Source of the DNA: Candidatus Dojkabacteria bacterium
Lineage (GTDB): Bacteria > Patescibacteriota > Dojkabacteria > B142 > OLB20
DNA: 64,000 bases
Direction: 5' to 3'
Assembly (NCBI GenBank): GCA_035444565.1
Contig: DAOMOX010000001.1
Coordinates: 386,335 to 450,334 of the forward strand
Part shown: in pieces, positions 1-64,000 of the stretch
Layout of the letters: the number at the start of each line of letters is the position of its first letter
How positions within the stretch are numbered: the first letter of the stretch is position 1
Translations under genes and position numbers: made by a program
The notes under the pieces: model-generated
Told to the model about the DNA's origin: nothing
What the model saw: the letters and a program-made list of their open reading frames with translations, nothing else
Database searches by the model: none

Positions 1-1281
1 ACAAAAGTTAATAAAATCTCTAATCTTAGTAACGACTTGGCACTCGCTCTTGCAACAAGTGCAAATTCTCTTCGTATTGAAGCACCAATTCCTGGGACAA
101 GCTATGTAGGAGTGGAGATTCCAAACGAAGACAGAGAGACAGTATACGCGAGAGAGATTTTAAGCGATGAGAAGTTATTAAATGGACAATATAGATTGCC
201 GTTAGGGATAGGAATTAACTTGAAAGGTGAGGATATTTACACAGATTTACAAAAAATGCCTCATATCCTAGTCGCTGGAGCTACTGGATCTGGAAAATCA
301 GTGTTGACTAACGGCTTCATCGTGAGTCTTTTGATGTCTCGAACACCTGATGAAGTTAAATTTATTATGATTGATCCTAAACAAGTAGAATTATCTGATT
401 ATAACGGAATCCCTCATCTATTGACCCCTGTAATAACAGAGATGGATAAGGTTATTAATGCATTGAAGTGGGCAATTGCGGAAATGGAACGCAGATACAC
501 GATTTTCAAAGATGCTAAAGTGAGAAATATTGAGGCATACAATAAACAAATGGGTTTTAGCGCTATTCCTTACATTGTACTTGTGGTGGACGAGATGGCT
601 GATATGATGATGTCGACCAACAGGGTTGAAACAGAAGCTGCAATCGTCAGATTGGCACAAAAAGCCAGAGCAACAGGACTTCATCTAATTTTAGCAACAC
701 AAAGACCCTCCGTTGATGTCATCACCGGATTAATCAAGGCAAATATTCCTTGCAGAATTGGAATGAGCGTTACTACACAAATCGACTCCAGAGTCATACT
801 CGATCACATTGGTGCTGAATCACTGCTTGGAATGGGCGACCTACTCTACAAAGATCCAACTTTTAGTAAAGCAGCAAGATTACAAGGTTTTTGGATTTCT
901 TCCGAAGAGATTCAGCGAGTTGTTAAGTACATCAAGGATCAAGTTTCTGAAGTTGAATACACCAAAGAAGTGGTCGAAGCACAGAAAGACCCCAATGCAC
1001 CAGTAAACGAAGCGGGAGATCTTTCTGATGATGACCAATTTGCAAACGCAGTTAGAGTAATTGTTAACTCACAGAAAGGATCTGCATCATTACTTCAGCG
1101 CAAGTTAAAACTTGGCTACAATCGTGCTGCAAGGCTTCTTGACGAACTAGAGGAATATGGAGTAGTTAGTGCACCCAATGGCTCCAAACCCAGAGACGTA
1201 CTTATCTCTGATGCTGAAGAATTCCTACGTTCAATGGGGAGCTCTGAAAGTATGGCTGGTGATGCTGATACACAGGTTTAA
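1..1281 (+). CDS. ftsK: DNA translocase FtsK/SpoIIIE, C-terminal motor and gamma domain (5' partial, runs off window start)
   Basis: Walker A 'VAGATGSGKSV' and Walker B 'LVVDEMADMM'. C-terminal winged-helix gamma domain 'LLQRKLKLGYNRAARLLDELEE'. Frame is open to position 1. Confidence 0.9.
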   Translation, partial: TKVNKISNLSNDLALALATSANSLRIEAPIPGTSYVGVEIPNEDRETVYAREILSDEKLLNGQYRLPLGIGINLKGEDIYTDLQKMPHILVAGATGSGKSVLTNGFIVSLLMSRTPDEVKFIMIDPKQVELSDYNGIPHLLTPVITEMDKVINALKWAIAEMERRYTIFKDAKVRNIEAYNKQMGFSAIPYIVLVVDEMADMMMSTNRVETEAAIVRLAQKARATGLHLILATQRPSVDVITGLIKANIPCRIGMSVTTQIDSRVILDHIGAESLLGMGDLLYKDPTFSKAARLQGFWISSEEIQRVVKYIKDQVSEVEYTKEVVEAQKDPNAPVNEAGDLSDDDQFANAVRVIVNSQKGSASLLQRKLKLGYNRAARLLDELEEYGVVSAPNGSKPRDVLISDAEEFLRSMGSSESMAGDADTQV

Positions 1282-1311
1282 ATATCCCAAAAAACCAATT
1301 TGATACTATTT

Positions 1312-2256
1312 TTATGATGCTTGTGGTAATGGAGAATTTGCCACTGGTTGAGGTGAGACTTCGCTAGGCTCTAGCTTAATTGGTTCTGGTAAAGTTGTTG
1401 CAGGCGATAACGGATCATAATTTGCAGGAAGTTCCTCTGGTGTAGCAAATTCGATTTTCTCGGTATTTTTTGGATTAGCTTCGGTGACTTGTTCTTTGTT
1501 TTGTGTTGGTTTTTCTGTAACTTTTATAGGTTTATCAAGTGGTGCTTTCTGCGGATTGGGAACTCTATCGTTAGACTTTTCTTTTGTATCTGGTTTTGTT
1601 GGTTCTGTATGGGATTTCTCTGATACTTTAAATAATTCAGCCGCGACTTGAAAAGTCTCTGAAGTTATTTTGGTTGTGAAATTCTCTGTTGAATTGCGTA
1701 AGGCTAAAAGCAATGTCTCTGCATTGGATTCAGAAATCTTATATTTTGTCTTTTTAATAAAATTGAAAATTGTTAGGGGTATGTTTTCGTCATTATTTTC
1801 ATCATACAAATATACACCTGTGCCTGAGAAAATTGTCGAATCACTATAGCCTGAAAGAGTCTCCAGTTCTCCTTTCTTCACTTGTACGAATATTCTGAGA
1901 TCGTAATTTTGGTTTGTATGGGTAATAGAGATATCGGGTGATCCAATTTCGCCGTTTTGGCTAGTTAACTTAATAGTTAGCTCCTCGTTTTCTTGCTCCC
2001 AATCCAGGTGAGTCACTGTGGACTTTATATTATCGAGTTTAACAATGAGTTCGTTTTTTGAGTTTGTATCGTTGATAATTTTCTCATCATCTTTGAAAAT
2101 ATCAATCGATTTACTAATTGTCTCGTCAATGTAATAACTTACAGTTTTTCCGTTTTCTGTAAGTGTTCTACCAAGTGCTAGTATAGCTAATACAACTGAA
2201 GGATCTGAAGTTTGTTTTGGAATTATAAGAATTGATTGCGCTTTAATTACATCCAT
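1312..2256 (-). CDS. hypothetical protein with Pro/Thr/Lys-rich C-terminal tail; N-terminus weakly resembles a degenerate DHH/NrnA-like fold lacking the DHH residues
   Basis: 314-aa ORF. N-terminus 'ILIIPKQTSDPSVVLAILALGRTLTENGKTV' resembles the NrnA N-terminal pattern but the catalytic Asp/His are absent. The last ~90 aa are low-complexity and P/E/K/T-rich. Confidence 0.5.
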   Translation of the reverse strand: MDVIKAQSILIIPKQTSDPSVVLAILALGRTLTENGKTVSYYIDETISKSIDIFKDDEKIINDTNSKNELIVKLDNIKSTVTHLDWEQENEELTIKLTSQNGEIGSPDISITHTNQNYDLRIFVQVKKGELETLSGYSDSTIFSGTGVYLYDENNDENIPLTIFNFIKKTKYKISESNAETLLLALRNSTENFTTKITSETFQVAAELFKVSEKSHTEPTKPDTKEKSNDRVPNPQKAPLDKPIKVTEKPTQNKEQVTEANPKNTEKIEFATPEELPANYDPLSPATTLPEPIKLEPSEVSPQPVANSPLPQAS

Positions 2257-2309
2257 AATTTTGAAGAATTACGTTCGTAAATATAAGTACTGGATATAAC
2301 TGATGGGCA

Positions 2310-4013
2310 ATGATATATTTTAGCAATATCGGTTTCTATAAAGCAAATATGAAATTATCTAAACTTCGAAAAGTATTTAAGAGAGCCAAGAAACAGCACA
2401 AAAGGTTCTTCTTCGCTATATCTGTGGGTACCTTTCTTTTACTGGTGTACCTGGCAGGTGTTATCTTTGGTGTTGATCAGTATTTAATAAAAACACTTCT
2501 TGAAGGAAGGGTGGTTTCAAACGATGGTGATGGTATTTCCGGTGCAGAAGTTATACTACAGGGGAAGAAAACAATAACTGACAAAAATGGTAGTTTTAGG
2601 TTTGAGGATGTGAAATTTGGCACATACGAAATTATAGTTGATACGGATGGTTATGTGAGGTATGTCGAAAAGGTAAAAATAAAGCGATTCTCAAACTATG
2701 TAGACATTTCGATGAGAGCTCAAGAATATGGCGAGGTTACGTTAACCTTCAAAACAGATCGTTCACAAGACAAAGTTCTCAACGTAAAAATTAATAACCA
2801 ACCATTCACTGTCCAAACTCTCACTGATAAATTTGTTGTCGAAACAGGAAGATTACTTGTGGGAAATTATTTATTAGAAATGAATTCTCCTGACTATGTG
2901 GACTTTAGTGAGAAATTCAATTTAGATTCTGGTAAATCAGAAATGGTGTATGACTTAGAACCTTCAGGTGATGTAGTTGCGGAATTTAGAAATTATTTAT
3001 CAGAAGACATAGTCGAACCAGGAGAAATCATCGTAACAATGGATGAGCAGATTGTTATTATACCAGAAATTGAAACCCCGGGGAAGTTAGAAATGAGAGA
3101 CATGGAAATAGGCAAAGAATATAAGATTCAATTAAAGTTATCAGGATATCTTGACAGAGAGGTAGAATTCGTTCCAACGCAAGGGTTAAATTCTCTTGGG
3201 AATGTTTTTATGTTCGTTGATGAAAGTGTAATTTATACTGATCGAGGTAAAATCGTTTCATCATTTATAGATGGTTCTAATAGGAAGGAGCTCTATGATT
3301 TTACAGATAAATGTAGAATAAGTCTCACAAAAGGCCAGTATTCAGTCTTCTCCTGTAGCTCAAGCTTCTTACTTTTTGAGAAGAAGGATAATGAATATAA
3401 TTTAATTCGAGAATATGTAATAACGGGTAGTAAATATGATCTTAATACTCAAAATTTACATATGTTAGCTCTAAGTGCGGATCTGAAATCTATACAACAA
3501 ATACATTCATCAATTAATACCACTGATTTGTATAAACATAATAAAGAGATTGATTCCGTTGTAGTAGATTCGAAAGGGATGGTTTATTTTTCGGATAACG
3601 AAGCAGTATACAAATTAATAGATTCAGAAGTTGAAAAGATAGTTGATGGTAATTATAGACTCGACAAAGTTTCTCCAGATAATACTACAATTTTGGCATT
3701 TGGAAATCGATCAGCAGGACAAAGCAATATTTGGGAACTAGAAACAACTACTAAGACTGTGACCAAGATAACTTTCTTGCCAAATGATTACAATTCATTG
3801 AATTTTGAAGGTAATGATAAAATTTATTATCAAGTGAAAAATGAGTTATTTTTAGGATCGATAAATCAAAATAACTTTACAAAAATTTCTGAAGGAATTG
3901 ATTATTATTGGTTAAACGAAGGTAGTGACTTCTTTATGGTAATGGCAGATAATTCAGTTCAATTTGTTTCCAAGACGAATTACAACAAAAAACCAATCTT
4001 CGCAAATGAATAG
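2310..4013 (+). CDS. membrane-anchored protein with carboxypeptidase-regulatory-like (CarboxypepD_reg) beta-sandwich domain and a putative beta-propeller region
   Basis: N-terminal TM 'FFFAISVGTFLLLVYLAGVIFGV'. 'GRVVSNDGDGISGAEVILQGKKTITDKNGSFRFEDVKFGTYEIIV' matches the CarboxypepD_reg motif. Alternative start at MKLSK (2349). Confidence 0.6.
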   Translation: MIYFSNIGFYKANMKLSKLRKVFKRAKKQHKRFFFAISVGTFLLLVYLAGVIFGVDQYLIKTLLEGRVVSNDGDGISGAEVILQGKKTITDKNGSFRFEDVKFGTYEIIVDTDGYVRYVEKVKIKRFSNYVDISMRAQEYGEVTLTFKTDRSQDKVLNVKINNQPFTVQTLTDKFVVETGRLLVGNYLLEMNSPDYVDFSEKFNLDSGKSEMVYDLEPSGDVVAEFRNYLSEDIVEPGEIIVTMDEQIVIIPEIETPGKLEMRDMEIGKEYKIQLKLSGYLDREVEFVPTQGLNSLGNVFMFVDESVIYTDRGKIVSSFIDGSNRKELYDFTDKCRISLTKGQYSVFSCSSSFLLFEKKDNEYNLIREYVITGSKYDLNTQNLHMLALSADLKSIQQIHSSINTTDLYKHNKEIDSVVVDSKGMVYFSDNEAVYKLIDSEVEKIVDGNYRLDKVSPDNTTILAFGNRSAGQSNIWELETTTKTVTKITFLPNDYNSLNFEGNDKIYYQVKNELFLGSINQNNFTKISEGIDYYWLNEGSDFFMVMADNSVQFVSKTNYNKKPIFANE

Positions 4014-4106
4014 CTAATGACTGTCAGGAGCAAATATACAATAATCTGACATCCGTTTGCTATCATAAAAATATGAGTATAGAATGTTGTTATATCAATT
4101 TTCACC

Positions 4107-4871
4107 ATGTTAACAAACCATCTTATTAAGCTTGGCTTCAGCCAAGGAGAAGCTAAAGTTTATATTGCATTATTAAACGGCGGGGATTTAACTGCTACCG
4201 AATTGGCATCAAAAACCAACCTTGGACGCACAAATATTTATAATTATGCAAAAAGCTTGCAAGAAAGAGGACTTATTGCAGACTATGAAAGAAATAATAA
4301 GGTCTTTTTTAAAGCTTCCGATCCCAGAGAACTATACACGTTGTTAGATGTTCAAAAAAAAGAACTAAACAATCTTTCTTTGGAACACCTAAATCTATTA
4401 CCAAGATTCAATAAAATCTATCGCCAACAAAGTAAATCTCCAATAATGCATCTATATCTAGGTAAGAAGGACTGGAAAAAACTTATGAAAGAAGTTTATT
4501 TAGATCAAGAATCGAGAGAGATTTTTGTTTTGGTTCCAGACTTGGATGATTATTCTCCTGTTCCTCCAGTCTACCAAAATGCACTTTTCAACAACAAGAT
4601 TTTGACAAATTTAATAACGAACAAGGTGTCTAACATCGAAAACTTTTATAAAAAGGATCCTAAGAAAAATAGAAAAACTATTCAAATTGATAAGAATATA
4701 TTACCGATTACAGTACATACTATTGTTGCCAAAAACAGCATTTATTATGGAGACTTCAGTCAAAATGACCTTCAAGTAAACTCAGTGGAGGATAAGTATA
4801 TAAGCAGGATATTCTACTCTTTTTTATCCTTTTTGACTAAGAGTCAGTACCAATCAAATCCGGCAAACTGA
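4107..4871 (+). CDS. TrmB-family HTH transcriptional regulator
   Basis: N-terminus 'LIKLGFSQGEAKVYIALLNGGDLTATELASKTNLGRTNIYNYAKSLQERGLI' is the characteristic TrmB winged-HTH. Confidence 0.6.
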   Translation: MLTNHLIKLGFSQGEAKVYIALLNGGDLTATELASKTNLGRTNIYNYAKSLQERGLIADYERNNKVFFKASDPRELYTLLDVQKKELNNLSLEHLNLLPRFNKIYRQQSKSPIMHLYLGKKDWKKLMKEVYLDQESREIFVLVPDLDDYSPVPPVYQNALFNNKILTNLITNKVSNIENFYKKDPKKNRKTIQIDKNILPITVHTIVAKNSIYYGDFSQNDLQVNSVEDKYISRIFYSFLSFLTKSQYQSNPAN

Positions 4872-4976
4872 GTAAATATTTGTTTCATCTTTGCTTTGTG
4901 ACGCAAATTCGAAAACAATGTCTTGACATATCCTAAAAATTTTCATAAAAACCCCAGAAAAATCTGATTTAATAGG

Positions 4977-6512
4977 GTGTACTTAAATACACCGATGTTT
5001 TATAAGATAAAAACTCTAGGATTAATAGGATTATCAGCTAATGAAATTACTGTCGAGGTAGATATTAATAGTGGTTTATTTGCTTTTAATATAGTAGGCC
5101 TTGCTGGAAAATCTGTTCAAGAGTCAAAGGAAAGAGTGTTTTCGGCTATAAGGAATTCTGGGTTTGAAATGCCCATGAAAAGAATCACAGTCAACCTTTC
5201 CCCCGCAGATATTACAAAGAACAGCTCCAGTTTTGATTTGCCAATAGCAGTTGCTATTCTGAAAGCTACTAATCAAATAAATATCGATATAAAGGATACT
5301 GTTATTTGGGGAGATCTATCCCTTGAAGGAAAAGCACTACATTCTCGCGGAGCATTAGCGATTACGGATGCAGCAAAAAAATTAGGTTATTACCGCATAA
5401 TATTACCGCAGATAAACGCAAAAGAAGCGGGAATAGTTTCGGGAATTGAAATCGTAGGCATCCCAAAATTGACAGATACCAATAATATTAGTGAGTTCTG
5501 TTATAGTGCGAGAATCGTCGATAATCACAGAGTAAATAATACCAAAGACCTTGATGAAGATTACGACTTCGCATACGTTAAAGGTCAACAGAATCTTAAA
5601 AGAGCATTTGAAATCGCTTCAGCTGGAGGACACAATATCCTCCTCAATGGGGTACCTGGTTCAGGCAAAACCTTTATAAGTAGATGTATGACTGGTATTC
5701 TTCCAGACATGGAGATGAACGAGATTATCGAAGTCACAAAAATATATAGCATTGCTGGTCTCTTAAATGAAAATAGTGTTATAACCAAAAGACCCTTTCG
5801 TAGCCCACATCATACGAGCTCCCATGTAGCTCTCATTGGAGGGGGGAGTATTCCAAAACCAGGTGAGATTACTTTGGCTCATAGAGGAGTACTATTTTTA
5901 GACGAGTTCAACGAATTCGAACCCAGAGCACTAGAAAGCCTAAGACAGCCACTCGAGGATAAGGTCGTACATATTTCCAGAGCTAGTGCAGTCATGGAGT
6001 ATCCGTCAAATTTTATGTTGATTGGAGCAATGAATCCTTGTAGGTGTGGATTTTTTGGAGACAGTAATAAAGAATGTATCTGTACTCCTTATGATCTTGA
6101 GAAATTTAAGCGAAAAATGAGCGGACCAATTTTAGACAGAATTGATTTACAAATTTTCGTAAAGAAAGTAACAAAAAATGACTTAATTAACGACTCCAAA
6201 GGTGAACCAAGCAAAATGATTAGAAAGAGGGTAATTAATGCACGGAAAATCCAGTTAGATAGGATAAGCGCTATAAAAAAACCAGACGTATTCAATAATT
6301 CCGACCTCAATCACTTACAAATAAAAGCATTTGTGAACTTGAGTCCAAAAGCCAAAACTCTGGTGTCAAAAGTTATCGACAGCTTGGATCTCTCGGCAAG
6401 AGGATATTTCAGGATCTTAAAATTGTCGCGGACAATCGCTGACCTTGAAGGATCAGACAGCGTTAAGGAAACCCATATAGCTGAAGCAGTTTCGTATAGA
6501 CTGTTGTCTTAG
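4977..6512 (+). CDS. comM: Mg-chelatase-like AAA+ ATPase YifB/ComM family
   Basis: Walker A 'LLNGVPGSGKTF' and 'LFLDEFNEF'. Zn-ribbon-like 'MNPCRCGFFGD' and C-terminal Mg-chelatase ChlI-like region. Possible sigma70-like TTGACA upstream near 4923. Confidence 0.85.
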   Translation: MYLNTPMFYKIKTLGLIGLSANEITVEVDINSGLFAFNIVGLAGKSVQESKERVFSAIRNSGFEMPMKRITVNLSPADITKNSSSFDLPIAVAILKATNQINIDIKDTVIWGDLSLEGKALHSRGALAITDAAKKLGYYRIILPQINAKEAGIVSGIEIVGIPKLTDTNNISEFCYSARIVDNHRVNNTKDLDEDYDFAYVKGQQNLKRAFEIASAGGHNILLNGVPGSGKTFISRCMTGILPDMEMNEIIEVTKIYSIAGLLNENSVITKRPFRSPHHTSSHVALIGGGSIPKPGEITLAHRGVLFLDEFNEFEPRALESLRQPLEDKVVHISRASAVMEYPSNFMLIGAMNPCRCGFFGDSNKECICTPYDLEKFKRKMSGPILDRIDLQIFVKKVTKNDLINDSKGEPSKMIRKRVINARKIQLDRISAIKKPDVFNNSDLNHLQIKAFVNLSPKAKTLVSKVIDSLDLSARGYFRILKLSRTIADLEGSDSVKETHIAEAVSYRLLS

Positions 6513-6513
6513 G

Positions 6514-7089
6514 TTATTGAATTTCGGGGTAACAATCGTTAAATTTTATATACGAATTCAGCTCTTCTAACCTCCAGATGTTTGCAGGATTACTGATATA
6601 GCTTACAAACAAGATTCCATTTAAATGATCAACTTCATGTTGAACTACATGTGAAAAATATCCGTTAGTCTTCAGTCTTTTTTTAGAGCCATCAGGAGAA
6701 ATGTATTCGACTGTTACTTTCTTGGATCTCTCAACTGGTCCCCAAAGGTTGTCTTTTCCCACTCCAATACTCAAACAAGCCTCCCATTCTGTTGAATAAT
6801 CAGAACTAGATTGCACAATTTTAGGATTTATGAGAACTTCCCATAGTTCTTCTCTCTCGAACTGTTTATCTGGGTGCTTTTCTTCTAGATCGACGCGTCT
6901 ACATACGCAAATGCTTTTACTCACGCCGATTTGAGGAGATGCTAGACCTGCAGAGATATCCGCATTTTCCTCACAAGTATCTAAAAGGTCTTGTATAAGA
7001 CTTTTTACTTCATCTGAGTGTACATCTATTACATCCGTTGTTTTAGTTGTTAGGATTGGGTTTCCAATCTGTAAGATATCTTTTACCAT
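6514..7089 (-). CDS. def: peptide deformylase
   Basis: The three PDF motifs 'GLASPQIG', 'EACLSIG' and 'HEVDHLNGILF'. Start chosen at internal MVKDILQIG (ATG complement at 7087-7089) rather than the ORF-track start 7155. Confidence 0.85.
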   Translation of the reverse strand: MVKDILQIGNPILTTKTTDVIDVHSDEVKSLIQDLLDTCEENADISAGLASPQIGVSKSICVCRRVDLEEKHPDKQFEREELWEVLINPKIVQSSSDYSTEWEACLSIGVGKDNLWGPVERSKKVTVEYISPDGSKKRLKTNGYFSHVVQHEVDHLNGILFVSYISNPANIWRLEELNSYIKFNDCYPEIQ

Positions 7090-7458
7090 GACCAATTTTA
7101 TCACAAATACCCTCCTACAAGGGATAATCAAAATAAAATATAAGAAAAAAATCACAATAAATTTGTATTGTCTTGTCTAGCATAAATATCGGTTTCTCGA
7201 ATGTTAAAAGTCTTGGTTATAGAGGTGTTATAGATATCTGTCATTGGAAACCTCTTTCAGGCAAGACTAGAGGTGGTTTGGATTATTCTGCTGAACTGGG
7301 GTATGTTAAAAATATAGGCGCAGTATACGAAGGGTGTAGGGTTACTATAACGCTTATTTGATAGGTCTTTACTTGACAAAACTCTAGAAATTTAGCACAC
7401 TCTAAACATATCCTAGTTTTCAAACCTGGGAAATCTCTAAGAAAGGAGGTAAATAAAA

Positions 7459-7731
7459 ATGAACAAAGCAGATTTAGTAGCTAAAGTTGCCAGCAAAACT
7501 GGTCTAACTAAAAAAGCCGCTCAAGACGCAATGGAAGCTTTAATGGAAGCAGTTATGGTAGCAGTTTCAAAAGGTGATTCTGTTACTTTGACAGGTTTCG
7601 GTACATACAAGGCCTCTAAAAGAGCAGCAAGAAATGGAAGAAATCCACAAAGTGGACAGGTGATTAAAATCCCTGCAAGAACAGTTCCTGTATTCAGACC
7701 TGGTAAAGAATTTAAAGAAATGGTCAAATAA
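7459..7731 (+). CDS. hup: DNA-binding protein HU
   Basis: 'MNKADLVAKVASKTGLTKKAAQDAMEAL...GFGTYKASKRAARNGRNPQSGQVIKIPARTVPVFRPGKEFKE'. Strong RBS 'aaggaggt' 8 nt upstream. Confidence 0.92.
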   Translation: MNKADLVAKVASKTGLTKKAAQDAMEALMEAVMVAVSKGDSVTLTGFGTYKASKRAARNGRNPQSGQVIKIPARTVPVFRPGKEFKEMVK

Positions 7732-7763
7732 TCTAAGAGTACAATTTTTTGAATTAAGTACAA

Positions 7764-7796
7764 CCGCCTTCGTTTTCGAGGGCGGATTGTTTTCTT
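7764..7796 (+). terminator. rho-independent terminator downstream of hup
   Basis: Hairpin CCGCCTTCG-TTTT-CGAGGGCGG followed by ATTGTTTTCTT. Confidence 0.6.
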
Positions 7797-7854
7797 GACA
7801 TCCCCACCCTAAGTGCTAATATCTCTTCTGGTATTTAATTATTAGATCACTATA

Positions 7855-9096
7855 TTGACTGATATTATTTCTCTTTCAGCCTTACTACTCGCTATTTTTA
7901 TTGGAATAATACGACCTAAGGTTAACATAGGGGTAGTCAGTATAGTTTTTGCATTAATTATTGGAATTTTGATTCTTGGTATAAAAGAGAAGGAAGTAAC
8001 AAGTCTTTTTCCTTCTAATTTGTTTTTGATGCTAGTTGGAATCACGCTATTTTTCGGTATCGCATCAACTAATGGTTCACTCTCAAAACTTACCGATTCT
8101 TTAATCTCCCGAGTAGGTGGTAAAACAAAATTACTACCAATTTCAATCTTTGTTCTAACCTTTGTATTATCTGCAATAGGACCCGGAAATATCGCAGCTA
8201 CTTTACTGATTGCACCAGTAGCAATGCAACTTTCTGCCAAGTCGAAAATAAGCCCATTGCTTATGGCTATAATGGTTGCCACTGGTGCCAACGCAGGTGC
8301 ATTTTCCCCTGTTGCTCCGACTGGTGTTGTTAGCACAGGGTTAATACAGAAGATCGGCGTCATGGATATTGACTTGCCACTCAAAATATTTATTGGAACT
8401 GCAATAATTCAGTCATTAAGCGCCATGTTGGCATATGTTGCCTTCAAAGGATATCTTTCTAGTAAAAGTATAGATATAGTCCATAAAGTTGAGAAATTTA
8501 CTAGAAAAGACAAAATTACAGTTTTTTCCATTTTATTGCTGGTCTTTTCTGTGATTGTACTAAAATTACCTATAACTGTGGTTGCATTCGGCTTGGCAAT
8601 AGTATTATTGATATTTAATGTTGGAGATTCAGAGAAAACAATAAAACAAATTCCTTGGGATGCAATACTTCTTGTTACTGGAGTCACTGTTTTAATCGGT
8701 GTGATGGAGAAAGGAGGAGGACTTGACCTTGCGACTGATTTGATAGCGAAAATTGCTTCGGTGGACAATATAAACGGGATTCTTTCTATAACCACTGGAG
8801 TTATTTCAGCTTATTCAAGTTCAAGTGGAGTTGTCATGCCGGCATTTATTCCACTAATTCCATCAATCATAGAAAAAATTGGAGGCGGAAATATTACTGA
8901 GATGTTAATTGCAGTTAATGTCGGTTCACACATGGTTGACGTATCACCTTTGTCTACACTTGGAGCTATTTGTATAGCTACGGCTCAAATTGATCAAGTT
9001 GAAAAAGGTAAACTCTTTCGAAACTTAATGATATGGGGATTAGCAATGGCTGTTTTTGGATCCTTGGTCATATATGTTCTCCTCGATTTACTATAA
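7855..9096 (+). CDS. polytopic membrane permease, ion-transporter superfamily (CitMHS/ArsB/NhaD-like) with internal two-fold repeat
   Basis: 413 aa and about 12 predicted TM segments. N- and C-halves are similar, with Gly/Ser/Ala-rich re-entrant-like segments 'ATGANAGAFSPVAPTG' and 'AVNVGSHMVDVSPLSTLGA'. Confidence 0.55.
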   Translation: MTDIISLSALLLAIFIGIIRPKVNIGVVSIVFALIIGILILGIKEKEVTSLFPSNLFLMLVGITLFFGIASTNGSLSKLTDSLISRVGGKTKLLPISIFVLTFVLSAIGPGNIAATLLIAPVAMQLSAKSKISPLLMAIMVATGANAGAFSPVAPTGVVSTGLIQKIGVMDIDLPLKIFIGTAIIQSLSAMLAYVAFKGYLSSKSIDIVHKVEKFTRKDKITVFSILLLVFSVIVLKLPITVVAFGLAIVLLIFNVGDSEKTIKQIPWDAILLVTGVTVLIGVMEKGGGLDLATDLIAKIASVDNINGILSITTGVISAYSSSSGVVMPAFIPLIPSIIEKIGGGNITEMLIAVNVGSHMVDVSPLSTLGAICIATAQIDQVEKGKLFRNLMIWGLAMAVFGSLVIYVLLDLL

Positions 9097-9158
9097 GAAT
9101 CTACTGGCTTAATATTTCGCTACTTGGATAGATAATTCTGCTGTATAATTACAGTGTT

Positions 9159-10223
9159 ATGAAGATATTAGAACTCAATGTAAAAAACAAAAAAAGTGTT
9201 ATCGATGAAGCGGTAGCAGTTTTTAAAAACGGTGGACTTGTTGTATATCCAACCGAAACCTGCTATGGCGCAGGAGTGATGGCTACGAATGAAAATGCGG
9301 TGAAAAAATTGTTGAAGTATAAGAAAAGACCTTCGGGAAAAGCAATTAGTATCGCTGTTGCTAATATTGAAATGGCAAAAAGTTATGTAATCATCAATAA
9401 AACAGCAGAAAGTGTTTACGAGAAATTTCTACCAGGACCTGTCACAGTTGTTTCGGAATCGAAAAATAATGTTGCTGATGGAATTGCATCAGAGTTTAAT
9501 ACTCTTGGAGTGAGAATTCCAAACTTTGAGTTCATGTTGGATGTTATCGAAGAACTCGGCTCGCCAATAACTGCAACATCAGCAAATTCTGCCGGTAAAA
9601 AAACGCCATACAATGTTGCAGATATTCTTGATAATTTGTCAGAAAATCAGAAAAGTTTAATTGATTTAATAATAGATGCAGGTCAACTACCTAAAAATCC
9701 CCCATCGACGGTAGTTGATACAACTCGAGAATCGATGCAAATCTTAAGAGAAGGGAGTCTTGATATTTCAAAGGATGGATTATTAGTAACAAGTGAAGAG
9801 GAAATGCGTGAACATGGTGAAAAATTTATGGAAAAGAACTTTTCAGCTTTAACAGAAAAAGGTTTGTTAATCTTTCTTAACGCAGAGTTGGGAGCGGGAA
9901 AGACACAATTTGTAAAAGGTATTGCAAAAAGTATGGGAATCGAAGAAGTAGTAAAGTCTCCCACCTATTCGATTATGGAAGAGTATGATGCACCAAGGGG
10001 AAAATTAATCCATATTGATACTTGGAGGTTGACAAATATCTCCGAATTGAAGCAACTTATGATTAGTAAATATTTGAAGAAGGGTTCTGTTATCGCTATA
10101 GAGTGGTCGGCAGGTGTTGAAGAGTATTTTAATGAAATGGCAAATGCGAAAGGAATAAAAACTGTAAAAATTGATATTAATTATATCGACGAGAACAAAA
10201 GGAGGTTGATGATATGGGATTGA
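9159..10223 (+). CDS. tsaC-tsaE: fused L-threonylcarbamoyladenylate synthase (TsaC/YrdC domain) and t6A ATPase TsaE (YjeE domain)
   Basis: N-terminal YrdC/Sua5 fold 'GGLVVYPTETCYGAGV...KKRPSGKAISIAV'. C-terminal TsaE motifs 'LGAGKTQFVKGIAKSMG', 'SPTYSIMEEY' and 'HIDTWRL'. Overlaps tsaD by 10 nt. Confidence 0.8.
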   Translation: MKILELNVKNKKSVIDEAVAVFKNGGLVVYPTETCYGAGVMATNENAVKKLLKYKKRPSGKAISIAVANIEMAKSYVIINKTAESVYEKFLPGPVTVVSESKNNVADGIASEFNTLGVRIPNFEFMLDVIEELGSPITATSANSAGKKTPYNVADILDNLSENQKSLIDLIIDAGQLPKNPPSTVVDTTRESMQILREGSLDISKDGLLVTSEEEMREHGEKFMEKNFSALTEKGLLIFLNAELGAGKTQFVKGIAKSMGIEEVVKSPTYSIMEEYDAPRGKLIHIDTWRLTNISELKQLMISKYLKKGSVIAIEWSAGVEEYFNEMANAKGIKTVKIDINYIDENKRRLMIWD

Positions 10224-11299
10224 AATCTACAAAACCAATAATCCTGGGGATAGATACTTCGTGTGATGAGACATCCGCTGGAGTTACTCATGGAGACGCT
10301 GTCCTCTCAAATGTCATCTCGTCACAAATTGATTTGCACAAAATATGGGGTGGGGTAGTCCCCGACATTGCGCGAAGGGCTCATCAAGAAAGAATTGATG
10401 AAGTCATCGAAAAATCTTTAATACTAGCTTCTAGAAATTTCAAAAAGAAAATTAATCTAGAAAATGTTGATGCTGTTGCGGTGACATATGGACCGGGCTT
10501 GGCAATTGCTTTGGAGGTTGGGATAGAAAAAGCGAAAGAAATCTCTAAAAAATATAATAAACCCTTAATAGCAGTAAATCACTTGGAGGGGCATCTTCTG
10601 TCTGCAATGGCAAAGGATAGTTTAGGGGAAAAAGGCCTAACATTATCAAAAAGAGATTTCCCTGCGCTTGGCCTTATTATTTCGGGTAAACATACTGAAA
10701 TTGTTTTGGTTAGAAATATTGGTGATTATGAAGTAGTTGGAGAAACTCTTGATGATGCCATTGGTGAAGCTTATGACAAGGTTGGTAGAATGTTAGAATT
10801 GGGTTATCCTGCCGGTCCCATTGTGACCAAATTTGCAAAACTTGGTGATTCTTCAAGGTTTTCACTTCCTATTCCCATGCGTAATAAAAAGGATAGCCTG
10901 GATTTCAGTTTCTCGGGGTTAAAAACAGCGGTATATTACATGATTAAAAAAGATCTTGGGGATATGTCTAAACAAGATGTTTACGATATGTGTGCGAGTT
11001 TCGAGAATTCTGCAATTCTACATTTACAAGACAAATTAGAATTGGCGATTAATAAATATAACCCCAAACTGATTTTAGTTGGTGGGGGTGTTGCCTCAAG
11101 TCCAAAAGTAAGAACCTCTATCAGAAAAACTACCCATAATTTCGGTCTCAAGGCATACTTCCCCAACTCAAACAAGCTTTACATGGACAACGGAGCAATG
11201 ATAGGGTTGGTCGCCTCAAATAAGTACGTTAACAAAGATTTTGTGGCAAACCTTATAGATCTCGAAAGAGAACCAAGAGCTAGTTTGAATAAACCGTAA
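10214..11299 (+). CDS. tsaD: tRNA N6-adenosine threonylcarbamoyltransferase TsaD (Kae1/Gcp family)
   Basis: 'ILGIDTSCDETSAGV' and metal-binding 'AVNHLEGHLLS'. ASKHA fold throughout. Confidence 0.9.
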   Translation: MGLKSTKPIILGIDTSCDETSAGVTHGDAVLSNVISSQIDLHKIWGGVVPDIARRAHQERIDEVIEKSLILASRNFKKKINLENVDAVAVTYGPGLAIALEVGIEKAKEISKKYNKPLIAVNHLEGHLLSAMAKDSLGEKGLTLSKRDFPALGLIISGKHTEIVLVRNIGDYEVVGETLDDAIGEAYDKVGRMLELGYPAGPIVTKFAKLGDSSRFSLPIPMRNKKDSLDFSFSGLKTAVYYMIKKDLGDMSKQDVYDMCASFENSAILHLQDKLELAINKYNPKLILVGGGVASSPKVRTSIRKTTHNFGLKAYFPNSNKLYMDNGAMIGLVASNKYVNKDFVANLIDLEREPRASLNKP

Positions 11300-11337
11300 T
11301 AACTATTTTTGTCAAAACAAAACTGCTTGTTATTCTA

Positions 11338-13239
11338 TTATAGACATTTATTCCTCATCTCAATGCTCATTGGTGAGCCATTTTCAACGAAATCGTTATA
11401 ATCGTCTAAACACACCTGACAGTCTGGCGAGTTGTTTGTACATAAATCACAGACTTTGTAAAAACTTAGATATTCGCAGACATTTGACTGAGTGTAATAA
11501 TCTTCTGAAGTATAGTCATCATAGTCGTAATCCTCATCATAATTATAGTCTGGGTCTTCAAGGGATGGTTCATCAAGATTAATTTGGTCTTCATAGGGTG
11601 GCTCGACAAGATTAAGTGCGTCTTCTTTCAATAATCCTTGTAAATCCATAAGGGTTAAGGTGGTGGGATTTTCAGGTGTTTCTATTGGAGCAACCATTTT
11701 CATCCCTGTCATCTTGAACTCAAAAAGACCTTTAACATTATTACCACTCTCTTCAATTTCGAAATCATATGCCACCTTTACTGGGTAACTTTCAAGCTTA
11801 GCGAAACATAATGTCAACTCAGATTTTTTCATTGGGAATTCCAAATCATTCATTTGGTCATATTCTTCTTCGTTGAAGTTCTCGTCATATAATTTCCCGG
11901 CTTCCTTGTAAATATTTATTATATTTTCTTTCGTCAACGACATCACATAGCATCTGGCATTTGTTTCGGAAACTTTCTCATCGAAACTGTTGGTAATTGA
12001 ATTTTGTACAGCAGGACTATTGATTAGTTGAATCACTTTATCGTAATCTTCTTTTTTTAGCTCTGTTTGGTCTTGACTACCAAATTCTTCTAGTAATTCT
12101 TCGGGGTTATATAGGTTTGCTTCTATACCTGCTTCTTTAGCCAATGTCTCTGGATCGAGCATAAACCATTTTCCTTCTATTTCCTCAACCTTTACGTAAT
12201 CATTTCGTGGGAAACGGTCAAGGTTGAAGTAAATAAGTTTATCAAGGATTCTAGTTTCAAAACCTGTATTAAGATTTACACCTGGAACTTCAAATTCCAC
12301 ATTAGTAATATTTCTAGCTCGGTCTTGATTGTTGAATTGTACTGAGTCTTGAGAGGTAAATGTGATTTTCCCTTCCCTAGAGGATAAAATTTTATTAATA
12401 CTATCTTCGTTAATTTCTCCTGGATCTTTCAATCCAAGTACAGGTTGTAGTGATTCTGCCAAAGTATATTGTAAAGATAATGATGTGTCATAATTAATTT
12501 GCTCTGCGGTTTCAACCTCTTCAATAATTTTATCCGCTCCGATTGGTTTTATGTCTTGTGGATCAAAGTCTGGTTTAAAAGGGGTATTATCCATGGTTAA
12601 AGCTTTATACATTCCAAGATCAAGCAAGTACTCCACCCTTGTGCTAAATTGTTCACCTTCTGACAATAAAACGGATTCCGTCAGTCCCGACACTAGTGGA
12701 ACATGATTCTCTTGTAGATATTTTGCTCCAAAAACAGCAACTGAAAGTGTCGCCAACACAACAAATACTAATACTACAATAATCAATATTTTCATAAATT
12801 TGGGTAGTCCTTTTTTAGGGATTACATCAGTATTGGGCATAGGTGTTTGTTGGTTTTCATTTAGAACAGGACTATTGATTGAGGTATTCATTGCTACGTT
12901 TGTATTTGCTTCCCGCGGTGTATTCTGCGGAGCATAGCTTGTTATGGGACTTGTCTGTTGAACACTATTTGTATTTTGAACAGGATTTTCTTGAGTTGCG
13001 GGTTGTTGCTCAATAAGCGGATTTTGAACAGGTTCGCTTTGCACAGTTTTTGTCATTTCCTCTGGTATAGCATCCGTGACTACATTTTGGTTTTGCATAG
13101 GACTCGTCAAACCAGGTGACGATGTGATTTGTGGGTTTGTAGGGTTAGGGGTGTTTGTGTTTCCAGAAAGTGTGGGGTCTAGTGATGAATCGGAATTATT
13201 TGTACCTTGTGTACCACCATAAGGATTGGATGTGTTCAT
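11338..13239 (-). CDS. hypothetical single-pass membrane protein with low-complexity N-terminus and acidic Tyr/Asp- and Cys-rich C-terminal tail
   Basis: 633 aa. N-terminal ~140 aa is Q/N/P/T/S-rich low complexity. TM 'ILIIVVLVFVVLATLSVAVFGA'. C-terminal 'DPDYNYDEDYDYDDYTSEDYY' is followed by 8 Cys in 45 aa. Confidence 0.6.
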   Translation of the reverse strand: MNTSNPYGGTQGTNNSDSSLDPTLSGNTNTPNPTNPQITSSPGLTSPMQNQNVVTDAIPEEMTKTVQSEPVQNPLIEQQPATQENPVQNTNSVQQTSPITSYAPQNTPREANTNVAMNTSINSPVLNENQQTPMPNTDVIPKKGLPKFMKILIIVVLVFVVLATLSVAVFGAKYLQENHVPLVSGLTESVLLSEGEQFSTRVEYLLDLGMYKALTMDNTPFKPDFDPQDIKPIGADKIIEEVETAEQINYDTSLSLQYTLAESLQPVLGLKDPGEINEDSINKILSSREGKITFTSQDSVQFNNQDRARNITNVEFEVPGVNLNTGFETRILDKLIYFNLDRFPRNDYVKVEEIEGKWFMLDPETLAKEAGIEANLYNPEELLEEFGSQDQTELKKEDYDKVIQLINSPAVQNSITNSFDEKVSETNARCYVMSLTKENIINIYKEAGKLYDENFNEEEYDQMNDLEFPMKKSELTLCFAKLESYPVKVAYDFEIEESGNNVKGLFEFKMTGMKMVAPIETPENPTTLTLMDLQGLLKEDALNLVEPPYEDQINLDEPSLEDPDYNYDEDYDYDDYTSEDYYTQSNVCEYLSFYKVCDLCTNNSPDCQVCLDDYNDFVENGSPMSIEMRNKCL

Positions 13240-13366
13240 AATATTGTATTAATTTAATACTTTATGATACATAGAAAAGATACCTATGACAAAAATTTCT
13301 TAAATTTTATATAGGCGTGACTATAATCAACTTTAAAAAAGACATTTTAACTCGTCGGAATTTAAG

Positions 13367-14623
13367 TTATTTGCCAATATACTCTTTTCCAAAATAAGGA
13401 ACGAGTGCTTTCGGAATCCTAATTGATCCGTCTTTTTGTTGGAAATTCTCCATGATTACAATTGGAATTCTTGATGTAACTAAGGCTGTTCCATTTAACA
13501 TGTGTACATATTCGTTTCCTTTTTCAGTTTTTACTCGGATGTTAAGGTTTCTAGCTTGAAAATCATCGGTATTCGATGTTGAGGTTATCTCTCCATAGTC
13601 ACCTCTGCCAGCCATCCATGCCTCAAGATCGTATTTTCTTGATGCAATTGCACCTAAATCACCACTACACATTTCTAATACTCTATATGGAATCTCAAGC
13701 GCTTGAGTTAGTTCTTCCTCTACTCTTAAGATTTCTTGGTGCATAGCTTCAGAATGTTCTGGCAGACTGTAAATGAACATTTCTAATTTAGTGAATTGAT
13801 GTACTCGATACAATCCTTTCGAGTATTTTCCATAAGCACCTGCTTCTTTTCTAAAGCAGTGGGAAACTGCAGCATACTTGAGTGGTAAATCTTCAGCTTT
13901 CAAAATCTCATCTGCGTGTAATCCCGCCATTGTGACTTCTGCAGTTGCGATTAAACCCAAATCTTCTCCGTCAATCTCGTATATTTGAGCTTCATCGCCT
14001 TTTGGTGCATAACCAGTCCCTAGATAAAAACGAGATTTTGCCATATCAGGGGTCATCACAAGTGTGAAGCCTTTTTGTTCTAAGAAGTTAATTCCAAATT
14101 GAAGTAATGCAAGCTCAAGTCGAACAGCATCATTTTTTAGAAAGTAGAACTGAGAACCACTAACTTTAGCTCCAGCTTCAAAATCTAACATATCGTGGAT
14201 TTTCCCTAATTCGATGTGGTCTTTAGTTTCGAAATCGAAATTTGGGATTTTTCCTACTTTACGAAGCTTTACATTATCATCCTCATTTTTTCCAATTGGA
14301 ACTTCGGGTCTGTGTATGTTCGGGATGTTGTTAATTAGCTGATTCCACTCGCGTTCAAGCTCAACTAAATCATCTTCGACTGATTTTATAGCATCTTTAA
14401 TTTTCTTCCCTTCTTCGCGCAGTGCTTCAAAGTCATTTGATTCCTTGCCTGTCTTTGCAAGTGTGTTTTTTTGTTGGTTTAAGTCTTCAAGTCTAGCTTG
14501 TGCCTCCATAAACTTCTTGTCGACATCCAACCATCTCTCTACAACCTGTGGATCCATTCCTCTTTCTGTTGTATTCTTCTTTACCAACTCCTGATTTTTT
14601 CGAATAAATTTTGGATTTAACAT
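13367..14623 (-). CDS. serS: seryl-tRNA synthetase
   Basis: N-terminal coiled-coil tRNA-binding arm and class II core motifs. Full length 418 aa. Confidence 0.95.
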   Translation of the reverse strand: MLNPKFIRKNQELVKKNTTERGMDPQVVERWLDVDKKFMEAQARLEDLNQQKNTLAKTGKESNDFEALREEGKKIKDAIKSVEDDLVELEREWNQLINNIPNIHRPEVPIGKNEDDNVKLRKVGKIPNFDFETKDHIELGKIHDMLDFEAGAKVSGSQFYFLKNDAVRLELALLQFGINFLEQKGFTLVMTPDMAKSRFYLGTGYAPKGDEAQIYEIDGEDLGLIATAEVTMAGLHADEILKAEDLPLKYAAVSHCFRKEAGAYGKYSKGLYRVHQFTKLEMFIYSLPEHSEAMHQEILRVEEELTQALEIPYRVLEMCSGDLGAIASRKYDLEAWMAGRGDYGEITSTSNTDDFQARNLNIRVKTEKGNEYVHMLNGTALVTSRIPIVIMENFQQKDGSIRIPKALVPYFGKEYIGK

Positions 14624-14639
14624 AATTAATTATTAATAA

Positions 14640-14900
14640 ATAAAAAAAAGTCCCTATGTATATTTACAGAGTAAACATACACAAGGACTCTTTCCGAAAT
14701 TGCGGAACAGCGGTGCCACCTATTTTCCCAATTATTTAGATTGGACTCTTTTAGAAATATTTAATTTTATGGAATCAGTCGATCGACTGTTTTTCCTTCA
14801 AAAAGCTATCTCATTAATGGTTCGCGTACAATACTGGGTAGCTTTTTTCTGTGTTGAAGAATTAGTTAAATGATATCAGTAGTAAGATTTACAGTCAATG
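14640..14900 (-). promoter_or_regulatory. T-box-like leader with sigma70-like promoter and intrinsic terminator upstream of serS
   Basis: Minus-strand promoter TTGACT-N17-TATCAT (plus 14870-14898). Minus-strand RNA contains 'AAUAGGUGGCACCGCUG' (plus 14704-14720), close to the T-box consensus AGGGUGGNACCGCG. Then a small hairpin UUCCG-CAAUUU-CGGAA. Then terminator hairpin GAGUCCUUGUGUAUGUUUAC/GUAAAUAUACAUAGGGACU plus U9 (plus 14642-14695), just before the serS ATG. Confidence 0.6.
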
Positions 14901-14947
14901 TATATTTAAGAAGAGACTGTTTAAATTTTAAGGAGAATTTTCAGAAT

Positions 14948-15736
14948 TTAGAAAGTTTGGTTACAATTGCTACATAAAACTTCGGATAAGATTTGCTTTT
15001 CCATCTTAAGAATTTCATATAGAGGATTGGTCCAGGATAAATGTAATTCATCAAGGAAATAATCAGCTTTTAATTTTTGGATTTTGGGAGTTTCTCGATA
15101 TCGTGGGTTCAATACAATCTCCTCACGAGCATTTTTCCTAATACAATAGTAGGCAAGACCACCTTCTTTTCGCAGTAGGTTGTAGTCGGCATGTGAATGC
15201 GTTTTATTAATTTTTAAAAAGATAACAGGGAAATCTTGCGTATTGATAAAGGTAAAGAAGTAACCTTTTGGAATCGCACACTTTTGTCCTTGGCTTACTT
15301 TTATAATGTAGGCTTTTTCTACATAAGTATCAAACTCGAATTCATCGGTTGGGGGCTTGTTCTTTTGCATTATTATTGTCAACTTACCATATAGTACTTC
15401 AACTATTGTTGTATAACTCCCGTTGGAACTCATCATTGGGGAGTAATATATATGCGACTTTATATACTCAATTCCAAGCAGACCAGCAGGGAGGTAAATA
15501 ATATCAAGATTAACCTCTGAATCTGCTAGATAATTATCGTCATGATGGTATACGGAATTGTACTCGTCATAAACATCCTTTGGGTAACTCAGGGACTTAT
15601 TTAATAGTGTTGGAAGGAGACTTGCGAGACTAACTGTTTGGGGTTGGTTGGTTACAATATCTTCTGACAGGAGCAGAGTATTATTCTTTGTATCCAGACT
15701 TATCGATAAATTACAATTATCTAGCAAAGTTACCAT
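14948..15736 (-). CDS. hypothetical protein (possible cupin-like fold)
   Basis: 262-aa ORF with no convincing motif. Minus-strand promoter TTGACA-N19-TATAAT upstream, at about 15766-15800. Confidence 0.45.
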   Translation of the reverse strand: MVTLLDNCNLSISLDTKNNTLLLSEDIVTNQPQTVSLASLLPTLLNKSLSYPKDVYDEYNSVYHHDDNYLADSEVNLDIIYLPAGLLGIEYIKSHIYYSPMMSSNGSYTTIVEVLYGKLTIIMQKNKPPTDEFEFDTYVEKAYIIKVSQGQKCAIPKGYFFTFINTQDFPVIFLKINKTHSHADYNLLRKEGGLAYYCIRKNAREEIVLNPRYRETPKIQKLKADYFLDELHLSWTNPLYEILKMEKQILSEVLCSNCNQTF

Positions 15737-15921
15737 CTGCGGTTATTATTTTCAAGTGAAGAACTTCATTATATGTATGAAAATGTAATTTTGTCAAATC
15801 TGTTTGACAAACATTAAACTATAGGCTTGACTAAGTGCTTGAAACACCATGCTATAAAAGGAAAGAACGTTTTAAAAGAAATCGTCGATTTGTGGATAAC
15901 TTCTTGACAATAATTCGTGGA

Positions 15922-17826
15922 TTAGTAGGTTTTTATGGATTTTATAATCTCGGAAACAACATTTGGGTCTACTAGCGTAGATGTGTCGCCCAAATCGCCT
16001 GTCTCCCCTTGTGCAATTTTTCTGAGTATTCTACGCATAATCTTTCCAGATCTCGTTTTTGGAAGTCCTTTGACAAGCAATATTTTGTCCGGTTTGGCAA
16101 TAGGTCCGATTATTTTTGAAACGACATTTTTAATCTCTTCTGTGAGTTTATCTAAGTCTGATATTTCCTCTGTTGAGATTATAAAGGCAAAGATACCTTG
16201 TCCTTTAATTGGATGTGGGTAAGCAACTACTGCGGATTCGATAATACTTTGGTGTTCGTTTATCGCACTTTCAATTTCTGCTGTTCCCAATCTGTGTCCC
16301 GAAACATTGATTACATCGTCAACACGCCCGATGATGCGGAAATTCCCATTAATGTCTTTTTTGCATGCATCGCCACTAAAGTATAATTTTGGAAATCTAC
16401 TAAAATAGTTCATCCTGCATCTTTCGTGATCTCCATATGTTGTTCTAATAATCCCCGGCCATGGGGATTTAAAACATAATAGACCTTCTTTTTCGTCTTC
16501 AAGAATTTCTTTCCCTTTTTCGTCAACAATTATTGGTTGAATACCAGGTAGGGGATGTCCTACCCAAGATGGTGTTTCTGGAGAAAGTCCTGCAAGGGAA
16601 GACAACATAATACCTCCAGTTTCTGTTTGCCACCAAGTATCTACTATGGGACAGCGTTTCTTTCCTACTTTCTCGTGATACCACTTCCAGGCTTCTTCGT
16701 TTATAGGTTCACCCACGCTTCCGAGGACTTTTAGCGAAGGCATATCATATTTATTAACAAATTGATCACCTTGGGCCATCAATGAACGAATTGCTGTAGG
16801 AGCCGTATAAAACTTCGTTACATTATGTTTTTCTATCACCTCCCAGAACCTACTTGCATCCGGCCAGGTAGGAACTCCTTCAAACATTATGACTGTAGCA
16901 CCATTTAGTAGTGGGCCATAAATCATGTAACTATGACCGGTAATCCATCCTACATCTGCAGTACACCAGAAAATATCATCATCATGGTATTGGAAAACAT
17001 TTAAGAATGTATAATAAGCATATATCATATATCCAGCTATTGTATGCACCACACCTTTTGGTTTCCCCGTAGAGCCCGATGTGTAAAGGATAAATAAGTT
17101 ATCTTCGCTATCCATGATTTCTGGTTCGCAACTGCTACTACTGTATTTAATCTCATCATGCCACCATGAGTCTCTGCCTTTCATCATATTAACTTCAATA
17201 CCGGTCCTTTTGAGTACAATAACATTTTTAATACTAGGGCTTTGTTCTAGTGCCTCGTCGGCGATTTCCTTCAGGTTGATTGTTTTTTCACCCCTGAATA
17301 ATCCGTCAGAAGTTATTAACAAAGTACAGTCCGAGTCATTAATTCTTTCTTTTAATGAATTTGCAGAGAAACCGGCAAAGACAACTGAATGAATAGCTCC
17401 AATTCGTGCACAGGCTAATACTGCAAAAGTAAGTTCGGGAACCATGGGCATGTAGATGCATACTCGATCACCCTTTTTTATGTTTTTTGACTTTAAAACG
17501 TTTGCGAATCTTCCGACCTCGTTTGTCAATTGATTATAACTAAACTTCCTGACACCCTCCCTAGGGTCATTGGGTTCCCAAATTAAGGCAATTTTTTCTG
17601 GATGAGTCTTCGTATTTCGATCAAGTAGGTTTTCGGTAATGTTCAATTTCCCCCCTTTGAACCATTCGACTTTGGGTGTCTCGAATTCCCATGACAGAGC
17701 TTCGTCCCACTTTTTATGCCAAGTGAATTCTTCTGCTATTTTTGACCAGAATTTTTCAGGACTTTCTATACTTTCTTTATAAATTTCTTCATACTCTTGC
17801 CAACTTGTAATTTGGTTTGTTTGCAT
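15922..17826 (-). CDS. acs: acetyl-CoA synthetase (AMP-forming)
   Basis: Canonical N-terminus 'YEEIYKESIESPEKFWSKIAEEF'. AMP-binding motifs 'YTSGSTGKPKGV' and 'TWWQTETGG', and C-terminal 'SGKIMRR'. Confidence 0.95.
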   Translation of the reverse strand: MQTNQITSWQEYEEIYKESIESPEKFWSKIAEEFTWHKKWDEALSWEFETPKVEWFKGGKLNITENLLDRNTKTHPEKIALIWEPNDPREGVRKFSYNQLTNEVGRFANVLKSKNIKKGDRVCIYMPMVPELTFAVLACARIGAIHSVVFAGFSANSLKERINDSDCTLLITSDGLFRGEKTINLKEIADEALEQSPSIKNVIVLKRTGIEVNMMKGRDSWWHDEIKYSSSSCEPEIMDSEDNLFILYTSGSTGKPKGVVHTIAGYMIYAYYTFLNVFQYHDDDIFWCTADVGWITGHSYMIYGPLLNGATVIMFEGVPTWPDASRFWEVIEKHNVTKFYTAPTAIRSLMAQGDQFVNKYDMPSLKVLGSVGEPINEEAWKWYHEKVGKKRCPIVDTWWQTETGGIMLSSLAGLSPETPSWVGHPLPGIQPIIVDEKGKEILEDEKEGLLCFKSPWPGIIRTTYGDHERCRMNYFSRFPKLYFSGDACKKDINGNFRIIGRVDDVINVSGHRLGTAEIESAINEHQSIIESAVVAYPHPIKGQGIFAFIISTEEISDLDKLTEEIKNVVSKIIGPIAKPDKILLVKGLPKTRSGKIMRRILRKIAQGETGDLGDTSTLVDPNVVSEIIKSIKTY

Positions 17827-17894
17827 ATGATTAGAAATAACGAGTATATCAAACGTGTTTGAGAAGTTTTAATTACAAAATACTTTTGAATGAT

Positions 17895-18989
17895 TTATTT
17901 GGTTTTACGTAGTTCTTCCCACAAACGACCTTGTTCCCTTGTGAGTTTGGTAGGGATTACTACCTCTACCTTCACGTATTGGTCTCCATTACCTTTTCCA
18001 CGGAACTTGGGTGCACCGAGTCCAGTCATTTTCAATACGGTTTCGGGTTGTGTACCTGCGGGGATTTTCAATTCCTTGTCACCATGGACTGTGGGGATTT
18101 TGGTAGTGACTCCAAGTGTCGCAACTGGTGCAGAAACTTCGATTTCAAGATAAATGTCGTCTCCCCGACGTTCGAATTTGTCGTGTGGTTTGACTTCTAT
18201 GTTCAAAAACAAATCACCGTTTGGACCTCCTTTTAATCCTGCACTTCCGCGATCTTTGAATCTGAGTGTAACTCCGTCTGGGATTCCTTGAGGAATCTTT
18301 ACTTTAAAAAGTGTGTTTTCATTAATAATACCGTCACCGGAACATTTGTTACATTTATCTTTGATGATTTTCCCTTCCCCACGGCATTCAGGGCAGGTAG
18401 TAACTGTTTGGAAATTCCCTAGGAAAGTTTGTTGCGTTCTCCTCACTTGTCCCTGTCCGTTACAGGTGGGGCAAGTTATTGGAGAAGTGCCTTTTTCTGC
18501 TCCAGTCCCATTACATTCTTTACATTTGGTTTTTCTCGAGTACTCGATCGTTTTTTCGGCACCGAAGACAGCATCCATAAAGTCGACCTTTAGTGTAGCT
18601 TCTATGTCTCGACCTCTTCTACTTCCATTGTCTGATCGTCTGGGTTGTCCTCCAAATCCTGAAAATCCTCCACCAAAGAATTGCTCAAAGATGTCTCCAA
18701 AACCTGAGAAGTCATTGAAATCATAAGTACCACCGCCGTAGCCATATGGCGATCCTCCACCAAATCCCTGGGTGGCTGCATGTCCGTACTGATCGTATGC
18801 TGTTTTCTTTTGGTCGTCTGAGAGGACTTCGTATGCTTCTTGGACTTCTTTGAATTTGGCTTCGGCGTCTTGTGCCTTATTACGATCGGGATGAAATTCT
18901 TTGGCTAATTTTCGATATGCGGATTTAATCTCTTGTTTAGAGGCACCTTTCTTAAGTCCTAGGACTTCATAATAATCTCTTTTTTCCAT
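17895..18989 (-). CDS. dnaJ: molecular chaperone DnaJ
   Basis: J-domain '[33 protein letters not shown]'. G/F-rich linker and four CxxCxGxG zinc-finger repeats. Confidence 0.95.
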
Positions 18990-19008
18990 CAGTTAGCAGT
19001 CGTATGAA

Positions 19009-20700
19009 TTGAATGCTAACTATTATAGCAGAAAATTTGTTCATATTTTTACGAAAATTATAAAAGTTTTATCAAGACTATTAATTATGTTAAAATGCTC
19101 AATTAGAAGTAACTTTCCAATATTGAAGAAGACTACAGAAAAAACAAAATCATTCGAAATTGGCAGAACACCTGTTATTGCTGTGATGGGTCACGTCAAC
19201 CACGGGAAGACATCTTTGCTTGATGTTATACGTAAAACTCATGTTCAGGAAAATGAAGCAGGTGGAATCACGCAAAACACTAGAGCACATCAAGTTGACT
19301 ACAAAGGATATAAGATGACTTTTATTGATACACCAGGTCATGAAGCTTTTTCAGAGATGCGTTCCAGAGGTGCAAAAGTAACAGATATAGTAATGTTGGT
19401 TGTTGCTGCGGATGATGGAGTACAACCTCAAACAAAGGAGTCAATAAAATTCGCTAAAATGGCTAAAGTACCTGTTGTTGTTGCGATAAACAAAATAGAT
19501 GTACCAGGAAAAAATCTCGATAAATTGAAACAAGAGCTTAGTAGTGCTGGTTTGGAACTTGAAGAATACGGAGGAGACGTGATTATTACTGAAGTTTCAG
19601 CAAAAAAAGAAACAAATATTGATGGTTTATTGGAGAATTTACTACTTGTAGCGGAATTAAGTAATCTCAAACCTCATGACAAACCTGAGAATGGCCTTGC
19701 ACAGGGTTTTGTGCTTGAGTCTAACTTAGATAAAAACGTTGGTCCAGTTGCCTTGATTCTAATTCAAGCAGGTACGGTGACATCGAATAATTATCTTGCT
19801 TATGAAGGAAATGTCGACAAAGTAAGATCTTTACTTGACGAAAAACAAAACAAACTAGAAACCGCTCAACAAGGAGATCCAGTATGGATAACTGGTCTTG
19901 ATAGGGTATTGCATACAGGAGAGACTGTGATATTTTGTGAAACCGAAAAACAGGCAAAAGCTATAGATAATAAAACTATTGAAGAACAGATTAAAATTGT
20001 TAATGAAGTTGAAGAAGTAACAGAAGCCGAGAAAAACGATAATGATGTAGATTTGTTAGCTTCTCTTATCAATTCTGCAAAAACCGAGGAAGAAATTAAA
20101 TATTTAAATGTAATTCTTAAGACATCTACTTCCGGGACTCTAGAAGCTGTCAAAGAACAGTTAGAGAATCTTGATAGTGATAAAGTTAAAATAAAAGTAA
20201 TATTGGCTGGAGTTGGAAAGATTAACGAGAAGGATATACAAGCTGCACAAGCCTCGTATGGTATCGTCATTGGTTTTCAAGTTGAACCAGACAAAAATAT
20301 CGTCGAAATTGCCGAGAAAGATAAAATCCTGCTTAAGAATTACGAAATTATCTATGAGATGCTAGACGAATTAGGAGAAGTTCTTGATTCAATGGAGGAT
20401 CCTGTCCACGAAGAAGTCGAAGTTGCAAAAGCATCTGTAAAGAAAGTCTTTGTGCTTTCAAATGGCAAATTTGTAGCCGGTTGCGTTGTCGAAAAAGGAA
20501 ATGTTGTAAAAGGTTATAAAGTTTATGTTATGCGCGATGAAATCAGACTAGAACAAGATGCAAAGATAGTATTATTAAAAAAGCAAAAAAATGAAGTAAA
20601 AGAAGTGAAGAAAGGCGAAGAATGTGGAATTATGCTCGATCCTAATTTCGAGATCAAAGAAGGTGACGTAATCGTATGTTACAAAATGGAAAGGGTTTGA
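19009..20700 (+). CDS. infB: translation initiation factor IF-2 (short form lacking long N-terminal domains)
   Basis: G domain 'VIAVMGHVNHGKTSLLDVIRKT...GGITQ...IDTPGHEAF...AINKID'. Domain II and C-terminal fMet-tRNA-binding domain follow. True start may be the internal ATG at 19087 (MLKCSIRS). Confidence 0.9.
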   Translation: MNANYYSRKFVHIFTKIIKVLSRLLIMLKCSIRSNFPILKKTTEKTKSFEIGRTPVIAVMGHVNHGKTSLLDVIRKTHVQENEAGGITQNTRAHQVDYKGYKMTFIDTPGHEAFSEMRSRGAKVTDIVMLVVAADDGVQPQTKESIKFAKMAKVPVVVAINKIDVPGKNLDKLKQELSSAGLELEEYGGDVIITEVSAKKETNIDGLLENLLLVAELSNLKPHDKPENGLAQGFVLESNLDKNVGPVALILIQAGTVTSNNYLAYEGNVDKVRSLLDEKQNKLETAQQGDPVWITGLDRVLHTGETVIFCETEKQAKAIDNKTIEEQIKIVNEVEEVTEAEKNDNDVDLLASLINSAKTEEEIKYLNVILKTSTSGTLEAVKEQLENLDSDKVKIKVILAGVGKINEKDIQAAQASYGIVIGFQVEPDKNIVEIAEKDKILLKNYEIIYEMLDELGEVLDSMEDPVHEEVEVAKASVKKVFVLSNGKFVAGCVVEKGNVVKGYKVYVMRDEIRLEQDAKIVLLKKQKNEVKEVKKGEECGIMLDPNFEIKEGDVIVCYKMERV

Positions 20701-20738
20701 TAGACAAAAACTATTTGCTCCGATAAAACATTAATTAA

Positions 20739-21509
20739 ATGAATCTAAGAGAATTATACCTCAAGTTGAAGTTAAGTTTTTCTGCAGTCACCTTACTGAT
20801 TGTAATAAATGTTTTGTTTTTTGTGCTTAGTACAATAATCGGCTCATTTATAGGTTCCACAAGTGCATTGAGACTCCTTGGTGCAGAATATGTACCTGAT
20901 ATTCTTAGTGGTGAATATTGGAGGCTTGTGATGCCTGCATTTTTACACGCAGGAATCTTCCACTTGATATTAAATATGTGGGCACTTTATCATCTAGGAG
21001 GTGCTATCGAGACATTTTATGGACATGGAAAAGTATTGGTGGTTTATGTAATTACTGGGTTTTTCGGTTCGTTGTTTAGTGTTATTGCTTCTCTTTCACA
21101 GATTTATTTCTCTCAAGGAAGTGATGGATTTTCAATCTCAGTCGGATCTTCAGCAGCTGTATTCGGTTTTGTTGGGTTATTAATTGGTAATAAATTCAAA
21201 AAAAACACTTTCTCGGTAAGTATTGATAATTATATTAATACCTCTCAACTCTGGTTTTTTGTGGGTGTAAACATACTTTTCGGTCTTGGCGTAAACTTCA
21301 TGGGAAGTGGTTTCGCGATTAACAACTTCGCGCATATTGGCGGATTTCTTTCTGGTTTGGTTTTGGGAGTTATTCTTGATTTAATAAATACAACCTATCA
21401 GAGCAAATCAAAGAGTTTTATTGAAAAATTTTTATTTGTATTCGCATCCGTTCTGATTATTTTGAGTTTAATAGGACAATCAGTGTATATTTTTACAAGT
21501 ATTTATTAG
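20739..21509 (+). CDS. rhomboid-family intramembrane serine protease
   Basis: Catalytic Ser motif 'GSSAAVFG' and His motif 'AHIGGFLSGL' in TM helices. 6-7 TM. Confidence 0.8.
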   Translation: MNLRELYLKLKLSFSAVTLLIVINVLFFVLSTIIGSFIGSTSALRLLGAEYVPDILSGEYWRLVMPAFLHAGIFHLILNMWALYHLGGAIETFYGHGKVLVVYVITGFFGSLFSVIASLSQIYFSQGSDGFSISVGSSAAVFGFVGLLIGNKFKKNTFSVSIDNYINTSQLWFFVGVNILFGLGVNFMGSGFAINNFAHIGGFLSGLVLGVILDLINTTYQSKSKSFIEKFLFVFASVLIILSLIGQSVYIFTSIY

Positions 21510-21526
21510 ATTATTAATTAAATAAC

Positions 21527-22111
21527 ATGGTAGCAGTAGTATTCGGAATCCCTGGCGTGGGTAAATCAACAATAGTTAATAGGGTAAAAGATGACCTCAG
21601 TTTAGTGTATATTCATCCAGGTAATATTATGTATGAAATCGCCTCAGAAAAGGGCATCGTCGAGAATGTTGATCAGATGAGAAAGCTGAAATTGTCAGTA
21701 CAACAACAATTACAGGAAGAAATGGCTGGAGTTGTAGCAGAGAAAATTAACTCTCAGAAAGAAAATAGTTTCATAATAGATACTCATGCAATAGTCAAAA
21801 CTCCCCAGGGGTTCTTCCCAGGCTTAAGAAATGCTTTCTTTGAAGTGGTACAACCTGACATCTATCTGGTCGTAGAGTCAAAACCCGAGATGATATTACA
21901 GAGGAGGACTGCCGACAAGGATAGAGTTAGACAAGATGATCATTCACTAGATGAGATTTTGCTCCATATCGACCTTACGAGAGATTTCGCTTCAGCGTAT
22001 TCGATATATAGCCAAGCAAATTTTGCTGTAATTGAAAACAAAGAAGGCGACATTGATTATGCAGTAAACGAAATGTCGGGAATAATTTCCAGATTTATGG
22101 AAATACAGTAA
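21527..22111 (+). CDS. adkA: archaeal-type adenylate kinase (AdkA family)
   Basis: P-loop 'GIPGVGKST'. 'DQMRKL', 'IDTHAIVKTPQGFFPGL', 'PDIYLVVE', 'QRRTADKDRVRQD' and 'DYAVNEM' are co-linear with the Methanocaldococcus AdkA motifs (recalled from memory). Confidence 0.8.
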   Translation: MVAVVFGIPGVGKSTIVNRVKDDLSLVYIHPGNIMYEIASEKGIVENVDQMRKLKLSVQQQLQEEMAGVVAEKINSQKENSFIIDTHAIVKTPQGFFPGLRNAFFEVVQPDIYLVVESKPEMILQRRTADKDRVRQDDHSLDEILLHIDLTRDFASAYSIYSQANFAVIENKEGDIDYAVNEMSGIISRFMEIQ

Positions 22112-22221
22112 TTTGTTTTGATATACTTGCTTTAGAAATTATGAAAAACTACACCTTAATACAAAAATTCATGATGATGTACTCTCCACCGGGTTCATAA
22201 TCTATGGATTTATTGATTATC

Positions 22222-22248
22222 AGACCCCTAAAAAGGGGTCTTTTTTTA
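22222..22248 (+). terminator. rho-independent terminator after adkA-like gene
   Basis: AGACCCCT-AAAA-AGGGGTCT followed by TTTTTTT. Confidence 0.65.
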
Positions 22249-22266
22249 TTTATTAATTTCTTAATT

Positions 22267-23064
22267 ATGTTTGTAACAATTATAAGCGACTGTAATGATG
22301 CAAATGAATCAGCAAGGCAGTTAACTCGAGCCAACGTTTTATTCAATTGTCCCGCAAATTCATTGCGTCTAGGTAATTACTCCGATATCCAGTCTTCGGG
22401 AAACTTAATAGACATTCTAGATGCGAGTGAGGGTAGGGAGGGGGTAATAATTTTAAATGTTGCTCCTCGATTTGGAACGGCTAAAAGATGGTCAAATGGT
22501 GTTCCTTTTGGATTCTTCCGTTATAAAGAGTCTATTGTGGTATTGACTGTAAACGATTTTGTATTAGCATTGTTAAAAAAGCTTGAGATAACAAATGAAG
22601 TAAATGTCACACAAATCCCAGAGGTAATTGATACATTGATTAATCATAAATTGATAGTAGAGGATAATAGAGACTACATAATCAACACACAATTCAGAAG
22701 CTATGAGTACGCACCAAAGCTCGCAAAACTTGTGTTGGATGGTGCAGATTTCCCATCTGAAGTGATTAAAATCAGTGACAACCCTGAATTAGAGAAAGGG
22801 AAAGTATGGTTTATTGACAGTTTTGGAAATTGCAAAACTACGCTATTGAGAGATGAGTTAGAATTTTCAACTGATGGCTTTGTTAAAACGAGATGGGGGC
22901 ATATTAAATTCTATGAAAGATTGAAGGACGTAGATAATGACAATCTGGGTATATATATTGGAAGTTCCGGAATAGGCCAAAAGCGATTTGCAGAGATTAC
23001 AATACAAGGAGGAAGTGCTTCTTCTGGAATTGGTATAAATATTGGTGACAATGTGCTTGTATAA
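22267..23064 (+). CDS. SAM hydroxide adenosyltransferase family protein (DUF62; fluorinase/chlorinase-like fold)
   Basis: Start moved to the ATG at 22267, which lies after the terminator. N-terminus 'MFVTIISDCNDANESA' fits the DUF62 'LLTDFGxxDxYVG' pattern. C-terminal 'KVWFIDSFGNCKTT' matches the DUF62 'IDHFGN' motif. Confidence 0.55.
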   Translation: MFVTIISDCNDANESARQLTRANVLFNCPANSLRLGNYSDIQSSGNLIDILDASEGREGVIILNVAPRFGTAKRWSNGVPFGFFRYKESIVVLTVNDFVLALLKKLEITNEVNVTQIPEVIDTLINHKLIVEDNRDYIINTQFRSYEYAPKLAKLVLDGADFPSEVIKISDNPELEKGKVWFIDSFGNCKTTLLRDELEFSTDGFVKTRWGHIKFYERLKDVDNDNLGIYIGSSGIGQKRFAEITIQGGSASSGIGINIGDNVLV

Positions 23065-23069
23065 ATAGC

Positions 23070-23735
23070 CTAAATAGTGGATTTCGATTTTCTCCAGGCT
23101 TCAATATTGCTATGATTTCCACTTAGTAAAACCTCAGGGACAGTCCACTCACTGCCCTCGTCTGTTATGAACTTTTCTGGTCTTGTATATTGAGGTGCTT
23201 CGGTTTTGTTTTCATCAGTGAATGATTCGTTTTCAATAGAAGTTTCGTTTCCTAAAACCCCTGGCAATAATCTCGTGACAGCATCTGTGATTACCATTGC
23301 AGGGATTTCTCCTCCGGTTAAAACATATTGTCCAATTGAGATTTCGAGGTCAGCAATATGTTCCTTAACTCTTTCGTCAATTCCTTCGTAATGACCACAA
23401 ATGAAGATTATTGCCTCATATTTTGAAAAATCTCGTGCATGTTTCTGTGTAAAAACTTGCCCCTTTGCGCTCGTGAGAAGCACTAAAGTTTTTTTGTCCC
23501 CGATGGATTCTTGAATTTCTTTTACTGCTTTGTAGATAGGCTCGACCATCATAACCATTCCTGCCCCTCCACCGTATGGTCTATGATCAATTGTTTTATG
23601 TTTGTCATTTGTCCATTTACGAATATTGTGTGTTTTTATTGTGATTAGTTTTTGCTCTTGTGCTCGTTTCAGGATGCTTTTACTGAATGGAGATTCAAAC
23701 ATTTCAGGAAAAGCTGTAATTATGTGAATTTGCAT
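23070..23735 (-). CDS. trmD: tRNA (guanine37-N1)-methyltransferase
   Basis: 'MQIHIITAFPEMFESPF' and SPOUT knot motifs 'LLTSAKGQVFTQ' and 'IFICGHYEGIDERV'. Start set at MQIHII. Confidence 0.9.
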   Translation of the reverse strand: MQIHIITAFPEMFESPFSKSILKRAQEQKLITIKTHNIRKWTNDKHKTIDHRPYGGGAGMVMMVEPIYKAVKEIQESIGDKKTLVLLTSAKGQVFTQKHARDFSKYEAIIFICGHYEGIDERVKEHIADLEISIGQYVLTGGEIPAMVITDAVTRLLPGVLGNETSIENESFTDENKTEAPQYTRPEKFITDEGSEWTVPEVLLSGNHSNIEAWRKSKSTI

Positions 23736-23852
23736 TTTATATATGATTATTTTAAATTGCATAGTTTTGTACTACTTAAAGAAAGCTTTGTTACTTTCCT
23801 TACTTTAATACCATCAAAAAATCAGGTATCATAGGTAAATACTACTTTCACA

Positions 23853-24599
23853 ATGCATCTTAATTATACAGCTAAAGGACAAGGCAAAAAAACGATAATT
23901 TTGCTTCATGGTTGGGGTGGTAGTTTGAAAAGTCTCACTCCGCTCCAGAACGAATTGATTAAATCCGGTAAATTCAGGGTTTTTAACATAGAATGGCCAG
24001 GATTTGGCGATAGTCCTGTAACAAACCACTCCGCTAATCTAGCAGATTATGTGAAATATCTAGAGGATTTTATTATTAATCAGAATTTAATAAGACCTAT
24101 CCTCGTTGGGCATTCATTTGGTGGTAAAGTTGCAATGTCTATGCTGATAAACAATTCTGGAATCGCGGAGAAGTTAATTTTAATTAACTCCTCTGGATTA
24201 AAGCCGAGAAATAGTCTGAAAAAGGCAGCTCTATTTTTACCAACAAAACTATTTGGAAGTGTCTTTTCTTTGCCTGGATTAAAAAAAGTTAAACCACTTA
24301 CCAGAAAGATTTATTATAAAATTGTGGTTCGTGAATCTGATTATTTAAAGTCTGAAGAATTGAGCGAGAGCTTGAAGTGCATATTGGATGAGAATTTGGA
24401 TGAAAAAGTTAAAGACATAGAGGTTGAAACATTATTATTATGGGGGGAGAAGGACACCAGAACACCTTTATGGATGGCGGAATATCTTAGAGATGAAATA
24501 CCTAACTCAAAACTCGAGGTAATAAAAGATGCACGACACAATCTGCCTCTTATACAACCTGAACTGGTATCAACCATGATATCGCTATTTATTAAATAA
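23853..24599 (+). CDS. alpha/beta-fold hydrolase
   Basis: 'ILLHGWGGS' oxyanion region and nucleophile elbow 'GHSFGG'. Catalytic His near the C-terminus. Confidence 0.8.
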   Translation: MHLNYTAKGQGKKTIILLHGWGGSLKSLTPLQNELIKSGKFRVFNIEWPGFGDSPVTNHSANLADYVKYLEDFIINQNLIRPILVGHSFGGKVAMSMLINNSGIAEKLILINSSGLKPRNSLKKAALFLPTKLFGSVFSLPGLKKVKPLTRKIYYKIVVRESDYLKSEELSESLKCILDENLDEKVKDIEVETLLLWGEKDTRTPLWMAEYLRDEIPNSKLEVIKDARHNLPLIQPELVSTMISLFIK

Positions 24600-24604
24600 T
24601 TTAA

Positions 24605-26407
24605 ATGGACAAGTTTCTTGTACTTTACCTTTTATTAATTTTTCCTGCATTTATAGGGATTATTAGATATTTCCTTCAGTTATTGCAATTATGGCAGGTC
24701 AAAGAATATCGAATCGATCGAGTATTATCATACCTTCGATATGAGAAGAAATACTCGCAACTTGGAACGGTATTATTGTTGCTTAAAATCTCCTTTCTAA
24801 TTAATGGAGTTCTTTATATTCTTTATCCAAATGCAGGTTATCTATCATTTACATATATACTTGCTTACGTACTTTACTTCATGCATTTGGAGTGGTTCAT
24901 AACTGATGTAATAAGCCGACGGTTGGTGCGACCAAGAATTAGGAGCATAAGAAACTTACTAATTTCGTCCGCTGTGCTGACGTTCATAGTTTCAATTTAT
25001 GCGAGGATTCTGGTATGGTTCCTACAGTTTGATCTGAATAATGTAAATTTTGTATCTCCAGAAGGACTTACCTTGAAGAATATTGCTGATACGTTTAACC
25101 CTGTCGTGGTTCAAAGTGAAGAGGTGATTCCTCTTTTAACACTGGTAGTCGGTCTAACAATTTGTGTATCCCTATTAATTGATCTGTTAATTCCTTTTTG
25201 GACATTCCTTATGGTGATTGCCACAGCACCACTTTCCTATATCTCAAGGAAGCGTAAGATTATGTCTGCAACGAAAATTATTAGAGAAAAAGGTAATACA
25301 ATGAAAGTAGTTGCGATAACCGGAAGTTATGGAAAAACTACAACAAAAGAATTAATATATGAAATTCTCAAAGATAAGTTCAATGTTGCGAAAACTCCTC
25401 TGAACAACAATACTGCCGTAGGTCTAGCACAAGCTGTAAAGACATATATTAAAGATGATACAGAAGTTTTTGTTGTTGAAATGGGAGCATATAGAAAAGG
25501 TGAAATAAAACAGTCTACAAAAATAGTCTCCCCTGACATAGCCGTCGTAACTGCGCTTTCTCAACAACATGTAAGTTTATTTGGATCTATTGAAAAGATA
25601 TATCAAGCAAAGTTTGAACTAATTGACGGTCTTAAAGACAATGGGGTCGCAATTTTTAACGGTGACGATGAAAAATGCCAAATGATGTCTAGAGAAACAA
25701 GTAAAGAAAAAGTATTTTTCTTCAAAAAGAACTCTGAAGGACTAAAATTCGATAAATTTAAAATGAACACAAGTCAATCGAGTTCAGATGATAAGAATCT
25801 GTACATTGTAAACGTTATCGACCTAGGAGATGTGTTAGATTTACAATTACGATACAAAGGAGAAATTTATCGATTTAAAGTTGGATTGAAAGAAGAAAGA
25901 TTTTCTATTAATCTTGCGGCAGCAGTCCTTGTCTCTTTGCAATTAGGCATGACAATGGACGAAATAATCACAAAAATATCATCATGGAACTATTCTGTAG
26001 AATATCTAAAGGTACACAATGGAATCAATGGCTCTACAGTAATTGATGACGGAAAAAGTTCTAACAAAGAGGGTTTCTTATTAGCCTTAGATTATTTAGA
26101 TAATAAGTTTGAGGGAAACAAATGGGTTATGACTCAAGGAATAATCGAACTTGGAAATGAGAGATATAATACATACAAGGAAATAGCAGAGAGAATCGTA
26201 GAGGTTTCTAATGGCATAATCTGTAATGACGAGGATTTAATCTCTGCCGTTCGGCGTGCTAACTCAAATTTTGTAATATTGAAAGTTAACAATATAAATG
26301 GTTTTGTAGATGCATACAAGTTTAACGTAAAGAAAGGAGAGAAAGTATTACTGGAGGGCACATTCCCCCAGACAATTTTAAATCAGATTATCGTCAATGG
26401 TTCATAA
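24605..26407 (+). CDS. Mur ligase family protein (MurF-like) with N-terminal ~230-aa polytopic membrane domain
   Basis: About 6 TM helices at the N-terminus. ATP-binding 'VVAITGSYGKTTTKE' and 'EMGAYRKGEIKQSTKIVSPDIAVVTALSQQHVSLFGSIEKIYQAKFEL' (MurF-like central domain), followed by a Mur ligase C-terminal domain. Confidence 0.7.
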   Translation: MDKFLVLYLLLIFPAFIGIIRYFLQLLQLWQVKEYRIDRVLSYLRYEKKYSQLGTVLLLLKISFLINGVLYILYPNAGYLSFTYILAYVLYFMHLEWFITDVISRRLVRPRIRSIRNLLISSAVLTFIVSIYARILVWFLQFDLNNVNFVSPEGLTLKNIADTFNPVVVQSEEVIPLLTLVVGLTICVSLLIDLLIPFWTFLMVIATAPLSYISRKRKIMSATKIIREKGNTMKVVAITGSYGKTTTKELIYEILKDKFNVAKTPLNNNTAVGLAQAVKTYIKDDTEVFVVEMGAYRKGEIKQSTKIVSPDIAVVTALSQQHVSLFGSIEKIYQAKFELIDGLKDNGVAIFNGDDEKCQMMSRETSKEKVFFFKKNSEGLKFDKFKMNTSQSSSDDKNLYIVNVIDLGDVLDLQLRYKGEIYRFKVGLKEERFSINLAAAVLVSLQLGMTMDEIITKISSWNYSVEYLKVHNGINGSTVIDDGKSSNKEGFLLALDYLDNKFEGNKWVMTQGIIELGNERYNTYKEIAERIVEVSNGIICNDEDLISAVRRANSNFVILKVNNINGFVDAYKFNVKKGEKVLLEGTFPQTILNQIIVNGS

Positions 26408-27416
26408 AGAAATAACAGACAAAACTTATTGGGAAGAATTCATTTCTAGTAGCGGTTTCAAAACAAGCTTTTTCCAATCATGGGCGTGGGGAGAATTTGA
26501 AAAGTCACTTGGAAAAAATGTAGTCAGAATGGGATTTTATATCGAGGAAAATATTGTCGCAATTGCACAGGTGGTAGAAGTAAATGCAAAAAGAGGAAGG
26601 TTTCTACATGTTCGGAACGGACCAGTAACGGACTGGGACAATGATGAAATTGTCGAGGAACTATTAAAACATCTGAGGATTATTGGGCAGGAGTTTAATG
26701 TCGATTTCTTAAGAATAAGCCCTCATGTTAAACATGAAAATTTTAATGCGAAGATCTGGAAGGAGAGAGGATTTGTTCAAAACCAAATGCATGATGTGGA
26801 TGCAGAGATAACATGGGTATTGGATTTAACGCAGGATATTGTAACCATACTTCAGAATATGCGAAAAAATACTCGATACTATATACGCAAAGCGGAGAAA
26901 GAAGGAGTTAAAATTCATAAAAGTAGAGATATTAATGATTTAGATAAATTTTATAGCGTTTATGACGATACTGTAAAAAGACAACAATGGAAAGCTTACA
27001 GCCATGATTATTTACGGAAAGAATTTGAAATTTTTTCGCGAGAAGGAGAGATTGCAATATATTTGGCCGAGTACCAAGGGAAGATTATTGCAGCATCATT
27101 ATTTATCTATTATCTCGGAGAGACTTTTTATCACCATTCAGGTTCCCTTACTGAATATCAAAAGATACCCGCCTCGTATCTTCTTCAATGGGAGTCAATC
27201 AAGGATTCAAAAGCGAAGGGGATTACCAAATACAATTTCTTTGGAATTGCCAGAGACGATAATTCTAAACATCCATGGGCTGGACTTACTTTCTTTAAGA
27301 AAGGTTTCGGTGGTGAAGAACAAAGATGGATGCATGCTCACGACCTACCAATAAAGCCAAAATACTGGTTTACATACTTCTACGAACTCTTCGAAAGAGT
27401 AAAAAGGGGGTATTAA
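26397..27416 (+). CDS. FemAB-family aminoacyl-tRNA-dependent peptidyltransferase (peptidoglycan bridge formation-like)
   Basis: 'FFQSWAWGEF' N-terminal signature. GNAT-like duplicated fold of the appropriate length (339 aa). 11-nt overlap with the upstream Mur ligase gene. Confidence 0.65.
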   Translation: MVHKEITDKTYWEEFISSSGFKTSFFQSWAWGEFEKSLGKNVVRMGFYIEENIVAIAQVVEVNAKRGRFLHVRNGPVTDWDNDEIVEELLKHLRIIGQEFNVDFLRISPHVKHENFNAKIWKERGFVQNQMHDVDAEITWVLDLTQDIVTILQNMRKNTRYYIRKAEKEGVKIHKSRDINDLDKFYSVYDDTVKRQQWKAYSHDYLRKEFEIFSREGEIAIYLAEYQGKIIAASLFIYYLGETFYHHSGSLTEYQKIPASYLLQWESIKDSKAKGITKYNFFGIARDDNSKHPWAGLTFFKKGFGGEEQRWMHAHDLPIKPKYWFTYFYELFERVKRGY

Positions 27417-28033
27417 TCCCTTTTGCTATGACTTTTATGTGGTTTCCCTGCTTGTAATACATGTCCTAATGTTGTGAATGTTGTACCGAATACAACTCCG
27501 CTTAGGAAAGCGATAAGAAGGAACATATATAAGTAAGCAGATGACTCAGTTTCGGTAGACTTAGGCTTTTCAGTTGTGGTTCCAAAAAGTAAAAATGCTT
27601 CCCCGCTATCTTCTTTGAAAACACCATCAGGACCCATGTATGAGTTTCCCTCTGTTTTGGTGATTCTTAATTGAGAAAGGTTATCTTCTCTTTCAACTGT
27701 GAAAACACCTAAAACATCTCCGTATTCGAACACATCAGTGGCATTAGCAATATCAACACAGACTTTGGTTTCAGTAAATTTATTGTTTTCTTCATCACAC
27801 ACACCAATTGATAGAAGTCCATCATCTCCAGCACTGAAACTTGTGATTGTTCCACCTTGAACTTCAAGTCTAAGCTGGACAGCAGTGCTATTCATATCGG
27901 GACTAGCAAGAACAATGAATGTTTGTAATTCACTCGTTTTTTCACTCTGGGATTCCACCGTAACAGCTTGTGAGCTTTGTGTAAAAAGTGTTAAAGATAC
28001 TACTGTAGCTAGGGCAAAGAAGAACTTTTTCAT
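27413..28033 (-). CDS. secreted protein with C-terminal membrane anchor, paralog family member A
   Basis: Signal peptide 'MKKFFFALATVVSLTLFTQSSQA'. Conserved core '...GGTI...IGVCD...C.DIA' shared with 28053-28670 and 39516-40154. C-terminal TM followed by 'KPHKSHSKRD'. Confidence 0.6.
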   Translation of the reverse strand: MKKFFFALATVVSLTLFTQSSQAVTVESQSEKTSELQTFIVLASPDMNSTAVQLRLEVQGGTITSFSAGDDGLLSIGVCDEENNKFTETKVCVDIANATDVFEYGDVLGVFTVEREDNLSQLRITKTEGNSYMGPDGVFKEDSGEAFLLFGTTTEKPKSTETESSAYLYMFLLIAFLSGVVFGTTFTTLGHVLQAGKPHKSHSKRD

Positions 28034-28052
28034 GGCAGTTTTTAAAAATAAA

Positions 28053-28670
28053 CTAATTAATTTGGTCTTTTGGTTCTTTACTTGAAAAGAAAATAATCAC
28101 AAGGAAAGCACCTACTAACACTACTAAGATACCAATAAGCAAAACAAATGGCAAGGAATTTGATTCGTTGACCACTTCTTCCTCGATAATCGGTTCTGGT
28201 AGTTCCTCTAGGGTATTGATTGAGTATGATTCAAGAACAACTCCACTCTCATTTATCAAATCTCCGTTAATTGTAAGATATGCATGATCAGGATTCGCGG
28301 AGAAAACTGGTTCAATCCCGGGTTGTGTTTCCACTGTGACTTTTAATAGAACTTGATCAGTTTGTATCAAATCTTTTTTTGCAGCAATTTCTATACAGAT
28401 GTTCTGCTCAAAATAGGATTCGTTATTGTCGCATACTGGGATATAACTAAGATTTACATCATCACTATAAGCTACGTCAATAATCGTTCCTCCATCTACT
28501 TTTACACGAAATTGCACAGCCGAACTATCTTGGGTAGGTTCTGCAAGGATGTTGTAGACTTTAGTGTTATCTTGTTCGCTGACTAATTCTGCAGTTAATG
28601 CATTCACTCCAACAGTGAAGAACAATACCGAGAATAGAATTGAGAGACTTAGTGAAAAAAGAAAACGCAT
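28053..28670 (-). CDS. secreted protein with C-terminal membrane anchor, paralog family member B
   Basis: Signal peptide. 'VKVDGGTIIDVAYSDDVNLSYIPVCDNNESYFEQNICIEIA' aligns with member A. C-terminal TM 'LLIGILVVLVGAFLVIIFF' followed by 'SSKEPKDQIN'. Confidence 0.6.
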   Translation of the reverse strand: MRFLFSLSLSILFSVLFFTVGVNALTAELVSEQDNTKVYNILAEPTQDSSAVQFRVKVDGGTIIDVAYSDDVNLSYIPVCDNNESYFEQNICIEIAAKKDLIQTDQVLLKVTVETQPGIEPVFSANPDHAYLTINGDLINESGVVLESYSINTLEELPEPIIEEEVVNESNSLPFVLLIGILVVLVGAFLVIIFFSSKEPKDQIN

Positions 28671-28725
28671 ATTAAATAGTTAAAATATATATAAATCAGT
28701 ATAAACAGAATATTTTATAAAGAAA

Positions 28726-28754
28726 AGACCCTTCTTTCTGAAGGGTCTTTTTTA
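28726..28754. terminator. bidirectional rho-independent terminator between the beta-helix giant gene and paralog B
   Basis: AGACCCTTC-TTTCT-GAAGGGTCT flanked by A-run and T-run on both sides. Lies immediately 3' of the minus-strand 1380-aa gene. Confidence 0.6.
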
Positions 28755-28771
28755 ATTCTATTTAACTTACT

Positions 28772-31700
28772 TTAAAGAGCACAAGAAGCTTTATTGTATC
28801 TTTGTGCAAAACTTTGGAAGTCAACTATGTCGACCTTTCCTAGTTTGTCTACATCTTTTCCTCCACACTCTCCATAGCTAATATGGTCAGTTTCCGTATC
28901 ATCACAAAGTTTCTGATAGTAGGAAGCAAAACCAACTTGGTATCCACCAAAATCGTATATGCTAAACCATCCATCTCCATTCACATCCGCTGGTCCACAA
29001 ATGAATCCTACTAATGGGTTTGTCGGTGTAACTGTTGGTTCCTCTGATACTATTGGAGTATCGCTAGGAACAGGAGTATCACTTGGGACAGGAGTATCAC
29101 TTGGTACAGGTGTATCGCTTGGTATAATTGTCCCTGTAGGTGTATCACTAGGTATAATTGTTCCTGTAGGTGTTAGTGTAGGTGTTGGTGTGTTAGAACT
29201 TGTGACATCAGGTCCGGTTACTGTGAAATCCGAGGTGCAGGTATTGATTTTTGTATTGGTACCTGTCTGCACTTCCGCTGTATTTGTGATTACATCACCT
29301 TTTTTACCCTTGATTTTCATAACATATGCAATTCTCTTAACTCCTTCAGGTACTTTACACTCTAGGTAGTTACCTGTTATCAAAGCTGGAGTATCACCTG
29401 GAGAGACATCCTCTTTGGTCATGAGGAAGTAGAAACCTCCGATTAATAATACTACACCTGCTATTACTAATCCCCCTAGATAAGGTTTTTCTTTTAGTGT
29501 TGAATTAGTAATACTATCTTTATTTTTGTAAAGAATGTAATAGGTTACTCCACCAGATAGTATTGAGAAGAGTATGAAACTAAACAGTACTGATCCGCGG
29601 GAAGTATAGACATCGGATATTCCTAGTACCGCTGATTGAACTTCTTGTGTCTTGAGTTCACAATATTTTGGTTTTGATACTAGTTCCATCTTTTCACTTA
29701 AGTCATCTCTTACGAGTACTGTTCCGTCAGGTCCAGGTGCTAGATCGTTCAAGACGACCTTGTATTTGACCTGTTCACCAGTCCATAGTTTGCTTGGTAA
29801 TTCCTGAACTTTTCTACATGTCAAAGCAGTAATGGTTGCAGGAGTGGGTGTTATTGATGGGCTAGGTGTTGTTGTTGGCTTCTGAATCACATTAAATGTG
29901 TATGTAGGACAGTCAGTGGTCATTCCACTACTGACGACTCTGGAATTAACTAAGATTGGAGTTCCAGGCGTTACATTGTCTTTAACTTTCAAATTAATTG
30001 TTAATGCGCCTCCAGTTAAGTTACATGTGTACTTATCTCCTGCCTCTGTCTTAGCAAAAGTACAAGCAGGGTTAGGGTTAGAGCCCATGTCTGTAGGTAC
30101 TTCTAGTTGAGTCGGTATGAAGAAATGTAGTGTGTGAGAGACTCCTTCATTGAAAGGTACTTTTGTATTTAGGTATGTCTGAACACCAATTCTGTTTCCG
30201 GGATAAGGATCATCATAATTGGTGTTTAATGTAATATTCCTACATTCAGCAGGTAAGTCTAACCTATCCAAATCGCTTACCGAAGTACTGGTTGATGCAG
30301 CTTCTTCTAAACTTGCTTCAGATCCATAAGAGACTGGAATCTGGAGGCTTTCAATGTCGGTGGATGCTTTTGTTGTAGTTGTATCTCTTTCGCATCTCTC
30401 AAAAGGAGTGGTTGAGTTAGGATTGAAATTACAAATGTAGTTCTCAATTACACCCAAGAACTGTGTTAAATATGACTGACTCATTTTCTTTTGGGTTCCT
30501 GAGTCAAAGACGTATGAATTTGATGAGAAATAATTATCTTTTGAAACATTTCTATCATCACTTTTCCATGGGGAACATGTGCTTACTCCTGGTTCCGTCG
30601 GGTAGGTGACACATTCGATTGACCAAAAGATATATGGTGGTGTTTTTGCATCCAAGACGTTTGTAAGGGTACGATATGCACCTTCTCTATAGTAAGTGGT
30701 GGTTTCAATCGATTGGATAGTGCTTACATTAGGTGCACCGACCTTACTCGCTTCCGTAAATGTCCAGTCTGTACAACTTGCAACATCTTGATTATCTAGA
30801 ATGTCACAACTCCTTGTATAGACTGTTTTCCCATCTTGAGAGAGGGCGGTATAGTAAAGGATGTTCCTTGTTAAATCATAATTTTCATACTTGCCGATTC
30901 TGTGGTCAATATCTAGTGATCGTAATTTTGAAATCACTAAATCGCCTGTTTGGATTTTTAGTGATTTTACTGAATGTTTTGTCCAAACTTCATCTTGGTA
31001 AGTGAAGTTGTTACACTTTGTAAAATCAACACCATCTGCTTTACTCTTGTCCATATTACAGCTTCTGTAGTAGAAGTTTTCTCCAGCACTATCGAGTACT
31101 ACTTGGGAGAAGTTGTCTGCTTGTGCTACAGGAGTTACAGGTGGCGTTACTACAACAGTAGGAGGTACAGTCGTTGTAGGAGGTATTGTGGTAGCAGGTG
31201 GAGCAACCGTAGTGGTAACAGCTTGAGCTAGTACCTCGGCCTGAATATTATCGTAATAATAACCCAGATTGTATGTATAATTCATTTCAGGCTTTAGAAC
31301 TATTCTAAAGCTTGTCGTATTTATATCTGTAGATGCAGGAATCTTAAGATCAAAAGTGTAAGTCTTCCAGCTTGCCGTCAAGGCTGTCTTTGGAATAGGA
31401 ATTTGTTGTAACCATCCAGACCCAACAGGGTGTTCTCTTTGTATGTATAGACCTTCTAGAGCTGGTGGTGGTTGATGATCACTGCTAGTGCTATGTGCTT
31501 TTGCGTTGAATTTTACTCGAATTGTTCTTCCACTTAAGTTTTGTCCTGTTTCAATCCAATGAGTAGAGAAATCAGTCTTGGTTTTATCACCATCTAGTTT
31601 TCTACCCAATGTAATATATTTCTTTCCATCGGAGCAAGGACCCCATTGATCGCAATCATGTACCTGAGTAAATGAAGTATCTACTCCTGCTCCATATGAC

Positions 31701-32914
31701 CAGCTCTTGTAGTCACCCCACTCAAAGGAAGAGTTCAAGATGATAGGTTTGAGTTCGGGAGAGCAATCACCTCCCGGACATGAGTTCGGTCCCCCATAAA
31801 CACCCAAATCAGATCGAGAGCCGTTCAAATCTTTAATGTTTGGGTCTCCGGCGTCGATGGCAGGGGAACCGGCTTGCAGTGCGAAGTTTGTTGCGCTTAC
31901 AAATTTAGGGTCTGCGTGGAGTGAGTCACAAAATTCATTAACACCGCAACTAGTGCCTTCCCCAGCATTCCCAAAGGTTAAATTGTACGCAAATTTGTCA
32001 TTTTCCTTAAAACCTGGAGTTAGTAAGTTGTATCCTCCGATCCCAAAGCCAAAAGAATTGTCAGTGTTTTTCTTATTATTGGTTAAGATGTTATTTAAAA
32101 CTGTAACACTTGGGTTATGAACGGCACCCTGATATATAGTAATACCTGATACTACATTAGAAGAAATAATATTATTTGTGATTAATGCATTTGAATTTTC
32201 AGACAAATAAATTCCATCATTTGGATTCGAAGTAATGATGTTATTAAAAATAGTTGTTTTGGAATTCTGATATGTTCGAATCGCAGCACCAATATTGTTA
32301 GAGAATGAGTTGTTTCTAATGGTGGCCTTGGCATTCATAGAAATTGAAATTCCATATCCAAGTCCACATGTATTCGTATTACTCTCAAAACAACTATCCT
32401 CATCTGTTTTCATTCCTATTATTTTTAAACCTTCAATATTAATGACTCCTCCATGTACGACAATACCTGAAAGTGTATGAGTACTATTAGTCCCATCAAG
32501 AACTACAGAACCTTCGCCTTTTAATGTTAATGTTCTGATAGAGGTTTCAGGAATGAAAATAAAAGCTTTGAACTTTTTTTCAATGGATTCCCCATACGGT
32601 GTATAATTATATGGTGTATATCCTGTTCTTTTGTATGTCCCAGCTTTCAATAATATAGTATCGCCACTTTTTGCTGCATCAACTGCTCTCTGGATATTAT
32701 CACCACCTACATATTGACAACCATTTTGTCCTGCTGTTCCTGTTGCACAAACAGTAATCAGGTTAACAGGCGTAGTCGCAGCTTCACTATCCTCCTGCTC
32801 TGTCCGCTCCGACAAATACCGAGCCAAAACTAGTGTGAAAATCATGAATAAGAAGAGGAACAAGACTAGCAATATAGTTACTATTTGCCTTCTTTGGAGA
32901 TTTGTCTTAAGCAC
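28772..32914 (-). CDS. giant surface protein with N-terminal signal anchor, right-handed parallel beta-helix (pectin-lyase-like), two internal TM helices, Pro/Thr-rich tandem linker and C-terminal dockerin-like domain
   Basis: 1380 aa. N-terminal TM 'IVTILLVLFLFLFMIFTLVLA'. Beta-helix repeats 'NNIITSNPNDGIYLSENSNALITNNIISSNVVSGITIYQG'. Mid-protein TMs 'VLFSFILFSILSGGVTYYILY' and 'LGGLVIAGVVLLIGGFYFLMT'. Repeats '(PSDTPV)n/(PTGTIIPSDT)n'. C-terminus 'DVNGDGWFSIYDF' plus 'DVDKLGKVDIVDFQSFAQRY' matches two dockerin Ca-binding repeats. Confidence 0.8.
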   Translation of the reverse strand: MLKTNLQRRQIVTILLVLFLFLFMIFTLVLARYLSERTEQEDSEAATTPVNLITVCATGTAGQNGCQYVGGDNIQRAVDAAKSGDTILLKAGTYKRTGYTPYNYTPYGESIEKKFKAFIFIPETSIRTLTLKGEGSVVLDGTNSTHTLSGIVVHGGVINIEGLKIIGMKTDEDSCFESNTNTCGLGYGISISMNAKATIRNNSFSNNIGAAIRTYQNSKTTIFNNIITSNPNDGIYLSENSNALITNNIISSNVVSGITIYQGAVHNPSVTVLNNILTNNKKNTDNSFGFGIGGYNLLTPGFKENDKFAYNLTFGNAGEGTSCGVNEFCDSLHADPKFVSATNFALQAGSPAIDAGDPNIKDLNGSRSDLGVYGGPNSCPGGDCSPELKPIILNSSFEWGDYKSWSYGAGVDTSFTQVHDCDQWGPCSDGKKYITLGRKLDGDKTKTDFSTHWIETGQNLSGRTIRVKFNAKAHSTSSDHQPPPALEGLYIQREHPVGSGWLQQIPIPKTALTASWKTYTFDLKIPASTDINTTSFRIVLKPEMNYTYNLGYYYDNIQAEVLAQAVTTTVAPPATTIPPTTTVPPTVVVTPPVTPVAQADNFSQVVLDSAGENFYYRSCNMDKSKADGVDFTKCNNFTYQDEVWTKHSVKSLKIQTGDLVISKLRSLDIDHRIGKYENYDLTRNILYYTALSQDGKTVYTRSCDILDNQDVASCTDWTFTEASKVGAPNVSTIQSIETTTYYREGAYRTLTNVLDAKTPPYIFWSIECVTYPTEPGVSTCSPWKSDDRNVSKDNYFSSNSYVFDSGTQKKMSQSYLTQFLGVIENYICNFNPNSTTPFERCERDTTTTKASTDIESLQIPVSYGSEASLEEAASTSTSVSDLDRLDLPAECRNITLNTNYDDPYPGNRIGVQTYLNTKVPFNEGVSHTLHFFIPTQLEVPTDMGSNPNPACTFAKTEAGDKYTCNLTGGALTINLKVKDNVTPGTPILVNSRVVSSGMTTDCPTYTFNVIQKPTTTPSPSITPTPATITALTCRKVQELPSKLWTGEQVKYKVVLNDLAPGPDGTVLVRDDLSEKMELVSKPKYCELKTQEVQSAVLGISDVYTSRGSVLFSFILFSILSGGVTYYILYKNKDSITNSTLKEKPYLGGLVIAGVVLLIGGFYFLMTKEDVSPGDTPALITGNYLECKVPEGVKRIAYVMKIKGKKGDVITNTAEVQTGTNTKINTCTSDFTVTGPDVTSSNTPTPTLTPTGTIIPSDTPTGTIIPSDTPVPSDTPVPSDTPVPSDTPIVSEEPTVTPTNPLVGFICGPADVNGDGWFSIYDFGGYQVGFASYYQKLCDDTETDHISYGECGGKDVDKLGKVDIVDFQSFAQRYNKASCAL
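29055..29168 (-). repeat. in-frame tandem nucleotide repeats (18-nt and 30-nt units) encoding Pro/Thr/Ser/Asp linker of the 1380-aa protein
   Basis: Plus strand 'ggagtatcgctaggaaca / ggagtatcacttgggaca / ggagtatcacttggtaca / ggtgtatcgcttggtataattgtccctgta / ggtgtatcactaggtataattgttcctgta'. Confidence 0.8.
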
Positions 32915-33064
32915 TTTAAAAAAATCTAATATGTAGAGATACCTATAAGTTAGAGGATTTACGGAGCAATGTAAAGTGTTTGTAAAATAATTCGATGGAA
33001 TTTATTGACTAGTTTATTAAAATCCTTGAATGAATTATAATTACTGCATATTGAAAGATTAAAT

Positions 33065-34537
33065 ATGGTAATAACTAGAATCGCACCAAGTCCTACTGGA
33101 AGTTTGCATATTGGCACACTAAGAACTGCATTGTTTAGCTATGCTTGGGCAAAAAAAAATAAAGGGAAATTCTTATTAAGAATTGAAGATACTGATCAAT
33201 CACGACTTGTTCCAGGGACAGAAGAAGAAATCGAAGAAATGCTAAAAATCTACGGCCTTGATTACGATGAGAAATCTAAACAAACCGAAAGAAAAGATAT
33301 TTATAAGAAATATGCAGAAGAATTAATACAGTTAGGACAGGCTTATTATTGTTTTGCATCAAAAGAAGAAATCCAAGAAGCTCGTGAAATAGCAGAAAGA
33401 TCCGGAGAACAGTTTAGATTTAGATCGCCTTATAGAGATTTTGATCTTGATAAAGCAAAGGAAAAGATAGAGTCTGGAGAGCCGTTTGTAATTCGTTTAA
33501 AAGTTGCGGAGGGCGAAGAATTTGAATTTGAAGATTTATTACAAGGGAAAATGCATTTCAAGAGCGAAGAAGTGGATGATACTGTCTTGCTTAAATCTGA
33601 TGGTTTACCCACATATCATTTAGCAGTTGTTATTGATGATCATTTGATGGGGATTACACATGTCATGCGGGGGGTTGATTGGGTGCCAAGTATCCCTAAA
33701 CACGTGTTGATTCACAGAGCTTTTAACTGGGAAATGCCAAAATATCTTCATTTGCCTCTCGTTCTTGATCCAGAAGGAGGGAAGCTCTCAAAACGCAAAG
33801 GAACTGTGGCTGCAAAAGATTTCCTAATACAAGGTTATTTGCCTGAGGCGATATTGAATTTCTTGATGTTATTAGGTTGGTCATCACCTATTAAACATGA
33901 GTTTGGAGAGAAAGAAAGGGAGATATTTAGTTTGGAGGAGTTTATAGAATTATTTGAATTGAAGGACTTGAATAAAAGCAGTGCAGTTTTCAATCGAGAA
34001 AAACTGCTTTGGTTTAGTCACCAGTACATGATGAACTTTAGTATCGATGAACTTCATAAAAGATACGGTGAATGGCATGCAAAATATAGCGAGGAAAAAG
34101 AACTCAGACTAAAAATTGCTGAGAAAGGGGAAAAATATTTAAAAGAGGTTCTGGAATTGGTACATGACAGAATCAAACTGTTAAGTGAAATAGACGAGTT
34201 AATAAAACTTTTCTATTTTGAACCAGAGAAAATAAAGTTTAGCGAATTTAAACAAATTAAGAATTTAAATGTTGATCAGACTTCGATAATTCTGAAATCT
34301 GTGGTGAGTGAATTAAAAGAAAAATCAGAAAATTTAAACGACTGGCCTCATGAAAAATGGGAAAAGTTTATGAGGAATCTTGCAGAAAAAAACGAACTTG
34401 GCGCGGGAAAAGTCTTTATGATATTAAGATTGGCGATTACCAGTTCACCTGCAACCCCACCATTATATGAAATCATGACAATTCTTGGTAAATCAGAAAT
34501 ATTGACCAGGCTCTCGAAGTATGTAGATAATATCTAA
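33065..34537 (+). CDS. gltX: glutamyl-tRNA synthetase
   Basis: HIGH motif 'PSPTGSLHIGTLRTAL' and KMSKS motif 'KLSKRKG'. C-terminal anticodon-binding domain. Confidence 0.92.
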   Translation: MVITRIAPSPTGSLHIGTLRTALFSYAWAKKNKGKFLLRIEDTDQSRLVPGTEEEIEEMLKIYGLDYDEKSKQTERKDIYKKYAEELIQLGQAYYCFASKEEIQEAREIAERSGEQFRFRSPYRDFDLDKAKEKIESGEPFVIRLKVAEGEEFEFEDLLQGKMHFKSEEVDDTVLLKSDGLPTYHLAVVIDDHLMGITHVMRGVDWVPSIPKHVLIHRAFNWEMPKYLHLPLVLDPEGGKLSKRKGTVAAKDFLIQGYLPEAILNFLMLLGWSSPIKHEFGEKEREIFSLEEFIELFELKDLNKSSAVFNREKLLWFSHQYMMNFSIDELHKRYGEWHAKYSEEKELRLKIAEKGEKYLKEVLELVHDRIKLLSEIDELIKLFYFEPEKIKFSEFKQIKNLNVDQTSIILKSVVSELKEKSENLNDWPHEKWEKFMRNLAEKNELGAGKVFMILRLAITSSPATPPLYEIMTILGKSEILTRLSKYVDNI

Positions 34538-34554
34538 TAATACTTCTTCCTTTA

Positions 34555-36072
34555 ATGATAAAACTGCTTAAACTCCTGATATTTATTTACTTTTTGTCTT
34601 TGTCATGGATGGTTTCTGTGAATAAAGTTCAGGCATTAAGTTACGATCTCAAAATGGAGTTTGAGGTTAACCTGCAAGAGAGCAATGCTGCAGGTGTGAC
34701 ACAGAAGGTGAAAATCAGAAACAACTCTGCTGATTTTCTTTCCACTTCAATGAGTTTGGATTTCCCTTTTTCTACTGTAGATTCCTTGAAAGTGGTATCA
34801 GAAGGAACACCTCTCCCGGCATCAATTGAAAACGGAAGATTATGGGTTGAGTTCGAAGACCAAGCGCTTAAATATGGAGAAAACAAAGAAATTGATATAT
34901 CCTACCAGATTGTAAATTTTGTTAAACCTTATGGCGACATTCGAGGTATTGTTTGGCCTAAATTTACAATAGAAGATCAAGAGGCTATTTATCCCTTAAA
35001 AATAAGCTATCCAGTAAGTTGGGATGATATTTACTACAGTTCCGAAGGTGTTGACATGAATGTTGTATTCGATACAAAGCGTGCAGTAGCGTTTAATGAT
35101 GTAAAAAGACCTGTAGGAATTTACTTAGGGAACTACACATTGAAACAATTTAATATTCAACTTGATAAATCAAGATTGTTAAAAGGAGAAACTTCGATTA
35201 GGGTTCCTTTTAATAGTGATTTTTATATTACTGGAATCAAAGAATCCACTTCGATTAATCGAGATAATGACACTTCGTCTGCAACAATAGATATTGAAAA
35301 ATATCTTGGGGAAATCCCGATGGGTATAATTTCTACTCAGGAAAATAATTTTGTTGAAAATATTTCACCAAGCACATTCTCGAAAGGAATTGAAAAGATT
35401 GATGGGATAGAAAGTGATGACCCTTCTAAACTTTATAAAGTTCTTTCGGCAAAACTCAAACCACGTATAGAAATAACAGAGTGGAGCAGAAATAATATCT
35501 CTGAGATTCTTGAGGCAGATAAGCAATCGGATGTAGATTATGCTACTGTTTTTTCTGAAGTGTTCAAATCAAAAAAAATCCCTTCTCAAATATTGTATGG
35601 AATTGTACTTTTTCCGGATGGTAACTACCACTGGCATTTTTGGGTTTCTTATCTTGATAAAAATGATCAGAAAAGTGAGTGGAAACAAATTGATCCATAT
35701 ATGGATGCAATAAGTGGTTATGAAAGTTTCGACAGAATTACCCCTGTTCGAATCGTATGGGGTCAGCTAAACGAAAATAGTGATTTGTCAGATATTAATT
35801 TGGATCTCTTTCTAATTACCCCGGAAAATTTCCAATTAAGAAACTTTACGAATCCATCTGCTCAATCTGGCTATATAACTAGCCAATTGAATGAAAGGGG
35901 ACATACTGGAGATGTTTCAGTACTAGGTGAGTCTACAAACAACTTAAACATTGATAATAACTTGAAATATAGTGTTTTATACGTTCTTACGGGTATAGGG
36001 TTACTTTTTATCTCTGCATTAATCTTCAAGAGAGAATATCAGCTTAATTTGAAAATAAAATCAAACAGTTAA
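34555..36072 (+). CDS. secreted, C-terminally anchored protein with transglutaminase-like domain in which the catalytic Cys appears substituted
   Basis: Signal 'MIKLLKLLIFIYFLSLSWMVSVNKVQA'. 'DYATVFSEVFKSKKIPSQILYG...HWHFWVSYLD...WKQIDP' fits the TGase core (Cys...His...Asp) pattern with Tyr/Ala at the Cys position. C-terminal TM 'VLYVLTGIGLLFISALIF' followed by 'KREY'. Confidence 0.5.
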   Translation: MIKLLKLLIFIYFLSLSWMVSVNKVQALSYDLKMEFEVNLQESNAAGVTQKVKIRNNSADFLSTSMSLDFPFSTVDSLKVVSEGTPLPASIENGRLWVEFEDQALKYGENKEIDISYQIVNFVKPYGDIRGIVWPKFTIEDQEAIYPLKISYPVSWDDIYYSSEGVDMNVVFDTKRAVAFNDVKRPVGIYLGNYTLKQFNIQLDKSRLLKGETSIRVPFNSDFYITGIKESTSINRDNDTSSATIDIEKYLGEIPMGIISTQENNFVENISPSTFSKGIEKIDGIESDDPSKLYKVLSAKLKPRIEITEWSRNNISEILEADKQSDVDYATVFSEVFKSKKIPSQILYGIVLFPDGNYHWHFWVSYLDKNDQKSEWKQIDPYMDAISGYESFDRITPVRIVWGQLNENSDLSDINLDLFLITPENFQLRNFTNPSAQSGYITSQLNERGHTGDVSVLGESTNNLNIDNNLKYSVLYVLTGIGLLFISALIFKREYQLNLKIKSNS

Positions 36073-36143
36073 ATTCTCACTTTGACAGCGCCCTCGAAAT
36101 TTCCGATAATAAGCTAGAATTCAATTTTACATAATCTGTCCAC

Positions 36144-38630
36144 ATGTTTGTATCCACGCCTACCTATTCGAAAAATTACATATTAAATATCTCTCAAGTA
36201 AGTGAGTATGAATTACCCTACGCGGGTGAAAAAGCACTAAATCTCTCTAACCTAAGTAGAATCGGTGCACCAATCCCTACGGGTTTTGTTATTGCAAGTA
36301 AAACTTTCGATGATTTACTTTTTGCAAATAACCTAATAACAAAAATTAATGAGGTAAATAAACATATCTATCAACATACCTTGACCACCAAGAGAGCAGA
36401 ACCAATGATTAAAAGGATGATGATGGGAGCGAAATTTCCAAGACTGATGCAGGAGAGCCTATTACGTGCTTACAACCTATTAACCAATGGCAGTAGGATA
36501 CCAATTAGAATGGAGGTCTCTTCTATTAATCCTGAATTGAAGGAGTCCATAAAAGATAATCCTGAAAATATCATATTGTCGGATAGTTTTGAAGAATTTT
36601 TGGAGAAATTGAAGATTACATGGATGGAGCTATTTACTCAGGAATCTTTGGATTTTAGATTAAACTCAAAATACAAAGGAGTTCTTTCGATGGCAGTTTT
36701 AGTTACAAAATTTATACAACCTGAGATTTCAGGACGTTCGTATACTATGTCTATTGATAATGCTAATCCAGACTTTGTGGAGAGTAGGGTGGTCTATGGG
36801 CTATCTCCGGAAGCATTTTTCAATCACAAATTCCCTGATAGGTATTTAGTTGATAGAAAATCCGAACAAATAGTATTAAGAAATCTAATGAAACAAGATT
36901 GGTTGTATGTTAGAAAAAGTGGGAAGATCGTAAAAGTACAAATAGAATCCGAAAGACAAAATAAACCAAAACTTGGGGATGTAGAGATATTGAAGCTTGC
37001 CAGAACTGTAGATAAGCTCAAAGAGAGCTTTAAAAATGAATTAAAAATTGATTGGATGTACAATTCGGGGAAAGTTGTCTTTACCGATATGTCACGTCTT
37101 AGAGAAGCTGATATAGTCGAGGCTAGAAAACTTTTAACAGGTAAGAATTCCGCTGAAACTGTAAAACAATCGATTCCGATGTCTCTCGAAAGATTTGATT
37201 TACATCCAATTGATCAGCTTACTAAGCTAACGCAAGGCGAGGGAAACGATAGAGGATTGGTTTATGGGAGGGTAAAACTAATCAGAAATAGCGAAGATCT
37301 TGAAAATGCGAAAGCAGTAAATATTCTGGTGATGAACAAATTTCCAAAGAGATTTGACTTGAGCAATATTCAATACAGAGGTCTGGTTTTCCAGGATAAA
37401 ATAAAACATGATGTCTCGCATATTCCAACGTTGTTTGCTGCAAAAGATGTCACCGAATTAGTTCTGGACAATGAAGTTGTGACAATAGACACGGACTCTG
37501 GAATCATGTATTTAGGTGCAGGCTTTCGTCCAGTAGTGAAAAAGGAAAGTACGATTATTAAAGATTCGATTAGACCAAATACCGTTAATACAAAACAGAT
37601 AAATGTTACCATGCAAAGCCCAGTAACTCATGGATTGTTCAAAACTAACCTACTTGGTAATACGACTGCAGAGTCTTGGCTTCCAGAAGAAAGGCAAGTA
37701 AATCACCCCAATAATGATGTTCAAAATCCAATTCAACAACCAAATATTGCAAATATTAACATGACGGAGGAGTGGTTCCTCAAGCCTCCAGTATTTGTCG
37801 ACGAGGATATTGCCGAGTCGGGCTGCGAATATCTTCAGATTGTGAATGTTGAAAATCCGAAAATTTTAACTAATGCAAATGGGGTCTATTTTAGGATGAG
37901 TTCTATATTGAAATCTCTAGACATAGATAAGTATGAGCTTGTCAGAAATCCACATATGAAAAGAAAATTTATCGATTTTCTAGAGGGATACTTCACTCAA
38001 TATTCAAATAATGAAAAGGTAGTTATCTTGTTAGATGTAGTAGAGAATTCAAAACAACTTCTTGCGGAGACTGAGGTGCTTGAATTTCAATTGGAATTGA
38101 TAAAAAGACTTAAATATAAAACAGAGTTAAAGAATGTTTCAATAAATTTCCCAGATGTGCGCTTAAGTGACGAATTGACAGTATTGAAAAAGAACGCAAT
38201 ATCCTCGGGTATTCGCAGGTCATCCACGTTTAAGATGTTTGTTGAAATAGCTTCTCCATTGGCAGGAATCTCTGTAAACAAGATTGCAGATGAAGGTGTA
38301 GACTCCATAGTAATAGATTTAGAAAAATTAAATACAAATTTGGGCTGTGAAAATTCACGAAAACTATCAGAGGAGGTTCTTGATTTTGTAGTAGAGATTA
38401 TTAAGAAAGTTAAGAAGACAACTGTTCCTACTTATATTTCTGCGGACAACATTTCTCTGACTGACGATGATATTGAGACATTTATCGATTCAGGAGTAGT
38501 AAACTTCATTTTCCCGGAAGCTAAAATCACTCAATTGAGTCCAATACTCGAGAATATTGAAATAAAATCCTTAAAATCTAATAAGATCAAGAGGGGCAGG
38601 AAGAAGAAAGACATTAATTATGGTTTTTGA
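36144..38630 (+). CDS. large protein with PEP synthase/pyruvate phosphate dikinase-type N-terminal ATP-grasp domain (PPDK_N)
   Basis: 'YAGEKALNLSNLSRIGAPIPTGFVIASKTFDDLL' matches the PPDK_N nucleotide-binding domain start 'GGKxxNLxEL...G.PVPxGF'. The remaining ~500 aa have no recognised motif and a basic C-terminus. Confidence 0.6.
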   Translation: MFVSTPTYSKNYILNISQVSEYELPYAGEKALNLSNLSRIGAPIPTGFVIASKTFDDLLFANNLITKINEVNKHIYQHTLTTKRAEPMIKRMMMGAKFPRLMQESLLRAYNLLTNGSRIPIRMEVSSINPELKESIKDNPENIILSDSFEEFLEKLKITWMELFTQESLDFRLNSKYKGVLSMAVLVTKFIQPEISGRSYTMSIDNANPDFVESRVVYGLSPEAFFNHKFPDRYLVDRKSEQIVLRNLMKQDWLYVRKSGKIVKVQIESERQNKPKLGDVEILKLARTVDKLKESFKNELKIDWMYNSGKVVFTDMSRLREADIVEARKLLTGKNSAETVKQSIPMSLERFDLHPIDQLTKLTQGEGNDRGLVYGRVKLIRNSEDLENAKAVNILVMNKFPKRFDLSNIQYRGLVFQDKIKHDVSHIPTLFAAKDVTELVLDNEVVTIDTDSGIMYLGAGFRPVVKKESTIIKDSIRPNTVNTKQINVTMQSPVTHGLFKTNLLGNTTAESWLPEERQVNHPNNDVQNPIQQPNIANINMTEEWFLKPPVFVDEDIAESGCEYLQIVNVENPKILTNANGVYFRMSSILKSLDIDKYELVRNPHMKRKFIDFLEGYFTQYSNNEKVVILLDVVENSKQLLAETEVLEFQLELIKRLKYKTELKNVSINFPDVRLSDELTVLKKNAISSGIRRSSTFKMFVEIASPLAGISVNKIADEGVDSIVIDLEKLNTNLGCENSRKLSEEVLDFVVEIIKKVKKTTVPTYISADNISLTDDDIETFIDSGVVNFIFPEAKITQLSPILENIEIKSLKSNKIKRGRKKKDINYGF

Positions 38631-38635
38631 GGTAG

Positions 38636-39499
38636 TTAAATTGGGGCTTGGATGTTATTGTTCTCACCAAATCCAAAGAAATATCCTTTCTCAAGCGAGA
38701 CCTTTTCGATATCGATAGTATAGTCAACAACTTCAAGTCGATTATTAACTGTTATCGTGGCTTTCTTTGTAACTTGTTGGCTAAGTTCATTAATGGTTTT
38801 ACTACTGGTTACAATCTGTTTGTAGTCAGTACCTCTAGTCGATTCTTGAATAGATTTCTCTTGTTGAGATTTTACTTCATCTACCACCCTAATCAGTTTT
38901 GATTGGCCAAATCTTGGTTTACTATCTAGGTTCCAGTTTCCAGAAGAATTCAAAACATAAAGGTTGTCGGCAATATGGATTGTGGTAGCAGGAGGTTTAG
39001 AAATGAATGAGCTTTCACAAATTTCGGCATAATAACTATTATATTCCTTGTCAGGGTTATCGCTTTCTAGATAATTTCCATAGCAATTACGGTCTTTGTA
39101 AGAAGTAAAAACTGAATTAGATTTAAAATTGTTCTTTTCAAGAGCTACAGTTCTTGCAGTATCTATCATTTCGTCTACATCGCAATTTCGGAAACAGTCT
39201 AATCTTGCATTATCTGTTTCTTCTGGAGACTGAGTTGGTTTCAGTGATGGCTTAATGGTCGCTACTGGAGAAGTATTTGCGCTCCTAGTTGGTAATACAA
39301 GAGGAGTTGTAGGCTTGTCGTTTCCGGCTGATGCTAGAGCAACAATGAGTAGTAAAACATTTAACACGATGCTTATTACAAGCATTATCGCTAAATTTCG
39401 TGGCTTCAGGATAGTAGTTTTTAAGCTGGGCAATTCTGTTCCAGAATGATTTTCGTCAGTAGCAATATTGTTTAGTTCAATTTTTGAGGAAATTGACAT
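38636..39499 (-). CDS. hypothetical N-terminally anchored extracellular protein
   Basis: TM 'LAIMLVISIVLNVLLLIVALASAG' followed by a P/T/S-rich linker and a Cys-containing globular region. Immediately downstream of paralog C. Confidence 0.5.
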   Translation of the reverse strand: MSISSKIELNNIATDENHSGTELPSLKTTILKPRNLAIMLVISIVLNVLLLIVALASAGNDKPTTPLVLPTRSANTSPVATIKPSLKPTQSPEETDNARLDCFRNCDVDEMIDTARTVALEKNNFKSNSVFTSYKDRNCYGNYLESDNPDKEYNSYYAEICESSFISKPPATTIHIADNLYVLNSSGNWNLDSKPRFGQSKLIRVVDEVKSQQEKSIQESTRGTDYKQIVTSSKTINELSQQVTKKATITVNNRLEVVDYTIDIEKVSLEKGYFFGFGENNNIQAPI

Positions 39500-39515
39500 T
39501 TTTCTAATACTGGAT

Positions 39516-40154
39516 TTATAAAAGTTCTCGTCTTTTATCTAGTAAGAAAATTTTAATTGCAACAGCTAAGCTCACTATTCCGGAGATAAGAATGGCACCA
39601 CCTAGTATGCCTCTGCTTGGCATATAATCTGATAGTGCTGTATTTGGAAGAACTGTAACATTACTACTTGTTCCGAAAACATATGATCCTAATACGCCAC
39701 TCTTGGGTTCTGTGAGGACACTTCCGGTTACATAACCATTTTCTTCACCACCTTCTATTGTGAATGTACCACCTGATGAGCTCAGGCTTGCAACAGTGAT
39801 TGAGCCTAGTGCTGTTCCGTTTGTGATGGGGCTGCTTGTACTTGCAAGGTCTACACATACTTCGTATTTAGTAGTGCTTATAGATCTTGAGGTAGATCCG
39901 TTTGAGTCACAGACTCCTATTGACAGTAGATTCCCACCTGATCCGCTAAAACTAACTACTTTTGCATTATTAACGATAAGTCGAATTTGTATAGTAGTTG
40001 TTGGCGTGTTTGAGTTTGAAGTGATATTTATTGTTTTGTTCCCTGAGACTGGAAATGTTCCGCTACCAGGGGACAGAGTCAATGCTGACAAACTTACAGG
40101 GTTCAGAACCAAAGCTGAAAGTGTCAATATTATGGTGATTAATAATTTTTTCAT
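39516..40154 (-). CDS. secreted protein with C-terminal membrane anchor, paralog family member C
   Basis: Signal 'MKKLLITIILTLSALVLNPVSLSA'. 'VVSFSGSGGNLLSIGVCDSNG...YEVCVDLA' aligns with members A and B. C-terminal TM 'ILGGAILISGIVSLAVAIKIFLL' followed by 'DKRRELL'. Confidence 0.6.
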   Translation of the reverse strand: MKKLLITIILTLSALVLNPVSLSALTLSPGSGTFPVSGNKTINITSNSNTPTTTIQIRLIVNNAKVVSFSGSGGNLLSIGVCDSNGSTSRSISTTKYEVCVDLASTSSPITNGTALGSITVASLSSSGGTFTIEGGEENGYVTGSVLTEPKSGVLGSYVFGTSSNVTVLPNTALSDYMPSRGILGGAILISGIVSLAVAIKIFLLDKRRELL

Positions 40155-40218
40155 GGCAGAAATTTTATGGATAATATATATAGAATAAGTAATTCCTGAA
40201 AATTTGTAAAGGAATACT

Positions 40219-40437
40219 TTAAGAAAAAAAGGGGATTGAGTTGAGTATATTTATTAGTAATGTTGAAATCCTAGATATTATCAAAACAAACTCGTATTGC
40301 ACAATAAATATTGTGATTAAAGTTACATAAACTAGTAGTAGAACAGTCGTGAAAATAAATTTAAAAACTGAACTTATCAATCCAAAAATTGAGACAGAGT
40401 TCAGTAAGATTTTAATATTTTCTAATAGGTTATGCAT
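40219..40437 (-). CDS. possible small 2-TM membrane protein
   Basis: 72-aa hydrophobic ORF in an AT-rich intergenic region. Could be spurious. Confidence 0.25.
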   Translation of the reverse strand: MHNLLENIKILLNSVSIFGLISSVFKFIFTTVLLLVYVTLITIFIVQYEFVLIISRISTLLINILNSIPFFS

Positions 40438-40526
40438 ATTGTCTCTATTATGAATAATATTTCTAAGCTTATCAAGTAAGATTGTCCAGTGTATAATAAA
40501 AAATACCTAAAATCTCATAAATTGAT

Positions 40527-41174
40527 ATGCCTTTTATAAAACATCAAATCTTTGGAAAATTGATCTTCACCAAAACGTTCTGGTTGCTAACGTTCTCGGA
40601 CTTATTTACCTGGGGATTTTATTTGATTATTGCAACATTGTCAGGAATATATCTAGAACACAAGCTGGGTGAGGATGTAATCAAAATTGTCGGAATTGGT
40701 GGTGCGATTTACTATGTGATTAGAGGAGTACTACAAATACCTATAAGTAAGGTTCTTGATCGAATCAAAAATGATAAAGATGAGATTTTTGTTCTAACCT
40801 TTGGCTGTGTTTTGATGGGCTTACCATTCCTCTTCTATCCCACATTAACTTCTGCCAATCAATACTATGTCCTTCAAATAATATTTAGTCTTGGAGTTGC
40901 TATGAACTTGAATCCCTGGAGGAAATTGTTTGCTACCAATCTCGAAGCAGGTAGAGAAGCGAGAGAGTATGCTGTATATGACATGGTGAACAGTTTGTTT
41001 ATTGCACTGTCCATATTCTTCGTAGGTCAAATTGCAAATATCAATCAATTTTATTTTGATGTAGTAATGGTAAGTCTGGGACTGCTTGTGATGACTGGTG
41101 GACTTTGGGCTGCACTAATTACTACAGATACAACAAGAAAAAGTGCAAATGATCACGAAAAAAAGAAACCCTAA
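40527..41174 (+). CDS. hypothetical polytopic membrane protein
   Basis: 215 aa with about 6 hydrophobic segments. No motif recognised. Confidence 0.5.
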   Translation: MPFIKHQIFGKLIFTKTFWLLTFSDLFTWGFYLIIATLSGIYLEHKLGEDVIKIVGIGGAIYYVIRGVLQIPISKVLDRIKNDKDEIFVLTFGCVLMGLPFLFYPTLTSANQYYVLQIIFSLGVAMNLNPWRKLFATNLEAGREAREYAVYDMVNSLFIALSIFFVGQIANINQFYFDVVMVSLGLLVMTGGLWAALITTDTTRKSANDHEKKKP

Positions 41175-42166
41175 CCCCCATAAACATTAATGATTATTCC
41201 TGCTGGGATCTGTCTGTATGCAGCTTGTGGATGTTGACCTACACCATCAGCCATTTGAACTAAGTTATTTCCAACTCTATAAATCCCTCGCACAAAATGT
41301 GATTTGTACTCGTCCGATAACGCATAGGGGACTAATAAACCATGTTTAGTATGCCCTCCGTGCGTATGCCCACATAAAAACCTAACATTATTAACAAATT
41401 CGCCAAGTCTAGCAATATCTACAATACTCGCATTATGAGTTGCAACAATTTGTGGTCCATCGTATAAACATAGGGCTGTAGCGATTTCCTGTATTTGTGT
41501 TGGTGAATAATAATCACTGAATTGGGTAAAATCCGGCAAACCAAGAATGGGGATTGGGAAATCTCCATTGTAAAATTCACTATTTATATCTAAAAGTTGA
41601 ATTCCTGAATGCGTTAAATATTTCATTAATTCTATTCTTTGCGCATGCTTATGATCATGGTTCCCAAGAACGCCGACACGATGTTTTGCTTTCAAATCTT
41701 GCAGGATTTCTAACATAAGTGGGACATCTTTTATATCCGTTTCTCCATTGTTGGGTGCTTGAATGTGGAATCTGGGTTTCTCTTCTTTTGACAACCAATC
41801 ACCCGTCATAATAAAAGCAGTTGTATCTGGGGTTGCTCCTAATTGGTGTGTGGTCTGATTAATTTTTCCAATAATAGTATCTAATACCTGAGCATTTACA
41901 TATGCTTCTGCTCCTCCAAAATGAAGGTCAGTTAAATGAATCACAAAGGCACGCTGAGTCATACCTGGAACTTTATGGTATATTACGTCAATAATTGGAT
42001 TAGAGGGGTCGTACTCAGAAAATCCTTTAATTTCTCTACCAACAAAAAAAGTGGCGAATCCTGCAAGTGATAATCCAAAGACTTTTATTGCCTCTCGTCG
42101 AGATATTCCTATTTTTTTATCTTCCTTATCCACAATTGATTTATTGATTATACGAACGAGGGACAA
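41171..42166 (-). CDS. calcineurin-like metallophosphoesterase with Tat-type signal peptide
   Basis: 'ISRREAIKVFGLSLAGFATFFVG' has a twin-Arg motif. MPE motifs 'VIHLTDLHFG', 'GDWL', 'GNHDH' and 'GHTHGGH'. Confidence 0.8.
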   Translation of the reverse strand: MSLVRIINKSIVDKEDKKIGISRREAIKVFGLSLAGFATFFVGREIKGFSEYDPSNPIIDVIYHKVPGMTQRAFVIHLTDLHFGGAEAYVNAQVLDTIIGKINQTTHQLGATPDTTAFIMTGDWLSKEEKPRFHIQAPNNGETDIKDVPLMLEILQDLKAKHRVGVLGNHDHKHAQRIELMKYLTHSGIQLLDINSEFYNGDFPIPILGLPDFTQFSDYYSPTQIQEIATALCLYDGPQIVATHNASIVDIARLGEFVNNVRFLCGHTHGGHTKHGLLVPYALSDEYKSHFVRGIYRVGNNLVQMADGVGQHPQAAYRQIPAGIIINVYGG

Positions 42167-43106
42167 ATCCTATTGAATATATATCAGGCCTGACTCTCCT
42201 CGGTGGATGAAGTGGATGAGCACCTAAGCCGGATGAGTTAATAACTGTTTTGTTTCCTCTGAGACTTAAAGACGATTTTACAAATTCGACATTCTTAATT
42301 TTCGCGCCAAACAATGCGATTCGACCTAATTTATTAGCGATCCAGTTGTAGTCCATATCATAACCTGATAAGTGAGAATGTCCTGTTAATATTAATGACT
42401 GAATATCAGGCGGAATCATTTGTGAAAGATGAACAATCGAGTCAGGATGATGGGCAACAAAAACAAGTTGCTTAGCGTCCTGAGGAATCAAACTTCTCAT
42501 GAATGGTAATGATAACTTGTGCCAGGTTTGATATTGGGGCTGAGTGTAGTCTGGGATTCCTATTATTGGTATCTCCCCAATATATGATGTTTCAAACGGT
42601 GTCAGAAATTTCACACCTAGATCCTGTAGTCTTGGTTTATATTGTGAATTCCAATAAGGATGTTCGAGGTCGTGATTCCCTTCTACGGATATGATTGGAA
42701 TACCTAGATTCGATATTCTACTAAGTAATTCTAATAATTTTGGAAATATTGGGACTGAACTTCCGAAGTCCACAGGTGTAAATATTTTATTTATATAATC
42801 ACCACCTATAAGAAGCCCGGAGTTCTGAACACCTGTTAATTCTTGAACAATTTTTCCAAAAATAAATTCTAGGGCTTCTGGTCCTGAATATTTACCATTC
42901 CTTATGTGGAGGTCAGACATAAATACCATTTTGTGTGGCTCCGATACGTCGGTAATTAAATCATGTCTTCTAATTTCTAGTTGTTGATAATCATATTCTG
43001 GGCTGCTTAGTACTGAGGCTAGTAGAAATAATGGTCTGAGAAACAGCTTTGCGGCATCATTTTTATCTATGAATGGGATTCCCTGTTCTTCCATTTTCAA
43101 TACCAA
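42141..43106 (-). CDS. calcineurin-like metallophosphoesterase (paralog of the downstream gene)
   Basis: 'MVFMSDLHIRNG', 'GGDYIN', 'GNHDLEH' and 'GHSHL'. Overlaps the neighbour by 26 nt. Confidence 0.8.
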   Translation of the reverse strand: MVLKMEEQGIPFIDKNDAAKLFLRPLFLLASVLSSPEYDYQQLEIRRHDLITDVSEPHKMVFMSDLHIRNGKYSGPEALEFIFGKIVQELTGVQNSGLLIGGDYINKIFTPVDFGSSVPIFPKLLELLSRISNLGIPIISVEGNHDLEHPYWNSQYKPRLQDLGVKFLTPFETSYIGEIPIIGIPDYTQPQYQTWHKLSLPFMRSLIPQDAKQLVFVAHHPDSIVHLSQMIPPDIQSLILTGHSHLSGYDMDYNWIANKLGRIALFGAKIKNVEFVKSSLSLRGNKTVINSSGLGAHPLHPPRRVRPDIYSIGFVPRSYNQ

Positions 43107-43163
43107 TATTTAGTAAGCAAATCCGACTTTATCAAAATTGACTATTGATAGTAAAGAGAAAAA

Positions 43164-43724
43164 TTAATTTAGGAAGAGGGTTTTGAGTTTAATAAATTTT
43201 TCGGGGTCACTTTTGGCTTGCATTACTTCAAACTTACACTCCACGTCCCTAAAAGTATCTTCCATAACATATGTGTTAATAAAGTCATCAAAAGAAACGT
43301 ACATGAGTTCAATTTTTTCACCAACCTCTAATTTTTGATCACTAACTTTTTTTACACCTTTGGCAATGTAGACATAAATATCCCATTGTATTTTCTCGAA
43401 GGGGGATTCTTTGTACCATAGGGTAAAGTCTTCGGCAGTATATCCTGATTCTTCAAGTAGTTCTCGTTTAATTGCCTCAAGTGGTGTCTCTCCTGGGTCA
43501 ACTCTTCCTCCTATGAGACCGACTTTGGGCTCACCCCCGGGTTGTTGTTCTCTGGAGATTATCAAATTCCCATTTTCGTCAATAGGTATGACTTCTACAG
43601 TATCAGGTCTGTCAATCATCTCGAAAGTCTTGAAACTGCCGTCAAACATCTCCTGTTCCCATTGGTAGACGTCAAAAACTTCCCCAGAAAACACTTTTTT
43701 TGCTTCTTTTGGGATTTTACCCAT
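43164..43724 (-). CDS. NUDIX hydrolase
   Basis: Nudix box 'GGRVDPGETPLEAIKRELLEESG'. Confidence 0.85.
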   Translation of the reverse strand: MGKIPKEAKKVFSGEVFDVYQWEQEMFDGSFKTFEMIDRPDTVEVIPIDENGNLIISREQQPGGEPKVGLIGGRVDPGETPLEAIKRELLEESGYTAEDFTLWYKESPFEKIQWDIYVYIAKGVKKVSDQKLEVGEKIELMYVSFDDFINTYVMEDTFRDVECKFEVMQAKSDPEKFIKLKTLFLN

Positions 43725-44710
43725 TATAAATAAGTGTAAAATTCGTTTAATATTTCATCTTCAATTTCAATCTCGTCATCAATAAGGTTTTCGTCTCTCT
43801 GTGCTAATGTATGCATACCCGGTAGACGGACTTTCTCCCCATCTTTCGTTTTTGCATTCTTGACACGATTAATAAACTCATCCATTCTGGATTTAAAGTT
43901 GTCAATAGACATAAACAATTCTGGAGATATGGCGATAAATAGGTTTCCCCAATCTTTCTCCTGATGTAAATCAATAAAACTCGAGCCAGCTAATACTCCA
44001 GCCAAAATCTCAACTATCATAGCTAAGCCCGAACCTTTGTATGAATTGTCAAAACTATGCACAGAACCTTCAAGTGCGTCGTCGGGATTTGTCGTTGGGT
44101 TACCAGATTTATCCAAGGCGATGTGTTCAGGGAGTTGTTTACCAGTGGTTGATGCTATTAAAACATCGCCATATGTAATAGCAGAAGTTGCCATATCAAA
44201 CAGTAATGGCTTGCCGTTCGTTGGGAATCCATAGCCCATAGGGTTTGTTCCAAAGAGTGCCTCCTTGCTGTTGAAAGGTGCAATGAATGGAGCCGACTGC
44301 GACATAACTATCCCAATCAAATTATTCCTAGCGATTTGTTCGAGATAGTAAGTTAAACAACCAGATGTTGAGTGAGTGCCAATTGTACTGACGAGAGCGA
44401 CTTTATTCTTTTTTGCCAATTCGATAACTTTGTTCATTGCTATGTGTCCTATCAAGATTCCCGGTTGATGATGCGCAATTATTTGTGCGGAATTCTGTGT
44501 TTTCTCTATAATCTCGTAGGGCTCATCTCCGATATTTTCTAATAAGTTTAAATCACCTTTGAAAAGTCTTACAATGCCGTGGCTTAGCTTTCCAGACATT
44601 TGGCCAAACATTACAACGTTGGTAATCATGTTAGCATCGTCGATGTTGTAACCAGCTTTAATTAAGGCCTGAAGAACTTGAGATTTTAATTCGGATACTT
44701 TTACTTTCAT
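43724..44710 (-). CDS. Ldh_2 family malate/L-lactate/sulfolactate-type NAD(P)H-dependent dehydrogenase
   Basis: N-terminus 'VKVSELKSQVLQALIKAGYNIDDANMITNVVMFGQMSGKLSHGIVRL' with the family His-Gly-x-x-Arg motif. 328 aa. Confidence 0.7.
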   Translation of the reverse strand: MKVKVSELKSQVLQALIKAGYNIDDANMITNVVMFGQMSGKLSHGIVRLFKGDLNLLENIGDEPYEIIEKTQNSAQIIAHHQPGILIGHIAMNKVIELAKKNKVALVSTIGTHSTSGCLTYYLEQIARNNLIGIVMSQSAPFIAPFNSKEALFGTNPMGYGFPTNGKPLLFDMATSAITYGDVLIASTTGKQLPEHIALDKSGNPTTNPDDALEGSVHSFDNSYKGSGLAMIVEILAGVLAGSSFIDLHQEKDWGNLFIAISPELFMSIDNFKSRMDEFINRVKNAKTKDGEKVRLPGMHTLAQRDENLIDDEIEIEDEILNEFYTYL

Positions 44711-44716
44711 AATTTT

Positions 44717-45637
44717 TTAAGTTATTAAACTAATCCAAAATATACTCACAATAAAGAATAGCATACTGTTTAGTAGTATCGAAGCGATCGTTATATCCTT
44801 GTTTGTGTCGTAATTATCAGCAATTACTAAATTGAAGAATGCAGAAGGCATGCAAGCAATCACAACAGAAGCCTGAGCCGCAATTTCAGGAAGTGGAAAT
44901 ATGTAATAGACAACGAGATATGTTGCCAAAGGTAATAGAATTAATTTATTAAATGCGACGACTAAGGGAAGTCGTATATTGCCGAGTATAGCTTTGTAAG
45001 AAAAACTCATTCCAAACGAAATGAAAATAAGCGGGCCAATTATACTCCCAAATGACTGGGTGATATCTAAGACTATTTGAGGTAATGCAACATTAGTTAG
45101 CATGAAAATAAAACCAATAAAGCTGGCTATTAAAAGTGGAGTTTTAATGAACTTCTGCAATTGCTTTTTCGCATCAAAGCTTTTCCCTGTAAGCTTACTT
45201 GTTAAAAACATACCTAAAAAATCAACAGTTGTAACGAAGGAGACGTAGATTACCCCGTATGGTATGTATTCACTGCCCAGGACGGTAGTCAGAACCGGAA
45301 ATCCAAAATAAATAGAGTTTCCAACAAATGACGGAGTGATCGTACTAGCTACATCTTTTTTGTCGAGCTTTGTTCGGTTAATCACGACATAATACGTGAC
45401 ATATAGTACGGAAATTATGAGGATATTAACCAAAATATAGGGGATTAAGTCCTTTACATCACTACGATTAAAATCCGAAAACGAACCTAAGAGGAAGATA
45501 GGTAGTGCAACATAAAAAAGGAATTTATTAACTTCTTTAGGGAATTCTTTGGGCAGGATTTTAGTCTGACCTACAATGAAACCTATTATTGCGATAATTA
45601 TTAATGGGAGAAGTGATTCAAGAACATTCATAATCAA
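44717..45637 (-). CDS. AEC-family (auxin efflux carrier-like) membrane transporter
   Basis: 'MIMNVLESLLPLIIIAIIGFIVGQTKILPKEFPKEVNKFLFYVALPIFLLGSF' is the typical AEC N-terminus. 10 TM. Confidence 0.7.
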   Translation of the reverse strand: MIMNVLESLLPLIIIAIIGFIVGQTKILPKEFPKEVNKFLFYVALPIFLLGSFSDFNRSDVKDLIPYILVNILIISVLYVTYYVVINRTKLDKKDVASTITPSFVGNSIYFGFPVLTTVLGSEYIPYGVIYVSFVTTVDFLGMFLTSKLTGKSFDAKKQLQKFIKTPLLIASFIGFIFMLTNVALPQIVLDITQSFGSIIGPLIFISFGMSFSYKAILGNIRLPLVVAFNKLILLPLATYLVVYYIFPLPEIAAQASVVIACMPSAFFNLVIADNYDTNKDITIASILLNSMLFFIVSIFWISLIT

Positions 45638-46236
45638 TTTTGTGAATTTTTAATAAAATTACTAACGTCCAGATACATCAAGACATCGTCAATATAACTC
45701 TCTTTATACAAGATTCCTCCTGGAATTCGACCAACTTCTTCGAATCCTAGTTTTTCATAGAGATGAATTGCTTGTTCGTTTTCTCCAAAAACATTTAAGC
45801 GGACGATTCTGATTCCTGGGATATTGGCAACTCCCTCTTTGATTACAGTCCTTGCCAACATAAAACCGATTCCAGCATTGCGATATTCACTCTTTACGCT
45901 TATTCCAAATTCGGCGACATGATCATCTCTATTGCCAGAAAGCATAGATCTTTTCAAGCCTGATACAGCAACGAGTTCATCATCCACAAAACATAACAAG
46001 GTTACACCGTCTTTTGATTCCATTTCTTTGAAAACTCTGGTCAGAAATTCCTTTTCTTCTTCAAGGGTTATCTCTTGATTAAAAACGGTTATATACGTAT
46101 CTTCTTTTGATAATTCGTTAATATATTCGGTGAGAGCAGTCAAATCATCCCACTTGGGATAGCGAATTAATGCCTTCTTTCCGGTTTTAGTTTTAAATTC
46201 GTGTGTTTGTTCGTCTAAGATTAATGTAGAAGTCAT
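45634..46236 (-). CDS. GNAT-family N-acetyltransferase
   Basis: Motif A 'RNAGIGFMLARTVI' and 'AIHLYEKLGFEEVGR'. Confidence 0.8.
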   Translation of the reverse strand: MTSTLILDEQTHEFKTKTGKKALIRYPKWDDLTALTEYINELSKEDTYITVFNQEITLEEEKEFLTRVFKEMESKDGVTLLCFVDDELVAVSGLKRSMLSGNRDDHVAEFGISVKSEYRNAGIGFMLARTVIKEGVANIPGIRIVRLNVFGENEQAIHLYEKLGFEEVGRIPGGILYKESYIDDVLMYLDVSNFIKNSQN

Positions 46237-46240
46237 TTTA

Positions 46241-47095
46241 TTAATTTAAAGCTAACAGAATAATTCCTGAAATCACCACAACAACACCAAATAATTGCTG
46301 TTTAGAAATTTTTTCTTTCAATATCAAGAATGATAAGACTATTGTCAAAGCAGGGGACGCACTTGTTATGACAGATACCACTCCTGGCTCTGCTGTGGTG
46401 TAGCCTATGTTCATCATTAGAAATGAGGTCACATCAACAAAAATTGCAAAGAAAAGTAGTAACGGGAGATTCTTAAAGTAGGTAAGGATAGGCTTATGAG
46501 TTGTTCCAGCCATAACAAAATAAGTGATAATAGTCCAAAATCTTGTGAATAAACTTACAGAGTACCAGTGATTGTCAGCGGCAAAGTAAGTCATCGTAAA
46601 AAATGAAATTCCTAGGTTTAGTGCAGCAAGGACAGACCATTTAACACCTGCAATTAATTTAAAACTCTTCGATTTCAATAATGTTTTAATATCAATTGAA
46701 GAAAGGAATATTCCTAATACAATGAGCAAGATGCTGATACCTTTTGATAAATAGAAATCTTCGTTCAAAAAGATAAATCCAAAAACCGCTGTAATCATAC
46801 CCCATGTACTGATTATGGGTGAGTTGATGCTTGCTTTTCCTTCTTTGAATGCTTTGTTAATGAATACGAAAGCTAATGCCCCCGTAATTCCTGCAATAGT
46901 TAACAAGAAAAAGACTGTAATTCCAGGGTTTTCTTTATACAAAAACGGGAATAATGCTAAAGTTGCGAGTGCGTTGCCTAATTGGATAAGAAATCCAATT
47001 TTAAAAGAGTCCTCATTTCTATTAAGTAGGGAAACTAGGATGTTTAGTACTCCGATACCAACCATTCCTGAAAGACCGTATATAATTGGGGACAT
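46241..47095 (-). CDS. EamA/DMT-superfamily transporter
   Basis: 10 TM and duplicated EamA-like halves. Confidence 0.7.
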   Translation of the reverse strand: MSPIIYGLSGMVGIGVLNILVSLLNRNEDSFKIGFLIQLGNALATLALFPFLYKENPGITVFFLLTIAGITGALAFVFINKAFKEGKASINSPIISTWGMITAVFGFIFLNEDFYLSKGISILLIVLGIFLSSIDIKTLLKSKSFKLIAGVKWSVLAALNLGISFFTMTYFAADNHWYSVSLFTRFWTIITYFVMAGTTHKPILTYFKNLPLLLFFAIFVDVTSFLMMNIGYTTAEPGVVSVITSASPALTIVLSFLILKEKISKQQLFGVVVVISGIILLALN

Positions 47096-47211
47096 AGAAT
47101 AAATTGTTAATTAATAGCGATTTTAGTATAAATGGCTCCATATCTTAATGGCAAACTTTCACTACAAATGATTTTGTAGTATATTTTAATATTAAGTTTT
47201 AATAAATAATT

Positions 47212-47562
47212 ATGCCTATTAAAAAAATTAAAAACGCATATAAAAACCGCAGAAAATTAACATACAAAGAATTAGAGTGGGATTACTTACCTATGATTGT
47301 GCTTTTTGCAGTAGTTGCAGGTATTTTGACACTTCTTTTCATATTATTGGCAATTTACCAAGATGTTCGCGGAGTCGAGGAATCAAATAGGCTAGAGAGA
47401 TTTAGGAGAATTGAGAATTTCCTTCGACGTGAACCAGAAGAAGAGACAGATAATTACTATATCGAGGAGTCAGAGCTTGACGAGCCCAATACCGAAGAAT
47501 CAGAAACGGTAGACCCAGAAAATCCAGATATGACAGAACCAGATTCATCTGTCACAGAATAA
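47212..47562 (+). CDS. small single-pass membrane protein with highly acidic C-terminal tail
   Basis: TM 'MIVLFAVVAGILTLLFILLAIY' then an E/D/T-rich tail. Confidence 0.4.
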   Translation: MPIKKIKNAYKNRRKLTYKELEWDYLPMIVLFAVVAGILTLLFILLAIYQDVRGVEESNRLERFRRIENFLRREPEEETDNYYIEESELDEPNTEESETVDPENPDMTEPDSSVTE

Positions 47563-47580
47563 TATTTCATCAATATCACG

Positions 47581-48195
47581 ATGCCTTCAACCAACAAAGA
47601 AATGGTCGAAGACCTAAAGAAACAAGGAGTGTTGAAAACCTCTGAGATTATTAATGCGTTTTTGCAAATTGATAGAAAAAAATTCCTAAAAGTTGAGCAA
47701 TATGGTCATGCTTATGACGACAGCCCATTACCTACATTAAGTGGTCAAACGATTTCACAACCATATACTGTAGCGTTCATGTTTGAATTATTAAAACCGA
47801 AAAATGGGCATAAGATTTTAGATGTCGGATCTGGTTCTGGTTGGACAACTGCTCTCTTGGCTGAAATCGTTGGAGACGAGGGTGAAGTAACGGGTACTGA
47901 GATTGTTCCGTCTTTAGTGGAATTAGGCAGAGAGAATCTAAAAAAATTTAAACACAAAAATGTAAAGATTGAACAAGCCGTTGAAGAAGAACTTGGTAGG
48001 AAAGGGGAGGTATTTGACAGAATCCTCGTGAGTGCATCTGCACAAAAACTCCCTGAAGAATTAATTACACAACTAAAACCTGGTGGAATCATGGTTATCC
48101 CTGTTGGTGAAAATATTGTAAAACTAGAAAAGTCACTCGATGAAAAAATCACAACTAAAGATTACCCAGGATTTGTTTTCGTCCCACTAGTTTAA
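47581..48195 (+). CDS. pcm: protein-L-isoaspartate O-methyltransferase
   Basis: 'TISQPYTVAFMFELL' and SAM motif I 'ILDVGSGSGWTTALLA'. Post-I and motif II are present. Confidence 0.9.
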   Translation: MPSTNKEMVEDLKKQGVLKTSEIINAFLQIDRKKFLKVEQYGHAYDDSPLPTLSGQTISQPYTVAFMFELLKPKNGHKILDVGSGSGWTTALLAEIVGDEGEVTGTEIVPSLVELGRENLKKFKHKNVKIEQAVEEELGRKGEVFDRILVSASAQKLPEELITQLKPGGIMVIPVGENIVKLEKSLDEKITTKDYPGFVFVPLV

Positions 48196-48209
48196 CTTTA
48201 AATTATTAA

Positions 48210-49100
48210 ATGCCCATAATGAGAGAAATGGACCCATCAATGCACATATCTGTCGACGATAAAATGACGGACAAAGATAAGCGTAAATCTGGTAGGTCAC
48301 AAAGATTAACCTTAGTGATGTTACTATCGATTATTTATATGCTTGGTTTAATCTATTATCGGGATTTCTATAATAAAGGTGTTGAGTTTAATGGGGAGGA
48401 TTATGGAGTTGTCCAACCTGAAGATAATATGCCAATTGTAAACAATGCTCAGAAATTTGAAGAAGCAAAGACTTTGATCGAGGAGGGAATGGCAAAATGG
48501 GATGATTTGGAATATGTCGAATATGGCGCAAAGGGAAGTGACGGAGATGAAATAGCATACTTCAACGAACAATACTTAATTGATAACGTAAATGATGAGT
48601 ATAGATATGGTGTTTCTTATGATGCTGAATTGTGTTCAGGAGTTATAGAAGGCTCTAATTGTGATACTTTCTCAGGACTAATAAAAAAAGAAGGTAAATT
48701 TTATAAATATGACGAAGGGAAAAAACAGGAGGTAGACTCTGATGATATGAGTCCTTCTGCGAAACTTCCAGAAGTAAAGGATTTTATACTTAATTACCTC
48801 AATAGCGATATGAGTGAGTATGATTTGGATGTAAATATTTACGATGGATTATACCAACCAGACAATCAAGCAGTTAAGTTTGTCGAGATAAATTATTTTA
48901 GAAAGCAAAATAATAATGCGCTTTCAAAAATCTTTAAAGCTTACGCTGATGTAATCTATGATAAATTATCAATAGAAATGATAATCGATAGTGAAGGAAG
49001 AATATTGGAGGCAACAATTCCTCATGTTTATTCTGAAATGAAGCTGTACTTCTATAGTTATAACGAACCATTAGAAATAACGCTTCCTGAGGAAGAGTAA
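48210..49100 (+). CDS. hypothetical N-terminally anchored acidic extracellular protein
   Basis: TM 'LTLVMLLSIIYMLGLIYY'. Acidic, Tyr-rich. Confidence 0.45.
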   Translation: MPIMREMDPSMHISVDDKMTDKDKRKSGRSQRLTLVMLLSIIYMLGLIYYRDFYNKGVEFNGEDYGVVQPEDNMPIVNNAQKFEEAKTLIEEGMAKWDDLEYVEYGAKGSDGDEIAYFNEQYLIDNVNDEYRYGVSYDAELCSGVIEGSNCDTFSGLIKKEGKFYKYDEGKKQEVDSDDMSPSAKLPEVKDFILNYLNSDMSEYDLDVNIYDGLYQPDNQAVKFVEINYFRKQNNNALSKIFKAYADVIYDKLSIEMIIDSEGRILEATIPHVYSEMKLYFYSYNEPLEITLPEEE

Positions 49101-49114
49101 TTTGGTTTAGGTAG

Positions 49115-50332
49115 TTAGTTCTTACTGACCTTTCTGACTTGCCACCATGTTAATGGGAATTGTAACAAGAGGAATATCGCAATTATTGGTGTTATCCCAA
49201 TCCCGACAAAGGTGTAAATCAATCCTGCAATTGTTGGTGCAAAAGCAGAACTAATAGAAAATATTGACTCATCAATCCCGTTTATTAAGCCTTGCTTGCG
49301 TTTCTCAACTGCTGAAGTAATTATTGATTTGAAAGTAGGAATACTTAGCGAAATCCCCAAGTTGGTTAAGTAAGAACAGGCGAAGAAAATTAGTAAAGAA
49401 TCTGCAAGGTACAGCAGAATTAATCCTGAAAATAAAAGGAATTGACCAATGAGGTATGTTCTGTCTTCTCCAAATCTCTCTGCGAATCTTCTCGAGAATA
49501 ATCCCTGATTGATTACCAAGAAGCTCCCAATGACTAAAAAGATAAGCCCTACTTGCTTAACATCTAGTTCGTAACGGTTCTGTACATAAAGAGTGAGTAG
49601 AGAAGTATATGCACTAAAGCTTAACGTGAAAAATATCCTGCGTGCGAAAAGATTTGAGAGATATTTGTCATCTAGTGACTTTATCTTCGCAAATATATTT
49701 AATTCTTTAATTAATTTGATTTCTAATTCTTTGTCTTGCTCGTCATGGGATTCGGGAACTTTGAAAATTATTAATAATAATGTTGCAAGGGAGATACTAA
49801 ACGCAAGAATAGCCGTTCCTAGGTAACCAATACTAAAAGAACTAGCGTATCCTCCTAAAACAGGTCCCACCACAAACGCTAAACCAAAGATTGCTCCAGA
49901 AATTCCGTAAATTTTTGTTCTTTCTTTTGTTTCTGTTTTATCTGCGATATAAGCATTTGCAACAGAGACATTTCCTCCAGTGATTCCATCAATAATTCTT
50001 CCGAAAATAATCACTAGAATTGGAAGTGAAATCCCAATCACTGGAACGTCTGGGATGAAATATGATATTCCAAATATTATCCAACTTACCATCGTTCCTG
50101 CTTGGCTTATAATCAAAATAGGGCGTCGACCGTACTTATCACTTAAGCTTCCTAAAATTGGAGCGCCAATAAACTGAAAAAATGCATATGCTGAAACCAA
50201 AAATCCATACATTAGTGGAGTTTCGTTGTATTGCTTGATTACAAACGGTAGAATAGGCAATACCACAGAGAAACCGAGTGCATTTACAAATGTAAGCAAC
50301 AAAATTGGATAGATTTCTTTTTTAATTTTCAT
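49115..50332 (-). CDS. MFS transporter
   Basis: MFS signature 'GSLSDKYGRRPILI' between TM2 and TM3. 12 TM. Confidence 0.85.
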   Translation of the reverse strand: MKIKKEIYPILLLTFVNALGFSVVLPILPFVIKQYNETPLMYGFLVSAYAFFQFIGAPILGSLSDKYGRRPILIISQAGTMVSWIIFGISYFIPDVPVIGISLPILVIIFGRIIDGITGGNVSVANAYIADKTETKERTKIYGISGAIFGLAFVVGPVLGGYASSFSIGYLGTAILAFSISLATLLLIIFKVPESHDEQDKELEIKLIKELNIFAKIKSLDDKYLSNLFARRIFFTLSFSAYTSLLTLYVQNRYELDVKQVGLIFLVIGSFLVINQGLFSRRFAERFGEDRTYLIGQFLLFSGLILLYLADSLLIFFACSYLTNLGISLSIPTFKSIITSAVEKRKQGLINGIDESIFSISSAFAPTIAGLIYTFVGIGITPIIAIFLLLQFPLTWWQVRKVSKN

Positions 50333-50494
50333 CAGTAATTGTTATTCAAGGATGTTGATTATATAACAAAAAGGAGTAGTGGGCGATTGTTAATCGTTCG
50401 TTAAACAATTCATCAAATTTCATTATTTCTCCTTTGTTATTAACATCACTCAAGCTTTTAGTTAATATGTTATTAAATTTAAAATTGCCCTAGA

Positions 50495-51067
50495 TTGGAT
50501 CATTTATTGCCCAATGAAAAAGAGTTCGTAGAAAAAGCGCTTGTAAGTCTTGATGAATTTGTTCCTCTATATAAGTTTTATCAGAAAAAGATTTTCAATT
50601 ATTGTCTGCACAGACTTCCTACCGAAGTGGATGCCGAAGATACAACCTCTCAAGTATTTGTTAATGCACTTAATTCTTTCGCCAACAAACAATATGTGAG
50701 CTCAGATGAATATACTTTCAAAGCGTGGCTTTTTCGTATTGCCCATAATTTGATTGTTGATTTTTATCGAGGAAAATCTCGCTATAAAATAATTGAGATT
50801 GATGAAAACATTGTTGAAGATGAAGCTACTTGTCAAGAGATTGAAGAAACGCTGGACTTGGAAAGGAGTTCGAACAAGATTTTGGCAATCCTGAAAAGAT
50901 TTGATGACTCTACACAGAGTATTTTCGTACTTAGATTTAGAGAAGATATGAATTTTGAAGAAATTGCACAGGTGATAAGTCTAGACCTTTCTACAACAAA
51001 GATGAAATATTACCGGGCATTAAATCTGATAAAAAAAATAATTGAAAAAGAAAAATTTATTAATTAA
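50495..51067 (+). CDS. ECF-type RNA polymerase sigma factor (sigma-70 family, group 4)
   Basis: Region 2 'FKAWLFRIAHNLIVDFYRGKSR' and region 4 HTH 'NFEEIAQVISLDLSTTKMKYYRALNLIKK'. 190 aa. Confidence 0.8.
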   Translation: MDHLLPNEKEFVEKALVSLDEFVPLYKFYQKKIFNYCLHRLPTEVDAEDTTSQVFVNALNSFANKQYVSSDEYTFKAWLFRIAHNLIVDFYRGKSRYKIIEIDENIVEDEATCQEIEETLDLERSSNKILAILKRFDDSTQSIFVLRFREDMNFEEIAQVISLDLSTTKMKYYRALNLIKKIIEKEKFIN

Positions 51068-51069
51068 TT

Positions 51070-54000
51070 GTGACTAAAATCATGCCAAATGAGTATAAAG
51101 AAGTAGAAGAAGTTCTCTCAAAAGCGCTAAAGTCTGATCAGGATTTGAGACCTGATGCCAAAAGTGCAATGGATGAGAGAGTTAATAATACTATTCATAC
51201 TTTAAAAAACATGAAAAACGAAAACGTTCCAGAGAAAATTAGTTTTTTCTCAAAAGTTAAACTTGGTTTTTTTGCTACAAAAAAAAGAAGATTTGCCACA
51301 TTTTCTGTTGTCTCTCTTTTGTTACTCCCACTTATCATCATTACGCTTTTTGTTTTGACGAATGGGAATATTCCGATTTTCAGAAGGCAAGAAAATCTTA
51401 AAGCGGCAAGTGTCGATTTTGCGGCATCTAAAATTTCTGGAGATGGTGTGTCTCAAGATTCAGAATTTATCCTAAGAACTAAAGCGATTTATACAAATGT
51501 TGAATTGCAGGAAAAATTGAAGATTAGTCCTGCAATTAACTATGAGGTTAAAAAAATTTCCGAGGGATATAAGATATCACCGTTATCAAATCTTCAAAAA
51601 AATGTGCTTTATGAAGTCAAATTAGAGGATAGTGATGTGGATTTGGATTGGAACTTCCGTGTAGAACCCGGGTTTACAGTATTAGGTCACTCTCCAGCAG
51701 AAAACGCCCCAATCAATTCAGTGATTGAACTTAACTTTAATTATTCGGATATAGATTTAGATAGTATTCGTTCTGCATTCAAATCTAACCCTGTTATAAA
51801 TATTAAAGAAATTAAACAAGAAGGAAGAACTGTGATATTGATACCAGATAACCCTCTAACACTGAATTCTTCGTATTCATTGTATTTAAATAATACTGTG
51901 AAGAGAGAAAACGGTGAAAGTTTAAGTGTTCCGTATCAAGCTTATCTTTCTACCTATGACTCATCACAAGTGGATAACTACTCTCCTTCGATTTATTTCG
52001 GATCAACGGAAGGAAGAGAGAAATTGTTAGGATCGGAAAGAAAGGTTGCATTCAGCGTTTCTAATTATGTGTCGAATGTAAAAGGCAACGTGAAGATGTA
52101 TAAAGTTAAAAATGATATGTTCCTTGAGGCCACTAAAGAGTACTTTTCAGTAAATAGTTGGTATTCAACTTACCGTTTGGAAAGTAAGTACTTAGAAGAA
52201 ATAAAATCTGAAGAATTCACTCCTTCTCCCGATGTAGTTGTTACAGTTCCTGAAATTAATATGGGCGAAATCATTTACGTAGAAGCAAGTTACATGGGGG
52301 TTGTAAGAGGTGGTTATTATTTAACTACTGACTTATTAAGTCATATGACTTATATGCAAAATGAATTGGTATTAAATGTCTTTGATTCTCAAGGCAAAAT
52401 AATAAATGAAGGGACTGCAGATATTATTTACAAAGATAATAATAATCAAGTTCAATCAAAGTCTTTTCCAATTACAGGGATAGTTAGAATTCCTAAATCC
52501 GACTTGCCAGATCAGGATTCCATTTTGGGAGCACTGATTAATGCCAAGGGTGATAGGTTAATGTTAAGTATGACATCAAACTACCCACCAGGAACATATT
52601 GGTTTGGAGGTGATTACGAAGGTGATTCAGAATATAACAAAAACATCTTTAGTTACTTTATGATGGATAAACCTGTGTACACTGAAGGAGATAAGGTCAG
52701 ATTCAAGACCCAGTTTAGGTATTCAGAAGATTTTACTAGCTTCCAACCGTATGATGTTTCTGGACTTGAGTACGTGATTTACTATGGTGGGTCAGTTGTG
52801 GGTAAAGCGAAGCCCGAATATAACAAAGAATTAGGGTATATTACAGGAGAGTTCAACATACCAGGTGTGGGTGATAGCTATATGTCTGGGTCAATTCAGG
52901 TTGTGAGGGGTAATAACGTCATAGCTACAAAAAATTTCCCTATTCGGGAATATGTTAAACCCCAATATACGGTTTCTATTAGTGTTGATGATTCTAATAA
53001 AATATATCACCCAGGTGATGAAGTTGAATTTGCCGTAAAGGTGAATGATCTTGCAGGGAACCCATGGTCGGGGGGTGAAATCCAGGCAGACTTCGGATAT
53101 ACGGAGATGTATCGTTACTCTGGAATGAATATGACCAATTTGACTGCAAATAGCTATTTGACCAAATCAGTTGACAAAAAAACAGTTAAACTAGACTCAG
53201 GCGGCCATGTAAATCTTGTCTACAAAATAACAAACCCTGAAGTATCAGATACAAGCGACTTCTTCTCATCTGTCTTGCAGGTCAACATTGACAAACATGC
53301 AACAAAATCATATGGCGTTAAGTCAACCTTAGGAGACATTACTGTAATCGCAGAAACAACTGACAATAATGTGAGAAAGAAGTTGGGTGAAGAGGTTAAA
53401 ATCCAAGTCAAGACAGTAGATGTGCAAACTTTGACAGGTGTACCAAGTACTATAGACAAGATTGAGGTGGTTCGCCATTGGTCCGAGAAAATTCCAAGGA
53501 CATATTACAATTCAACTACACGCACCAACGAAACTACCTATGACTATGTTCAACATGAGGACCTGATAGAAACTCAGTACAATCTTAAAACTGATGATAA
53601 CGGTAATTTGGAATTGGTGAAGAAATATGACCAAGATGGTTCATACTTCTTTAGGTTTGAATTCAAAGATAGGAACAATAGACTGGTAAAATTCTATTCT
53701 TCGCTTTTCTACCTAAATGGTGATGACGATGATAGCAGTATACAGGACAATTCTCCAATAATTTACACAGATAAAAGTGTTTATGAAATTGGTGATAAGG
53801 TCAACGTTAGAGTTGAATTCCCAGATAATTTCTTGGATGGACGAGAAGCTTACATCTTCGTTTATAAAGATAAGATATACATGGAAGAGAAAATCTCGAT
53901 TACAGAGAATGTTTATAACTATTCCTATGATTTAACAAAAGAGCTTAGTCCGCAGGCAGGGATTCGGTTAGTTTATACTTTGCCAGTGAGCGACTTTGGT

Positions 54001-56391
54001 ACTGAATTTGCAAATGAAAAATATAGAGTTGTTGACTCCGTGGAGCAACATCTTGTGGTGAGAAGAGATGAAGATTTGTTAAATGTAGAAATTTCTAGTG
54101 AGAAGAAGGAATATTTCCCAGGAGAAGAAGTGAAAATGAAAATCAAAGTGACCGACGAAAACGGTAGATCGGTCTCCGGTGCAAATTTGAATACCCGAGT
54201 ATTTGATAAGTCATTGCTGGCAGTCCTCGACCAGGATAAATATCAGAAAGATATATACGATAAAGTTTTTGGGGTTTATAAAAGAATTGGAAGTCTCTTC
54301 ACTTTTCCAAAATCGCCTTATAGAGGTGATGGTGGAGATGGAGGTAGAGGTCCTGACGGAATCAGAAGAAATTTTGACGATGTTGCGACTTTCCAATCAA
54401 ATTTGATTACTGATGATTCCGGAAATGCCGAACTTAACTTTACTATTCCTGATTCTATAACTACATGGATTGTGGATGTTGATGCTTTTACAAAGATGTT
54501 GAATGTAGGCAATACTTTTGTTGAGATTTCAACGAATAAAGAGGTTATCGTGAATGGAACTTTCCCAGAAACAGTTAGAGTGGGTGATAAATTCTCTCCA
54601 AAGGTCGTTGTATACAATCACACGGACACTTCAGTAACAGGTAAATTGGTGATTACTGCCGGGGAAGGATTGGTTCTTTCAAATAGTGAGCAAAATATCG
54701 TCATTGAACCCAGAACAGGGGGAATATTTAATTTTGATGCTGAGGTAAAACAGGCAAAATCTGCGGGTACAATATTAACAATCAAGTTACTAGGAGAAGA
54801 TGGTAGTGTAATCGATGGAATTGAAAAAACCATTGAAATTAGGGTACCTGGTTTTCCAACAACATCTGTTGAATCAAAAAAACTTAGCTCAGGTGAAAAC
54901 GAATTGAAATTTAACATTGAAGGTGATCTTGAAAGAACATCAGCAAATTTGATGATTTCACCAAACTCATACAGATATGCATTCTTTACAAGAGATTTAA
55001 TAGTAAATTCTTCGGAAGAAAGAGCTTCATCAGTAGTCCATAACCTTGCAATATATGAAAATTATGACAAAGGTCAAAGTGTGATTCCGATGAGCAAAGA
55101 TTCAATATTAGACCAGTCCATTTTAAGCATTGCTGCTTTACTAGAAACGAGAAATGAAGATGGGGGTTATGGAATGTTTGGATATAGCACTTCTGACATT
55201 AAAAACACCTCCTATGTGGCATATGCCCTTGGAAAGGGAAATCAGTCCGGAGCAGGGAATAGTTATGATGAGAAGGAATTGCTCACTCAATATCTAGTTG
55301 AACAAGTTGTCACAACCGAAGGCAAGGTGAACAAATCTACGACTCCTTATGATAAGACCATGGCAGTATGGGCTCTAAGTTACATTGATCCATCAAAGGC
55401 AATCAACTATGCACAAATGATCAAAAGTCAGTTGAATGGAGACGAGACTATGGCAGAACTATCACTTCTGGCAGACGCTCTGTATACGTCGGGAAGCACT
55501 GGGGATGCTCGAGCTGTCACACAAGAGATGCTTTCAAAATTACAAACAAATAATTTGAATCAGATGTTTATTGAAGAATATCAACCTTACTCAGAGAATA
55601 AATATTTCGCAAATATCTTTCTTTGGAAGATGCTAAATGTATTAGACCTAGATGATAATTCCGAAGAAAAAGTCGGGAATTGGATAATGGCTAATACAGA
55701 AACAGATTCGGCTTTTGAATCAGCACTAATTAACGAGATGTTATTGAATTATAGAGTGCAAGAACAGTCTGTAGATGCTGAAATTGAGCTTTATGTAAAC
55801 GAGACAGAAGTATTTAAAGGTAATATCTCAGAATTTGGTGAAAGCTTCCTTCTAACTAATCTAAAAGGAGGAGAGAATGTTGTTAGAATAACCTCCAACA
55901 AAGATGGGCTGAGATATCTTCTGAAACTCAGTGAGGTGACTCAAAGTCAAATTACATCGACAGACGATTTTACGGTTAAAACTGAGTACATGCCTTTAGA
56001 AACAATGATTAGTTCTTCTACAATCCCCTCAAGCGAGTACACATTGGTGAGACTTACCGTTACTGCCAAAAAAGAACACAAAGGATATCATGTTAAGACT
56101 TATCTTCCTGCTGGTGTTACTGTTGGTAGTGCTATCCCTAGACTGGATTCCTCAGAAGCATATCGTGATTGGGTCTACAGTAAGAACTATTCAAATAAAT
56201 GGCCACAGGTATCAAGAGGATCGCTAACTTTTGATGCGTATTATAGTGAAAATAGTAATACTCAGGTATTTGAATATCTCCTTGTAACGGACCACAAAGG
56301 GGTCTATGGAACTGATGGAACTTATGTTTACTACGACGATGGTTCAGGTTTTAAGGGTTATGATGCAGGGAAAACGATTACAATAAACTAA
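51070..56391 (+). CDS. giant single-pass membrane protein with anti-sigma-like cytoplasmic N-terminus and alpha-2-macroglobulin-like extracytoplasmic region (multiple MG domains, thioester-less)
   Basis: About 85-aa N-terminal segment then TM 'FATFSVVSLLLLPLIIITLFVLT'. Repeated MG-domain starts 'KPVYTEGDKVRFK', 'KIYHPGDEVEFAVKV', 'KSVYEIGDKVNVRVEF' and 'KEYFPGEEVKMKIKV'. A2M signature 'RRNFDDVATFQSNLITDDSGNAELNFTIPDSITTWIVDVDAF'. No Cys anywhere in the 1773 aa. Starts 3 nt after the sigma factor stop. Confidence 0.8.
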   Translation: MTKIMPNEYKEVEEVLSKALKSDQDLRPDAKSAMDERVNNTIHTLKNMKNENVPEKISFFSKVKLGFFATKKRRFATFSVVSLLLLPLIIITLFVLTNGNIPIFRRQENLKAASVDFAASKISGDGVSQDSEFILRTKAIYTNVELQEKLKISPAINYEVKKISEGYKISPLSNLQKNVLYEVKLEDSDVDLDWNFRVEPGFTVLGHSPAENAPINSVIELNFNYSDIDLDSIRSAFKSNPVINIKEIKQEGRTVILIPDNPLTLNSSYSLYLNNTVKRENGESLSVPYQAYLSTYDSSQVDNYSPSIYFGSTEGREKLLGSERKVAFSVSNYVSNVKGNVKMYKVKNDMFLEATKEYFSVNSWYSTYRLESKYLEEIKSEEFTPSPDVVVTVPEINMGEIIYVEASYMGVVRGGYYLTTDLLSHMTYMQNELVLNVFDSQGKIINEGTADIIYKDNNNQVQSKSFPITGIVRIPKSDLPDQDSILGALINAKGDRLMLSMTSNYPPGTYWFGGDYEGDSEYNKNIFSYFMMDKPVYTEGDKVRFKTQFRYSEDFTSFQPYDVSGLEYVIYYGGSVVGKAKPEYNKELGYITGEFNIPGVGDSYMSGSIQVVRGNNVIATKNFPIREYVKPQYTVSISVDDSNKIYHPGDEVEFAVKVNDLAGNPWSGGEIQADFGYTEMYRYSGMNMTNLTANSYLTKSVDKKTVKLDSGGHVNLVYKITNPEVSDTSDFFSSVLQVNIDKHATKSYGVKSTLGDITVIAETTDNNVRKKLGEEVKIQVKTVDVQTLTGVPSTIDKIEVVRHWSEKIPRTYYNSTTRTNETTYDYVQHEDLIETQYNLKTDDNGNLELVKKYDQDGSYFFRFEFKDRNNRLVKFYSSLFYLNGDDDDSSIQDNSPIIYTDKSVYEIGDKVNVRVEFPDNFLDGREAYIFVYKDKIYMEEKISITENVYNYSYDLTKELSPQAGIRLVYTLPVSDFGTEFANEKYRVVDSVEQHLVVRRDEDLLNVEISSEKKEYFPGEEVKMKIKVTDENGRSVSGANLNTRVFDKSLLAVLDQDKYQKDIYDKVFGVYKRIGSLFTFPKSPYRGDGGDGGRGPDGIRRNFDDVATFQSNLITDDSGNAELNFTIPDSITTWIVDVDAFTKMLNVGNTFVEISTNKEVIVNGTFPETVRVGDKFSPKVVVYNHTDTSVTGKLVITAGEGLVLSNSEQNIVIEPRTGGIFNFDAEVKQAKSAGTILTIKLLGEDGSVIDGIEKTIEIRVPGFPTTSVESKKLSSGENELKFNIEGDLERTSANLMISPNSYRYAFFTRDLIVNSSEERASSVVHNLAIYENYDKGQSVIPMSKDSILDQSILSIAALLETRNEDGGYGMFGYSTSDIKNTSYVAYALGKGNQSGAGNSYDEKELLTQYLVEQVVTTEGKVNKSTTPYDKTMAVWALSYIDPSKAINYAQMIKSQLNGDETMAELSLLADALYTSGSTGDARAVTQEMLSKLQTNNLNQMFIEEYQPYSENKYFANIFLWKMLNVLDLDDNSEEKVGNWIMANTETDSAFESALINEMLLNYRVQEQSVDAEIELYVNETEVFKGNISEFGESFLLTNLKGGENVVRITSNKDGLRYLLKLSEVTQSQITSTDDFTVKTEYMPLETMISSSTIPSSEYTLVRLTVTAKKEHKGYHVKTYLPAGVTVGSAIPRLDSSEAYRDWVYSKNYSNKWPQVSRGSLTFDAYYSENSNTQVFEYLLVTDHKGVYGTDGTYVYYDDGSGFKGYDAGKTITIN

Positions 56392-56394
56392 CCG

Positions 56395-56433
56395 ATGGGG
56401 GTGTAAATCGCACCCCCATTATATATTTCTTCT
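56395..56433 (+). terminator. rho-independent terminator after the A2M-like gene
   Basis: ATGGGGGTG-TAAATCG-CACCCCCAT followed by TATATATTTCTTCT. Confidence 0.65.
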
Positions 56434-56742
56434 CATACTCATCTTTGTTTACCATAAATTGAGATTAAACAAAACTTGAGTTATGCTACAATTCCTTAGT
56501 AAGGAAGGGTGTCCAGCCTTCGTCAAGACTTCGGCTGGTAAACTGAGATTGTCCCTCCCTTCGATGAAGGGTGGGGTGAAGCCGAAAGAGTTCAAATAAT
56601 GGAAGGGTCGCATCCCTCTACCCCCTGATAAAGTTAGGGGTTCGAGGGACAAGTAGACTCAAGATAATAAGTAAAACCATTTTGGAAGGGTGTCTGAGTT
56701 TGCCCCGCCTTGGCGGGGTGAAGTCGAAAGAGTTTAAATATT

Positions 56743-56829
56743 GGAAGGGTCGCATAGTGGTCTAGTGCCCCGCTCTCGAAAAGCGGTATCGGGGAAACCT
56801 GATCGTGGGTTCAAATCCCACCCCTTCCG
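56743..56829 (+). tRNA. tRNA-Ser (anticodon CGA), class II with long variable arm
   Basis: Hand-folded cloverleaf. Acceptor GGAAGGG/CCCTTCC, discriminator G73, 3-bp D-stem GCA/TGC. Anticodon stem CCGCT/AGCGG with loop CU-CGA-AA. About 18-nt variable arm. T-arm GTGGG-TTCAAAT-CCCAC. No encoded CCA. Confidence 0.85.
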
Positions 56830-57070
56830 AGACTGTTGATGAATCGAACTAAGCGATGATGAAGCATACAGTCGTTGGGAACGGCCTTGCGCTGTTTCGC
56901 CACGATTAGATTCCGCAGAGCAAAACAAAACGTGGGCGGGAACAACCTGGCGCTGTTCCGTTCTACTTCGCTGAAGCTTCGTAGAGCATAGCTATTCTCT
57001 ATAAGTACAAGTTATATAATCCCCCTAGAAGTAATTTGAAAAATAAGATAAAGTTATCGAGAGGTGCTAT

Positions 57071-57388
57071 GTGAATAATTATTTGCTTTTTGATTTTACC
57101 AATATGAGTGTCATCAATCATTTCAAACCTAACAAAACCAGGATTAAAATTTTCTTAATAGTTTTTTTACTGTTTATTTTTCTCAATATCCTAATAATTT
57201 ATAGATTTGGTCCTTTCTGGGATAGGCCTTTATCTATCGGTTATCCGGTAGATATTTATAAGTTGGGTTGTGGGATGTCTCCATTGTTAACAGGTGCGGT
57301 ATGTCTAACTGGTTTCAGTGCTCTAGGCTTACTAATCAACGTGATTTTTTGGTATCTAGTCTCTACATTTATTAAGAGAAGCAAATAA
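57071..57388 (+). CDS. small hypothetical membrane protein
   Basis: 105 aa with 2-3 hydrophobic helices. First gene after the tRNA island. Confidence 0.4.
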   Translation: MNNYLLFDFTNMSVINHFKPNKTRIKIFLIVFLLFIFLNILIIYRFGPFWDRPLSIGYPVDIYKLGCGMSPLLTGAVCLTGFSALGLLINVIFWYLVSTFIKRSK

Positions 57389-57437
57389 ACGCTAAAAAAA
57401 TTGTATAGTTAACTAAATAGTTATTTTTTGGAATATT

Positions 57438-58088
57438 ATGATAAAACTACTATTTTTCACCACAAAACTGCTTATATTAGTATTTTTTATATATATAATT
57501 TCACATATTACTTCCTGGTTCTCTCCACGCAGGTACCTGGGTGATCCTACATGGTGGATCCTCATCTATCGTATTATTTCTTCTTTCTATTGTTTAAATA
57601 TAGGTTTAATTATCTTGAAAAAACTGAGCCCAGATCTGAGGAAACAGAAGATCATAATCATGATAATCATATTCTTACTTACAATCTTCATATTTGATTG
57701 GCAAAGACTTGTTGACCGAACCATAAATGACAGAACCGAAATTGTTGAAGAAACAAGTACTCAGATTCTTTGCTCTAAAGAAAAATTAGGCAACAGAAGG
57801 ATATGTGATAGCAAAACAGATATAGAGACAGTATTTTTAGAGGATTCTGATACTTTAGTAATTAGATATTTTTTCCTAAACGATATTATGCCCGAACTTG
57901 AATCAATATGGGGTAGAAAACCCATGGAAATCAGACTAAAAGAGATTACTGTTTCTGGGAGTATTGGTTCTCCACCATGGCAATTGGTCGAAATAAAAAT
58001 TGATTTTAAAGAAGATGTCGTCTTGGATGAAACTGAAATCTATGTTGAGCATATATTAATGGGGGGATATGAGATTCCAATTGAGTAA
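57438..58088 (+). CDS. hypothetical membrane protein
   Basis: 216 aa. Three N-terminal TM segments, then a soluble domain. Confidence 0.45.
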   Translation: MIKLLFFTTKLLILVFFIYIISHITSWFSPRRYLGDPTWWILIYRIISSFYCLNIGLIILKKLSPDLRKQKIIIMIIIFLLTIFIFDWQRLVDRTINDRTEIVEETSTQILCSKEKLGNRRICDSKTDIETVFLEDSDTLVIRYFFLNDIMPELESIWGRKPMEIRLKEITVSGSIGSPPWQLVEIKIDFKEDVVLDETEIYVEHILMGGYEIPIE

Positions 58089-58152
58089 TTGGTTATCCTT
58101 TTTCTAAAATTGTTGTTATAATTTTCATAAGTGACTTGTTATTCACAAAACC

Positions 58153-59298
58153 TTGAATAAACTCAAGACAATCTTTAAATCCATTCATATACCATATCTA
58201 TCAAGTATTATACTTAACCTCATTATTAGTTATTCTTTATATATTGTTATCTCGGTATCGTCATCTGCTGGAACAAGTCCATTTCCTCGAGCAGTCGAAT
58301 CCCAATATCTCCCTATTTACGGGTTGATTCTCTCATTTATTAATCCGATGTATATAGTTACTTACATTTACATGATTAAGAATCATAAGAATTTAGAGAA
58401 TAGTGCATTTTATGGATTAAATATTGTTCAGATTAGTATTTATTTCTCAACATTAATTACGATTGCAATTCAGTTGCTTATTTATCTTGAAACATATTGG
58501 AATCAATATTTTCCTATTAATATGTTGACTAATCTGACAACTCTGGCAACCATTAACTTGGATTTGGCTTTGAGATCCTCTGCCTATGTCTATTCATTAA
58601 TGAATATTCAAGATGGCCCTATTATTATGTCTTCTTTGGGACTCGCTCTAATCACAATTTTTGCACCCATTTTCTTTATTTTCTATGGTTTGGTATTTTA
58701 CCTTAGACATAGGAAATATAAAGTTCAATCTGAATCGCAGCAAAGGTTATTCAAGATAATTTCTATCCTTGTTTCGTTAAATTTGATTATTATATTCGGA
58801 ATTATTCTGTTTAATAGCATTAATAAAAACGGACAGTTCCATAAGGCCATTGACAAAGGGGATGTTTCTGCTTGTGAGAAATTATTCAATCAAGACTTGA
58901 GAGAGAAATGTGTTAGCGAGTATGTATTGGATAAACCATACTTCCATGAATGCAATTCCATATCGGACACTATGAGTTTGTATGATTATTGTATAGAGGA
59001 GGTATCAAAGATAAGTAATGATTGGAAAGGGTGTTATGAATTAAACGAGAATCAAAGAGTGAAAGAATGTATTAATGATATTGCTATAAGAAATAACTAT
59101 TTTCTCGATACTGAAGTCTGTGATGCGATGGCTCCAGACGAAGATGACATATATTTTAGGATGGGAGAAACAATAGCTTGTTATGCCAAGATTGCTTATA
59201 TTAAGAAAGATCATTCATTATGCAATGAGCTGAAGGGGTACGATGCTAGGGCATGTTATGATGAATACTTGTCATTATGGGAGGAGGATAATCTTTAG
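58153..59298 (+). CDS. polytopic membrane protein with C-terminal Cys-rich extracytoplasmic domain (paralog 1)
   Basis: N-terminal ~220 aa with about 6 TM. C-terminal ~160 aa has 13 Cys. 'CYAKIAYIKKDHSLCNELKGYDARACYDEY' is conserved in paralog 2. Confidence 0.6.
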   Translation: MNKLKTIFKSIHIPYLSSIILNLIISYSLYIVISVSSSAGTSPFPRAVESQYLPIYGLILSFINPMYIVTYIYMIKNHKNLENSAFYGLNIVQISIYFSTLITIAIQLLIYLETYWNQYFPINMLTNLTTLATINLDLALRSSAYVYSLMNIQDGPIIMSSLGLALITIFAPIFFIFYGLVFYLRHRKYKVQSESQQRLFKIISILVSLNLIIIFGIILFNSINKNGQFHKAIDKGDVSACEKLFNQDLREKCVSEYVLDKPYFHECNSISDTMSLYDYCIEEVSKISNDWKGCYELNENQRVKECINDIAIRNNYFLDTEVCDAMAPDEDDIYFRMGETIACYAKIAYIKKDHSLCNELKGYDARACYDEYLSLWEEDNL

Positions 59299-59385
59299 TG
59301 GGCGATTCCTAAATATTTCAATATAATTAAGACATTATGATAGATAATTGTTAGAATTTCTTATAACTAATACAACTTCTACGTA

Positions 59386-60528
59386 GTGAACAGACTAAAA
59401 AGAATCCTCTCATCAATCAAAACCCCATATATTTTAAGTGTTCTCCCAAATTTATTAATAACTATCTTTTTCTGGTTTATGGTTAGTTTCTTCGGAGATA
59501 CTGCCACTACAACTATTTCTGACTTCTTGTTATTACCCTTATTCCTACTGGGAGGTACAATTCTCACAATTATAAATCCAATGTACTTAGTAACATATTT
59601 ATATATGAGAAGAAATCACAAAAGATTTGATAATAGTGTGTACTATGGATTTAATATAGTTTTACTGAGTTTGTTTTTTTCTGCCCTTATTACTGTATTT
59701 GTTGAGTTAATTCAGGTCACTAAATTATTCCTCGACTATACAATAATTGAGAATTTCCTTAATAATCCCACTAGTTGGTTTCTTCTGGGAACGGATCTGA
59801 CTGTTAGGAATATGCTCTACACCAATTTTATGCTAGATATGTTTTCCGGAATAGCTGATTCTGAATGGCTCCTCGGTCTTATGGCACTAACATATTTATT
59901 ACCACTGTTCTTTATACTTTACGGATTTGTATATATTGTAAGACATTTCAAATTTCGAGTCTTTAATCAAGGGCAAAAGAGATTATCAATTGCATTGGTA
60001 ATTCTACTTTCTTTGACTTCCGTTTTATTAATAATGACTCCTATAATACATTCAAAATATTTAGATGGCATGGTTTCAAAGGCTATAAATATGAACGATA
60101 TAAAGTTTTGTAGAGATATGAATGATTATGAGATGACCAGAGAATGCATAGTAAAATATTCTTCAGAGAACAAAAGTTTTGTAGCATGTAATGCATTGTC
60201 TGATAATTACATTGAAATGAGGGCTTGTATTGATGAGGTTTCAATACACTCCAAGGACTGGAGGGAATGTTATTCATTAAAAGAAGATGTGCAAAAGTGT
60301 ATATACGATGTTGCTCGCAGAAATGATTACTTCTTGGATATAGAAATTTGTAATGTATTAACATTAGACGAAGAGAACCCAAATTCGGGGGGATATTATT
60401 CAGCGATGTGTTATGCGAAAATCGGATATGAAACGAAAGACTTCGGATTATGTAGTAGATTACAAACAGAAGCAGATTACGAAACTTGCATTCGAGAGTT
60501 GGATTCGTTGAGACGATATAATTACTAA
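59386..60528 (+). CDS. polytopic membrane protein with C-terminal Cys-rich extracytoplasmic domain (paralog 2)
   Basis: Co-linear with 58153-59298 ('MNRLKRILSSIKTPYILSVLPNLLIT' vs 'MNKLKTIFKSIHIPYLSSIILNLIIS'). Conserved Cys spacing, including 'CYAKIGYETKDFGLCSRLQTEADYETCIRE'. Confidence 0.6.
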   Translation: MNRLKRILSSIKTPYILSVLPNLLITIFFWFMVSFFGDTATTTISDFLLLPLFLLGGTILTIINPMYLVTYLYMRRNHKRFDNSVYYGFNIVLLSLFFSALITVFVELIQVTKLFLDYTIIENFLNNPTSWFLLGTDLTVRNMLYTNFMLDMFSGIADSEWLLGLMALTYLLPLFFILYGFVYIVRHFKFRVFNQGQKRLSIALVILLSLTSVLLIMTPIIHSKYLDGMVSKAINMNDIKFCRDMNDYEMTRECIVKYSSENKSFVACNALSDNYIEMRACIDEVSIHSKDWRECYSLKEDVQKCIYDVARRNDYFLDIEICNVLTLDEENPNSGGYYSAMCYAKIGYETKDFGLCSRLQTEADYETCIRELDSLRRYNY

Positions 60529-60582
60529 GTTAGGGAATATATAAGGTTCGTATTTCTTTCAAAAGAAACTATAATTAAACAA

Positions 60583-61038
60583 ATGAAATTCCAGACTCTC
60601 ACTCAAAACTACTATGAAGAATCAGTACAGCTACTGTTAGACTTGGAATTAGATACGCGAGAGGAAATTGAACACCACCTTGTTGATATGGATGCACATC
60701 TGATTTGTCTGGATGGCGATACGGTTGTGGGGATAGTTGGGTGGTACAAGGATAACGTGAATTATGCAAACGAAGCCATGGGAGATTTGTTTCCTGGAGA
60801 AGAAGCATTTTGGGTCGGATTCTTCGGTGTTAAATGTGAATATCAAAATAAAGGAATTGGAACTCAACTCCTCTCAAGGATGGAAGAAAATATAAGAGAA
60901 AGAGGTGCTAATGAATGGTGGGTTTCTTCGGTCCCCGAAGCGAAAGAATTCTATGAAAAGAAAGGGTTTCCCGTTGTTTGTATTGGGGAGATTAGTGGAA
61001 ATAAGAAGTTTTTTATGAGGAAGAAGTTATCTGATTAA
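60583..61038 (+). CDS. GNAT-family N-acetyltransferase
   Basis: 'FGVKCEYQNKGIGTQLLSRMEENIRE' and '...AKEFYEKKGF'. Confidence 0.7.
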   Translation: MKFQTLTQNYYEESVQLLLDLELDTREEIEHHLVDMDAHLICLDGDTVVGIVGWYKDNVNYANEAMGDLFPGEEAFWVGFFGVKCEYQNKGIGTQLLSRMEENIRERGANEWWVSSVPEAKEFYEKKGFPVVCIGEISGNKKFFMRKKLSD

Positions 61039-61094
61039 TTTATTCAAAATCACTCAGAATATACACATAAATTATTAGTATATTAATTATTGTT

Positions 61095-61763
61095 ATGATT
61101 ACTTTTGATCACCTATTTATAATCCTTAAACCGACTATCATTGTAGTGTGCCTTTTTCTAATTTTTTCAGTTGTATTCTATCTGATTAAGAAATGGGTTA
61201 GGGTTTTGATTCTAGGAAGAAAATTTAAATTCCAAAATCAATATTCAACGGATAGACAAATGCTAGATAGACTTACAGATTTATCACCAAGTGAGTTTGA
61301 GGGTTATATTGGAAATCTGTACAGGAAACTTGGTTATGATATAAAAGTAGTTGGAGGTAGAAGTGATGGAGGTATAGATGTTATTGCAGATAAAGATGGG
61401 GTTCGATCCTATATACAATGTAAGCGTTATAAAACTAGCACGGTCTCAGTTCACGATGTGAGAGATTTCTACGGTGCTTTGGTAAACAAATTAACTAATA
61501 GCAAAGGTGTTTTCGTAACCACAAATATCTTTTCAAAAGAAGCAGAACTATTTTCTGAAGGGAAGCCGATTGAATTGCTAGATGGTTTCAAATTAATAAA
61601 ACTGATCAAGTTAACGGAAAGTAATAAAAAGGTAGTTATTCCTAAAGTAACACAATCTGTATGTCCAAAATGTGGTAGTAGTTTAATATTAAAAAGTGGT
61701 AAATACGGGGAATTCTATGGGTGTACAAAATATCCAGAATGTAAGTTTACAAAATCTACTTAG
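61095..61763 (+). CDS. membrane-anchored Mrr-cat-type restriction endonuclease-fold protein with C-terminal topoisomerase-type C4 zinc ribbon
   Basis: N-terminal TM. 'SPSEFEGYIGNLYRKLGYDIKVVGGRSDGGIDVIADKDGVRSYIQCKRYK' is the Mrr_cat (PD-(D/E)xK) pattern. C-terminus 'CPKCGSSLILKSGKYGEFYGCTKYPECKF'. Confidence 0.7.
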   Translation: MITFDHLFIILKPTIIVVCLFLIFSVVFYLIKKWVRVLILGRKFKFQNQYSTDRQMLDRLTDLSPSEFEGYIGNLYRKLGYDIKVVGGRSDGGIDVIADKDGVRSYIQCKRYKTSTVSVHDVRDFYGALVNKLTNSKGVFVTTNIFSKEAELFSEGKPIELLDGFKLIKLIKLTESNKKVVIPKVTQSVCPKCGSSLILKSGKYGEFYGCTKYPECKFTKST

Positions 61764-61766
61764 TAA

Positions 61767-62123
61767 CTAGCTTATAGTGCTACCCACCATAACTGCATCA
61801 GTAACATTTTCATTTTCATCAAAACTAACCTCCCAAGTTCCAGAATCCCCCGCAGTGGGGTCAGGAAAACAACCGAAGAAAATTTTAAATTTGAATTTAT
61901 CTAGCTTTGTCACGTTTATCACATAGGGATCGGGGTTTCCGAATGAAATTACCGACGTATCTGTTTGTTCACCTTCCAAAATCTCATCAATCGTTTTTCC
62001 TTCCTCGACTTCCTCCAAGAAACATTGGACAGCTAATATCCCATCATCTTCTGTGACAAATTTCAAAAAGTTTAGAAATTGTTTCTCTGTGAGAGGGAAG
62101 ATGGTTTTTCTTCTATTTGTCAT
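61767..62123 (-). CDS. hypothetical protein
   Basis: 118-aa ORF filling the gap between flanking genes. No motif. Confidence 0.4.
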   Translation of the reverse strand: MTNRRKTIFPLTEKQFLNFLKFVTEDDGILAVQCFLEEVEEGKTIDEILEGEQTDTSVISFGNPDPYVINVTKLDKFKFKIFFGCFPDPTAGDSGTWEVSFDENENVTDAVMVGSTIS

Positions 62124-62189
62124 GAAAAGTGATTAGTATAATTATTAACGAAGTTTGTTATACAATAATATATCTTTGAGAAATAAGGA

Positions 62190-62822
62190 ATGAAAGACAG
62201 GAAATTTACACACATTTTCTTCGATGTTGGAGGAGTAGTGATACTAGATTTCTCCGGAAACAACAAATGGGAAGAAATGCTGCAATCTATGGGCGTTGAT
62301 GATGAGAACAAGGAGAGATTTCTTGAAGTTTGGAACAAACATAAACCCAGAAGATGCATCGACTTTGATGTGGATTCGATGATTGATGAGTTCCGCAATC
62401 ATGTGGGATTAGAATTATCTGAAGATTTCTCTTTTCTTGACGAGTTTGTAAATCGCTTTGACCCCAATCCATCAATTTGGCCAGTTCTAGATTACACTCA
62501 ACAACACTATAAGGTTGGACTAATTACCAATATGTATCCGCGAATGTTAGATAAAATATTCCAACGAAGTGATTTGGTGCCAGATATTTCTTGGGAATGT
62601 ATTATTGATAGCTCGGTCGTTAAATTGCAAAAGCCAAATAGGGAAATATATGAATTTGCTTATAAAAAGATTGGTACAGACAAGGATGATAAGGTCCTTT
62701 TTATAGATAATTCAGAGGAACATTTGGTAGTACCCGAAAAACTAAGATGGGATACATTTCTATATGATCCAACAAATCCAAAAAGTTCAAGTGAAGTGTT
62801 ATTAAATTTAGTTAAACTATAA
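62190..62822 (+). CDS. HAD-superfamily hydrolase
   Basis: Motif I 'HIFFDVGGVV'. Later 'GLITNMY' and 'LFIDNSEEH' correspond to the HAD motifs II-IV region. Confidence 0.65.
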   Translation: MKDRKFTHIFFDVGGVVILDFSGNNKWEEMLQSMGVDDENKERFLEVWNKHKPRRCIDFDVDSMIDEFRNHVGLELSEDFSFLDEFVNRFDPNPSIWPVLDYTQQHYKVGLITNMYPRMLDKIFQRSDLVPDISWECIIDSSVVKLQKPNREIYEFAYKKIGTDKDDKVLFIDNSEEHLVVPEKLRWDTFLYDPTNPKSSSEVLLNLVKL

Positions 62823-62920
62823 TTAATATGTCAGACGCACAAATTGGGTTTCTCATTGCACTTTTTGCATGTATTGTCGGAGGAGCGTGGGTAGTCAAAA
62901 AGAAGAATTAACAATTTTAA

Positions 62921-63583
62921 TCAAAGAACTTTTTTTATCTCATTCCAATTCTTGAGCTGGATAGGGAATTCTTCTTTCAATTCTTCCGAAGTCTCCTCTG
63001 CTATAAACAAAATCGGCAATCCAACTGCTCCAAAAATTGGTACATCCGAGTCACCATCTCCAATAGCAGCACATTCTGTCGGTTTGATTCCTGTTTTATC
63101 ACAAAACTCCATCAAGAAGTCCAATTTTTCTTCGCCCCGACTAAGTTTGTAATCGAAATCTATTAAATAACCCGAATCATCAAACCTAAATTTAGTGGAT
63201 GAGTAAAAATTATTAATCTCTAGTTTTTTAGCGGAAACTTCAACGAAAATATCAATCGCCCCAGAAATTATGCATAAAGTGTACTTTCCCCTCAAATAAC
63301 AAACTGCATCAACTGCTCCATTCCTAAATTTCACATTATTGAATATTTCCCTGATGTCATTGATATGTGTTCTTCCCGTCTTCATCCAAAGTTGAATCAA
63401 AGCTTTTTTTGCTTCTTCGTATTCTAATTTCTCGCTTTTATAATTTTCGTAAATCTGTGTATGTGTATGTTTGTCTGCCCCAATCAGCTCAGTGAACTGA
63501 AGCCATGAAGCTTCGTCCGTCGTTAAAGTTTGATCTAAATCTAGAATTATTACTTTAATATTTTCCATCTTGTGAATAAACAT
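62921..63583 (-). CDS. HAD-superfamily phosphatase (phosphoserine phosphatase-like)
   Basis: Motif I 'ILDLDQTLT' and motif IV 'AIGDGDSDVPIFGAVG'. Alternative start at MENIK (63568). Confidence 0.75.
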   Translation of the reverse strand: MFIHKMENIKVIILDLDQTLTTDEASWLQFTELIGADKHTHTQIYENYKSEKLEYEEAKKALIQLWMKTGRTHINDIREIFNNVKFRNGAVDAVCYLRGKYTLCIISGAIDIFVEVSAKKLEINNFYSSTKFRFDDSGYLIDFDYKLSRGEEKLDFLMEFCDKTGIKPTECAAIGDGDSDVPIFGAVGLPILFIAEETSEELKEEFPIQLKNWNEIKKVL

Positions 63584-63719
63584 TGGATTATTATCTCATG
63601 TACTATGCAAAAAAATCGTATTCAACTATTTTATTAATATACCCAAATCGCATTTCCGCAATACATTTACCCTCGAATAAGGTATACTCTATTTACTTTT
63701 ACAATTTAATTCAATTAAA

Positions 63720-64000
63720 TGCCAGATTTTAGACAAAAAAATTATTCAGGTGGAAATAGAAACTTCAGAGGTGATAGAGGAAATTTCCGTGACCGAGACA
63801 GAGGTAACCGCAACTACAACGATCGTGACGGAAACAAAGAAATGTTTGATGCAGTTTGTGATAATTGTGGAAGAAATTGCCAAGTGCCTTTTCAGCCTAC
63901 AAGCGGAAAACCAATTTTCTGCAGTGATTGTTTCAGAGATAAACGAGATGGTGATGAAAGACCTTCAAGAGGGAATTTCAATGCTCCTCAATCTTCATCC
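63720..64000 (+). CDS. small protein with Arg/Gly/Asn/Asp-rich N-terminus and C4 zinc-ribbon (3' partial, runs off window end)
   Basis: 'MPDFRQKNYSGGNRNFRGDRGNFRDRDRGNRNYNDRDGN' then 'CDNCGRNCQVPFQPTSGKPIFCSDCF'. Not in the ORF track because no stop occurs before position 64000. Confidence 0.55.

What the first reader, a model, noticed from the sequence alone, without database searches (positions are those of the whole stretch)
14640..14900. T-box-like leader upstream of serS
The 5' UTR is about 240 nt. From 5' to 3' it carries a strong sigma70-like promoter, then a near-consensus T-box sequence (AAUAGGUGGCACCGCUG), then a small helper hairpin. It ends in a long terminator hairpin followed by U9 directly before the start codon; this is the canonical tRNA-sensing attenuation layout. 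I could not confidently place the Stem I specifier loop by eye. Candidates: AGU-A within 'CCCAGUAUUG', or AGC in 'GAUAGCU'. T-box control would be noteworthy if this is a CPR-type genome, and the tRNA-Ser in the window is a potential ligand.
Basis: partly seen in the sequence, partly recalled or inferred. Interest (0 to 1): 0.55.

Follow-up and report, generated by a model that had tools for sequence, protein, structure and literature searches.

The report
Unusual T-box leader before CPR serS
The RNA leader in front of the seryl-tRNA synthetase gene of this candidate-phyla-radiation bacterium is a real tRNA-sensing "T-box" switch, but of a previously undescribed build that lacks the lower half of the usual tRNA-binding arm and carries an invariant extra 11-base element.

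Summary
A conserved promoter drives a leader of about 240 nt. The leader has a T-box core (AGG-UGGCACC-...-CCU) that overlaps a strong terminator with a U8 run, 18 nt before the serS ATG (14623). The genome is Candidatus Dojkabacteria (CPR). Rfam's T-box model scores only 26.4 bits against a threshold of 93, because Stem I is aberrant. The same leader occurs upstream of serS in 16 related CPR loci, with SerRS identity down to about 37%, or about 28% for one partial gene. Helices P1, P2 and A2 and the terminator arms all covary. The bulge base C matches G73 of tRNA-Ser. By promoter position, the RNA starts at the distal half of Stem I. An AG bulge (ACAGARA), a 5-bp helix and an apical UGAGA are present. 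There is no room for a K-turn or a closed specifier loop. The best candidate is UCC-A (14773-14770), in a conserved single-stranded linker; it appears as UCS-R in all 16 leaders. An invariant 11-mer, GUACGCGAACC, in an expanded apical loop is unexplained. Verdict: a new structural variant of a known kind of riboswitch, in a lineage where no T-box report was found.

The parts
14870..14898 (-). Sigma-70-type promoter: -35 TTGACT (14898-14893), 17-nt spacer, extended -10 TG (14878-14877), -10 TATCAT (14875-14870). The predicted TSS is at about 14863/14862.
   Evidence: One search finds 10 of 12 consensus matches with a TG. One search finds the same TTGACY-17/18-TGnTAnnAT in all 16 family leaders. 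In 11 of the 16, the -10 ends 7-9 nt before P1.
14794..14861 (-). Stem I domain, equivalent to the distal half of a canonical Stem I. Its parts are: P1 (14861-14854 / 14801-14794); the 5' AG bulge CACAGAAA (14853-14846); P2 (14845-14839 / 14808-14802); and the apical loop (14838-14809), which ends in UGAGA (14813-14809).
   Evidence: P2 pairs in 52 of 52 cells, with 3-5 pair types per position. P1 pairs in 71 of 78 cells. None of 2000 partner shuffles reached either value. ACAGARA and UGARA match the published AG-bulge (AGAGA/AGAGAG) and apical-loop (GGUGNGA, GUUGGAA) consensus (PMC11404447, PMC8002221).
14819..14829 (-). Invariant 11-mer GUACGCGAACC, inside the expanded and mostly unstructured apical loop. 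Its function is unknown.
   Evidence: It is identical in all 16 leaders. It occurs once in the window. The apex has no stable fold, and the 11-mer has no consistent pairing partner.
14776..14789 (-). Variable 'Stem II' hairpin, a perfect 14-nt palindrome CAGUCGAUCGACUG. It is dispensable.
   Evidence: Searches show the hairpin. It is absent in L116/L117, and its length and sequence vary in the other leaders.
14765..14774 (-). Conserved single-stranded linker UUCCAUAAAA. The candidate specifier is UCC (14773-14771), followed by purine A (14770).
   Evidence: every leader has UCC-A (14 leaders), UCC-G (L083) or UCG-A (L109) just 3' of P1 or the Stem II hairpin. The flanking GGAA/UUCC pairing is not conserved. 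UCC and AGC are the known Ser specifiers (PMC8002221). The assignment is inferred, and cmscan aligns the same element to the F-box.
14728..14744 (-). Stem III (CCAAU/AUUGG), flanked by purine runs AAGAG on the 5' side and GAAAAUA on the 3' side.
   Evidence: It is present in most leaders and absent in L087, L090 and L111.
14684..14724 (-). T-box sequence and antiterminator: A1 AGG (14721-14719) / CCU (14686-14684); 7-nt bulge UGGCACC (14718-14712); A2 (14711-14687), which includes the UUCCG/CGGAA hairpin.
   Evidence: One search gives the Rfam alignment of the 3' half. One search shows A2 covarying: GCU/AGU, ACUCU/AGAGU, GCC/GGU, AUCC/GGGU, GUCU/AGAU and GUUUUAG/CUAGAAC. The bulge is UGGC in 16 of the 17 loci listed and UGGU in 1.
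14642..14692 (-). Intrinsic terminator hairpin (14692-14646) plus the U8 run (14649-14642). Its 5' arm overlaps the 3' strands of A2 and A1.
   Evidence: the 3' domain scores -26.6 kcal/mol as terminator against -6.0 as antiterminator. The terminator arms covary with the A2 3' strand across loci.
13367..14623 (-). serS, seryl-tRNA synthetase (418 aa), the regulated gene.
   Evidence: Pfam; the protein is identical to Ca. Dojkabacteria SerRS HRN85776.1.
56742..56830 (+). tRNA-Ser(CGA), class II, with discriminator G73 and no encoded CCA. It shows the acceptor end that the UGGC bulge would pair with. It is probably not the isoacceptor that reads UCC.

Best explanation
The serS leader is a transcription-attenuating T-box riboswitch that senses uncharged tRNA-Ser.

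Proposed mechanism:
- By default, the very stable terminator forms and stops transcription 18 nt before the ATG.
- When uncharged tRNA-Ser binds, its 3' GCCA end pairs with the UGGC of the 7-nt bulge. This stabilises the weak antiterminator (A1 + A2), which uses the terminator's 5' arm, and serS is then transcribed.

The tRNA-docking half is a new structural variant:
- The transcript begins directly at helix P1.
- It carries only the distal, elbow-binding part of Stem I: the AG bulge ACAGARA, the 5-bp P2, and an apical loop ending in UGAGA.
- It has no K-turn and no closed specifier loop.
- The anticodon is most likely read by UCC-A, which lies in a conserved single-stranded linker just 3' of P1 or of an optional hairpin.
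- The apical loop is expanded by 20-35 nt and holds an invariant 11-mer of unknown role.

Shown here: the sequence elements, their conservation, the covariation, the mutual exclusivity of terminator and antiterminator, and the match to the discriminator base.

Inferred: tRNA binding, the TSS, the platform fold, and the identity of the specifier.
For: T-box core:
- Rfam T-box aligns Stem III and the antiterminator with high posterior probability (also L001, L002 and L116).
- The bulge is UGGNACC, with N=C in 16 of the 17 loci listed and N=U in one.
- All three tRNA-Ser genes found have G73.

The switch:
- The terminator scores -26.6 kcal/mol against -6.0 for the antiterminator, and the two share a strand.
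- A2 and the terminator arms covary.

Family:
- The same leader lies upstream of serS in 16 loci from several CPR lineages.
- SerRS identity in those loci falls to 37% and to about 28% over a partial gene.
- It always lies upstream of serS. The one exception is L110, where two glyoxalase-family ORFs come first.

Stem I domain:
- P1 and P2 covary.
- The ACAGARA bulge, a 4-7 bp P2 and the apical UGARA match the published interdigitated T-loop consensus.

Truncation:
- A conserved extended -10 promoter ends 7-9 nt before P1 in 11 of 16 leaders.

Specifier:
- UC(C/G)-purine is present in all 16 leaders at the same junction.
- Known Ser T-boxes use UCC or AGC.

Specificity to serS:
- gltX in the window has no T-box.
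- No other T-box core with a terminator was found in 360 kb of related DNA.
Against: - Rfam RF00230 is far below its gathering score in every member, at 18-27 bits against 93.
- No K-turn/GA motif and no S-turn specifier loop (AGUA...GAA-NNN-A) could be found.
- The UCC-A element is embedded in a 10-nt conserved block that cmscan aligns to the canonical F-box. It could therefore be structural rather than a codon. Only one natural variant (UCG) exists to test codon-like behaviour.
- No tRNA-Ser(GGA) gene is available to confirm the ligand, because the window holds only tRNA-Ser(CGA).
- The TSS is predicted, not mapped.
[quoted passage not shown] The 'molecular ruler' geometry must therefore differ.
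- Nothing was tested experimentally.
Confidence: 0.8

Rival explanations
1. It is a T-box, but the anticodon is not read at UCC-A. Either the specifier lies elsewhere, or this class has no codon-anticodon step. In the second case, tRNA-Ser would be selected through the invariant 11-mer GUACGCGAACC next to the elbow platform, for example by contacting the elbow or the long variable arm of this class II tRNA, together with the discriminator base.
For: - The 11-mer is absolutely invariant across 16 leaders, while everything around it varies.
- It sits in an unstructured loop, next to the putative elbow platform.
- UCCAUA aligns to the F-box in cmscan, and the whole 10-nt block is conserved, not just the triplet.
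Against: - No consistent complementarity between the 11-mer and the three tRNA-Ser genes was found. The only match is GAACC:GGUUC in the T-arm, which is buried in the folded elbow.
- All 16 leaders keep a UCN Ser codon followed by a purine at one junction.
- Every characterised T-box reads the anticodon (PMC7583486).
Confidence: 0.15
2. It is a canonical full-length T-box. Under this reading, transcription starts further upstream than predicted, and a normal proximal Stem I (K-turn and specifier loop) forms from sequence 5' of the putative promoter.
For: - The TSS is only predicted.
- About 50 nt lie between the upstream gene's stop (14948) and the -35.
- Five of 16 leaders have 15-21 nt between the -10 and P1.
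Against: - The -35, spacer and TG-extended -10 are conserved in all 16 leaders, with the -10 ending 7-9 nt from P1 in 11 of them.
- No GA motif or AGUA/GAA S-turn was seen upstream.
- The Rfam model either deletes Stem I or maps it inconsistently.
- There is no partner strand downstream for a proximal helix. In L116 the linker between P1 and UCC is only 8 nt.
Confidence: 0.04
3. It is a conserved terminator-based leader controlled by something other than tRNA, such as SerRS protein autoregulation, another protein, or a small ligand. Under this reading, the T-box-like sequence is a convergent or vestigial feature.
For: - The Rfam score is sub-threshold.
- Stem I is aberrant.
- The invariant 11-mer and the palindromic hairpins could be protein-binding sites.
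Against: - The 7-nt bulge UGGNACC, helices A1 and A2, Stem III with flanking purines, the overlap with the terminator, and the N-G73 match are exactly the T-box discriminator architecture, and they are conserved with covariation.
- The AG bulge and apical T-loop motifs are also retained.
- There is no leader peptide: the only AUG in the leader is followed by a stop after two codons, as read directly from the sequence.
Confidence: 0.03

Closest known systems
Class I (transcriptional) T-box riboswitches of Firmicutes, Rfam RF00230, e.g. Bacillus/Clostridium serS and Paenibacillus serA Ser T-boxes
   Same: - Location: upstream of an aaRS gene.
- T-box sequence with the 7-nt UGGNACC bulge between helices A1 and A2.
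- Stem III flanked by purines.
- A mutually exclusive intrinsic terminator with a U-run.
- The bulge N matches the tRNA discriminator.
- AG bulge (AGAGA-type) and apical-loop UGNGA motifs, separated by about 5 bp.
- A pyrimidine-rich strand below the AG bulge.
- A Ser codon (UCC) followed by a purine.
   Different: - No K-turn, no proximal Stem I helix and no S-turn specifier loop. The RNA appears to start at the helix below the AG bulge.
- The candidate specifier lies in an open linker, after an optional hairpin.
[quoted passage not shown]
- The apical loop is 28-45 nt instead of about 12, and contains an invariant 11-mer.
- No Stem II S-turn or IIA/B pseudoknot is recognisable.
- It scores only 18-27 bits with RF00230, against a gathering score of 93.
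Actinobacterial ileS T-boxes with 'ultrashort' Stem I (class II, translational; M. tuberculosis and N. farcinica structures 6UFG/6UFM)
   Same: They are a natural precedent for a T-box with a truncated Stem I, found outside Firmicutes and restricted to a single aaRS gene.
   Different: - The truncation is the opposite one. Actinobacteria lose the distal elbow platform and keep the K-turn, specifier loop, Stem II S-turn and pseudoknot. This family keeps the platform motifs and loses the proximal part.
- The actinobacterial leaders regulate translation by sequestering the SD. This leader has a terminator.
glyQS-type minimal T-boxes (no Stem II or IIA/B)
   Same: A short single-stranded linker joins Stem I to Stem III and the discriminator. 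In some members (L116, L087, L090) the region between Stem I and the T-box is similarly minimal.
   Different: glyQS leaders have a complete Stem I with a K-turn and a closed specifier loop.

Membership tests
T-box leader (Rfam RF00230) | The covariance-model score reaches the curated gathering threshold of 93 bits. | tested here: not met
   There is no hit at the gathering threshold. The window scores 26.4 bits, E=6.5e-4 in a 601-nt scan. The relatives score 18.5-26.6 bits.
T-box leader (Rfam RF00230) | A T-box sequence that forms an antiterminator: helix A1, a 7-nt bulge UGGNACC, and helix A2. | tested here: met
   The window has AGG / UGGCACC / GCU...AGU / CCU. A2 covaries across the related loci.
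T-box leader (Rfam RF00230) | A mutually exclusive intrinsic terminator (transcriptional class) that shares a strand with the antiterminator. | tested here: met
   The terminator at 14692-14646, with its U8 run, overlaps the A2 and A1 3' strands. Energies are -26.6 versus -6.0 kcal/mol. The arrangement is conserved in the family.
T-box leader (Rfam RF00230) | The bulge N is complementary to the discriminator base (N73) of the cognate tRNA. | tested here: met
   N is C in 16 of the 17 loci listed and U in L114, which gives a G-U wobble. The tRNA-Ser genes in the window, L003 and L004 all have G73.
T-box leader (Rfam RF00230) | A K-turn (GA motif) at the base of Stem I. | tested here: not met
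   There are no tandem GA motifs on either strand around P1. The conserved promoter places the 5' end at P1. [quoted passage not shown]
T-box leader (Rfam RF00230) | A specifier loop in Stem I: an S-turn (AGUA / GAA), then a codon for the cognate amino acid, then a purine. | tested here: inconclusive
No closed loop or S-turn was found. A Ser codon plus a purine (UCC-A, UCC-G or UCG-A) is conserved in all 16 leaders, in an open linker 3' of P1.
T-box leader (Rfam RF00230) | [quoted passage not shown] | tested here: inconclusive
   The sequence and spacing match. ACAGARA sits in an 8-11 nt 5' bulge, P2 is 4-7 bp, and the apical loop ends in UGAGA, UGAAA or UGUGA. The published consensus is AGAGA(G)/AGCGA and GGUGNGA/GUUGGAA. 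The 3D fold cannot be tested with these tools, and the apical loop is about 3 times the normal length.
T-box leader (Rfam RF00230) | Location upstream of an aminoacyl-tRNA synthetase or amino-acid metabolism gene. | tested here: met
   serS lies downstream in the window and in 14 other loci. L110 has glyoxalase-family ORFs first.
T-box leader (Rfam RF00230) | Read-through induced by uncharged cognate tRNA, but not by charged tRNA. | not testable with these tools
   This needs in vitro transcription or reporter assays.
Class II translational T-box (Actinobacteria ileS, ultrashort Stem I) | An SD-sequestering helix in place of a terminator; a Stem II S-turn and IIA/B pseudoknot; and a specifier in a short Stem I with a K-turn. 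| tested here: not met
   A strong terminator and U-run are present. No S-turn or pseudoknot is recognisable. The Stem II hairpin is variable, and it is absent in L116.

The most novel reading that the evidence does not exclude
CPR bacteria carry a third architectural class of T-box with three features.

1. The RNA starts at the distal half of Stem I, with no K-turn and no closed specifier loop.
2. The anticodon of tRNA-Ser is read by a bare UCC codon in a flexible linker.
3. An invariant single-stranded 11-mer (GUACGCGAACC), grafted into the elbow-binding apical loop, makes a new contact that compensates for the lost pre-organisation. That contact could be with the elbow or long variable arm of class II tRNA-Ser, or with a protein.
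Probability: 0.3. Interest if true: 0.8.

Novelty: new variant of a known kind. Interest (0 to 1): 0.62.

Why it matters
- Literature: T-boxes are described as a Gram-positive system, found mainly in Firmicutes and Actinobacteria. No paper in the searchable library links them to CPR/Patescibacteria.
- Detection: the standard Rfam model misses this family, so surveys based on that model, such as TBDB, would not list it.
- Biology: CPR cells have minimal genomes and depend on hosts for amino acids. A tRNA-charging sensor on serS would be one of their few known cis-regulatory RNAs.
- Structure: a natural T-box without a K-turn or closed specifier loop bears on an open question raised in the 2020 review, namely whether any T-box can function without a K-turn. 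It is the mirror image of the actinobacterial truncation.
- The 11-mer: an invariant 11-nt apical insertion points to a tRNA or protein contact that has not been described.

Tried and rejected
- **Rfam mapping of Stem I.** The model either deletes Stem I or maps canonical basal and specifier elements onto P2. I rejected this because P2 covaries as a helix.
AGU-A and AGC are rejected. The first is not conserved, and the second lies in helix P2.
- **K-turn at either junction.** Rejected, because there is no GA on the opposing strands.
- **Specifier in the Stem II loop (UCGA/AGCU palindromes).** Rejected, because the hairpin is absent in L116/L117, and L003 and L004 have no Ser codon there.
- **A GGAA/UUCC helix sequestering UCC (from the MFE fold).** It is not conserved in L089, L109, L110 or L116.
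- **Pairing partners for the 11-mer.** None is consistent. The cis match to the terminator 5' arm UUGUGUAU occurs in only about half of the leaders. A hairpin presenting the 11-mer is not conserved either.
- **Metagenome pattern scan.** Of 24 hits, 20 were chance matches in GC-rich coding DNA.
- **Viral-contig scan.** All 13 hits lacked a T-box.
- **Second GGTGGGACC at 49863.** It lies inside an ORF and is a chance match.
- **Trimmed 'core' alignment A3.** It was not register-consistent, so I did not use it to build a covariance model. No family CM was built. Covariation was counted by script on a manual segmentation instead.

Full report
**1. Observation**

The finding lies on the minus strand. 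serS is ORF 13367..14623 (-), 418 aa, with Seryl_tRNA_N and class II core domains.

Read 5'->3' on that strand, the intergenic region contains:
- a promoter, TTGACT (14898-14893), 17 nt, TG-extended TATCAT (14875-14870), matching 10 of 12 consensus positions;
- the T-box sequence AAUAGGUGGCACCGCUG (14724-14708);
- a small hairpin, UUCCG/CGGAA;
- a long terminator (14692-14646) with a U8 run (14649-14642);
- 18 further nt, then the ATG at 14623.

The region folds far better than shuffles, with z = -4.23. It holds 5 terminator-like matches where 0.3 are expected.

**2.

Rfam finds no T-box at the gathering threshold. In a sensitive scan of 601 nt, RF00230 is the only hit of E=6.5e-4. It scores only 26.4 bits against a threshold of 93. 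The 3' half is a T-box, and Stem I is not canonical.

**3. Organism**

- The SerRS is identical to proteins annotated Candidatus Dojkabacteria (HRN85776.1 and others), on a contig of up to 620 kb.
- The nearest species-level genome is a Dojkabacteria MAG at 93% identity.
- Dojkabacteria (WS6) is a candidate phylum of the CPR.

**4. Conservation**

- The four closest genome hits (61-93% SerRS identity) all carry AGGUGGCACC 80-105 nt upstream of serS. More distant CPR, planctomycete, spirochaete and Rubrobacter serS loci do not.
- Look-ups of further SerRS homologues added leaders from L081-L090 and L116/L117.
- Some relatives at 61-67% identity have short intergenic regions and no leader (L118-L121).
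- A gene-independent DNA pattern (11-mer...AGGTGGNACC) was scanned over metagenome contigs and returned 24 hits.
  - Twenty were chance matches in GC-rich coding DNA, roughly the number I had expected by chance.
  - Four were real: L114, L109, L111 and L110.
  - L114 has SerRS 91% identical to the window's.
  - L109 has SerRS only 37% identical.
  - L111 has a SerRS N-terminal domain about 28% identical over the part present.
  - In L110, two glyoxalase-family ORFs follow the leader before the contig ends.
- The family therefore spans deep SerRS divergence and is tied to serS.
- The other aaRS gene in the window, gltX (33065-34537), has no T-box.

**5. Discriminator half**

- All members have A1 (AGG/CCU), the 7-nt bulge UGGNACC and helix A2.
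- The outer pairs of A2 covary: GCU/AGU, ACUCU/AGAGU, GCC/GGU, AUCC/GGGU, GUCU/AGAU and GUUUUAG/CUAGAAC.
- The terminator 3' arm covaries with the A2 3' strand, as a shared-strand switch requires.
- N is C in 16 of the 17 loci listed and U in L114.
- The three tRNA-Ser genes available (window CGA; L003 and L004 GCU) all end in G73. UGGC:GCCA pairing therefore fits, and UGGU is also what a published Ser T-box uses (PMC8002221).
- In the window, the 3' domain scores -26.6 kcal/mol as terminator and -6.0 as antiterminator. The default is therefore termination.
- This half meets every sequence-level criterion of a class I T-box.

**6. Stem I half**

Comparative reading gives four parts:
- a base helix, P1, with a pyrimidine-rich 5' strand;
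- an unopposed 8-11 nt 5' bulge with invariant CAGA-A (ACAGAAA or ACAGAGA; CUCAGAGA in L004);
- a 4-7 bp helix, P2;
- a 28-45 nt apical region that ends in UGAGA, UGAAA or UGUGA immediately before the P2 3' strand.

The helices are well supported:
- P2 pairs in 52 of 52 cells, with 3-5 pair types per position.
- P1 pairs in 71 of 78 cells. The misses are register slips in my segmentation of L088 and L109.
- None of 2000 partner shuffles reached either value.

These features match the published description of the distal part of Stem I:
- an AG bulge (AGAGA, AGAGAG or AGCGA) in an 8-10 nt bulge;
- an apical loop with conserved G-G-U-G-x-G-A (GUUGGAA in a Ser T-box);

I therefore read this domain as the elbow-binding platform half of Stem I. 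The match rests on motif and spacing, and the 3D fold is inferred.

**7. What is missing**

- All 16 leaders have TTGACY, 17/18 nt, TGnTAnnAT.
- In 11 of them the -10 ends 7-9 nt before P1, so the RNA should start at P1. In the other five the gap is 15-21 nt.
- There is no GA/K-turn motif at either junction, and no AGUA/GAA S-turn loop.
- The Rfam model cannot place Stem I consistently.
[quoted passage not shown] It asks whether any T-box can function without one.

**8. Specifier**

AGU-A is absent from most members. AGC lies in P2 and covaries.

Scanning the region between P1 and the T-box shows one constant: UCC-A in 14 leaders, UCC-G in L083, and UCG-A in L109. It always lies 1-6 nt after the optional Stem II hairpin, or 8 nt after P1 in L116, which has no hairpin. 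All of these are UCN Ser codons followed by a purine, which is the canonical codon-plus-purine rule. UCC is a known Ser specifier.

The GGAA/UUCC pairing seen in the MFE fold is not conserved, so the element is single-stranded.

Caveats:
- The surrounding 10 nt (UUCCAUAMAA) are also conserved.
- cmscan aligns that element to the F-box.
- Only one natural variant exists.
- The window's tRNA-Ser(CGA) would read UCG, not UCC.

I put this assignment at about 0.55.

**9. Unexplained features**

(a) The 11-mer GUACGCGAACC (14829-14819) is identical in all 16 leaders.
- It lies in an apical region with no stable or conserved fold.
- It has no consistent partner in the leaders or in tRNA-Ser.
- Its position next to the putative elbow platform suggests an extra tRNA or protein contact, but that is speculation.

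(b) The optional Stem II hairpins are almost always perfect even palindromes. That means their 4-nt loops are self-complementary: GAUC, AGCU, UCGA, CCGG, CGCG and CUAG.

**10. Literature**

Full-text searches found no paper that combines T-box with Patescibacteria, candidate phyla radiation, Saccharibacteria or Parcubacteria. The only paper combining riboswitch with Dojkabacteria is unrelated. TBDB collected T-boxes with Rfam-type models, and those models would miss this family.

**11. Verdict**

This is a genuine T-box-type attenuator of serS in a CPR genome. By mechanism it belongs to the known kind. It fails several structural membership criteria of the canonical family: the Rfam threshold, the K-turn and the closed specifier loop. 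I rate it a new variant of a known kind, with interest 0.62.

Noticed in passing
window 14776-14789 (-); also L087, L089, L090, L003, L004, L109, L110: The optional hairpin between P1 and the UCC-A element is almost always a perfect even palindrome. Examples are CAGUCGAUCGACUG, CAGUGAGCUCACUG, AGGUCGACCU, CAAACCCGGGUUUG and ACCGACGCGUCGGU. The 4-nt loops are therefore self-complementary. Several contain UCGA or AGCU, each of which is a Ser codon overlapping a Ser anticodon. Possible causes are loop-loop dimerisation, a dimeric protein site, or template-switch mutation. None of these was tested.
   Followed up: partly
window 14624-14641 (-) and the same position in L081, L088, L090, L004: The A/U-rich stretch between the terminator U-run and the ATG (AUUUAUUAA...) is conserved between distant leaders. 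No Shine-Dalgarno sequence is visible before serS.
   Followed up: no
window 14681-14688 vs 14822-14829 (-); L081, L087, L109: The terminator 5' arm CUUGUGUAU is unusually conserved in about half of the leaders. It can form 8 bp, 3 of them G-U, with the first 8 nt of the invariant 11-mer. The match is absent in L004, L088 and L116, so it is probably not general.
   Followed up: partly
L114:5083-5093: One close relative (SerRS 91% identical) has UGGU instead of UGGC in the T-box bulge. This gives a G-U wobble with G73, as in the Paenibacillus Ser T-box.
   Followed up: partly
L110 (minus strand) 373-768 and downstream: In this metagenome contig the leader is followed by two tandem glyoxalase/VOC-family ORFs (131 and 134 aa) rather than directly by serS. 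The contig ends before any serS could be seen.
   Followed up: partly
L109 (minus strand), about 70-380 nt after the T-box: About 300 nt separate the terminator from the serS start. They contain two similar hairpin repeats: AAUAAUCCCGUACAGGACGCAGUCCUUGUUCGGGAUU and AAUAACCCCGUAUAAGACGAAGUCUUUGUACGGGGUU.
   Followed up: no
L111 (minus strand), linker between P1 and the T-box: The AUUCCAAAA element is duplicated. One copy lies inside a hairpin and one after it.
   Followed up: no
window 14948-15736 (-) and L081-L090, L116: A cupin-type glucose-6-phosphate isomerase gene (PF06560) lies immediately upstream of the serS leader in most family loci. This synteny is conserved. An acetyl-CoA synthetase-like gene (15922-17826) lies further upstream in the window.
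   Followed up: no
window 56742-56830 (+): The tRNA-Ser(CGA) gene does not encode the 3' CCA. The sequence after G73 is AGAC.
   Followed up: no
window 33065-34537 (+): gltX (GluRS) has only a 150-nt divergent intergenic region and no T-box motif. T-box control therefore appears restricted to serS in this stretch.
   Followed up: partly
window 51070-56391 (+) and 28772-32914 (-): Two very large ORFs (1773 and 1380 aa) were not examined.
   Followed up: no
L004:2815-2829: L004 has an extra 5' hairpin (CUAGUAACGCACUAG) between the predicted TSS and P1. It also has an extra hairpin (CUCAGUAUUACUGAG) after its UCCA.
   Followed up: no

Follow-up and report, generated by a model that had tools for sequence, protein, structure and literature searches.

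The 64-kb window, the whole stretch of DNA analysed here, encodes three small exported proteins, all on the minus strand and at the positions given in the first-pass annotation: par1 (27413..28033, 206 aa), par2 (28053..28670, 205 aa) and par3 (39516..40154, 212 aa). The par1 and par2 genes are 19 nt apart and lie, as previously described, directly downstream of the gene for a 1380-aa beta-helix protein with a C-terminal dockerin-like module (28772..32914, minus strand; hereafter the giant), from which par2 is separated by a gap of 100 nt. This gap contains a strong hairpin of 14 pairs (28721..28753; AAAAGACCCTTC...GAAGGGTCTTTT) that is readable on both strands. Because A and T runs flank it on both sides, its earlier description as a bidirectional terminator is apt for the sequence, and it is here regarded as a terminator- or attenuator-like element. 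The par3 gene lies 6.6 kb from the giant, with housekeeping genes between them. Directly downstream of par3, at 17 nt, is a gene encoding a 287-aa type II membrane protein (38636..39499, minus strand) with six cysteines in its extracellular domain and no match in family searches; the pair formed by par3 and this gene is kept in L007 and L009/L010.

By pairwise alignment, par1, par2 and par3 are true paralogs, in agreement with the initial proposal: BLASTP gives 6e-18 for par1 and par2 (32% identity over 145 aa), 7e-12 for par1 and par3, and 1e-6 for par2 and par3. Each begins with a hydrophobic leader that closes with an AXA-like site (SQA before V, VNA before L and LSA before L in par1, par2 and par3, respectively), the Sec signal peptide that had been annotated, and each ends with a single hydrophobic helix and basic residues. 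In par1, the signal peptide (residues 1-22) is followed by a cohesin-like beta-sandwich (residues 23-152, positions 27578-27967) and a variable 16-aa linker; a conserved, polar-rich transmembrane (TM) helix (YMFLLIAFLSGVVFGTTFTTLGHVLQA, 27449-27529) comes next, with a basic tail behind it. In par2, an acidic linker connects the cohesin-like domain (residues 25-152, positions 28215-28598) to a TM helix that is strongly conserved (SLPFVLLIGILVVLVGAFLVIIFFS, 28083-28157), and the protein closes with a short, Lys-containing tail. The cohesin-like domain of par3 (residues 24-162, positions 39669-40085) is followed by the motif LPNTA (39636-39650), the 9-aa spacer LSDYMPSRG, a TM helix and the tail DKRRELL. 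Every paralog has exactly two cysteines, at residues 79/92 (par1), 80/92 (par2) and 82/100 (par3), as expected from the conserved pair noted before; across the family (123 members), C92 never varies and the conservation of C79 is 90% or higher. A single disulfide probably staples each beta-sandwich of about 130 aa. The core motif GGTI, assigned earlier to all three proteins, is present in par1 and par2, but par3 reads NNAKV at this place.

The C-terminus of par3 is an LPXTG-type sorting signal, a feature that the first-pass annotation did not report. It fits the pattern of sortase substrates, LPXT[G/A] followed by a hydrophobic helix and a positive tail, and par1 and par2 lack the motif. Thus, the TM helix and short basic tail previously described are present in all three proteins, but the end of par3 is not a plain membrane anchor. 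Across 21 par3 orthologues the signal LPNTAxSDYMPxxG is 84% identical, and an LPXTG-like motif with a TM helix is the commonest ending in the family (65 of 147 representatives). UniRef names one family member an LPXTG anchor protein. The Pfam model Gram_pos_anchor matches 9 of 123 relatives (best E-value 4.9e-5); neither this model nor the NCBIfam LPXTG models match par3 itself. Sortases have been reported from over half of the CPR genomes (PMC6744442). In the 64-kb window none was found by Pfam, nor a TLxTC motif in any plausible open reading frame, and none was seen beside the family members examined.

The C-terminal anchors are better conserved than the ectodomains. Among orthologues of par1, identity is 71% in the TM helix versus 60% in the ectodomain, and the corresponding values for par2 are 70% versus 40%; the polar residues GTTFTTLGHVLQ of the par1 helix are invariant in 13 orthologues. 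These tails were considered as a novel sorting signal common to other proteins, an idea that was rejected: within the DNA covered by the search, each of the par1, par2 and par3 tails was found only in its own orthologue group.

None of the three paralogs has a match in Pfam, NCBIfam or the sequences of the PDB. A census of the family took in 147 representatives, with conservation and Pfam counts made on 123 members; it is spread CPR-wide and forms about 200 clusters at 50% identity. A profile search of genome contigs with an alignment of par1 alone found just two MAG loci, and 31 short matches to P0040, a Vibrio cadherin-repeat protein, were dismissed as a false positive caused by repeats. For par1, the AF2 model reaches a pLDDT of 84 overall and above 90 in the core. 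When this model was compared with the PDB by Foldseek, cohesin modules accounted for 23 of the 24 top matches, with a probability of 1.00. The best matches were 2jh2 (E-value 9e-5, TMt 0.65) and 2vo8 (TMt 0.69), followed by type II and then type I cohesins. The predicted structure is thus a beta-sandwich of about 130-150 aa that can be superposed on solved cohesins, the outcome that the earlier suggestion of a cohesin-sized module called for, and the model suggests that the small paralogs fold like cohesins. Pfam Cohesin (PF00963) matches 0 of 123 family members, and profiles built from 3 and from 123 sequences found no cohesin among PDB sequences. Because no sequence match to Cohesin exists, the case for homology to cohesins depends on a single predicted fold, whose TM-scores are moderate. 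No earlier account of this family, or of cohesin-dockerin systems in Saccharibacteria, was found in the literature.

The giant has an N-terminal signal-anchor and, after it, a right-handed beta-helix (residues ~170-285; Pfam Beta_helix 1.3e-16, NosD 1e-9). A long extracellular region with paired cysteines comes next, then two TM helices inside the chain, and a small domain and a Pro/Thr linker lead to the dockerin-like module. The internal TM helices (residues 1107-1128 and 1143-1168; the span 1107-1168 corresponds to positions 29411-29596) were missing from the earlier annotation. They and their flanks are conserved in the orthologues of the giant (L001, L003, L006), and the predicted topology places the dockerin outside the cell. 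The anchor region of the giant (LGISDVYTSRG followed by a TM helix) was also considered as a derivative of the par3-type sorting signal; this is unsupported, because the alignment exceeds shuffled sequences by only some 1.5 SD in score, so that the likeness is not significant.

The dockerin-like module occupies the last 80 aa of the giant (28775..29014, minus strand) and consists of two tandem EF-hand-type loop-helix repeats, DVNGDGWFSIYD and DVDKLGKVDIVD, at the protein terminus. Both have loops of the DxNxDG type, with conserved cysteines around each repeat (C-x30-C and C-x27-C). The first loop fits DxNxDGxxxxxD exactly; the second departs from it at position 5. With Pfam Dockerin_1 the module scores 15.1 bits (E-value 0.027), below the cutoff of 22.9, and 8 of 13 related modules are matched by the same model (best E-value 1.4e-5). 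A profile search of the PDB with the module returned the dockerin 2y3n_B first, then EF-hand proteins and further dockerins (4fl4_A, 4wi0_B); a profile search of a protein database returned two fragments only. The AF2 model of the module has a pLDDT of 88, and dockerin chains make up 12 of its 16 Foldseek matches, headed by 2y3n_B (probability 0.96, TMt 0.68), with E-values of 0.12 or worse owing to the shortness of the module. The weak sequence matches and the predicted fold agree and point to a dockerin-like C-terminus, so that the dockerin assigned to the giant at the outset finds some support, weakly by sequence and further by profile and fold searches of the PDB, the latter at weak E-values.

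Cohesin-like and dockerin-like modules are linked in relatives as well. The order giant with dockerin, par2, par1 is kept in Saccharibacteria-like contigs (L001, L003-5, L006). L009 has one dockerin protein and one paralog, and in L015 the same locus comprises three dockerin proteins followed by two small paralogs, so that the conserved locus holds one to three dockerin proteins. This region is syntenic together with housekeeping genes in close relatives, and the adjacency there could therefore be inherited rather than selected. The two modules also occur together in unrelated contexts: in L013, three tandem small cohesin-like genes precede a gene for a beta-helix-dockerin protein and one for a small dockerin protein, and in L017 an LPNTA-anchored cohesin-like gene adjoins two genes that combine Kazal, cohesin-like and dockerin modules. 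At the level of the locus, co-occurrence is thus seen in the window, L001, L003-6, L009, L015, L013 and L017. About 18 of the 147 family representatives combine both modules in a single polypeptide, with the dockerin-like module at the C-terminus; in some relatives that module has only one repeat. Dockerin-like modules are borne in relatives by peptidases of the S8 and M4 families, by an amidase and by Kazal inhibitors. Conserved adjacency, recurrence in unrelated contexts and fusions indicate that the family tracks dockerin-like modules, but the members in L011, L012 and L014 are solitary: no dockerin was found within 10 kb on each side of L012, or within the shorter distances to the contig edge for L011 and L014.

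These observations somewhat favor the view that the paralogs are surface-displayed single cohesin-like modules that receive the dockerin-like modules of large envelope proteins. Each paralog would be exported by Sec and form a beta-sandwich of about 130 aa, held at the envelope by its C-terminus. The LPNTA motif, TM helix and basic tail of par3 would most likely be cut by a sortase and the protein joined covalently to peptidoglycan, on the model of the anchoring scaffoldin ScaE from Ruminococcus flavefaciens, a protein with one cohesin, while par1 and par2 would remain in the membrane through their unusually conserved TM helices. The ectodomains would most likely receive the Cys-bracketed, Ca-binding dockerin-like C-termini that large envelope proteins of this lineage carry, among them the adjacent beta-helix giant and, in relatives, the S8/M4 peptidases, the amidase and the Kazal inhibitors. 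In this way enzymes may be organized in a complex on the surface of an episymbiotic CPR bacterium. The original proposal of membrane-anchored cohesin-like receptors agrees with the cohesin-like fold and with the dockerin association, but par3 would be anchored to the wall through its signal of the sortase type, and a receptor role for the paralogs is to be read as putative. The giant is already membrane-anchored, so that a further anchor is not obviously needed, which counts against the receptor reading.

Several known systems resemble parts of this arrangement. ScaE, with a type III cohesin, receives the dockerins of larger proteins, a peptidase among them (PMC12484212). Like ScaE, par3 and the commonest family form have a signal peptide, and one cohesin-type sandwich, joined by a short linker to an LPXTG-type motif that precedes a TM helix and a basic tail. 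Unlike ScaE, the family has no detectable sequence similarity to any cohesin; the par3 motif is LPNTA rather than LPXTG; par1 and par2 are anchored by a conserved TM helix instead of a sorting signal; the place of cellulases as partners is taken by beta-helix proteins, peptidases, an amidase and Kazal-domain proteins; and the organism belongs to the ultra-small CPR bacteria and gives no hint of a cellulosome for plant cell walls. In structure, the par1 model comes closest to the cohesins of Clostridium perfringens glycoside hydrolases (2jh2, 2vo8, 2w1n). In that species, cohesin and dockerin modules assemble secreted enzymes outside cellulosomes. The C. perfringens modules are, however, embedded in large multidomain enzymes and recognizable by sequence, whereas the cohesin-like module described here stands mostly alone on its anchor and is invisible to Pfam. 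Canonical dockerins (PF00404; type I/II, 2y3n_B) share with the present module two tandem EF-hand-like Ca-binding loops, each with a helix, a length of about 70 aa and a C-terminal position on large extracellular enzymes. They differ in that each repeat here has a conserved Cys pair (CG..D.N.DG......D...F...Y...C), the placement of which around each repeat suggests two disulfides; in that some relatives have a single repeat; and in that the second loop in the window is degenerate, with a score below the Pfam cutoff. Taken together, these comparisons suggest a sequence-divergent variant of the cohesin-dockerin theme.

A somewhat unlikely alternative is that the paralogs are generic Ig-like surface beta-sandwiches, such as coat proteins, spacers or host-contact adhesins, in which case the cohesin likeness would be a coincidence of fold and the proximity of dockerins a result of envelope-gene clustering. 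The lack of a Cohesin sequence match would fit this explanation, as would the Ig-like, reeler, DsbD-alpha, adhesin and BslA folds that also appear in the Foldseek list of par1; nevertheless, the top of that list is almost wholly cohesins, and generic Ig-like folds rank lower. Clustering of envelope genes would likewise agree with the broad synteny of the region in relatives, the separation of par3 from the giant and the solitary members L011, L012 and L014, but it does not account for the fusion of both modules in a number of representatives, for their adjacency in at least three unrelated genomic contexts, or for a locus that grows specifically by dockerin-bearing genes, as in L015. A further proposal, to which we give a low probability, is that par1 and par2 join the giant in a membrane complex as integral subunits, held there mainly by pairing of their TM helices with the two of the giant, and that their ectodomains are structural or chaperone-like and do not bind dockerin. 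It draws on the anchors, since the TM segments of par1 and par2 are their best conserved parts, with the invariant polar residues of the par1 helix, and the TM pair of the giant is conserved with its flanks; moreover, the three genes invariably occur at one locus in the close lineage. Such a complex is compatible with dockerin binding, and both could coexist; it leaves unexplained why dockerin-like modules are fused or adjacent to members throughout the family, and why the majority of members have a sortase signal in place of the conserved TM helix.

A role as pilus components, which had been raised early on as a pilin-like family, is very improbable. The proteins would then be sortase-polymerized pilins, or parts (tip, anchor or chaperone) of the donor-strand Pam pilus. 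The LPXTG-type signal of par3 and many relatives could suit the former, but the pilin motif YPK (WxxxVxVYPK) is absent from the window and from all loci, and the window lacks a sortase, as do the surroundings of the family members inspected. The Pam pilus, described only recently, is CPR-specific and present in Saccharimonadia, where it uses Ig-like subunits and accessory proteins with a C-terminal TM anchor (bioRxiv 10.64898/2026.03.03.709456). Its pilins PamA/B and the TM-anchored PamC/D/R resemble the paralogs in being Sec-exported Ig-like proteins, some with a C-terminal TM tether, and in having paired cysteines. They differ in size, domain number and operon context: Pam pilins have two domains and a mass of 39-55 kDa and are encoded in an operon near ATP synthase genes, and the gene context here is that of neither a pam nor a sortase-pilus operon. 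Donor-strand exchange in the Pam pilus contrasts with the single, complete cohesin-like sandwich of par1, modeled at high confidence with all strands present; this single domain is unlike both a two-domain donor-strand pilin and a two-domain PapD-like chaperone, and the fold matches are to cohesins rather than to CnaA/CnaB or Pap-like pilins.

If the paralogs do receive dockerin-like modules, a broader and more tentative proposal can be made. Patescibacteria, at least the Saccharibacteria-like and Dojkabacteria lineages, might possess their own sequence-divergent, disulfide-stabilized cohesin-dockerin system, in which single-cohesin sockets anchored by sortase or by TM helices recruit large secreted proteins to the surface of the epibiont, among them beta-helix proteins, S8/M4 peptidases, a peptidoglycan amidase, Kazal inhibitors and adaptors with both modules. 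The resulting 'attack complex' might serve to attach to and breach the envelope of a host bacterium rather than to digest plant fibre.

The organization of the surface of ultra-small episymbiotic CPR bacteria, and their attack on or attachment to hosts, are little known, and most of their envelope proteins are unannotated. Even if the modules do not bind each other, the family constitutes a defined and widespread group of sortase- or TM-anchored CPR surface modules. If they are true partners, the three sockets and one plug in the window would provide testable pairs for biochemistry and for genetics in cultivable Saccharibacteria, as well as orthogonal parts for protein-display engineering. Many CPR surface proteins now listed as 'hypothetical' would then gain a function, and the cohesin-dockerin principle would reach a further superphylum and serve a use other than cellulolysis.

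The three open reading frames proposed as a small paralog family in the first-pass annotation are real and all lie on the minus strand: par1 (27413-28033, 206 aa), par2 (28053-28670, 205 aa, 19 nt from par1) and par3 (39516-40154, 212 aa). All pairs are homologous (BLASTP E-values 6e-18, 7e-12 and 1e-6), with pairwise identities of approximately 27-32%. The initial description is confirmed in outline. In each protein, a domain of approximately 130 aa follows a signal-peptide-like leader with an AXA-type site, and the only two cysteines probably form a disulfide; across 123 family members, the second cysteine never varies and the first is conserved to at least 90%. Each ends in a single hydrophobic helix followed by a basic tail. 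The description of this ending as a simple membrane anchor fails for par3, whose C-terminus (LPNTA-LSDYMPSRG-TM-DKRRELL) is, judging from its motif, an LPXTG-type sortase sorting signal.

Pfam, NCBIfam and PDB sequence searches give no match for any of the three paralogs, and word-indexed homology searches return metagenomic orthologues only (16 for par1 and 23 for par3, with one homologue, P0017, common to both). A profile of the domain alone, searched against 1.8 billion cluster representatives, recovers 209 proteins at E<1e-3 (76 at E<1e-10), most of them 190-240 aa long with the domain at residues ~24-155, the same architecture as the paralogs. The AlphaFold2 model of par1, computed from a 35-sequence alignment spanning all three subfamilies, has a mean pLDDT of 84, an all-beta core at residues 23-150 (>90) and a C-terminal helix (162-195). 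Its top Foldseek matches in the PDB are nearly all cohesin modules, in agreement with the early guess of a cohesin-size beta-sandwich. The best are the Clostridium perfringens cohesin-like modules 2jh2 (E 9e-5, TM 0.65) and 2vo8 (TM 0.69), then type II and type I cellulosomal cohesins; Ig-like, reeler and DsbD-alpha folds rank only below approximately 24 matches. None of the 123 family members matches Pfam Cohesin, and membership of the Cohesin family cannot be shown. The domain is a new sequence family with a predicted cohesin-like fold.

Directly upstream of par2 on the same strand, and 6.6 kb from par3, lies the gene of a 1380-aa beta-helix giant (28772-32914). The 100-nt gap between giant and par2 contains a hairpin of 14 pairs with A and T runs on either side (28721-28753), the terminator-like element across which two paralogs had been said to adjoin a dockerin-bearing protein. 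The giant begins with an N-terminal signal-anchor and a right-handed beta-helix (Pfam 1.3e-16), continues through a long extracellular region with paired cysteines to two internal transmembrane (TM) helices joined by a short basic loop (residues 1107-1128 and 1143-1168; window 29411-29596), and ends with a small domain, a Pro/Thr linker and a terminal module of 80 aa. The TM pair separates an ectodomain of ~1070 aa from an extracellular tail of ~215 aa formed by the last three parts; by the positive-inside rule, the terminal module is extracellular. The TM region (LG[IV]SDxY...G-TM-KNK...PYL-TM-[KR][ED]DVSP) is conserved at two related loci (L003 and L006), and the giant gives the impression that a C-terminally anchored protein and a signal-anchored protein have been fused; the resemblance between this region and the par3 sorting signal falls short of significance (z about 1.5).

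In the terminal module, a helix follows each of the two EF-hand-type loops (DVNGDGWFSIYD and DVDKLGKVDIVD), and conserved cysteines bracket each. Its own Pfam Dockerin_1 score is below cutoff (E 0.027), and to this extent the dockerin originally named here is not a certified Pfam dockerin. The remaining evidence points to a dockerin-like module: Dockerin_1 matches 8 of 13 related modules (best 1.4e-5), and a PDB sequence search with a profile of the modules places dockerin 2y3n_B first, ahead of EF-hand proteins and other dockerins. The AlphaFold2 model (pLDDT 88, pTM 0.77) retrieves dockerin chains from cohesin-dockerin complexes in 12 of 16 Foldseek matches, again led by 2y3n_B (prob 0.96, TM 0.68), with weak E-values because the module is short. 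The module is here called dockerin-like and Cys-bracketed.

In close relatives, including two NCBI MAG contigs labelled uncultured Candidatus Saccharibacteria, the region is syntenic with the window, housekeeping genes included (GluRS, transglutaminase-like and PPDK-like genes on one side, FemAB and a Mur ligase on the other); conserved adjacency is therefore weak evidence alone. Stronger evidence is that dockerin proteins are gained and lost at the locus while the small paralogs stay. The window and loci L001, L003 and L006 carry one giant and two paralogs, and L009 a 741-aa dockerin protein and one paralog. L015, on the same contig as L007, has an expanded locus between GluRS and FemAB (2463-14237), where three dockerin-bearing genes in a row precede par2-like and par1-like genes. 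Their products are 1075 aa, 1380 aa (an S8 peptidase with FG-GAP) and 986 aa long, the last combining an N-terminal cohesin-like domain with a beta-helix and a dockerin. The GluRS-FemAB site seems to be a hot-spot for genes of this kind.

More distant CPR contigs each have their own cluster, and adjacency recurring in unrelated gene contexts (L013, L017) is likewise stronger than conserved adjacency. In L013 (9394-15112), three small cohesin-like genes stand in tandem, one with a TM only and two with a terminal LPNTA; behind them come genes for a beta-helix protein of 757 aa whose end is dockerin-like and for a dockerin-like protein of 133 aa. In L017 (9218-12444), an LPNTA-anchored cohesin-like gene is divergent from two Kazal + cohesin-like + dockerin genes. 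L016 (8300-13963) encodes an M4 peptidase + amidase protein with both modules. Such fusions are also stronger evidence of association: in about 18 of 147 family representatives, the cohesin-like domain shares one polypeptide with the Cys-bracketed dockerin-like module, and beta-helix/NosD, thermolysin-type M4 peptidase + Amidase_2 or Kazal domains stand between the two. These proteins resemble scaffoldins or adaptors in architecture. The other C-termini in this census are an [LIV]PxT[GAS]-like motif with TM (65/147, most commonly LPNTA), TM only (39/147), and no TM or a fragment (25/147). Pfam Gram_pos_anchor recognises nine members, and UniRef names one Dojkabacteria member an LPXTG anchor protein. 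The 64-kb window encodes no sortase; over half of CPR genomes are reported to encode sortases (PMC6744442).

The idea that the family tracks dockerin proteins draws support from adjacency and fusion, but solitary LPXTG-type members at L011, L012 and L014 are counter-examples, with no dockerin in 10 kb on each side (L012) or in the shorter stretches to the contig edge (L011, L014). A generic surface beta-sandwich or adhesin that binds no dockerin is rather unlikely, although it is the strongest rival. Anchor conservation exceeds that of the ectodomain in every orthologue group (par1, TM 0.71 vs 0.60; par2, TM 0.70 vs 0.40; par3, sorting motif 0.84 and TM 0.75 vs 0.58), and par1 GTTFTTLGHVLQ is invariant across 13 orthologues. 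For par3 this pattern fits sortase recognition; in par1 and par2 it points to specific contacts between helices, possibly with the conserved TM pair of the giant, or to a processing step. A complex mediated by the TM helices, with an ectodomain that binds no dockerin, is improbable. Pilus roles are very improbable: no pilin motif was found in the window or the related loci, and Pam pili are a different system.

The best explanation, which we hold somewhat more likely than not, is that cohesin-like sockets bind dockerin-like plugs at the cell envelope. Sec export would allow all three paralogs to display a socket, par1 and par2 tethered to the membrane via linkers of 16-19 residues and par3 linked to the wall by sortase cleavage, as is Ruminococcus flavefaciens ScaE (PMC12484212). 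The sockets would bind, with some pairing specificity, the Ca-dependent, disulfide-bracketed plugs of large envelope enzymes, the neighbouring giant being the first candidate partner. Since the giant has a membrane anchor of its own, the role of the interaction would be to organise a complex, which might assemble in cis or across adjacent molecules, and not simply to hold the giant in place.

Other genes of note occur in the window. A rhomboid protease gene (20739-21509) lies 6 kb from par1 in conserved synteny, and the par1 TM helix (27449-27529) has invariant helix-destabilising and polar residues (G, T, H, Q). Typical rhomboid substrates are type I single-pass proteins with such TM helices; par1 as a putative substrate is pure speculation. 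Downstream of par3 by 17 nt, 38636-39499 (-) encodes a 287-aa type II membrane protein with a Pro/Thr-rich stalk and an extracellular domain of ~190 aa with six cysteines. It has no Pfam or NCBIfam match, is paired with par3 also in L007 and L009/L010, and could be its functional partner. An ECF-type sigma factor gene is immediately followed by that of a 1773-aa bacterial alpha-2-macroglobulin-like protein with A2M, bait region and MG domains (50495-56391, +), a pair also present in L007; a protease trap deserves notice in an episymbiont that has dockerin-tagged peptidases and Kazal inhibitors as well. Behind tRNA-Ser (56742-56830), a position that may mark an island, two small hydrophobic ORFs (57071-57388, 57438-58088) precede tandem paralogous polytopic membrane proteins of ~380 aa with Cys-rich C-terminal domains (58153-59298 and 59386-60528, +), all four without a Pfam match. 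A 567-aa protein (2310-4013, +) with a CarboxypepD_reg/PEGA-like Ig domain weakly matches an anammox S-layer glycoprotein model and is a further candidate envelope protein; 61095-61763 (+) encodes an Mrr-type restriction endonuclease domain fused with a topoisomerase-type zinc ribbon.

By analogy, the system would work most like ScaE-type anchoring scaffoldins and non-cellulosomal cohesin-dockerin pairs, whereas by sequence its modules in the window fall outside both the Cohesin and Dockerin families. Literature searches returned no description of the cohesin-like family or of a cohesin-dockerin system in Saccharibacteria. New here are sequence-divergent, Cys-stabilised modules in CPR bacteria, and their linkage to peptidases, an amidase, beta-helix proteins and protease inhibitors, not cellulases. 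Many 'hypothetical' surface proteins of CPR bacteria would become a directly testable interaction network.

What the first reader, a model, noticed from the sequence alone, without database searches (positions are those of the whole stretch)
28772..32914. Giant parallel beta-helix surface protein ending in a dockerin-like tandem calcium-binding repeat
The C-terminal ~70 aa contain 'ADVNGDGWFSIYDF' and 'DVDKLGKVDIVDFQSFAQRY'. Together these read as the two-segment type-I dockerin signature (DxNxDGxxxxxD twice). Upstream are a pectin-lyase-like beta-helix (candidate polysaccharide-binding or cleaving module), two internal TM helices and a (PSDTPV)n/(PTGTIIPSDT)n linker of the kind seen in cellulosomal scaffoldins. 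A dockerin implies a cohesin partner; see the next finding. A cohesin-dockerin display system in a genome of this apparent type would be notable.
Basis: partly seen in the sequence, partly recalled or inferred. Interest (0 to 1): 0.6.

Follow-up and report, generated by a model that had tools for sequence, protein, structure and literature searches.

The report
Dockerin-like tail on Dojkabacteria surface protein
A 1380-residue membrane-anchored surface protein of an ultra-small Candidatus Dojkabacteria bacterium ends in a cysteine-framed variant of the calcium-binding dockerin module. Next to it are small membrane proteins predicted to have the matching cohesin fold, which suggests, but does not prove, a simple protein-docking system on the cell surface.

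Summary
ORF 28772..32914 (-) encodes a 1380-aa protein with these parts in order:
- an N-terminal signal-anchor
- a right-handed beta-helix (Pfam Beta_helix, 61 bits)
- a weak CBM4/9-like domain
- Cys-paired repeats
- a transmembrane hairpin
- a tandem-repeat Pro/Thr/Ser linker
- a ~75-aa C-terminal two-loop calcium-binding module

Alone, the module fails Pfam Dockerin_1 (14.9 bits against a cutoff of 22.9), and its second loop has Leu at ligand position 5. It nevertheless belongs to a family of at least 162 sequence clusters, almost always at the extreme C-terminus of varied extracellular proteins, with four conserved Cys. Of 76 members, 48 hit Dockerin_1 and 43 hit NCBIfam 'GC-type dockerin'. 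AlphaFold2 gives pLDDT 94, and 5 of the model's 7 PDB fold matches are dockerins.

One of the three small paralogs was modelled. It has a beta-sandwich whose top PDB matches are nearly all cohesins, but there is no sequence-level link to cohesins. In a related genome one such domain is fused to a beta-helix/dockerin protein.

Best reading: a divergent non-cellulosomal dockerin, possibly docking to cohesin-like anchors. Binding is untested. Dockerins in these bacteria have been reported before, so this is a new variant of a known kind and of moderate interest.

The parts
28772..32914 (-). Whole ORF, 1380 aa, multi-domain surface protein of a Candidatus Dojkabacteria bacterium
   Evidence: ORF list. 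A 100% identical partial NCBI protein is named as Candidatus Dojkabacteria.
32813..32881 (-). N-terminal hydrophobic segment, aa 12-34, preceded by K/R residues: signal-anchor or long signal peptide
   Evidence: Kyte-Doolittle maximum 3.19. It depends on the GTG start, and the P0003/P0004 gene calls begin at Met24 instead.
31757..32767 (-). Right-handed parallel beta-helix domain, aa ~50-386 (Pfam core aa 170-283 = nt 32066-32407)
   Evidence: Beta_helix 1.3e-16, 61 bits; NosD 1e-9. TIGR03804 and a weak choice_anch_Q hit. No PDB sequence relative.
31217..31756 (-). Beta-sandwich, weakly CBM_4_9-like, aa 387-566
   Evidence: CBM_4_9 at 18.3 bits, below the 25.9 cutoff. Homolog P0004 carries a precomputed PF02018 hit.
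31130..31222 (-). Pro/Thr/Val-rich linker 1, aa 565-595
   Evidence: Read directly from the sequence.
30272..31129 (-). Region of Cys-paired repeats (Y-x-R-x-C ... C-x-x-W, at least 3 copies), aa 596-881, fold unknown
   Evidence: Regex hits at aa 615, 699 and 764. No Pfam or PDB hit. Conserved in P0002-P0004 and in the L002 protein.
29828..30271 (-). Unassigned extracellular region, aa 882-1029
   Evidence: No Pfam or PDB hit.
29216..29827 (-). DUF11-like Ig-type domain that appears to be interrupted by the TM hairpin, aa 1030-1233
   Evidence: With the hairpin deleted, the construct matches PF01345 positions 14-101 of 114 across the junction. E 9.8e-5, 23.1 bits, cutoff 24.6.
29531..29596 (-). 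TM helix 2, aa 1107-1128 (out to in)
   Evidence: Hydropathy. It is followed by the K-rich loop YKNKDSITNSTLKEKPY.
29417..29479 (-). TM helix 3, aa 1146-1166 (in to out), which places the C-terminal 210 aa outside the cell
   Evidence: Hydropathy. Orientation is inferred from the positive-inside rule.
29018..29203 (-). Pro/Thr/Ser/Asp linker 2 with (PTGTIIPSDT)2 and (PSDTPV)4, aa 1238-1299
   Evidence: Tandem Repeats Finder: 18-nt x3.9 at 29055-29124 and 30-nt x2.2 at 29108-29173.
28775..28999 (-). C-terminal Cys-framed dockerin-like module, aa 1306-1380. Cys at 1306, 1337, 1350 and 1378.
   Evidence: 162 related clusters. 123 of 139 full-length matches lie within 10 aa of a C-terminus. The four Cys are conserved. 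Dockerin_1 in 48 of 76 members and dockerin_GC in 43 of 76. AF2 pLDDT 94.2. Best PDB fold match is dockerin 2y3n_B.
28952..28987 (-). Ca-binding loop 1, DVNGDGWFSIYD, canonical at positions 1, 3, 5 and 12
   Evidence: This is the only stretch matched by Pfam Dockerin_1 and the EF-hand families in this sequence.
28820..28855 (-). Ca-binding loop 2, DVDKLGKVDIVD, degenerate: Leu at position 5
   Evidence: At position 5 the family has D 51, N 16, S 5, and L once, which is this sequence.
28721..28753 (.). 14-bp-stem hairpin followed by a T-rich run, just after the giant gene's stop: terminator-like
28053..28670 (-). Small paralog 1, 205 aa: signal peptide, ~125-aa all-beta domain, linker, C-terminal TM helix. 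Candidate cohesin-like partner.
   Evidence: AF2 pLDDT 83.7. Top PDB Foldseek hits are almost all cohesins: best E 1.3e-3, probability 1.0, target-normalised TM up to 0.54. No Pfam or PDB sequence hit.
27413..28033 (-). Small paralog 2, 206 aa, same architecture
   Evidence: 32% identical to paralog 1, E 8e-16. Adjacency is conserved in L001, L002 and L004.
39516..40154 (-). Small paralog 3, 212 aa, ending in LPNTA, a TM helix and a KRR tail
   Evidence: BLASTP E 9e-10 to paralog 2. LPNTA(L/I)SDYMP is invariant in about 17 orthologs.

Best explanation
The gene encodes an exported, membrane-anchored, multi-domain surface protein of a Candidatus Dojkabacteria (Patescibacteria/CPR) bacterium.

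A large ectodomain is held on the outside of the cytoplasmic membrane by a TM hairpin. It comprises a right-handed beta-helix, a CBM-like sandwich, Cys-paired repeats and Ig/DUF11-like domains.

After the hairpin the chain re-emerges outside the cell. A flexible Pro/Thr/Ser repeat linker then carries a ~75-aa C-terminal module.

That module is a divergent dockerin. It has two duplicated calcium-loop-plus-helix ('F-hand') segments, each framed by a Cys pair, and is probably disulfide-stabilised.

It works as a protein-docking handle. The most likely receptors are the single-domain, cohesin-like, membrane- or wall-anchored proteins encoded immediately downstream (two) and 6.6 kb away (one).

The same module ends many other secreted Dojkabacteria proteins: proteases, beta-helix enzymes, a GH5 cellulase, CBM proteins and protease inhibitors. 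The system would therefore serve to hold or organise extracellular enzymes and adhesins at the cell surface.

Shown here: the domain layout, family membership and predicted folds. Inferred: calcium binding, disulfides, membrane topology and the cohesin-like partnership.
For: Anatomy.

The module is a real, mobile C-terminal domain:
- 162 clusters at E<=1e-3.
- 123 of 139 full-length matches lie within 10 aa of the C-terminus of proteins 70-1700 aa long.
- Six invariant columns (Cys10/41/54, Asp25/58/69 of the 84-aa segment) and Cys82 in 73 of 76 members.

Dockerin kinship:
- Pfam Dockerin_1 in 48 of 76 members, best 8.9e-12.
- NCBIfam dockerin_GC in 43 of 76, best 7.2e-7.
- The family profile hits solved dockerins 2y3n_B (1.6e-4), 4fl4_A and 5nrm_B.
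- The AF2 model has pLDDT 94.2, pTM 0.82 and no helix N-terminal to loop 1.
- 5 of the 7 Foldseek PDB matches are dockerins. The best is 2y3n_B: target-normalised TM 0.65, rmsd 3.2 A.
- Beta-helix homolog P0005 carries an above-threshold Dockerin_1 (32.2 bits) in the same terminal position.

Cargo is typical of dockerin-borne proteins: Beta_helix, Peptidase_S8, FG-GAP, PD40, Kazal, GH5, CBM6/35, trypsin and GDSL.

Partner:
- The small-paralog model matches cohesins of types I, II and III and the C. perfringens cohesins in nearly all of the top 20 hits.
- The arrangement of module-bearing gene(s) followed by two small paralogs recurs in L002 and L004.
- The L004 986-aa protein fuses a cohesin-like domain (A2 HMM 7.6e-25) to a beta-helix plus dockerin-like protein.
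- Paralog 3 has a conserved LPNTA sortase-type signal. From my own knowledge, this resembles the single-cohesin, sortase-anchored ScaE of Ruminococcus flavefaciens.
Against: - The window sequence itself is below the Pfam Dockerin_1 and NCBIfam dockerin_GC cutoffs (14.9/22.9 and 11.7/29 bits).
- Loop 2 lacks the position-5 ligand.
- EF-hand families and EF-hand proteins score as well as dockerins at sequence level.
- The Foldseek E-values for the module are not significant (0.25 at best).
- The cohesin-like assignment is fold-only, at E about 1e-3 and TM about 0.5. No sequence bridge was found even with profiles.
- The recurrent adjacency sits in a block of conserved housekeeping synteny (GluRS ... 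FemAB, Mur ligase), so it is weak evidence of a functional link.
- Module genes elsewhere (L005-L013) have no cohesin-like neighbour.
- A terminator-like hairpin separates the giant gene from the paralogs.
- The giant protein is already membrane-anchored, so docking is not needed to retain it.
Confidence: 0.55

Rival explanations
1. The module is a dockerin-fold or EF-hand-like calcium-binding domain that does not bind a cohesin. It would act as a Ca2+- and disulfide-stabilised structural cap, or as a binder of some other ligand such as host or own cell-wall glycan or another surface protein. The small paralogs would be unrelated beta-sandwich membrane proteins.
For: - Most non-cellulosomal dockerin-like modules have no known partner (PMC9012536, citing Peer et al. 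2009).
- There is no sequence-level cohesin signal in the paralogs.
- Many module-bearing genes have no cohesin-like neighbour.
- The giant protein is anchored by its own TM hairpin.
- EF-hand families score nearly as often as dockerin.
Against: - The modelled paralog's fold matches are overwhelmingly cohesins rather than other beta-sandwiches.
- A cohesin-like domain is fused to a dockerin-bearing protein in L004.
- The module sits at the extreme C-terminus of diverse cargo behind flexible linkers, which is the classic docking-handle layout.
Confidence: 0.3
2. The module is a C-terminal sorting or secretion tag, analogous to other C-terminal anchor domains. It would be recognised by an export or attachment machinery rather than by a cohesin-like receptor.
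For: - The module is strictly C-terminal in 123 of 139 proteins with unrelated cargo.
- NCBIfam names the nearest model a 'dockerin domain-anchored protein'.
- There is a weak 'choice-of-anchor Q' hit in the beta-helix region, a class of domain named for appearing with alternative C-terminal anchors.
Against: - The module is a well-folded 75-aa domain with calcium loops and four Cys, unlike short sorting signals.
- In this protein it lies outside the cell, after a TM hairpin that already fixes the protein in the membrane.
- No processing machinery was identified in the window.
Confidence: 0.1
3. The dockerin-like motif is a chance or degenerate remnant with no function in this particular protein.
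For: - Loop 2 has Leu at ligand position 5, unique in the family.
- The sequence fails the curated thresholds.
Against: - The module is conserved at 85-95% identity in P0002, P0003 and P0027, while the linkers and N-terminal parts diverge.
- All four Cys and both position-1 and position-12 Asp residues are kept.
- The AF2 model is highly confident.
Confidence: 0.05

Closest known systems
Dockerin modules (Pfam PF00404 Dockerin_1), as in cellulosomal enzymes of Acetivibrio/Clostridium thermocellum and Pseudobacteroides cellulosolvens (PDB 2y3n_B, 1ohz_B, 5nrm_B)
   Same: - About 70 aa at the extreme C-terminus, behind a Pro/Thr linker.
- Internal duplication of a 12-residue D-x-N-x-D-G-x5-D loop followed by a helix, with no preceding E-helix.
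- Borne by extracellular hydrolases and binding proteins.
- The predicted fold superposes best on dockerins.
   Different: - Four conserved Cys frame the two repeats.
- Positions 10-11 of both loops are hydrophobic (I-Y and I-V in this sequence). From my own knowledge, type I dockerins have Ser-Thr there.
- This copy has a 6-residue GGYQVG insertion in helix 1, present in 10 of 76 members.
- Loop starts are 44 residues apart, against 36 in the family consensus.
- Loop 2 has Leu at position 5.
- It is below Pfam threshold.
- The bearer is itself a TM-anchored protein.
NCBIfam NF041540 'GC-type dockerin domain-anchored protein'
   Same: A Cys-containing, C-terminal dockerin variant used as an anchor domain. 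The model aligns over positions 1-65 of 67 with residues 10-79 of the module, and 43 of 76 family members hit it at E<=0.01.
   Different: Scores are low: best E-value 7.2e-7, and 11.7 bits for this sequence against a cutoff of 29. The Dojkabacteria family is therefore a distinct, uncurated relative and not a member. I could not read the model's definition, and no paper uses the term.
Non-cellulosomal cohesin/dockerin pairs and single-cohesin anchoring scaffoldins (for example Ruminococcus flavefaciens ScaE, sortase-anchored; archaeal and ANME cohesin/dockerin proteins)
   Same: - Single cohesin-like domain proteins fixed to the cell envelope. Two have a C-terminal TM helix and one has an LPNTA sortase-type signal.
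- Many dockerin-bearing proteins against few cohesin-like ones.
- There is no requirement for cellulose degradation (PMC9012536).
   Different: - The cohesin-like proteins here have no detectable sequence similarity to Pfam Cohesin or to PDB cohesins.
- There is no multi-cohesin scaffoldin, X-module or CBM3 in the window.
- Binding is untested.
- The ScaE comparison rests on my own knowledge, not on a tool result.
EF-hand pair proteins (for example Entamoeba histolytica CaBP1, PDB 1jfj; calmodulin)
   Same: Paired D-x-N-x-D-G loops with a helix after each. These give the best sequence-profile E-values in the PDB, 9.6e-6, and EF-hand Pfam families hit 43 of 76 members.
   Different: - No helix precedes loop 1 in the model.
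- Fold search returns dockerins, not the thousands of EF-hand chains in the PDB.
- The module is extracellular, C-terminal and Cys-framed.
Dockerin-domain protein SEML1_0315 of the Saccharibacterium Southlakia epibionticum (PMC10633639)
   Same: A dockerin-annotated cell-envelope protein in a Patescibacterium, proposed to target host glycans or promote adhesion.
   Different: It comes from a different phylum-level lineage, and its sequence relationship to this family was not tested here.

Membership tests
Dockerin (Pfam PF00404 Dockerin_1) | The sequence reaches the curated gathering score of the Dockerin_1 HMM | tested here: not met
   14.9 bits against 22.9, with only loop 1 aligned. No hit at E<=1 on the full protein. 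By contrast, 48 of 76 family members hit at E<=0.01, best 8.9e-12.
Dockerin (Pfam PF00404 Dockerin_1) | Two tandem segments, each a 12-residue Ca-binding loop (ligands at positions 1, 3, 5, 9, 12) followed by a helix, without an E-helix | tested here: met
   Loop 1 is canonical. Loop 2 keeps positions 1, 3, 9 and 12 but has Leu at position 5. The AF2 secondary structure shows helices after each loop and none before loop 1.
Dockerin (Pfam PF00404 Dockerin_1) | Three-dimensional dockerin fold | tested here: inconclusive
Dockerin (Pfam PF00404 Dockerin_1) | Ca2+-dependent binding to a cohesin module | not testable with these tools
   No co-folding or experiment was possible.
NCBIfam NF041540 GC-type dockerin | The sequence reaches the curated cutoff of 29 bits | tested here: not met
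   11.7 bits, E 0.26, aligned over 65 of 67 model positions. 43 of 76 family members hit at E<=0.01.
EF-hand pair | Helix-loop-helix: an E-helix precedes each Ca loop | tested here: not met
   There is no helix in residues 1-22 of the module model, before loop 1 at residues 14-25. The module is preceded by a Pro/Thr linker. Fold search does not return EF-hand proteins.
Cohesin (Pfam PF00963), for the small paralogs | Sequence match to the Cohesin HMM or to solved cohesins | tested here: not met
   No Cohesin hit for any of 16 members at E<=10. The profile against PDB gives only TM-helix noise. The profile search of 5.8 billion proteins finds only unannotated ~200-aa Dojkabacteria proteins.
Cohesin (Pfam PF00963), for the small paralogs | Cohesin beta-sandwich fold | tested here: inconclusive
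   The model has pLDDT 83.7. 19 of the top 20 Foldseek PDB hits are cohesin entries, at E 1.3e-3 to 2e-2, probability 0.92-1.0 and target-normalised TM 0.30-0.54. Only paralog 1 was modelled.
Cellulosome system | Scaffoldin with multiple cohesins (usually with a CBM3) plus dockerin-bearing glycoside hydrolases | tested here: not met
   The window holds only single-domain cohesin-like proteins and one dockerin-like module. The cargo of the family is mixed, and GH5 was seen once in 77 proteins.
Right-handed parallel beta-helix (Pfam PF13229; pectate-lyase-like superfamily) | Beta_helix HMM above the gathering score | tested here: met
   61 bits against 25.9. NosD 38.6 against 23.6. TIGR03804 21.1 against 19.45.
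Right-handed parallel beta-helix (Pfam PF13229; pectate-lyase-like superfamily) | Identifiable catalytic residues or membership of a characterised lyase or hydrolase family | tested here: not met
   No specific pectate-lyase or glycoside-hydrolase family was hit. No PDB sequence relative at E<=0.1.

The most novel reading that the evidence does not exclude
Dojkabacteria, which are ultra-small CPR bacteria, run a minimal cohesin-dockerin surface-display system that is invisible to sequence searches. In this reading, dozens of secreted or anchored hydrolases, proteases, inhibitors and adhesins per genome end in a disulfide-framed dockerin. They dock onto just three conserved single-domain cohesin-like receptors. 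Two receptors are held by a TM helix and one is sortase-linked (LPNTA) to the wall. Together they would assemble the cell's host- or substrate-attacking surface. The receptor family would be a new, highly divergent branch of the cohesin fold.
Probability: 0.3. Interest if true: 0.7.

Novelty: new variant of a known kind. Interest (0 to 1): 0.45.

Why it matters
CPR/Patescibacteria have tiny genomes and are thought to depend on contact with other cells or on scavenged polymers, yet most of their surface proteins are unannotated.

If the Cys-framed C-terminal module is a working dockerin and the ~200-aa anchored proteins are its cohesin-like receptors, the result would:
- give a simple, testable rule for how Dojkabacteria arrange proteases, beta-helix enzymes and binding proteins on their surface;
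- annotate at least 160 protein clusters at once;
- add a disulfide-stabilised cohesin-dockerin pair to the toolbox of orthogonal protein-assembly modules.

If only the dockerin-like fold holds, this is one more non-cellulosomal dockerin of unknown partner, which is ordinary.

Tried and rejected
- Pfam on the full protein gave no dockerin hit at E<=1. Only the isolated tail gave a sub-threshold hit.
- A single-sequence PDB search of the tail gave only an EF-hand protein at E 0.74.
- The search for related loci with the broad family alignment A3 failed because it had no conserved 7-10 column stretch. A sub-family alignment (A4) was used instead and returned only 9 loci.
- Attempts to link the small paralogs to cohesins by sequence all failed: profile against PDB, Pfam at E<=10 on 16 members, and a domain-only profile search of 5.8 billion proteins.
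- PDB sequence searches for the beta-helix and for aa 387-1012 found nothing, so the catalytic or binding function of the ectodomain stays open.
- I looked for a sortase (TLxTC motif) in the window to go with the LPNTA signal and found none.
- The 287-aa gene next to paralog 3 has no Pfam or NCBIfam hit.
- Peer et al. 2009 could not be read, and no paper mentions 'GC-type dockerin'.
- Model coordinates are not exposed, so Cys-Cys distances and loop geometry could not be measured and the disulfide pairing is undetermined.
- I considered the 'operon' reading and rejected it, because a strong terminator-like hairpin lies between the giant gene and the paralogs.
- I considered conserved gene order as evidence of a functional link and discounted it, because the whole neighbourhood is collinear.

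Full report
**1. Observation**

A 100% identical partial protein in NCBI is named 'right-handed parallel beta-helix repeat-containing protein [Candidatus Dojkabacteria]'. The window therefore comes from a CPR/Patescibacteria genome of about 36% G+C.

Both quoted peptides are present. DVNGDGWFSIYD is aa 1310-1321 and DVDKLGKVDIVD is aa 1354-1365. The first is a perfect D-x-N-x-D-G-x5-D loop. The second is not, because position 5 is Leu.

The strict pattern occurs only once in 20,908 aa of window ORFs of at least 100 aa.

**2. Anatomy of the protein**

From the N-terminus:

- **aa 12-34:** a hydrophobic segment preceded by K/R residues. It is a signal-anchor or a long signal peptide.
- **aa ~50-386:** a right-handed beta-helix. 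Pfam Beta_helix scores 61 bits and NosD 38.6 bits. TIGR03804 and a weak 'choice-of-anchor Q' hit also appear.
- **aa 387-566:** a beta-sandwich with a sub-threshold CBM_4_9 match, 18.3 against 25.9 bits.
- **aa 565-595:** a Pro/Thr linker.
- **aa 596-881:** repeats of the form Y-x-R-x-C...C-x-x-W, with no Pfam or PDB relatives.
- **aa 882-1029:** unassigned.
- **aa 1030-1233:** a DUF11-like Ig-type domain that seems to be split by two TM helices (aa 1107-1128 and 1146-1166). When the hairpin is removed in silico, the joined halves match PF01345 across the junction: positions 14-101 of 114, E 9.8e-5, 23.1 bits against a cutoff of 24.6.
- **aa 1238-1299:** a linker made of (PTGTIIPSDT)2 and (PSDTPV)4. 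It is visible as 30-nt and 18-nt DNA tandem repeats at 29055-29173.
- **aa 1306-1380:** the C-terminal module.

By the positive-inside rule, both the large ectodomain and the C-terminal 210 aa lie outside the cell. This is an inference from sequence. The 30 Cys, mostly in close pairs, fit an extracytoplasmic protein.

**3. What the C-terminal module is**

On its own it is below threshold. Dockerin_1 scores 14.9 bits against a cutoff of 22.9, with one loop aligned. NCBIfam dockerin_GC scores 11.7 against 29. A PDB phmmer search gives only an EF-hand protein at E 0.74.

An exhaustive phmmer search of 1.84 billion representatives with the last 84 aa nevertheless finds 162 clusters at E<=1e-3, 21 of them at E<=1e-10. 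In 123 of 139 full-length matches the module lies within 10 residues of the C-terminus, in proteins from 70 to 1700 aa long.

An alignment of 76 members (A3) gives this consensus:

xCGxxDxNxDGxxxIxDFxxFAxxYxKxCxDxxxxxxxCGxKDxNxDGKIDIxDFxSFAxRYxxxSCxx

The module is therefore a duplicated loop-helix unit, with each copy bracketed by Cys. Three Cys are invariant and the fourth is present in 73 of 76 members. Asp at positions 1 and 12 of both loops is essentially invariant.

Evidence that the family is dockerin-like:

- 48 of the 76 members hit Pfam Dockerin_1 at E<=0.01, best 8.9e-12. EF-hand_1 is hit by 43.
- 43 of the 76 hit NCBIfam 'GC-type dockerin domain-anchored protein'.
- The family profile finds both EF-hand proteins (1jfj, 9.6e-6) and solved dockerins (2y3n_B 1.6e-4, 4fl4_A, 5nrm_B, 1ohz_B and others).

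Sequence alone therefore cannot separate dockerin from EF-hand. Predicted structure leans toward dockerin. AlphaFold2 with the A3 alignment gives pLDDT 94.2 and pTM 0.82, with no helix before loop 1, which is the 'F-hand' arrangement of dockerins. Foldseek against the PDB returns only seven matches. Five are dockerins, and none is an ordinary EF-hand protein. The remaining two are an engineered calcium-sensor construct and an unrelated p97 chain. The best match is 2y3n_B, with target-normalised TM 0.65 and rmsd 3.2 A over 67 columns. The E-value of 0.25 is not significant, which is usual for so small a domain, so I rate the fold test as inconclusive but favourable.

Three further points:

- A beta-helix homolog, P0005, has an above-threshold Dockerin_1 (32.2 bits) at the same terminal position.
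- The window copy is atypical within its own family. Leu at loop-2 position 5 occurs in 1 of 76 members, against D 51, N 16 and S 5.
- It also carries a GGYQVG insertion in helix 1, shared by 10 of 76 members.

**4. What carries the module, and in which organisms**

Named relatives are Candidatus Dojkabacteria, or unclassified or 'Saccharibacteria'-labelled MAGs. One of the latter (assembly CAYQRB01) shares the Dojkabacteria gene order.

Module genes often sit in tandem arrays: L005, L007, L008, L009, L010 and L012.

Cargo domains in 77 module-bearing proteins were:

| Pfam family | Members |
|---|---|
| Beta_helix | 5 |
| FG-GAP | 4 |
| Peptidase_S8 | 3 |
| PD40 propeller | 3 |
| Kazal inhibitor | 2 |
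| Pectate-lyase-like | 2 |
| Pel9A-like beta-helix | 2 |
| GH5 cellulase | 1 |
| CBM6/35 | 1 |
| Trypsin | 1 |
| GDSL lipase | 1 |
| BNR | 1 |

Most of the 77 have no Pfam domain at all. This mixed set of extracellular enzymes and binders, each ending in the same small domain behind a linker, is the layout expected of a docking or anchoring handle.

**5. The candidate partners**

Three paralogs of 205, 206 and 212 aa lie at 28053-28670, 27413-28033 and 39516-40154. Their relatives are only unannotated ~200-aa Dojkabacteria proteins.

The AlphaFold2 model of paralog 1 (pLDDT 83.7) has a signal peptide, an 11-strand all-beta domain, a linker and a C-terminal TM helix. Only paralog 1 was modelled.

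In the Foldseek search against the PDB, 19 of the top 20 hits are cohesin entries. They include type I (5nrk_A, 2ccl_A), type II (5g5d_A, 2bm3, 1qzn, 3ghp) and the C. perfringens cohesin-like modules (2jh2, 2vo8). E-values run from 1.3e-3 to 2e-2, probability from 0.92 to 1.0, and target-normalised TM reaches 0.54.

No sequence method links the paralogs to cohesins. The cohesin assignment is therefore fold-level and moderate.

Context gives three further hints:

- In the more distant genomes L002 and L004, the slot between GluRS and FemAB again holds one to three module-bearing proteins followed by two small paralogs. The whole region is collinear, so this is weak evidence of a functional link.
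- The cargo in that slot changes while the TM hairpin, linker, module and paralogs stay. L002 has no beta-helix, and L004 has an S8 peptidase, an unknown protein and a beta-helix protein.
- In L004 a 986-aa protein is a head-to-tail fusion. It reads signal peptide, cohesin-like domain (A2 HMM E 7.6e-25), TM helix, then a second TM helix, beta-helix and dockerin-like module. This is a Rosetta-stone-type link between the two families.

Paralog 3 and about 17 of its orthologs end in an invariant LPNTA(L/I)SDYMP motif, a TM helix and a KRR tail. That is the form of a sortase substrate. From my own knowledge, the single-cohesin anchor ScaE of R. flavefaciens is attached the same way. No sortase motif is present in the window.

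Points against a simple partnership:

- A terminator-like hairpin separates the giant gene from the paralogs.
- Module genes elsewhere have no cohesin-like neighbours.
- The giant protein is already fixed in the membrane.

**6. Mechanism**

Best explanation, confidence about 0.55 overall. I put about 0.85 on 'dockerin-family fold and module' and about 0.4 on 'binds the cohesin-like paralogs'.

The protein is a membrane-hairpin-anchored surface enzyme or adhesin. Its tethered, Ca2+- and disulfide-stabilised dockerin-like tail docks to cohesin-like anchors on the same envelope. This would place it in a surface assembly with the many other module-bearing secreted proteins.

Rivals:

| Explanation | Confidence |
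|---|---|
| Calcium-binding cap or ligand binder with no cohesin partner | 0.3 |
| Sorting or anchoring tag | 0.1 |
| Non-functional remnant | 0.05 |

**7. Comparison with known families, and novelty**

Non-cellulosomal cohesin and dockerin modules are known across bacteria and archaea (PMC9012536, citing Peer et al. 2009). A dockerin-domain envelope protein has been reported in a cultivated Saccharibacterium (PMC10633639). Dojkabacteria have been flagged as carbohydrate degraders in digester MAG surveys (PMC7038595). NCBIfam already curates a Cys-containing 'GC-type dockerin'.

A dockerin-like tail in a CPR protein is thus not a new kind of thing. What is apparently undescribed:

- this particular four-Cys family centred on Dojkabacteria;
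- its combination with a TM hairpin that splits an Ig-like domain;
- the sequence-cryptic cohesin-like anchored paralogs.

I rate it a new variant of a known kind, with interest 0.45. The module, its architecture and a plausible partner family hold up. The 'type I' label, the claim that the signature occurs twice and the degree of surprise do not.

Noticed in passing
window 39516-40154 (-): The third cohesin-like paralog ends in VLPNTALSDYMP, a TM helix and DKRRELL. The LPNTA(L/I)SDYMP motif is invariant in about 17 orthologs whose domain is only ~25% identical. This is a candidate sortase (LPXTG-type) wall-anchoring signal in a CPR bacterium. No TLxTC sortase motif is present in any window ORF.
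   Followed up: partly
window 29216-29827 (-), aa 1030-1233 of the giant protein; also L002:3263-7813: A DUF11-like Ig-type domain appears to be interrupted by a two-helix TM hairpin. With the hairpin deleted, the construct matches PF01345 across the junction at 23.1 bits. The same unit (half-domain, 'VLG(I/V)S', TM-TM, 'KE(D/E)V(S/T)P', half-domain) occurs twice in the 1516-aa L002 protein.
   Followed up: partly
L004:14187-17147 (+): This 986-aa protein is an end-to-end fusion. A complete small cohesin-like protein (signal peptide, domain, TM helix) is joined to a signal-anchored beta-helix protein that ends in the dockerin-like module. It shows how the internal TM hairpins in these surface proteins can arise by gene fusion.
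   Followed up: yes
window 51070-56391 (+): A 1773-aa bacterial alpha-2-macroglobulin-like protein (Pfam A2M, A2M_BRD, MG2, bMG10). This is a large protease-trapping surface protein in a very small genome.
   Followed up: no
window 28721-28753: A perfect 14-bp-stem hairpin flanked by A- and T-runs, 19 nt after the giant gene's stop codon. It looks like a bidirectional intrinsic terminator and argues against simple co-transcription with the downstream paralogs.
   Followed up: partly
window 32845-32914 (-): The start codon is uncertain. The GTG at 32914 has no obvious Shine-Dalgarno sequence upstream. Gene calls for homologs P0003 and P0004 begin at the internal Met24, which would remove most of the N-terminal hydrophobic segment. 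Export of this Cys-rich ectodomain argues for the longer form.
   Followed up: partly
window 30272-31129 (-), aa 596-881: At least three repeats of Y-x-R-x-C-(10-14 residues)-C-x-x-W, with no Pfam or PDB relative. More copies occur in the L002 homolog. This may be an undescribed disulfide-stapled repeat, perhaps propeller-like.
   Followed up: no
window 38636-39499 (-): A 287-aa predicted membrane protein directly downstream of paralog 3, with no Pfam or NCBIfam match. It is conserved next to the paralog in L001.
   Followed up: no
window 24605-27416 (+): A Mur-ligase-family gene and a FemAB-family gene converge on the small paralogs, overlapping paralog 2 by 4 nt at 27413-27416. This peptidoglycan cross-bridge machinery flanks the surface-protein slot in every related genome examined (L001, L002, L003, L004).
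   Followed up: no
L005:7916-14113; L007-L010, L012: Dojkabacteria genomes hold tandem arrays of two or three genes that each end in the same Cys-framed dockerin-like module, for example three Pel9A-like beta-helix proteins in a row. This suggests local duplication of module-bearing surface enzymes.
   Followed up: partly
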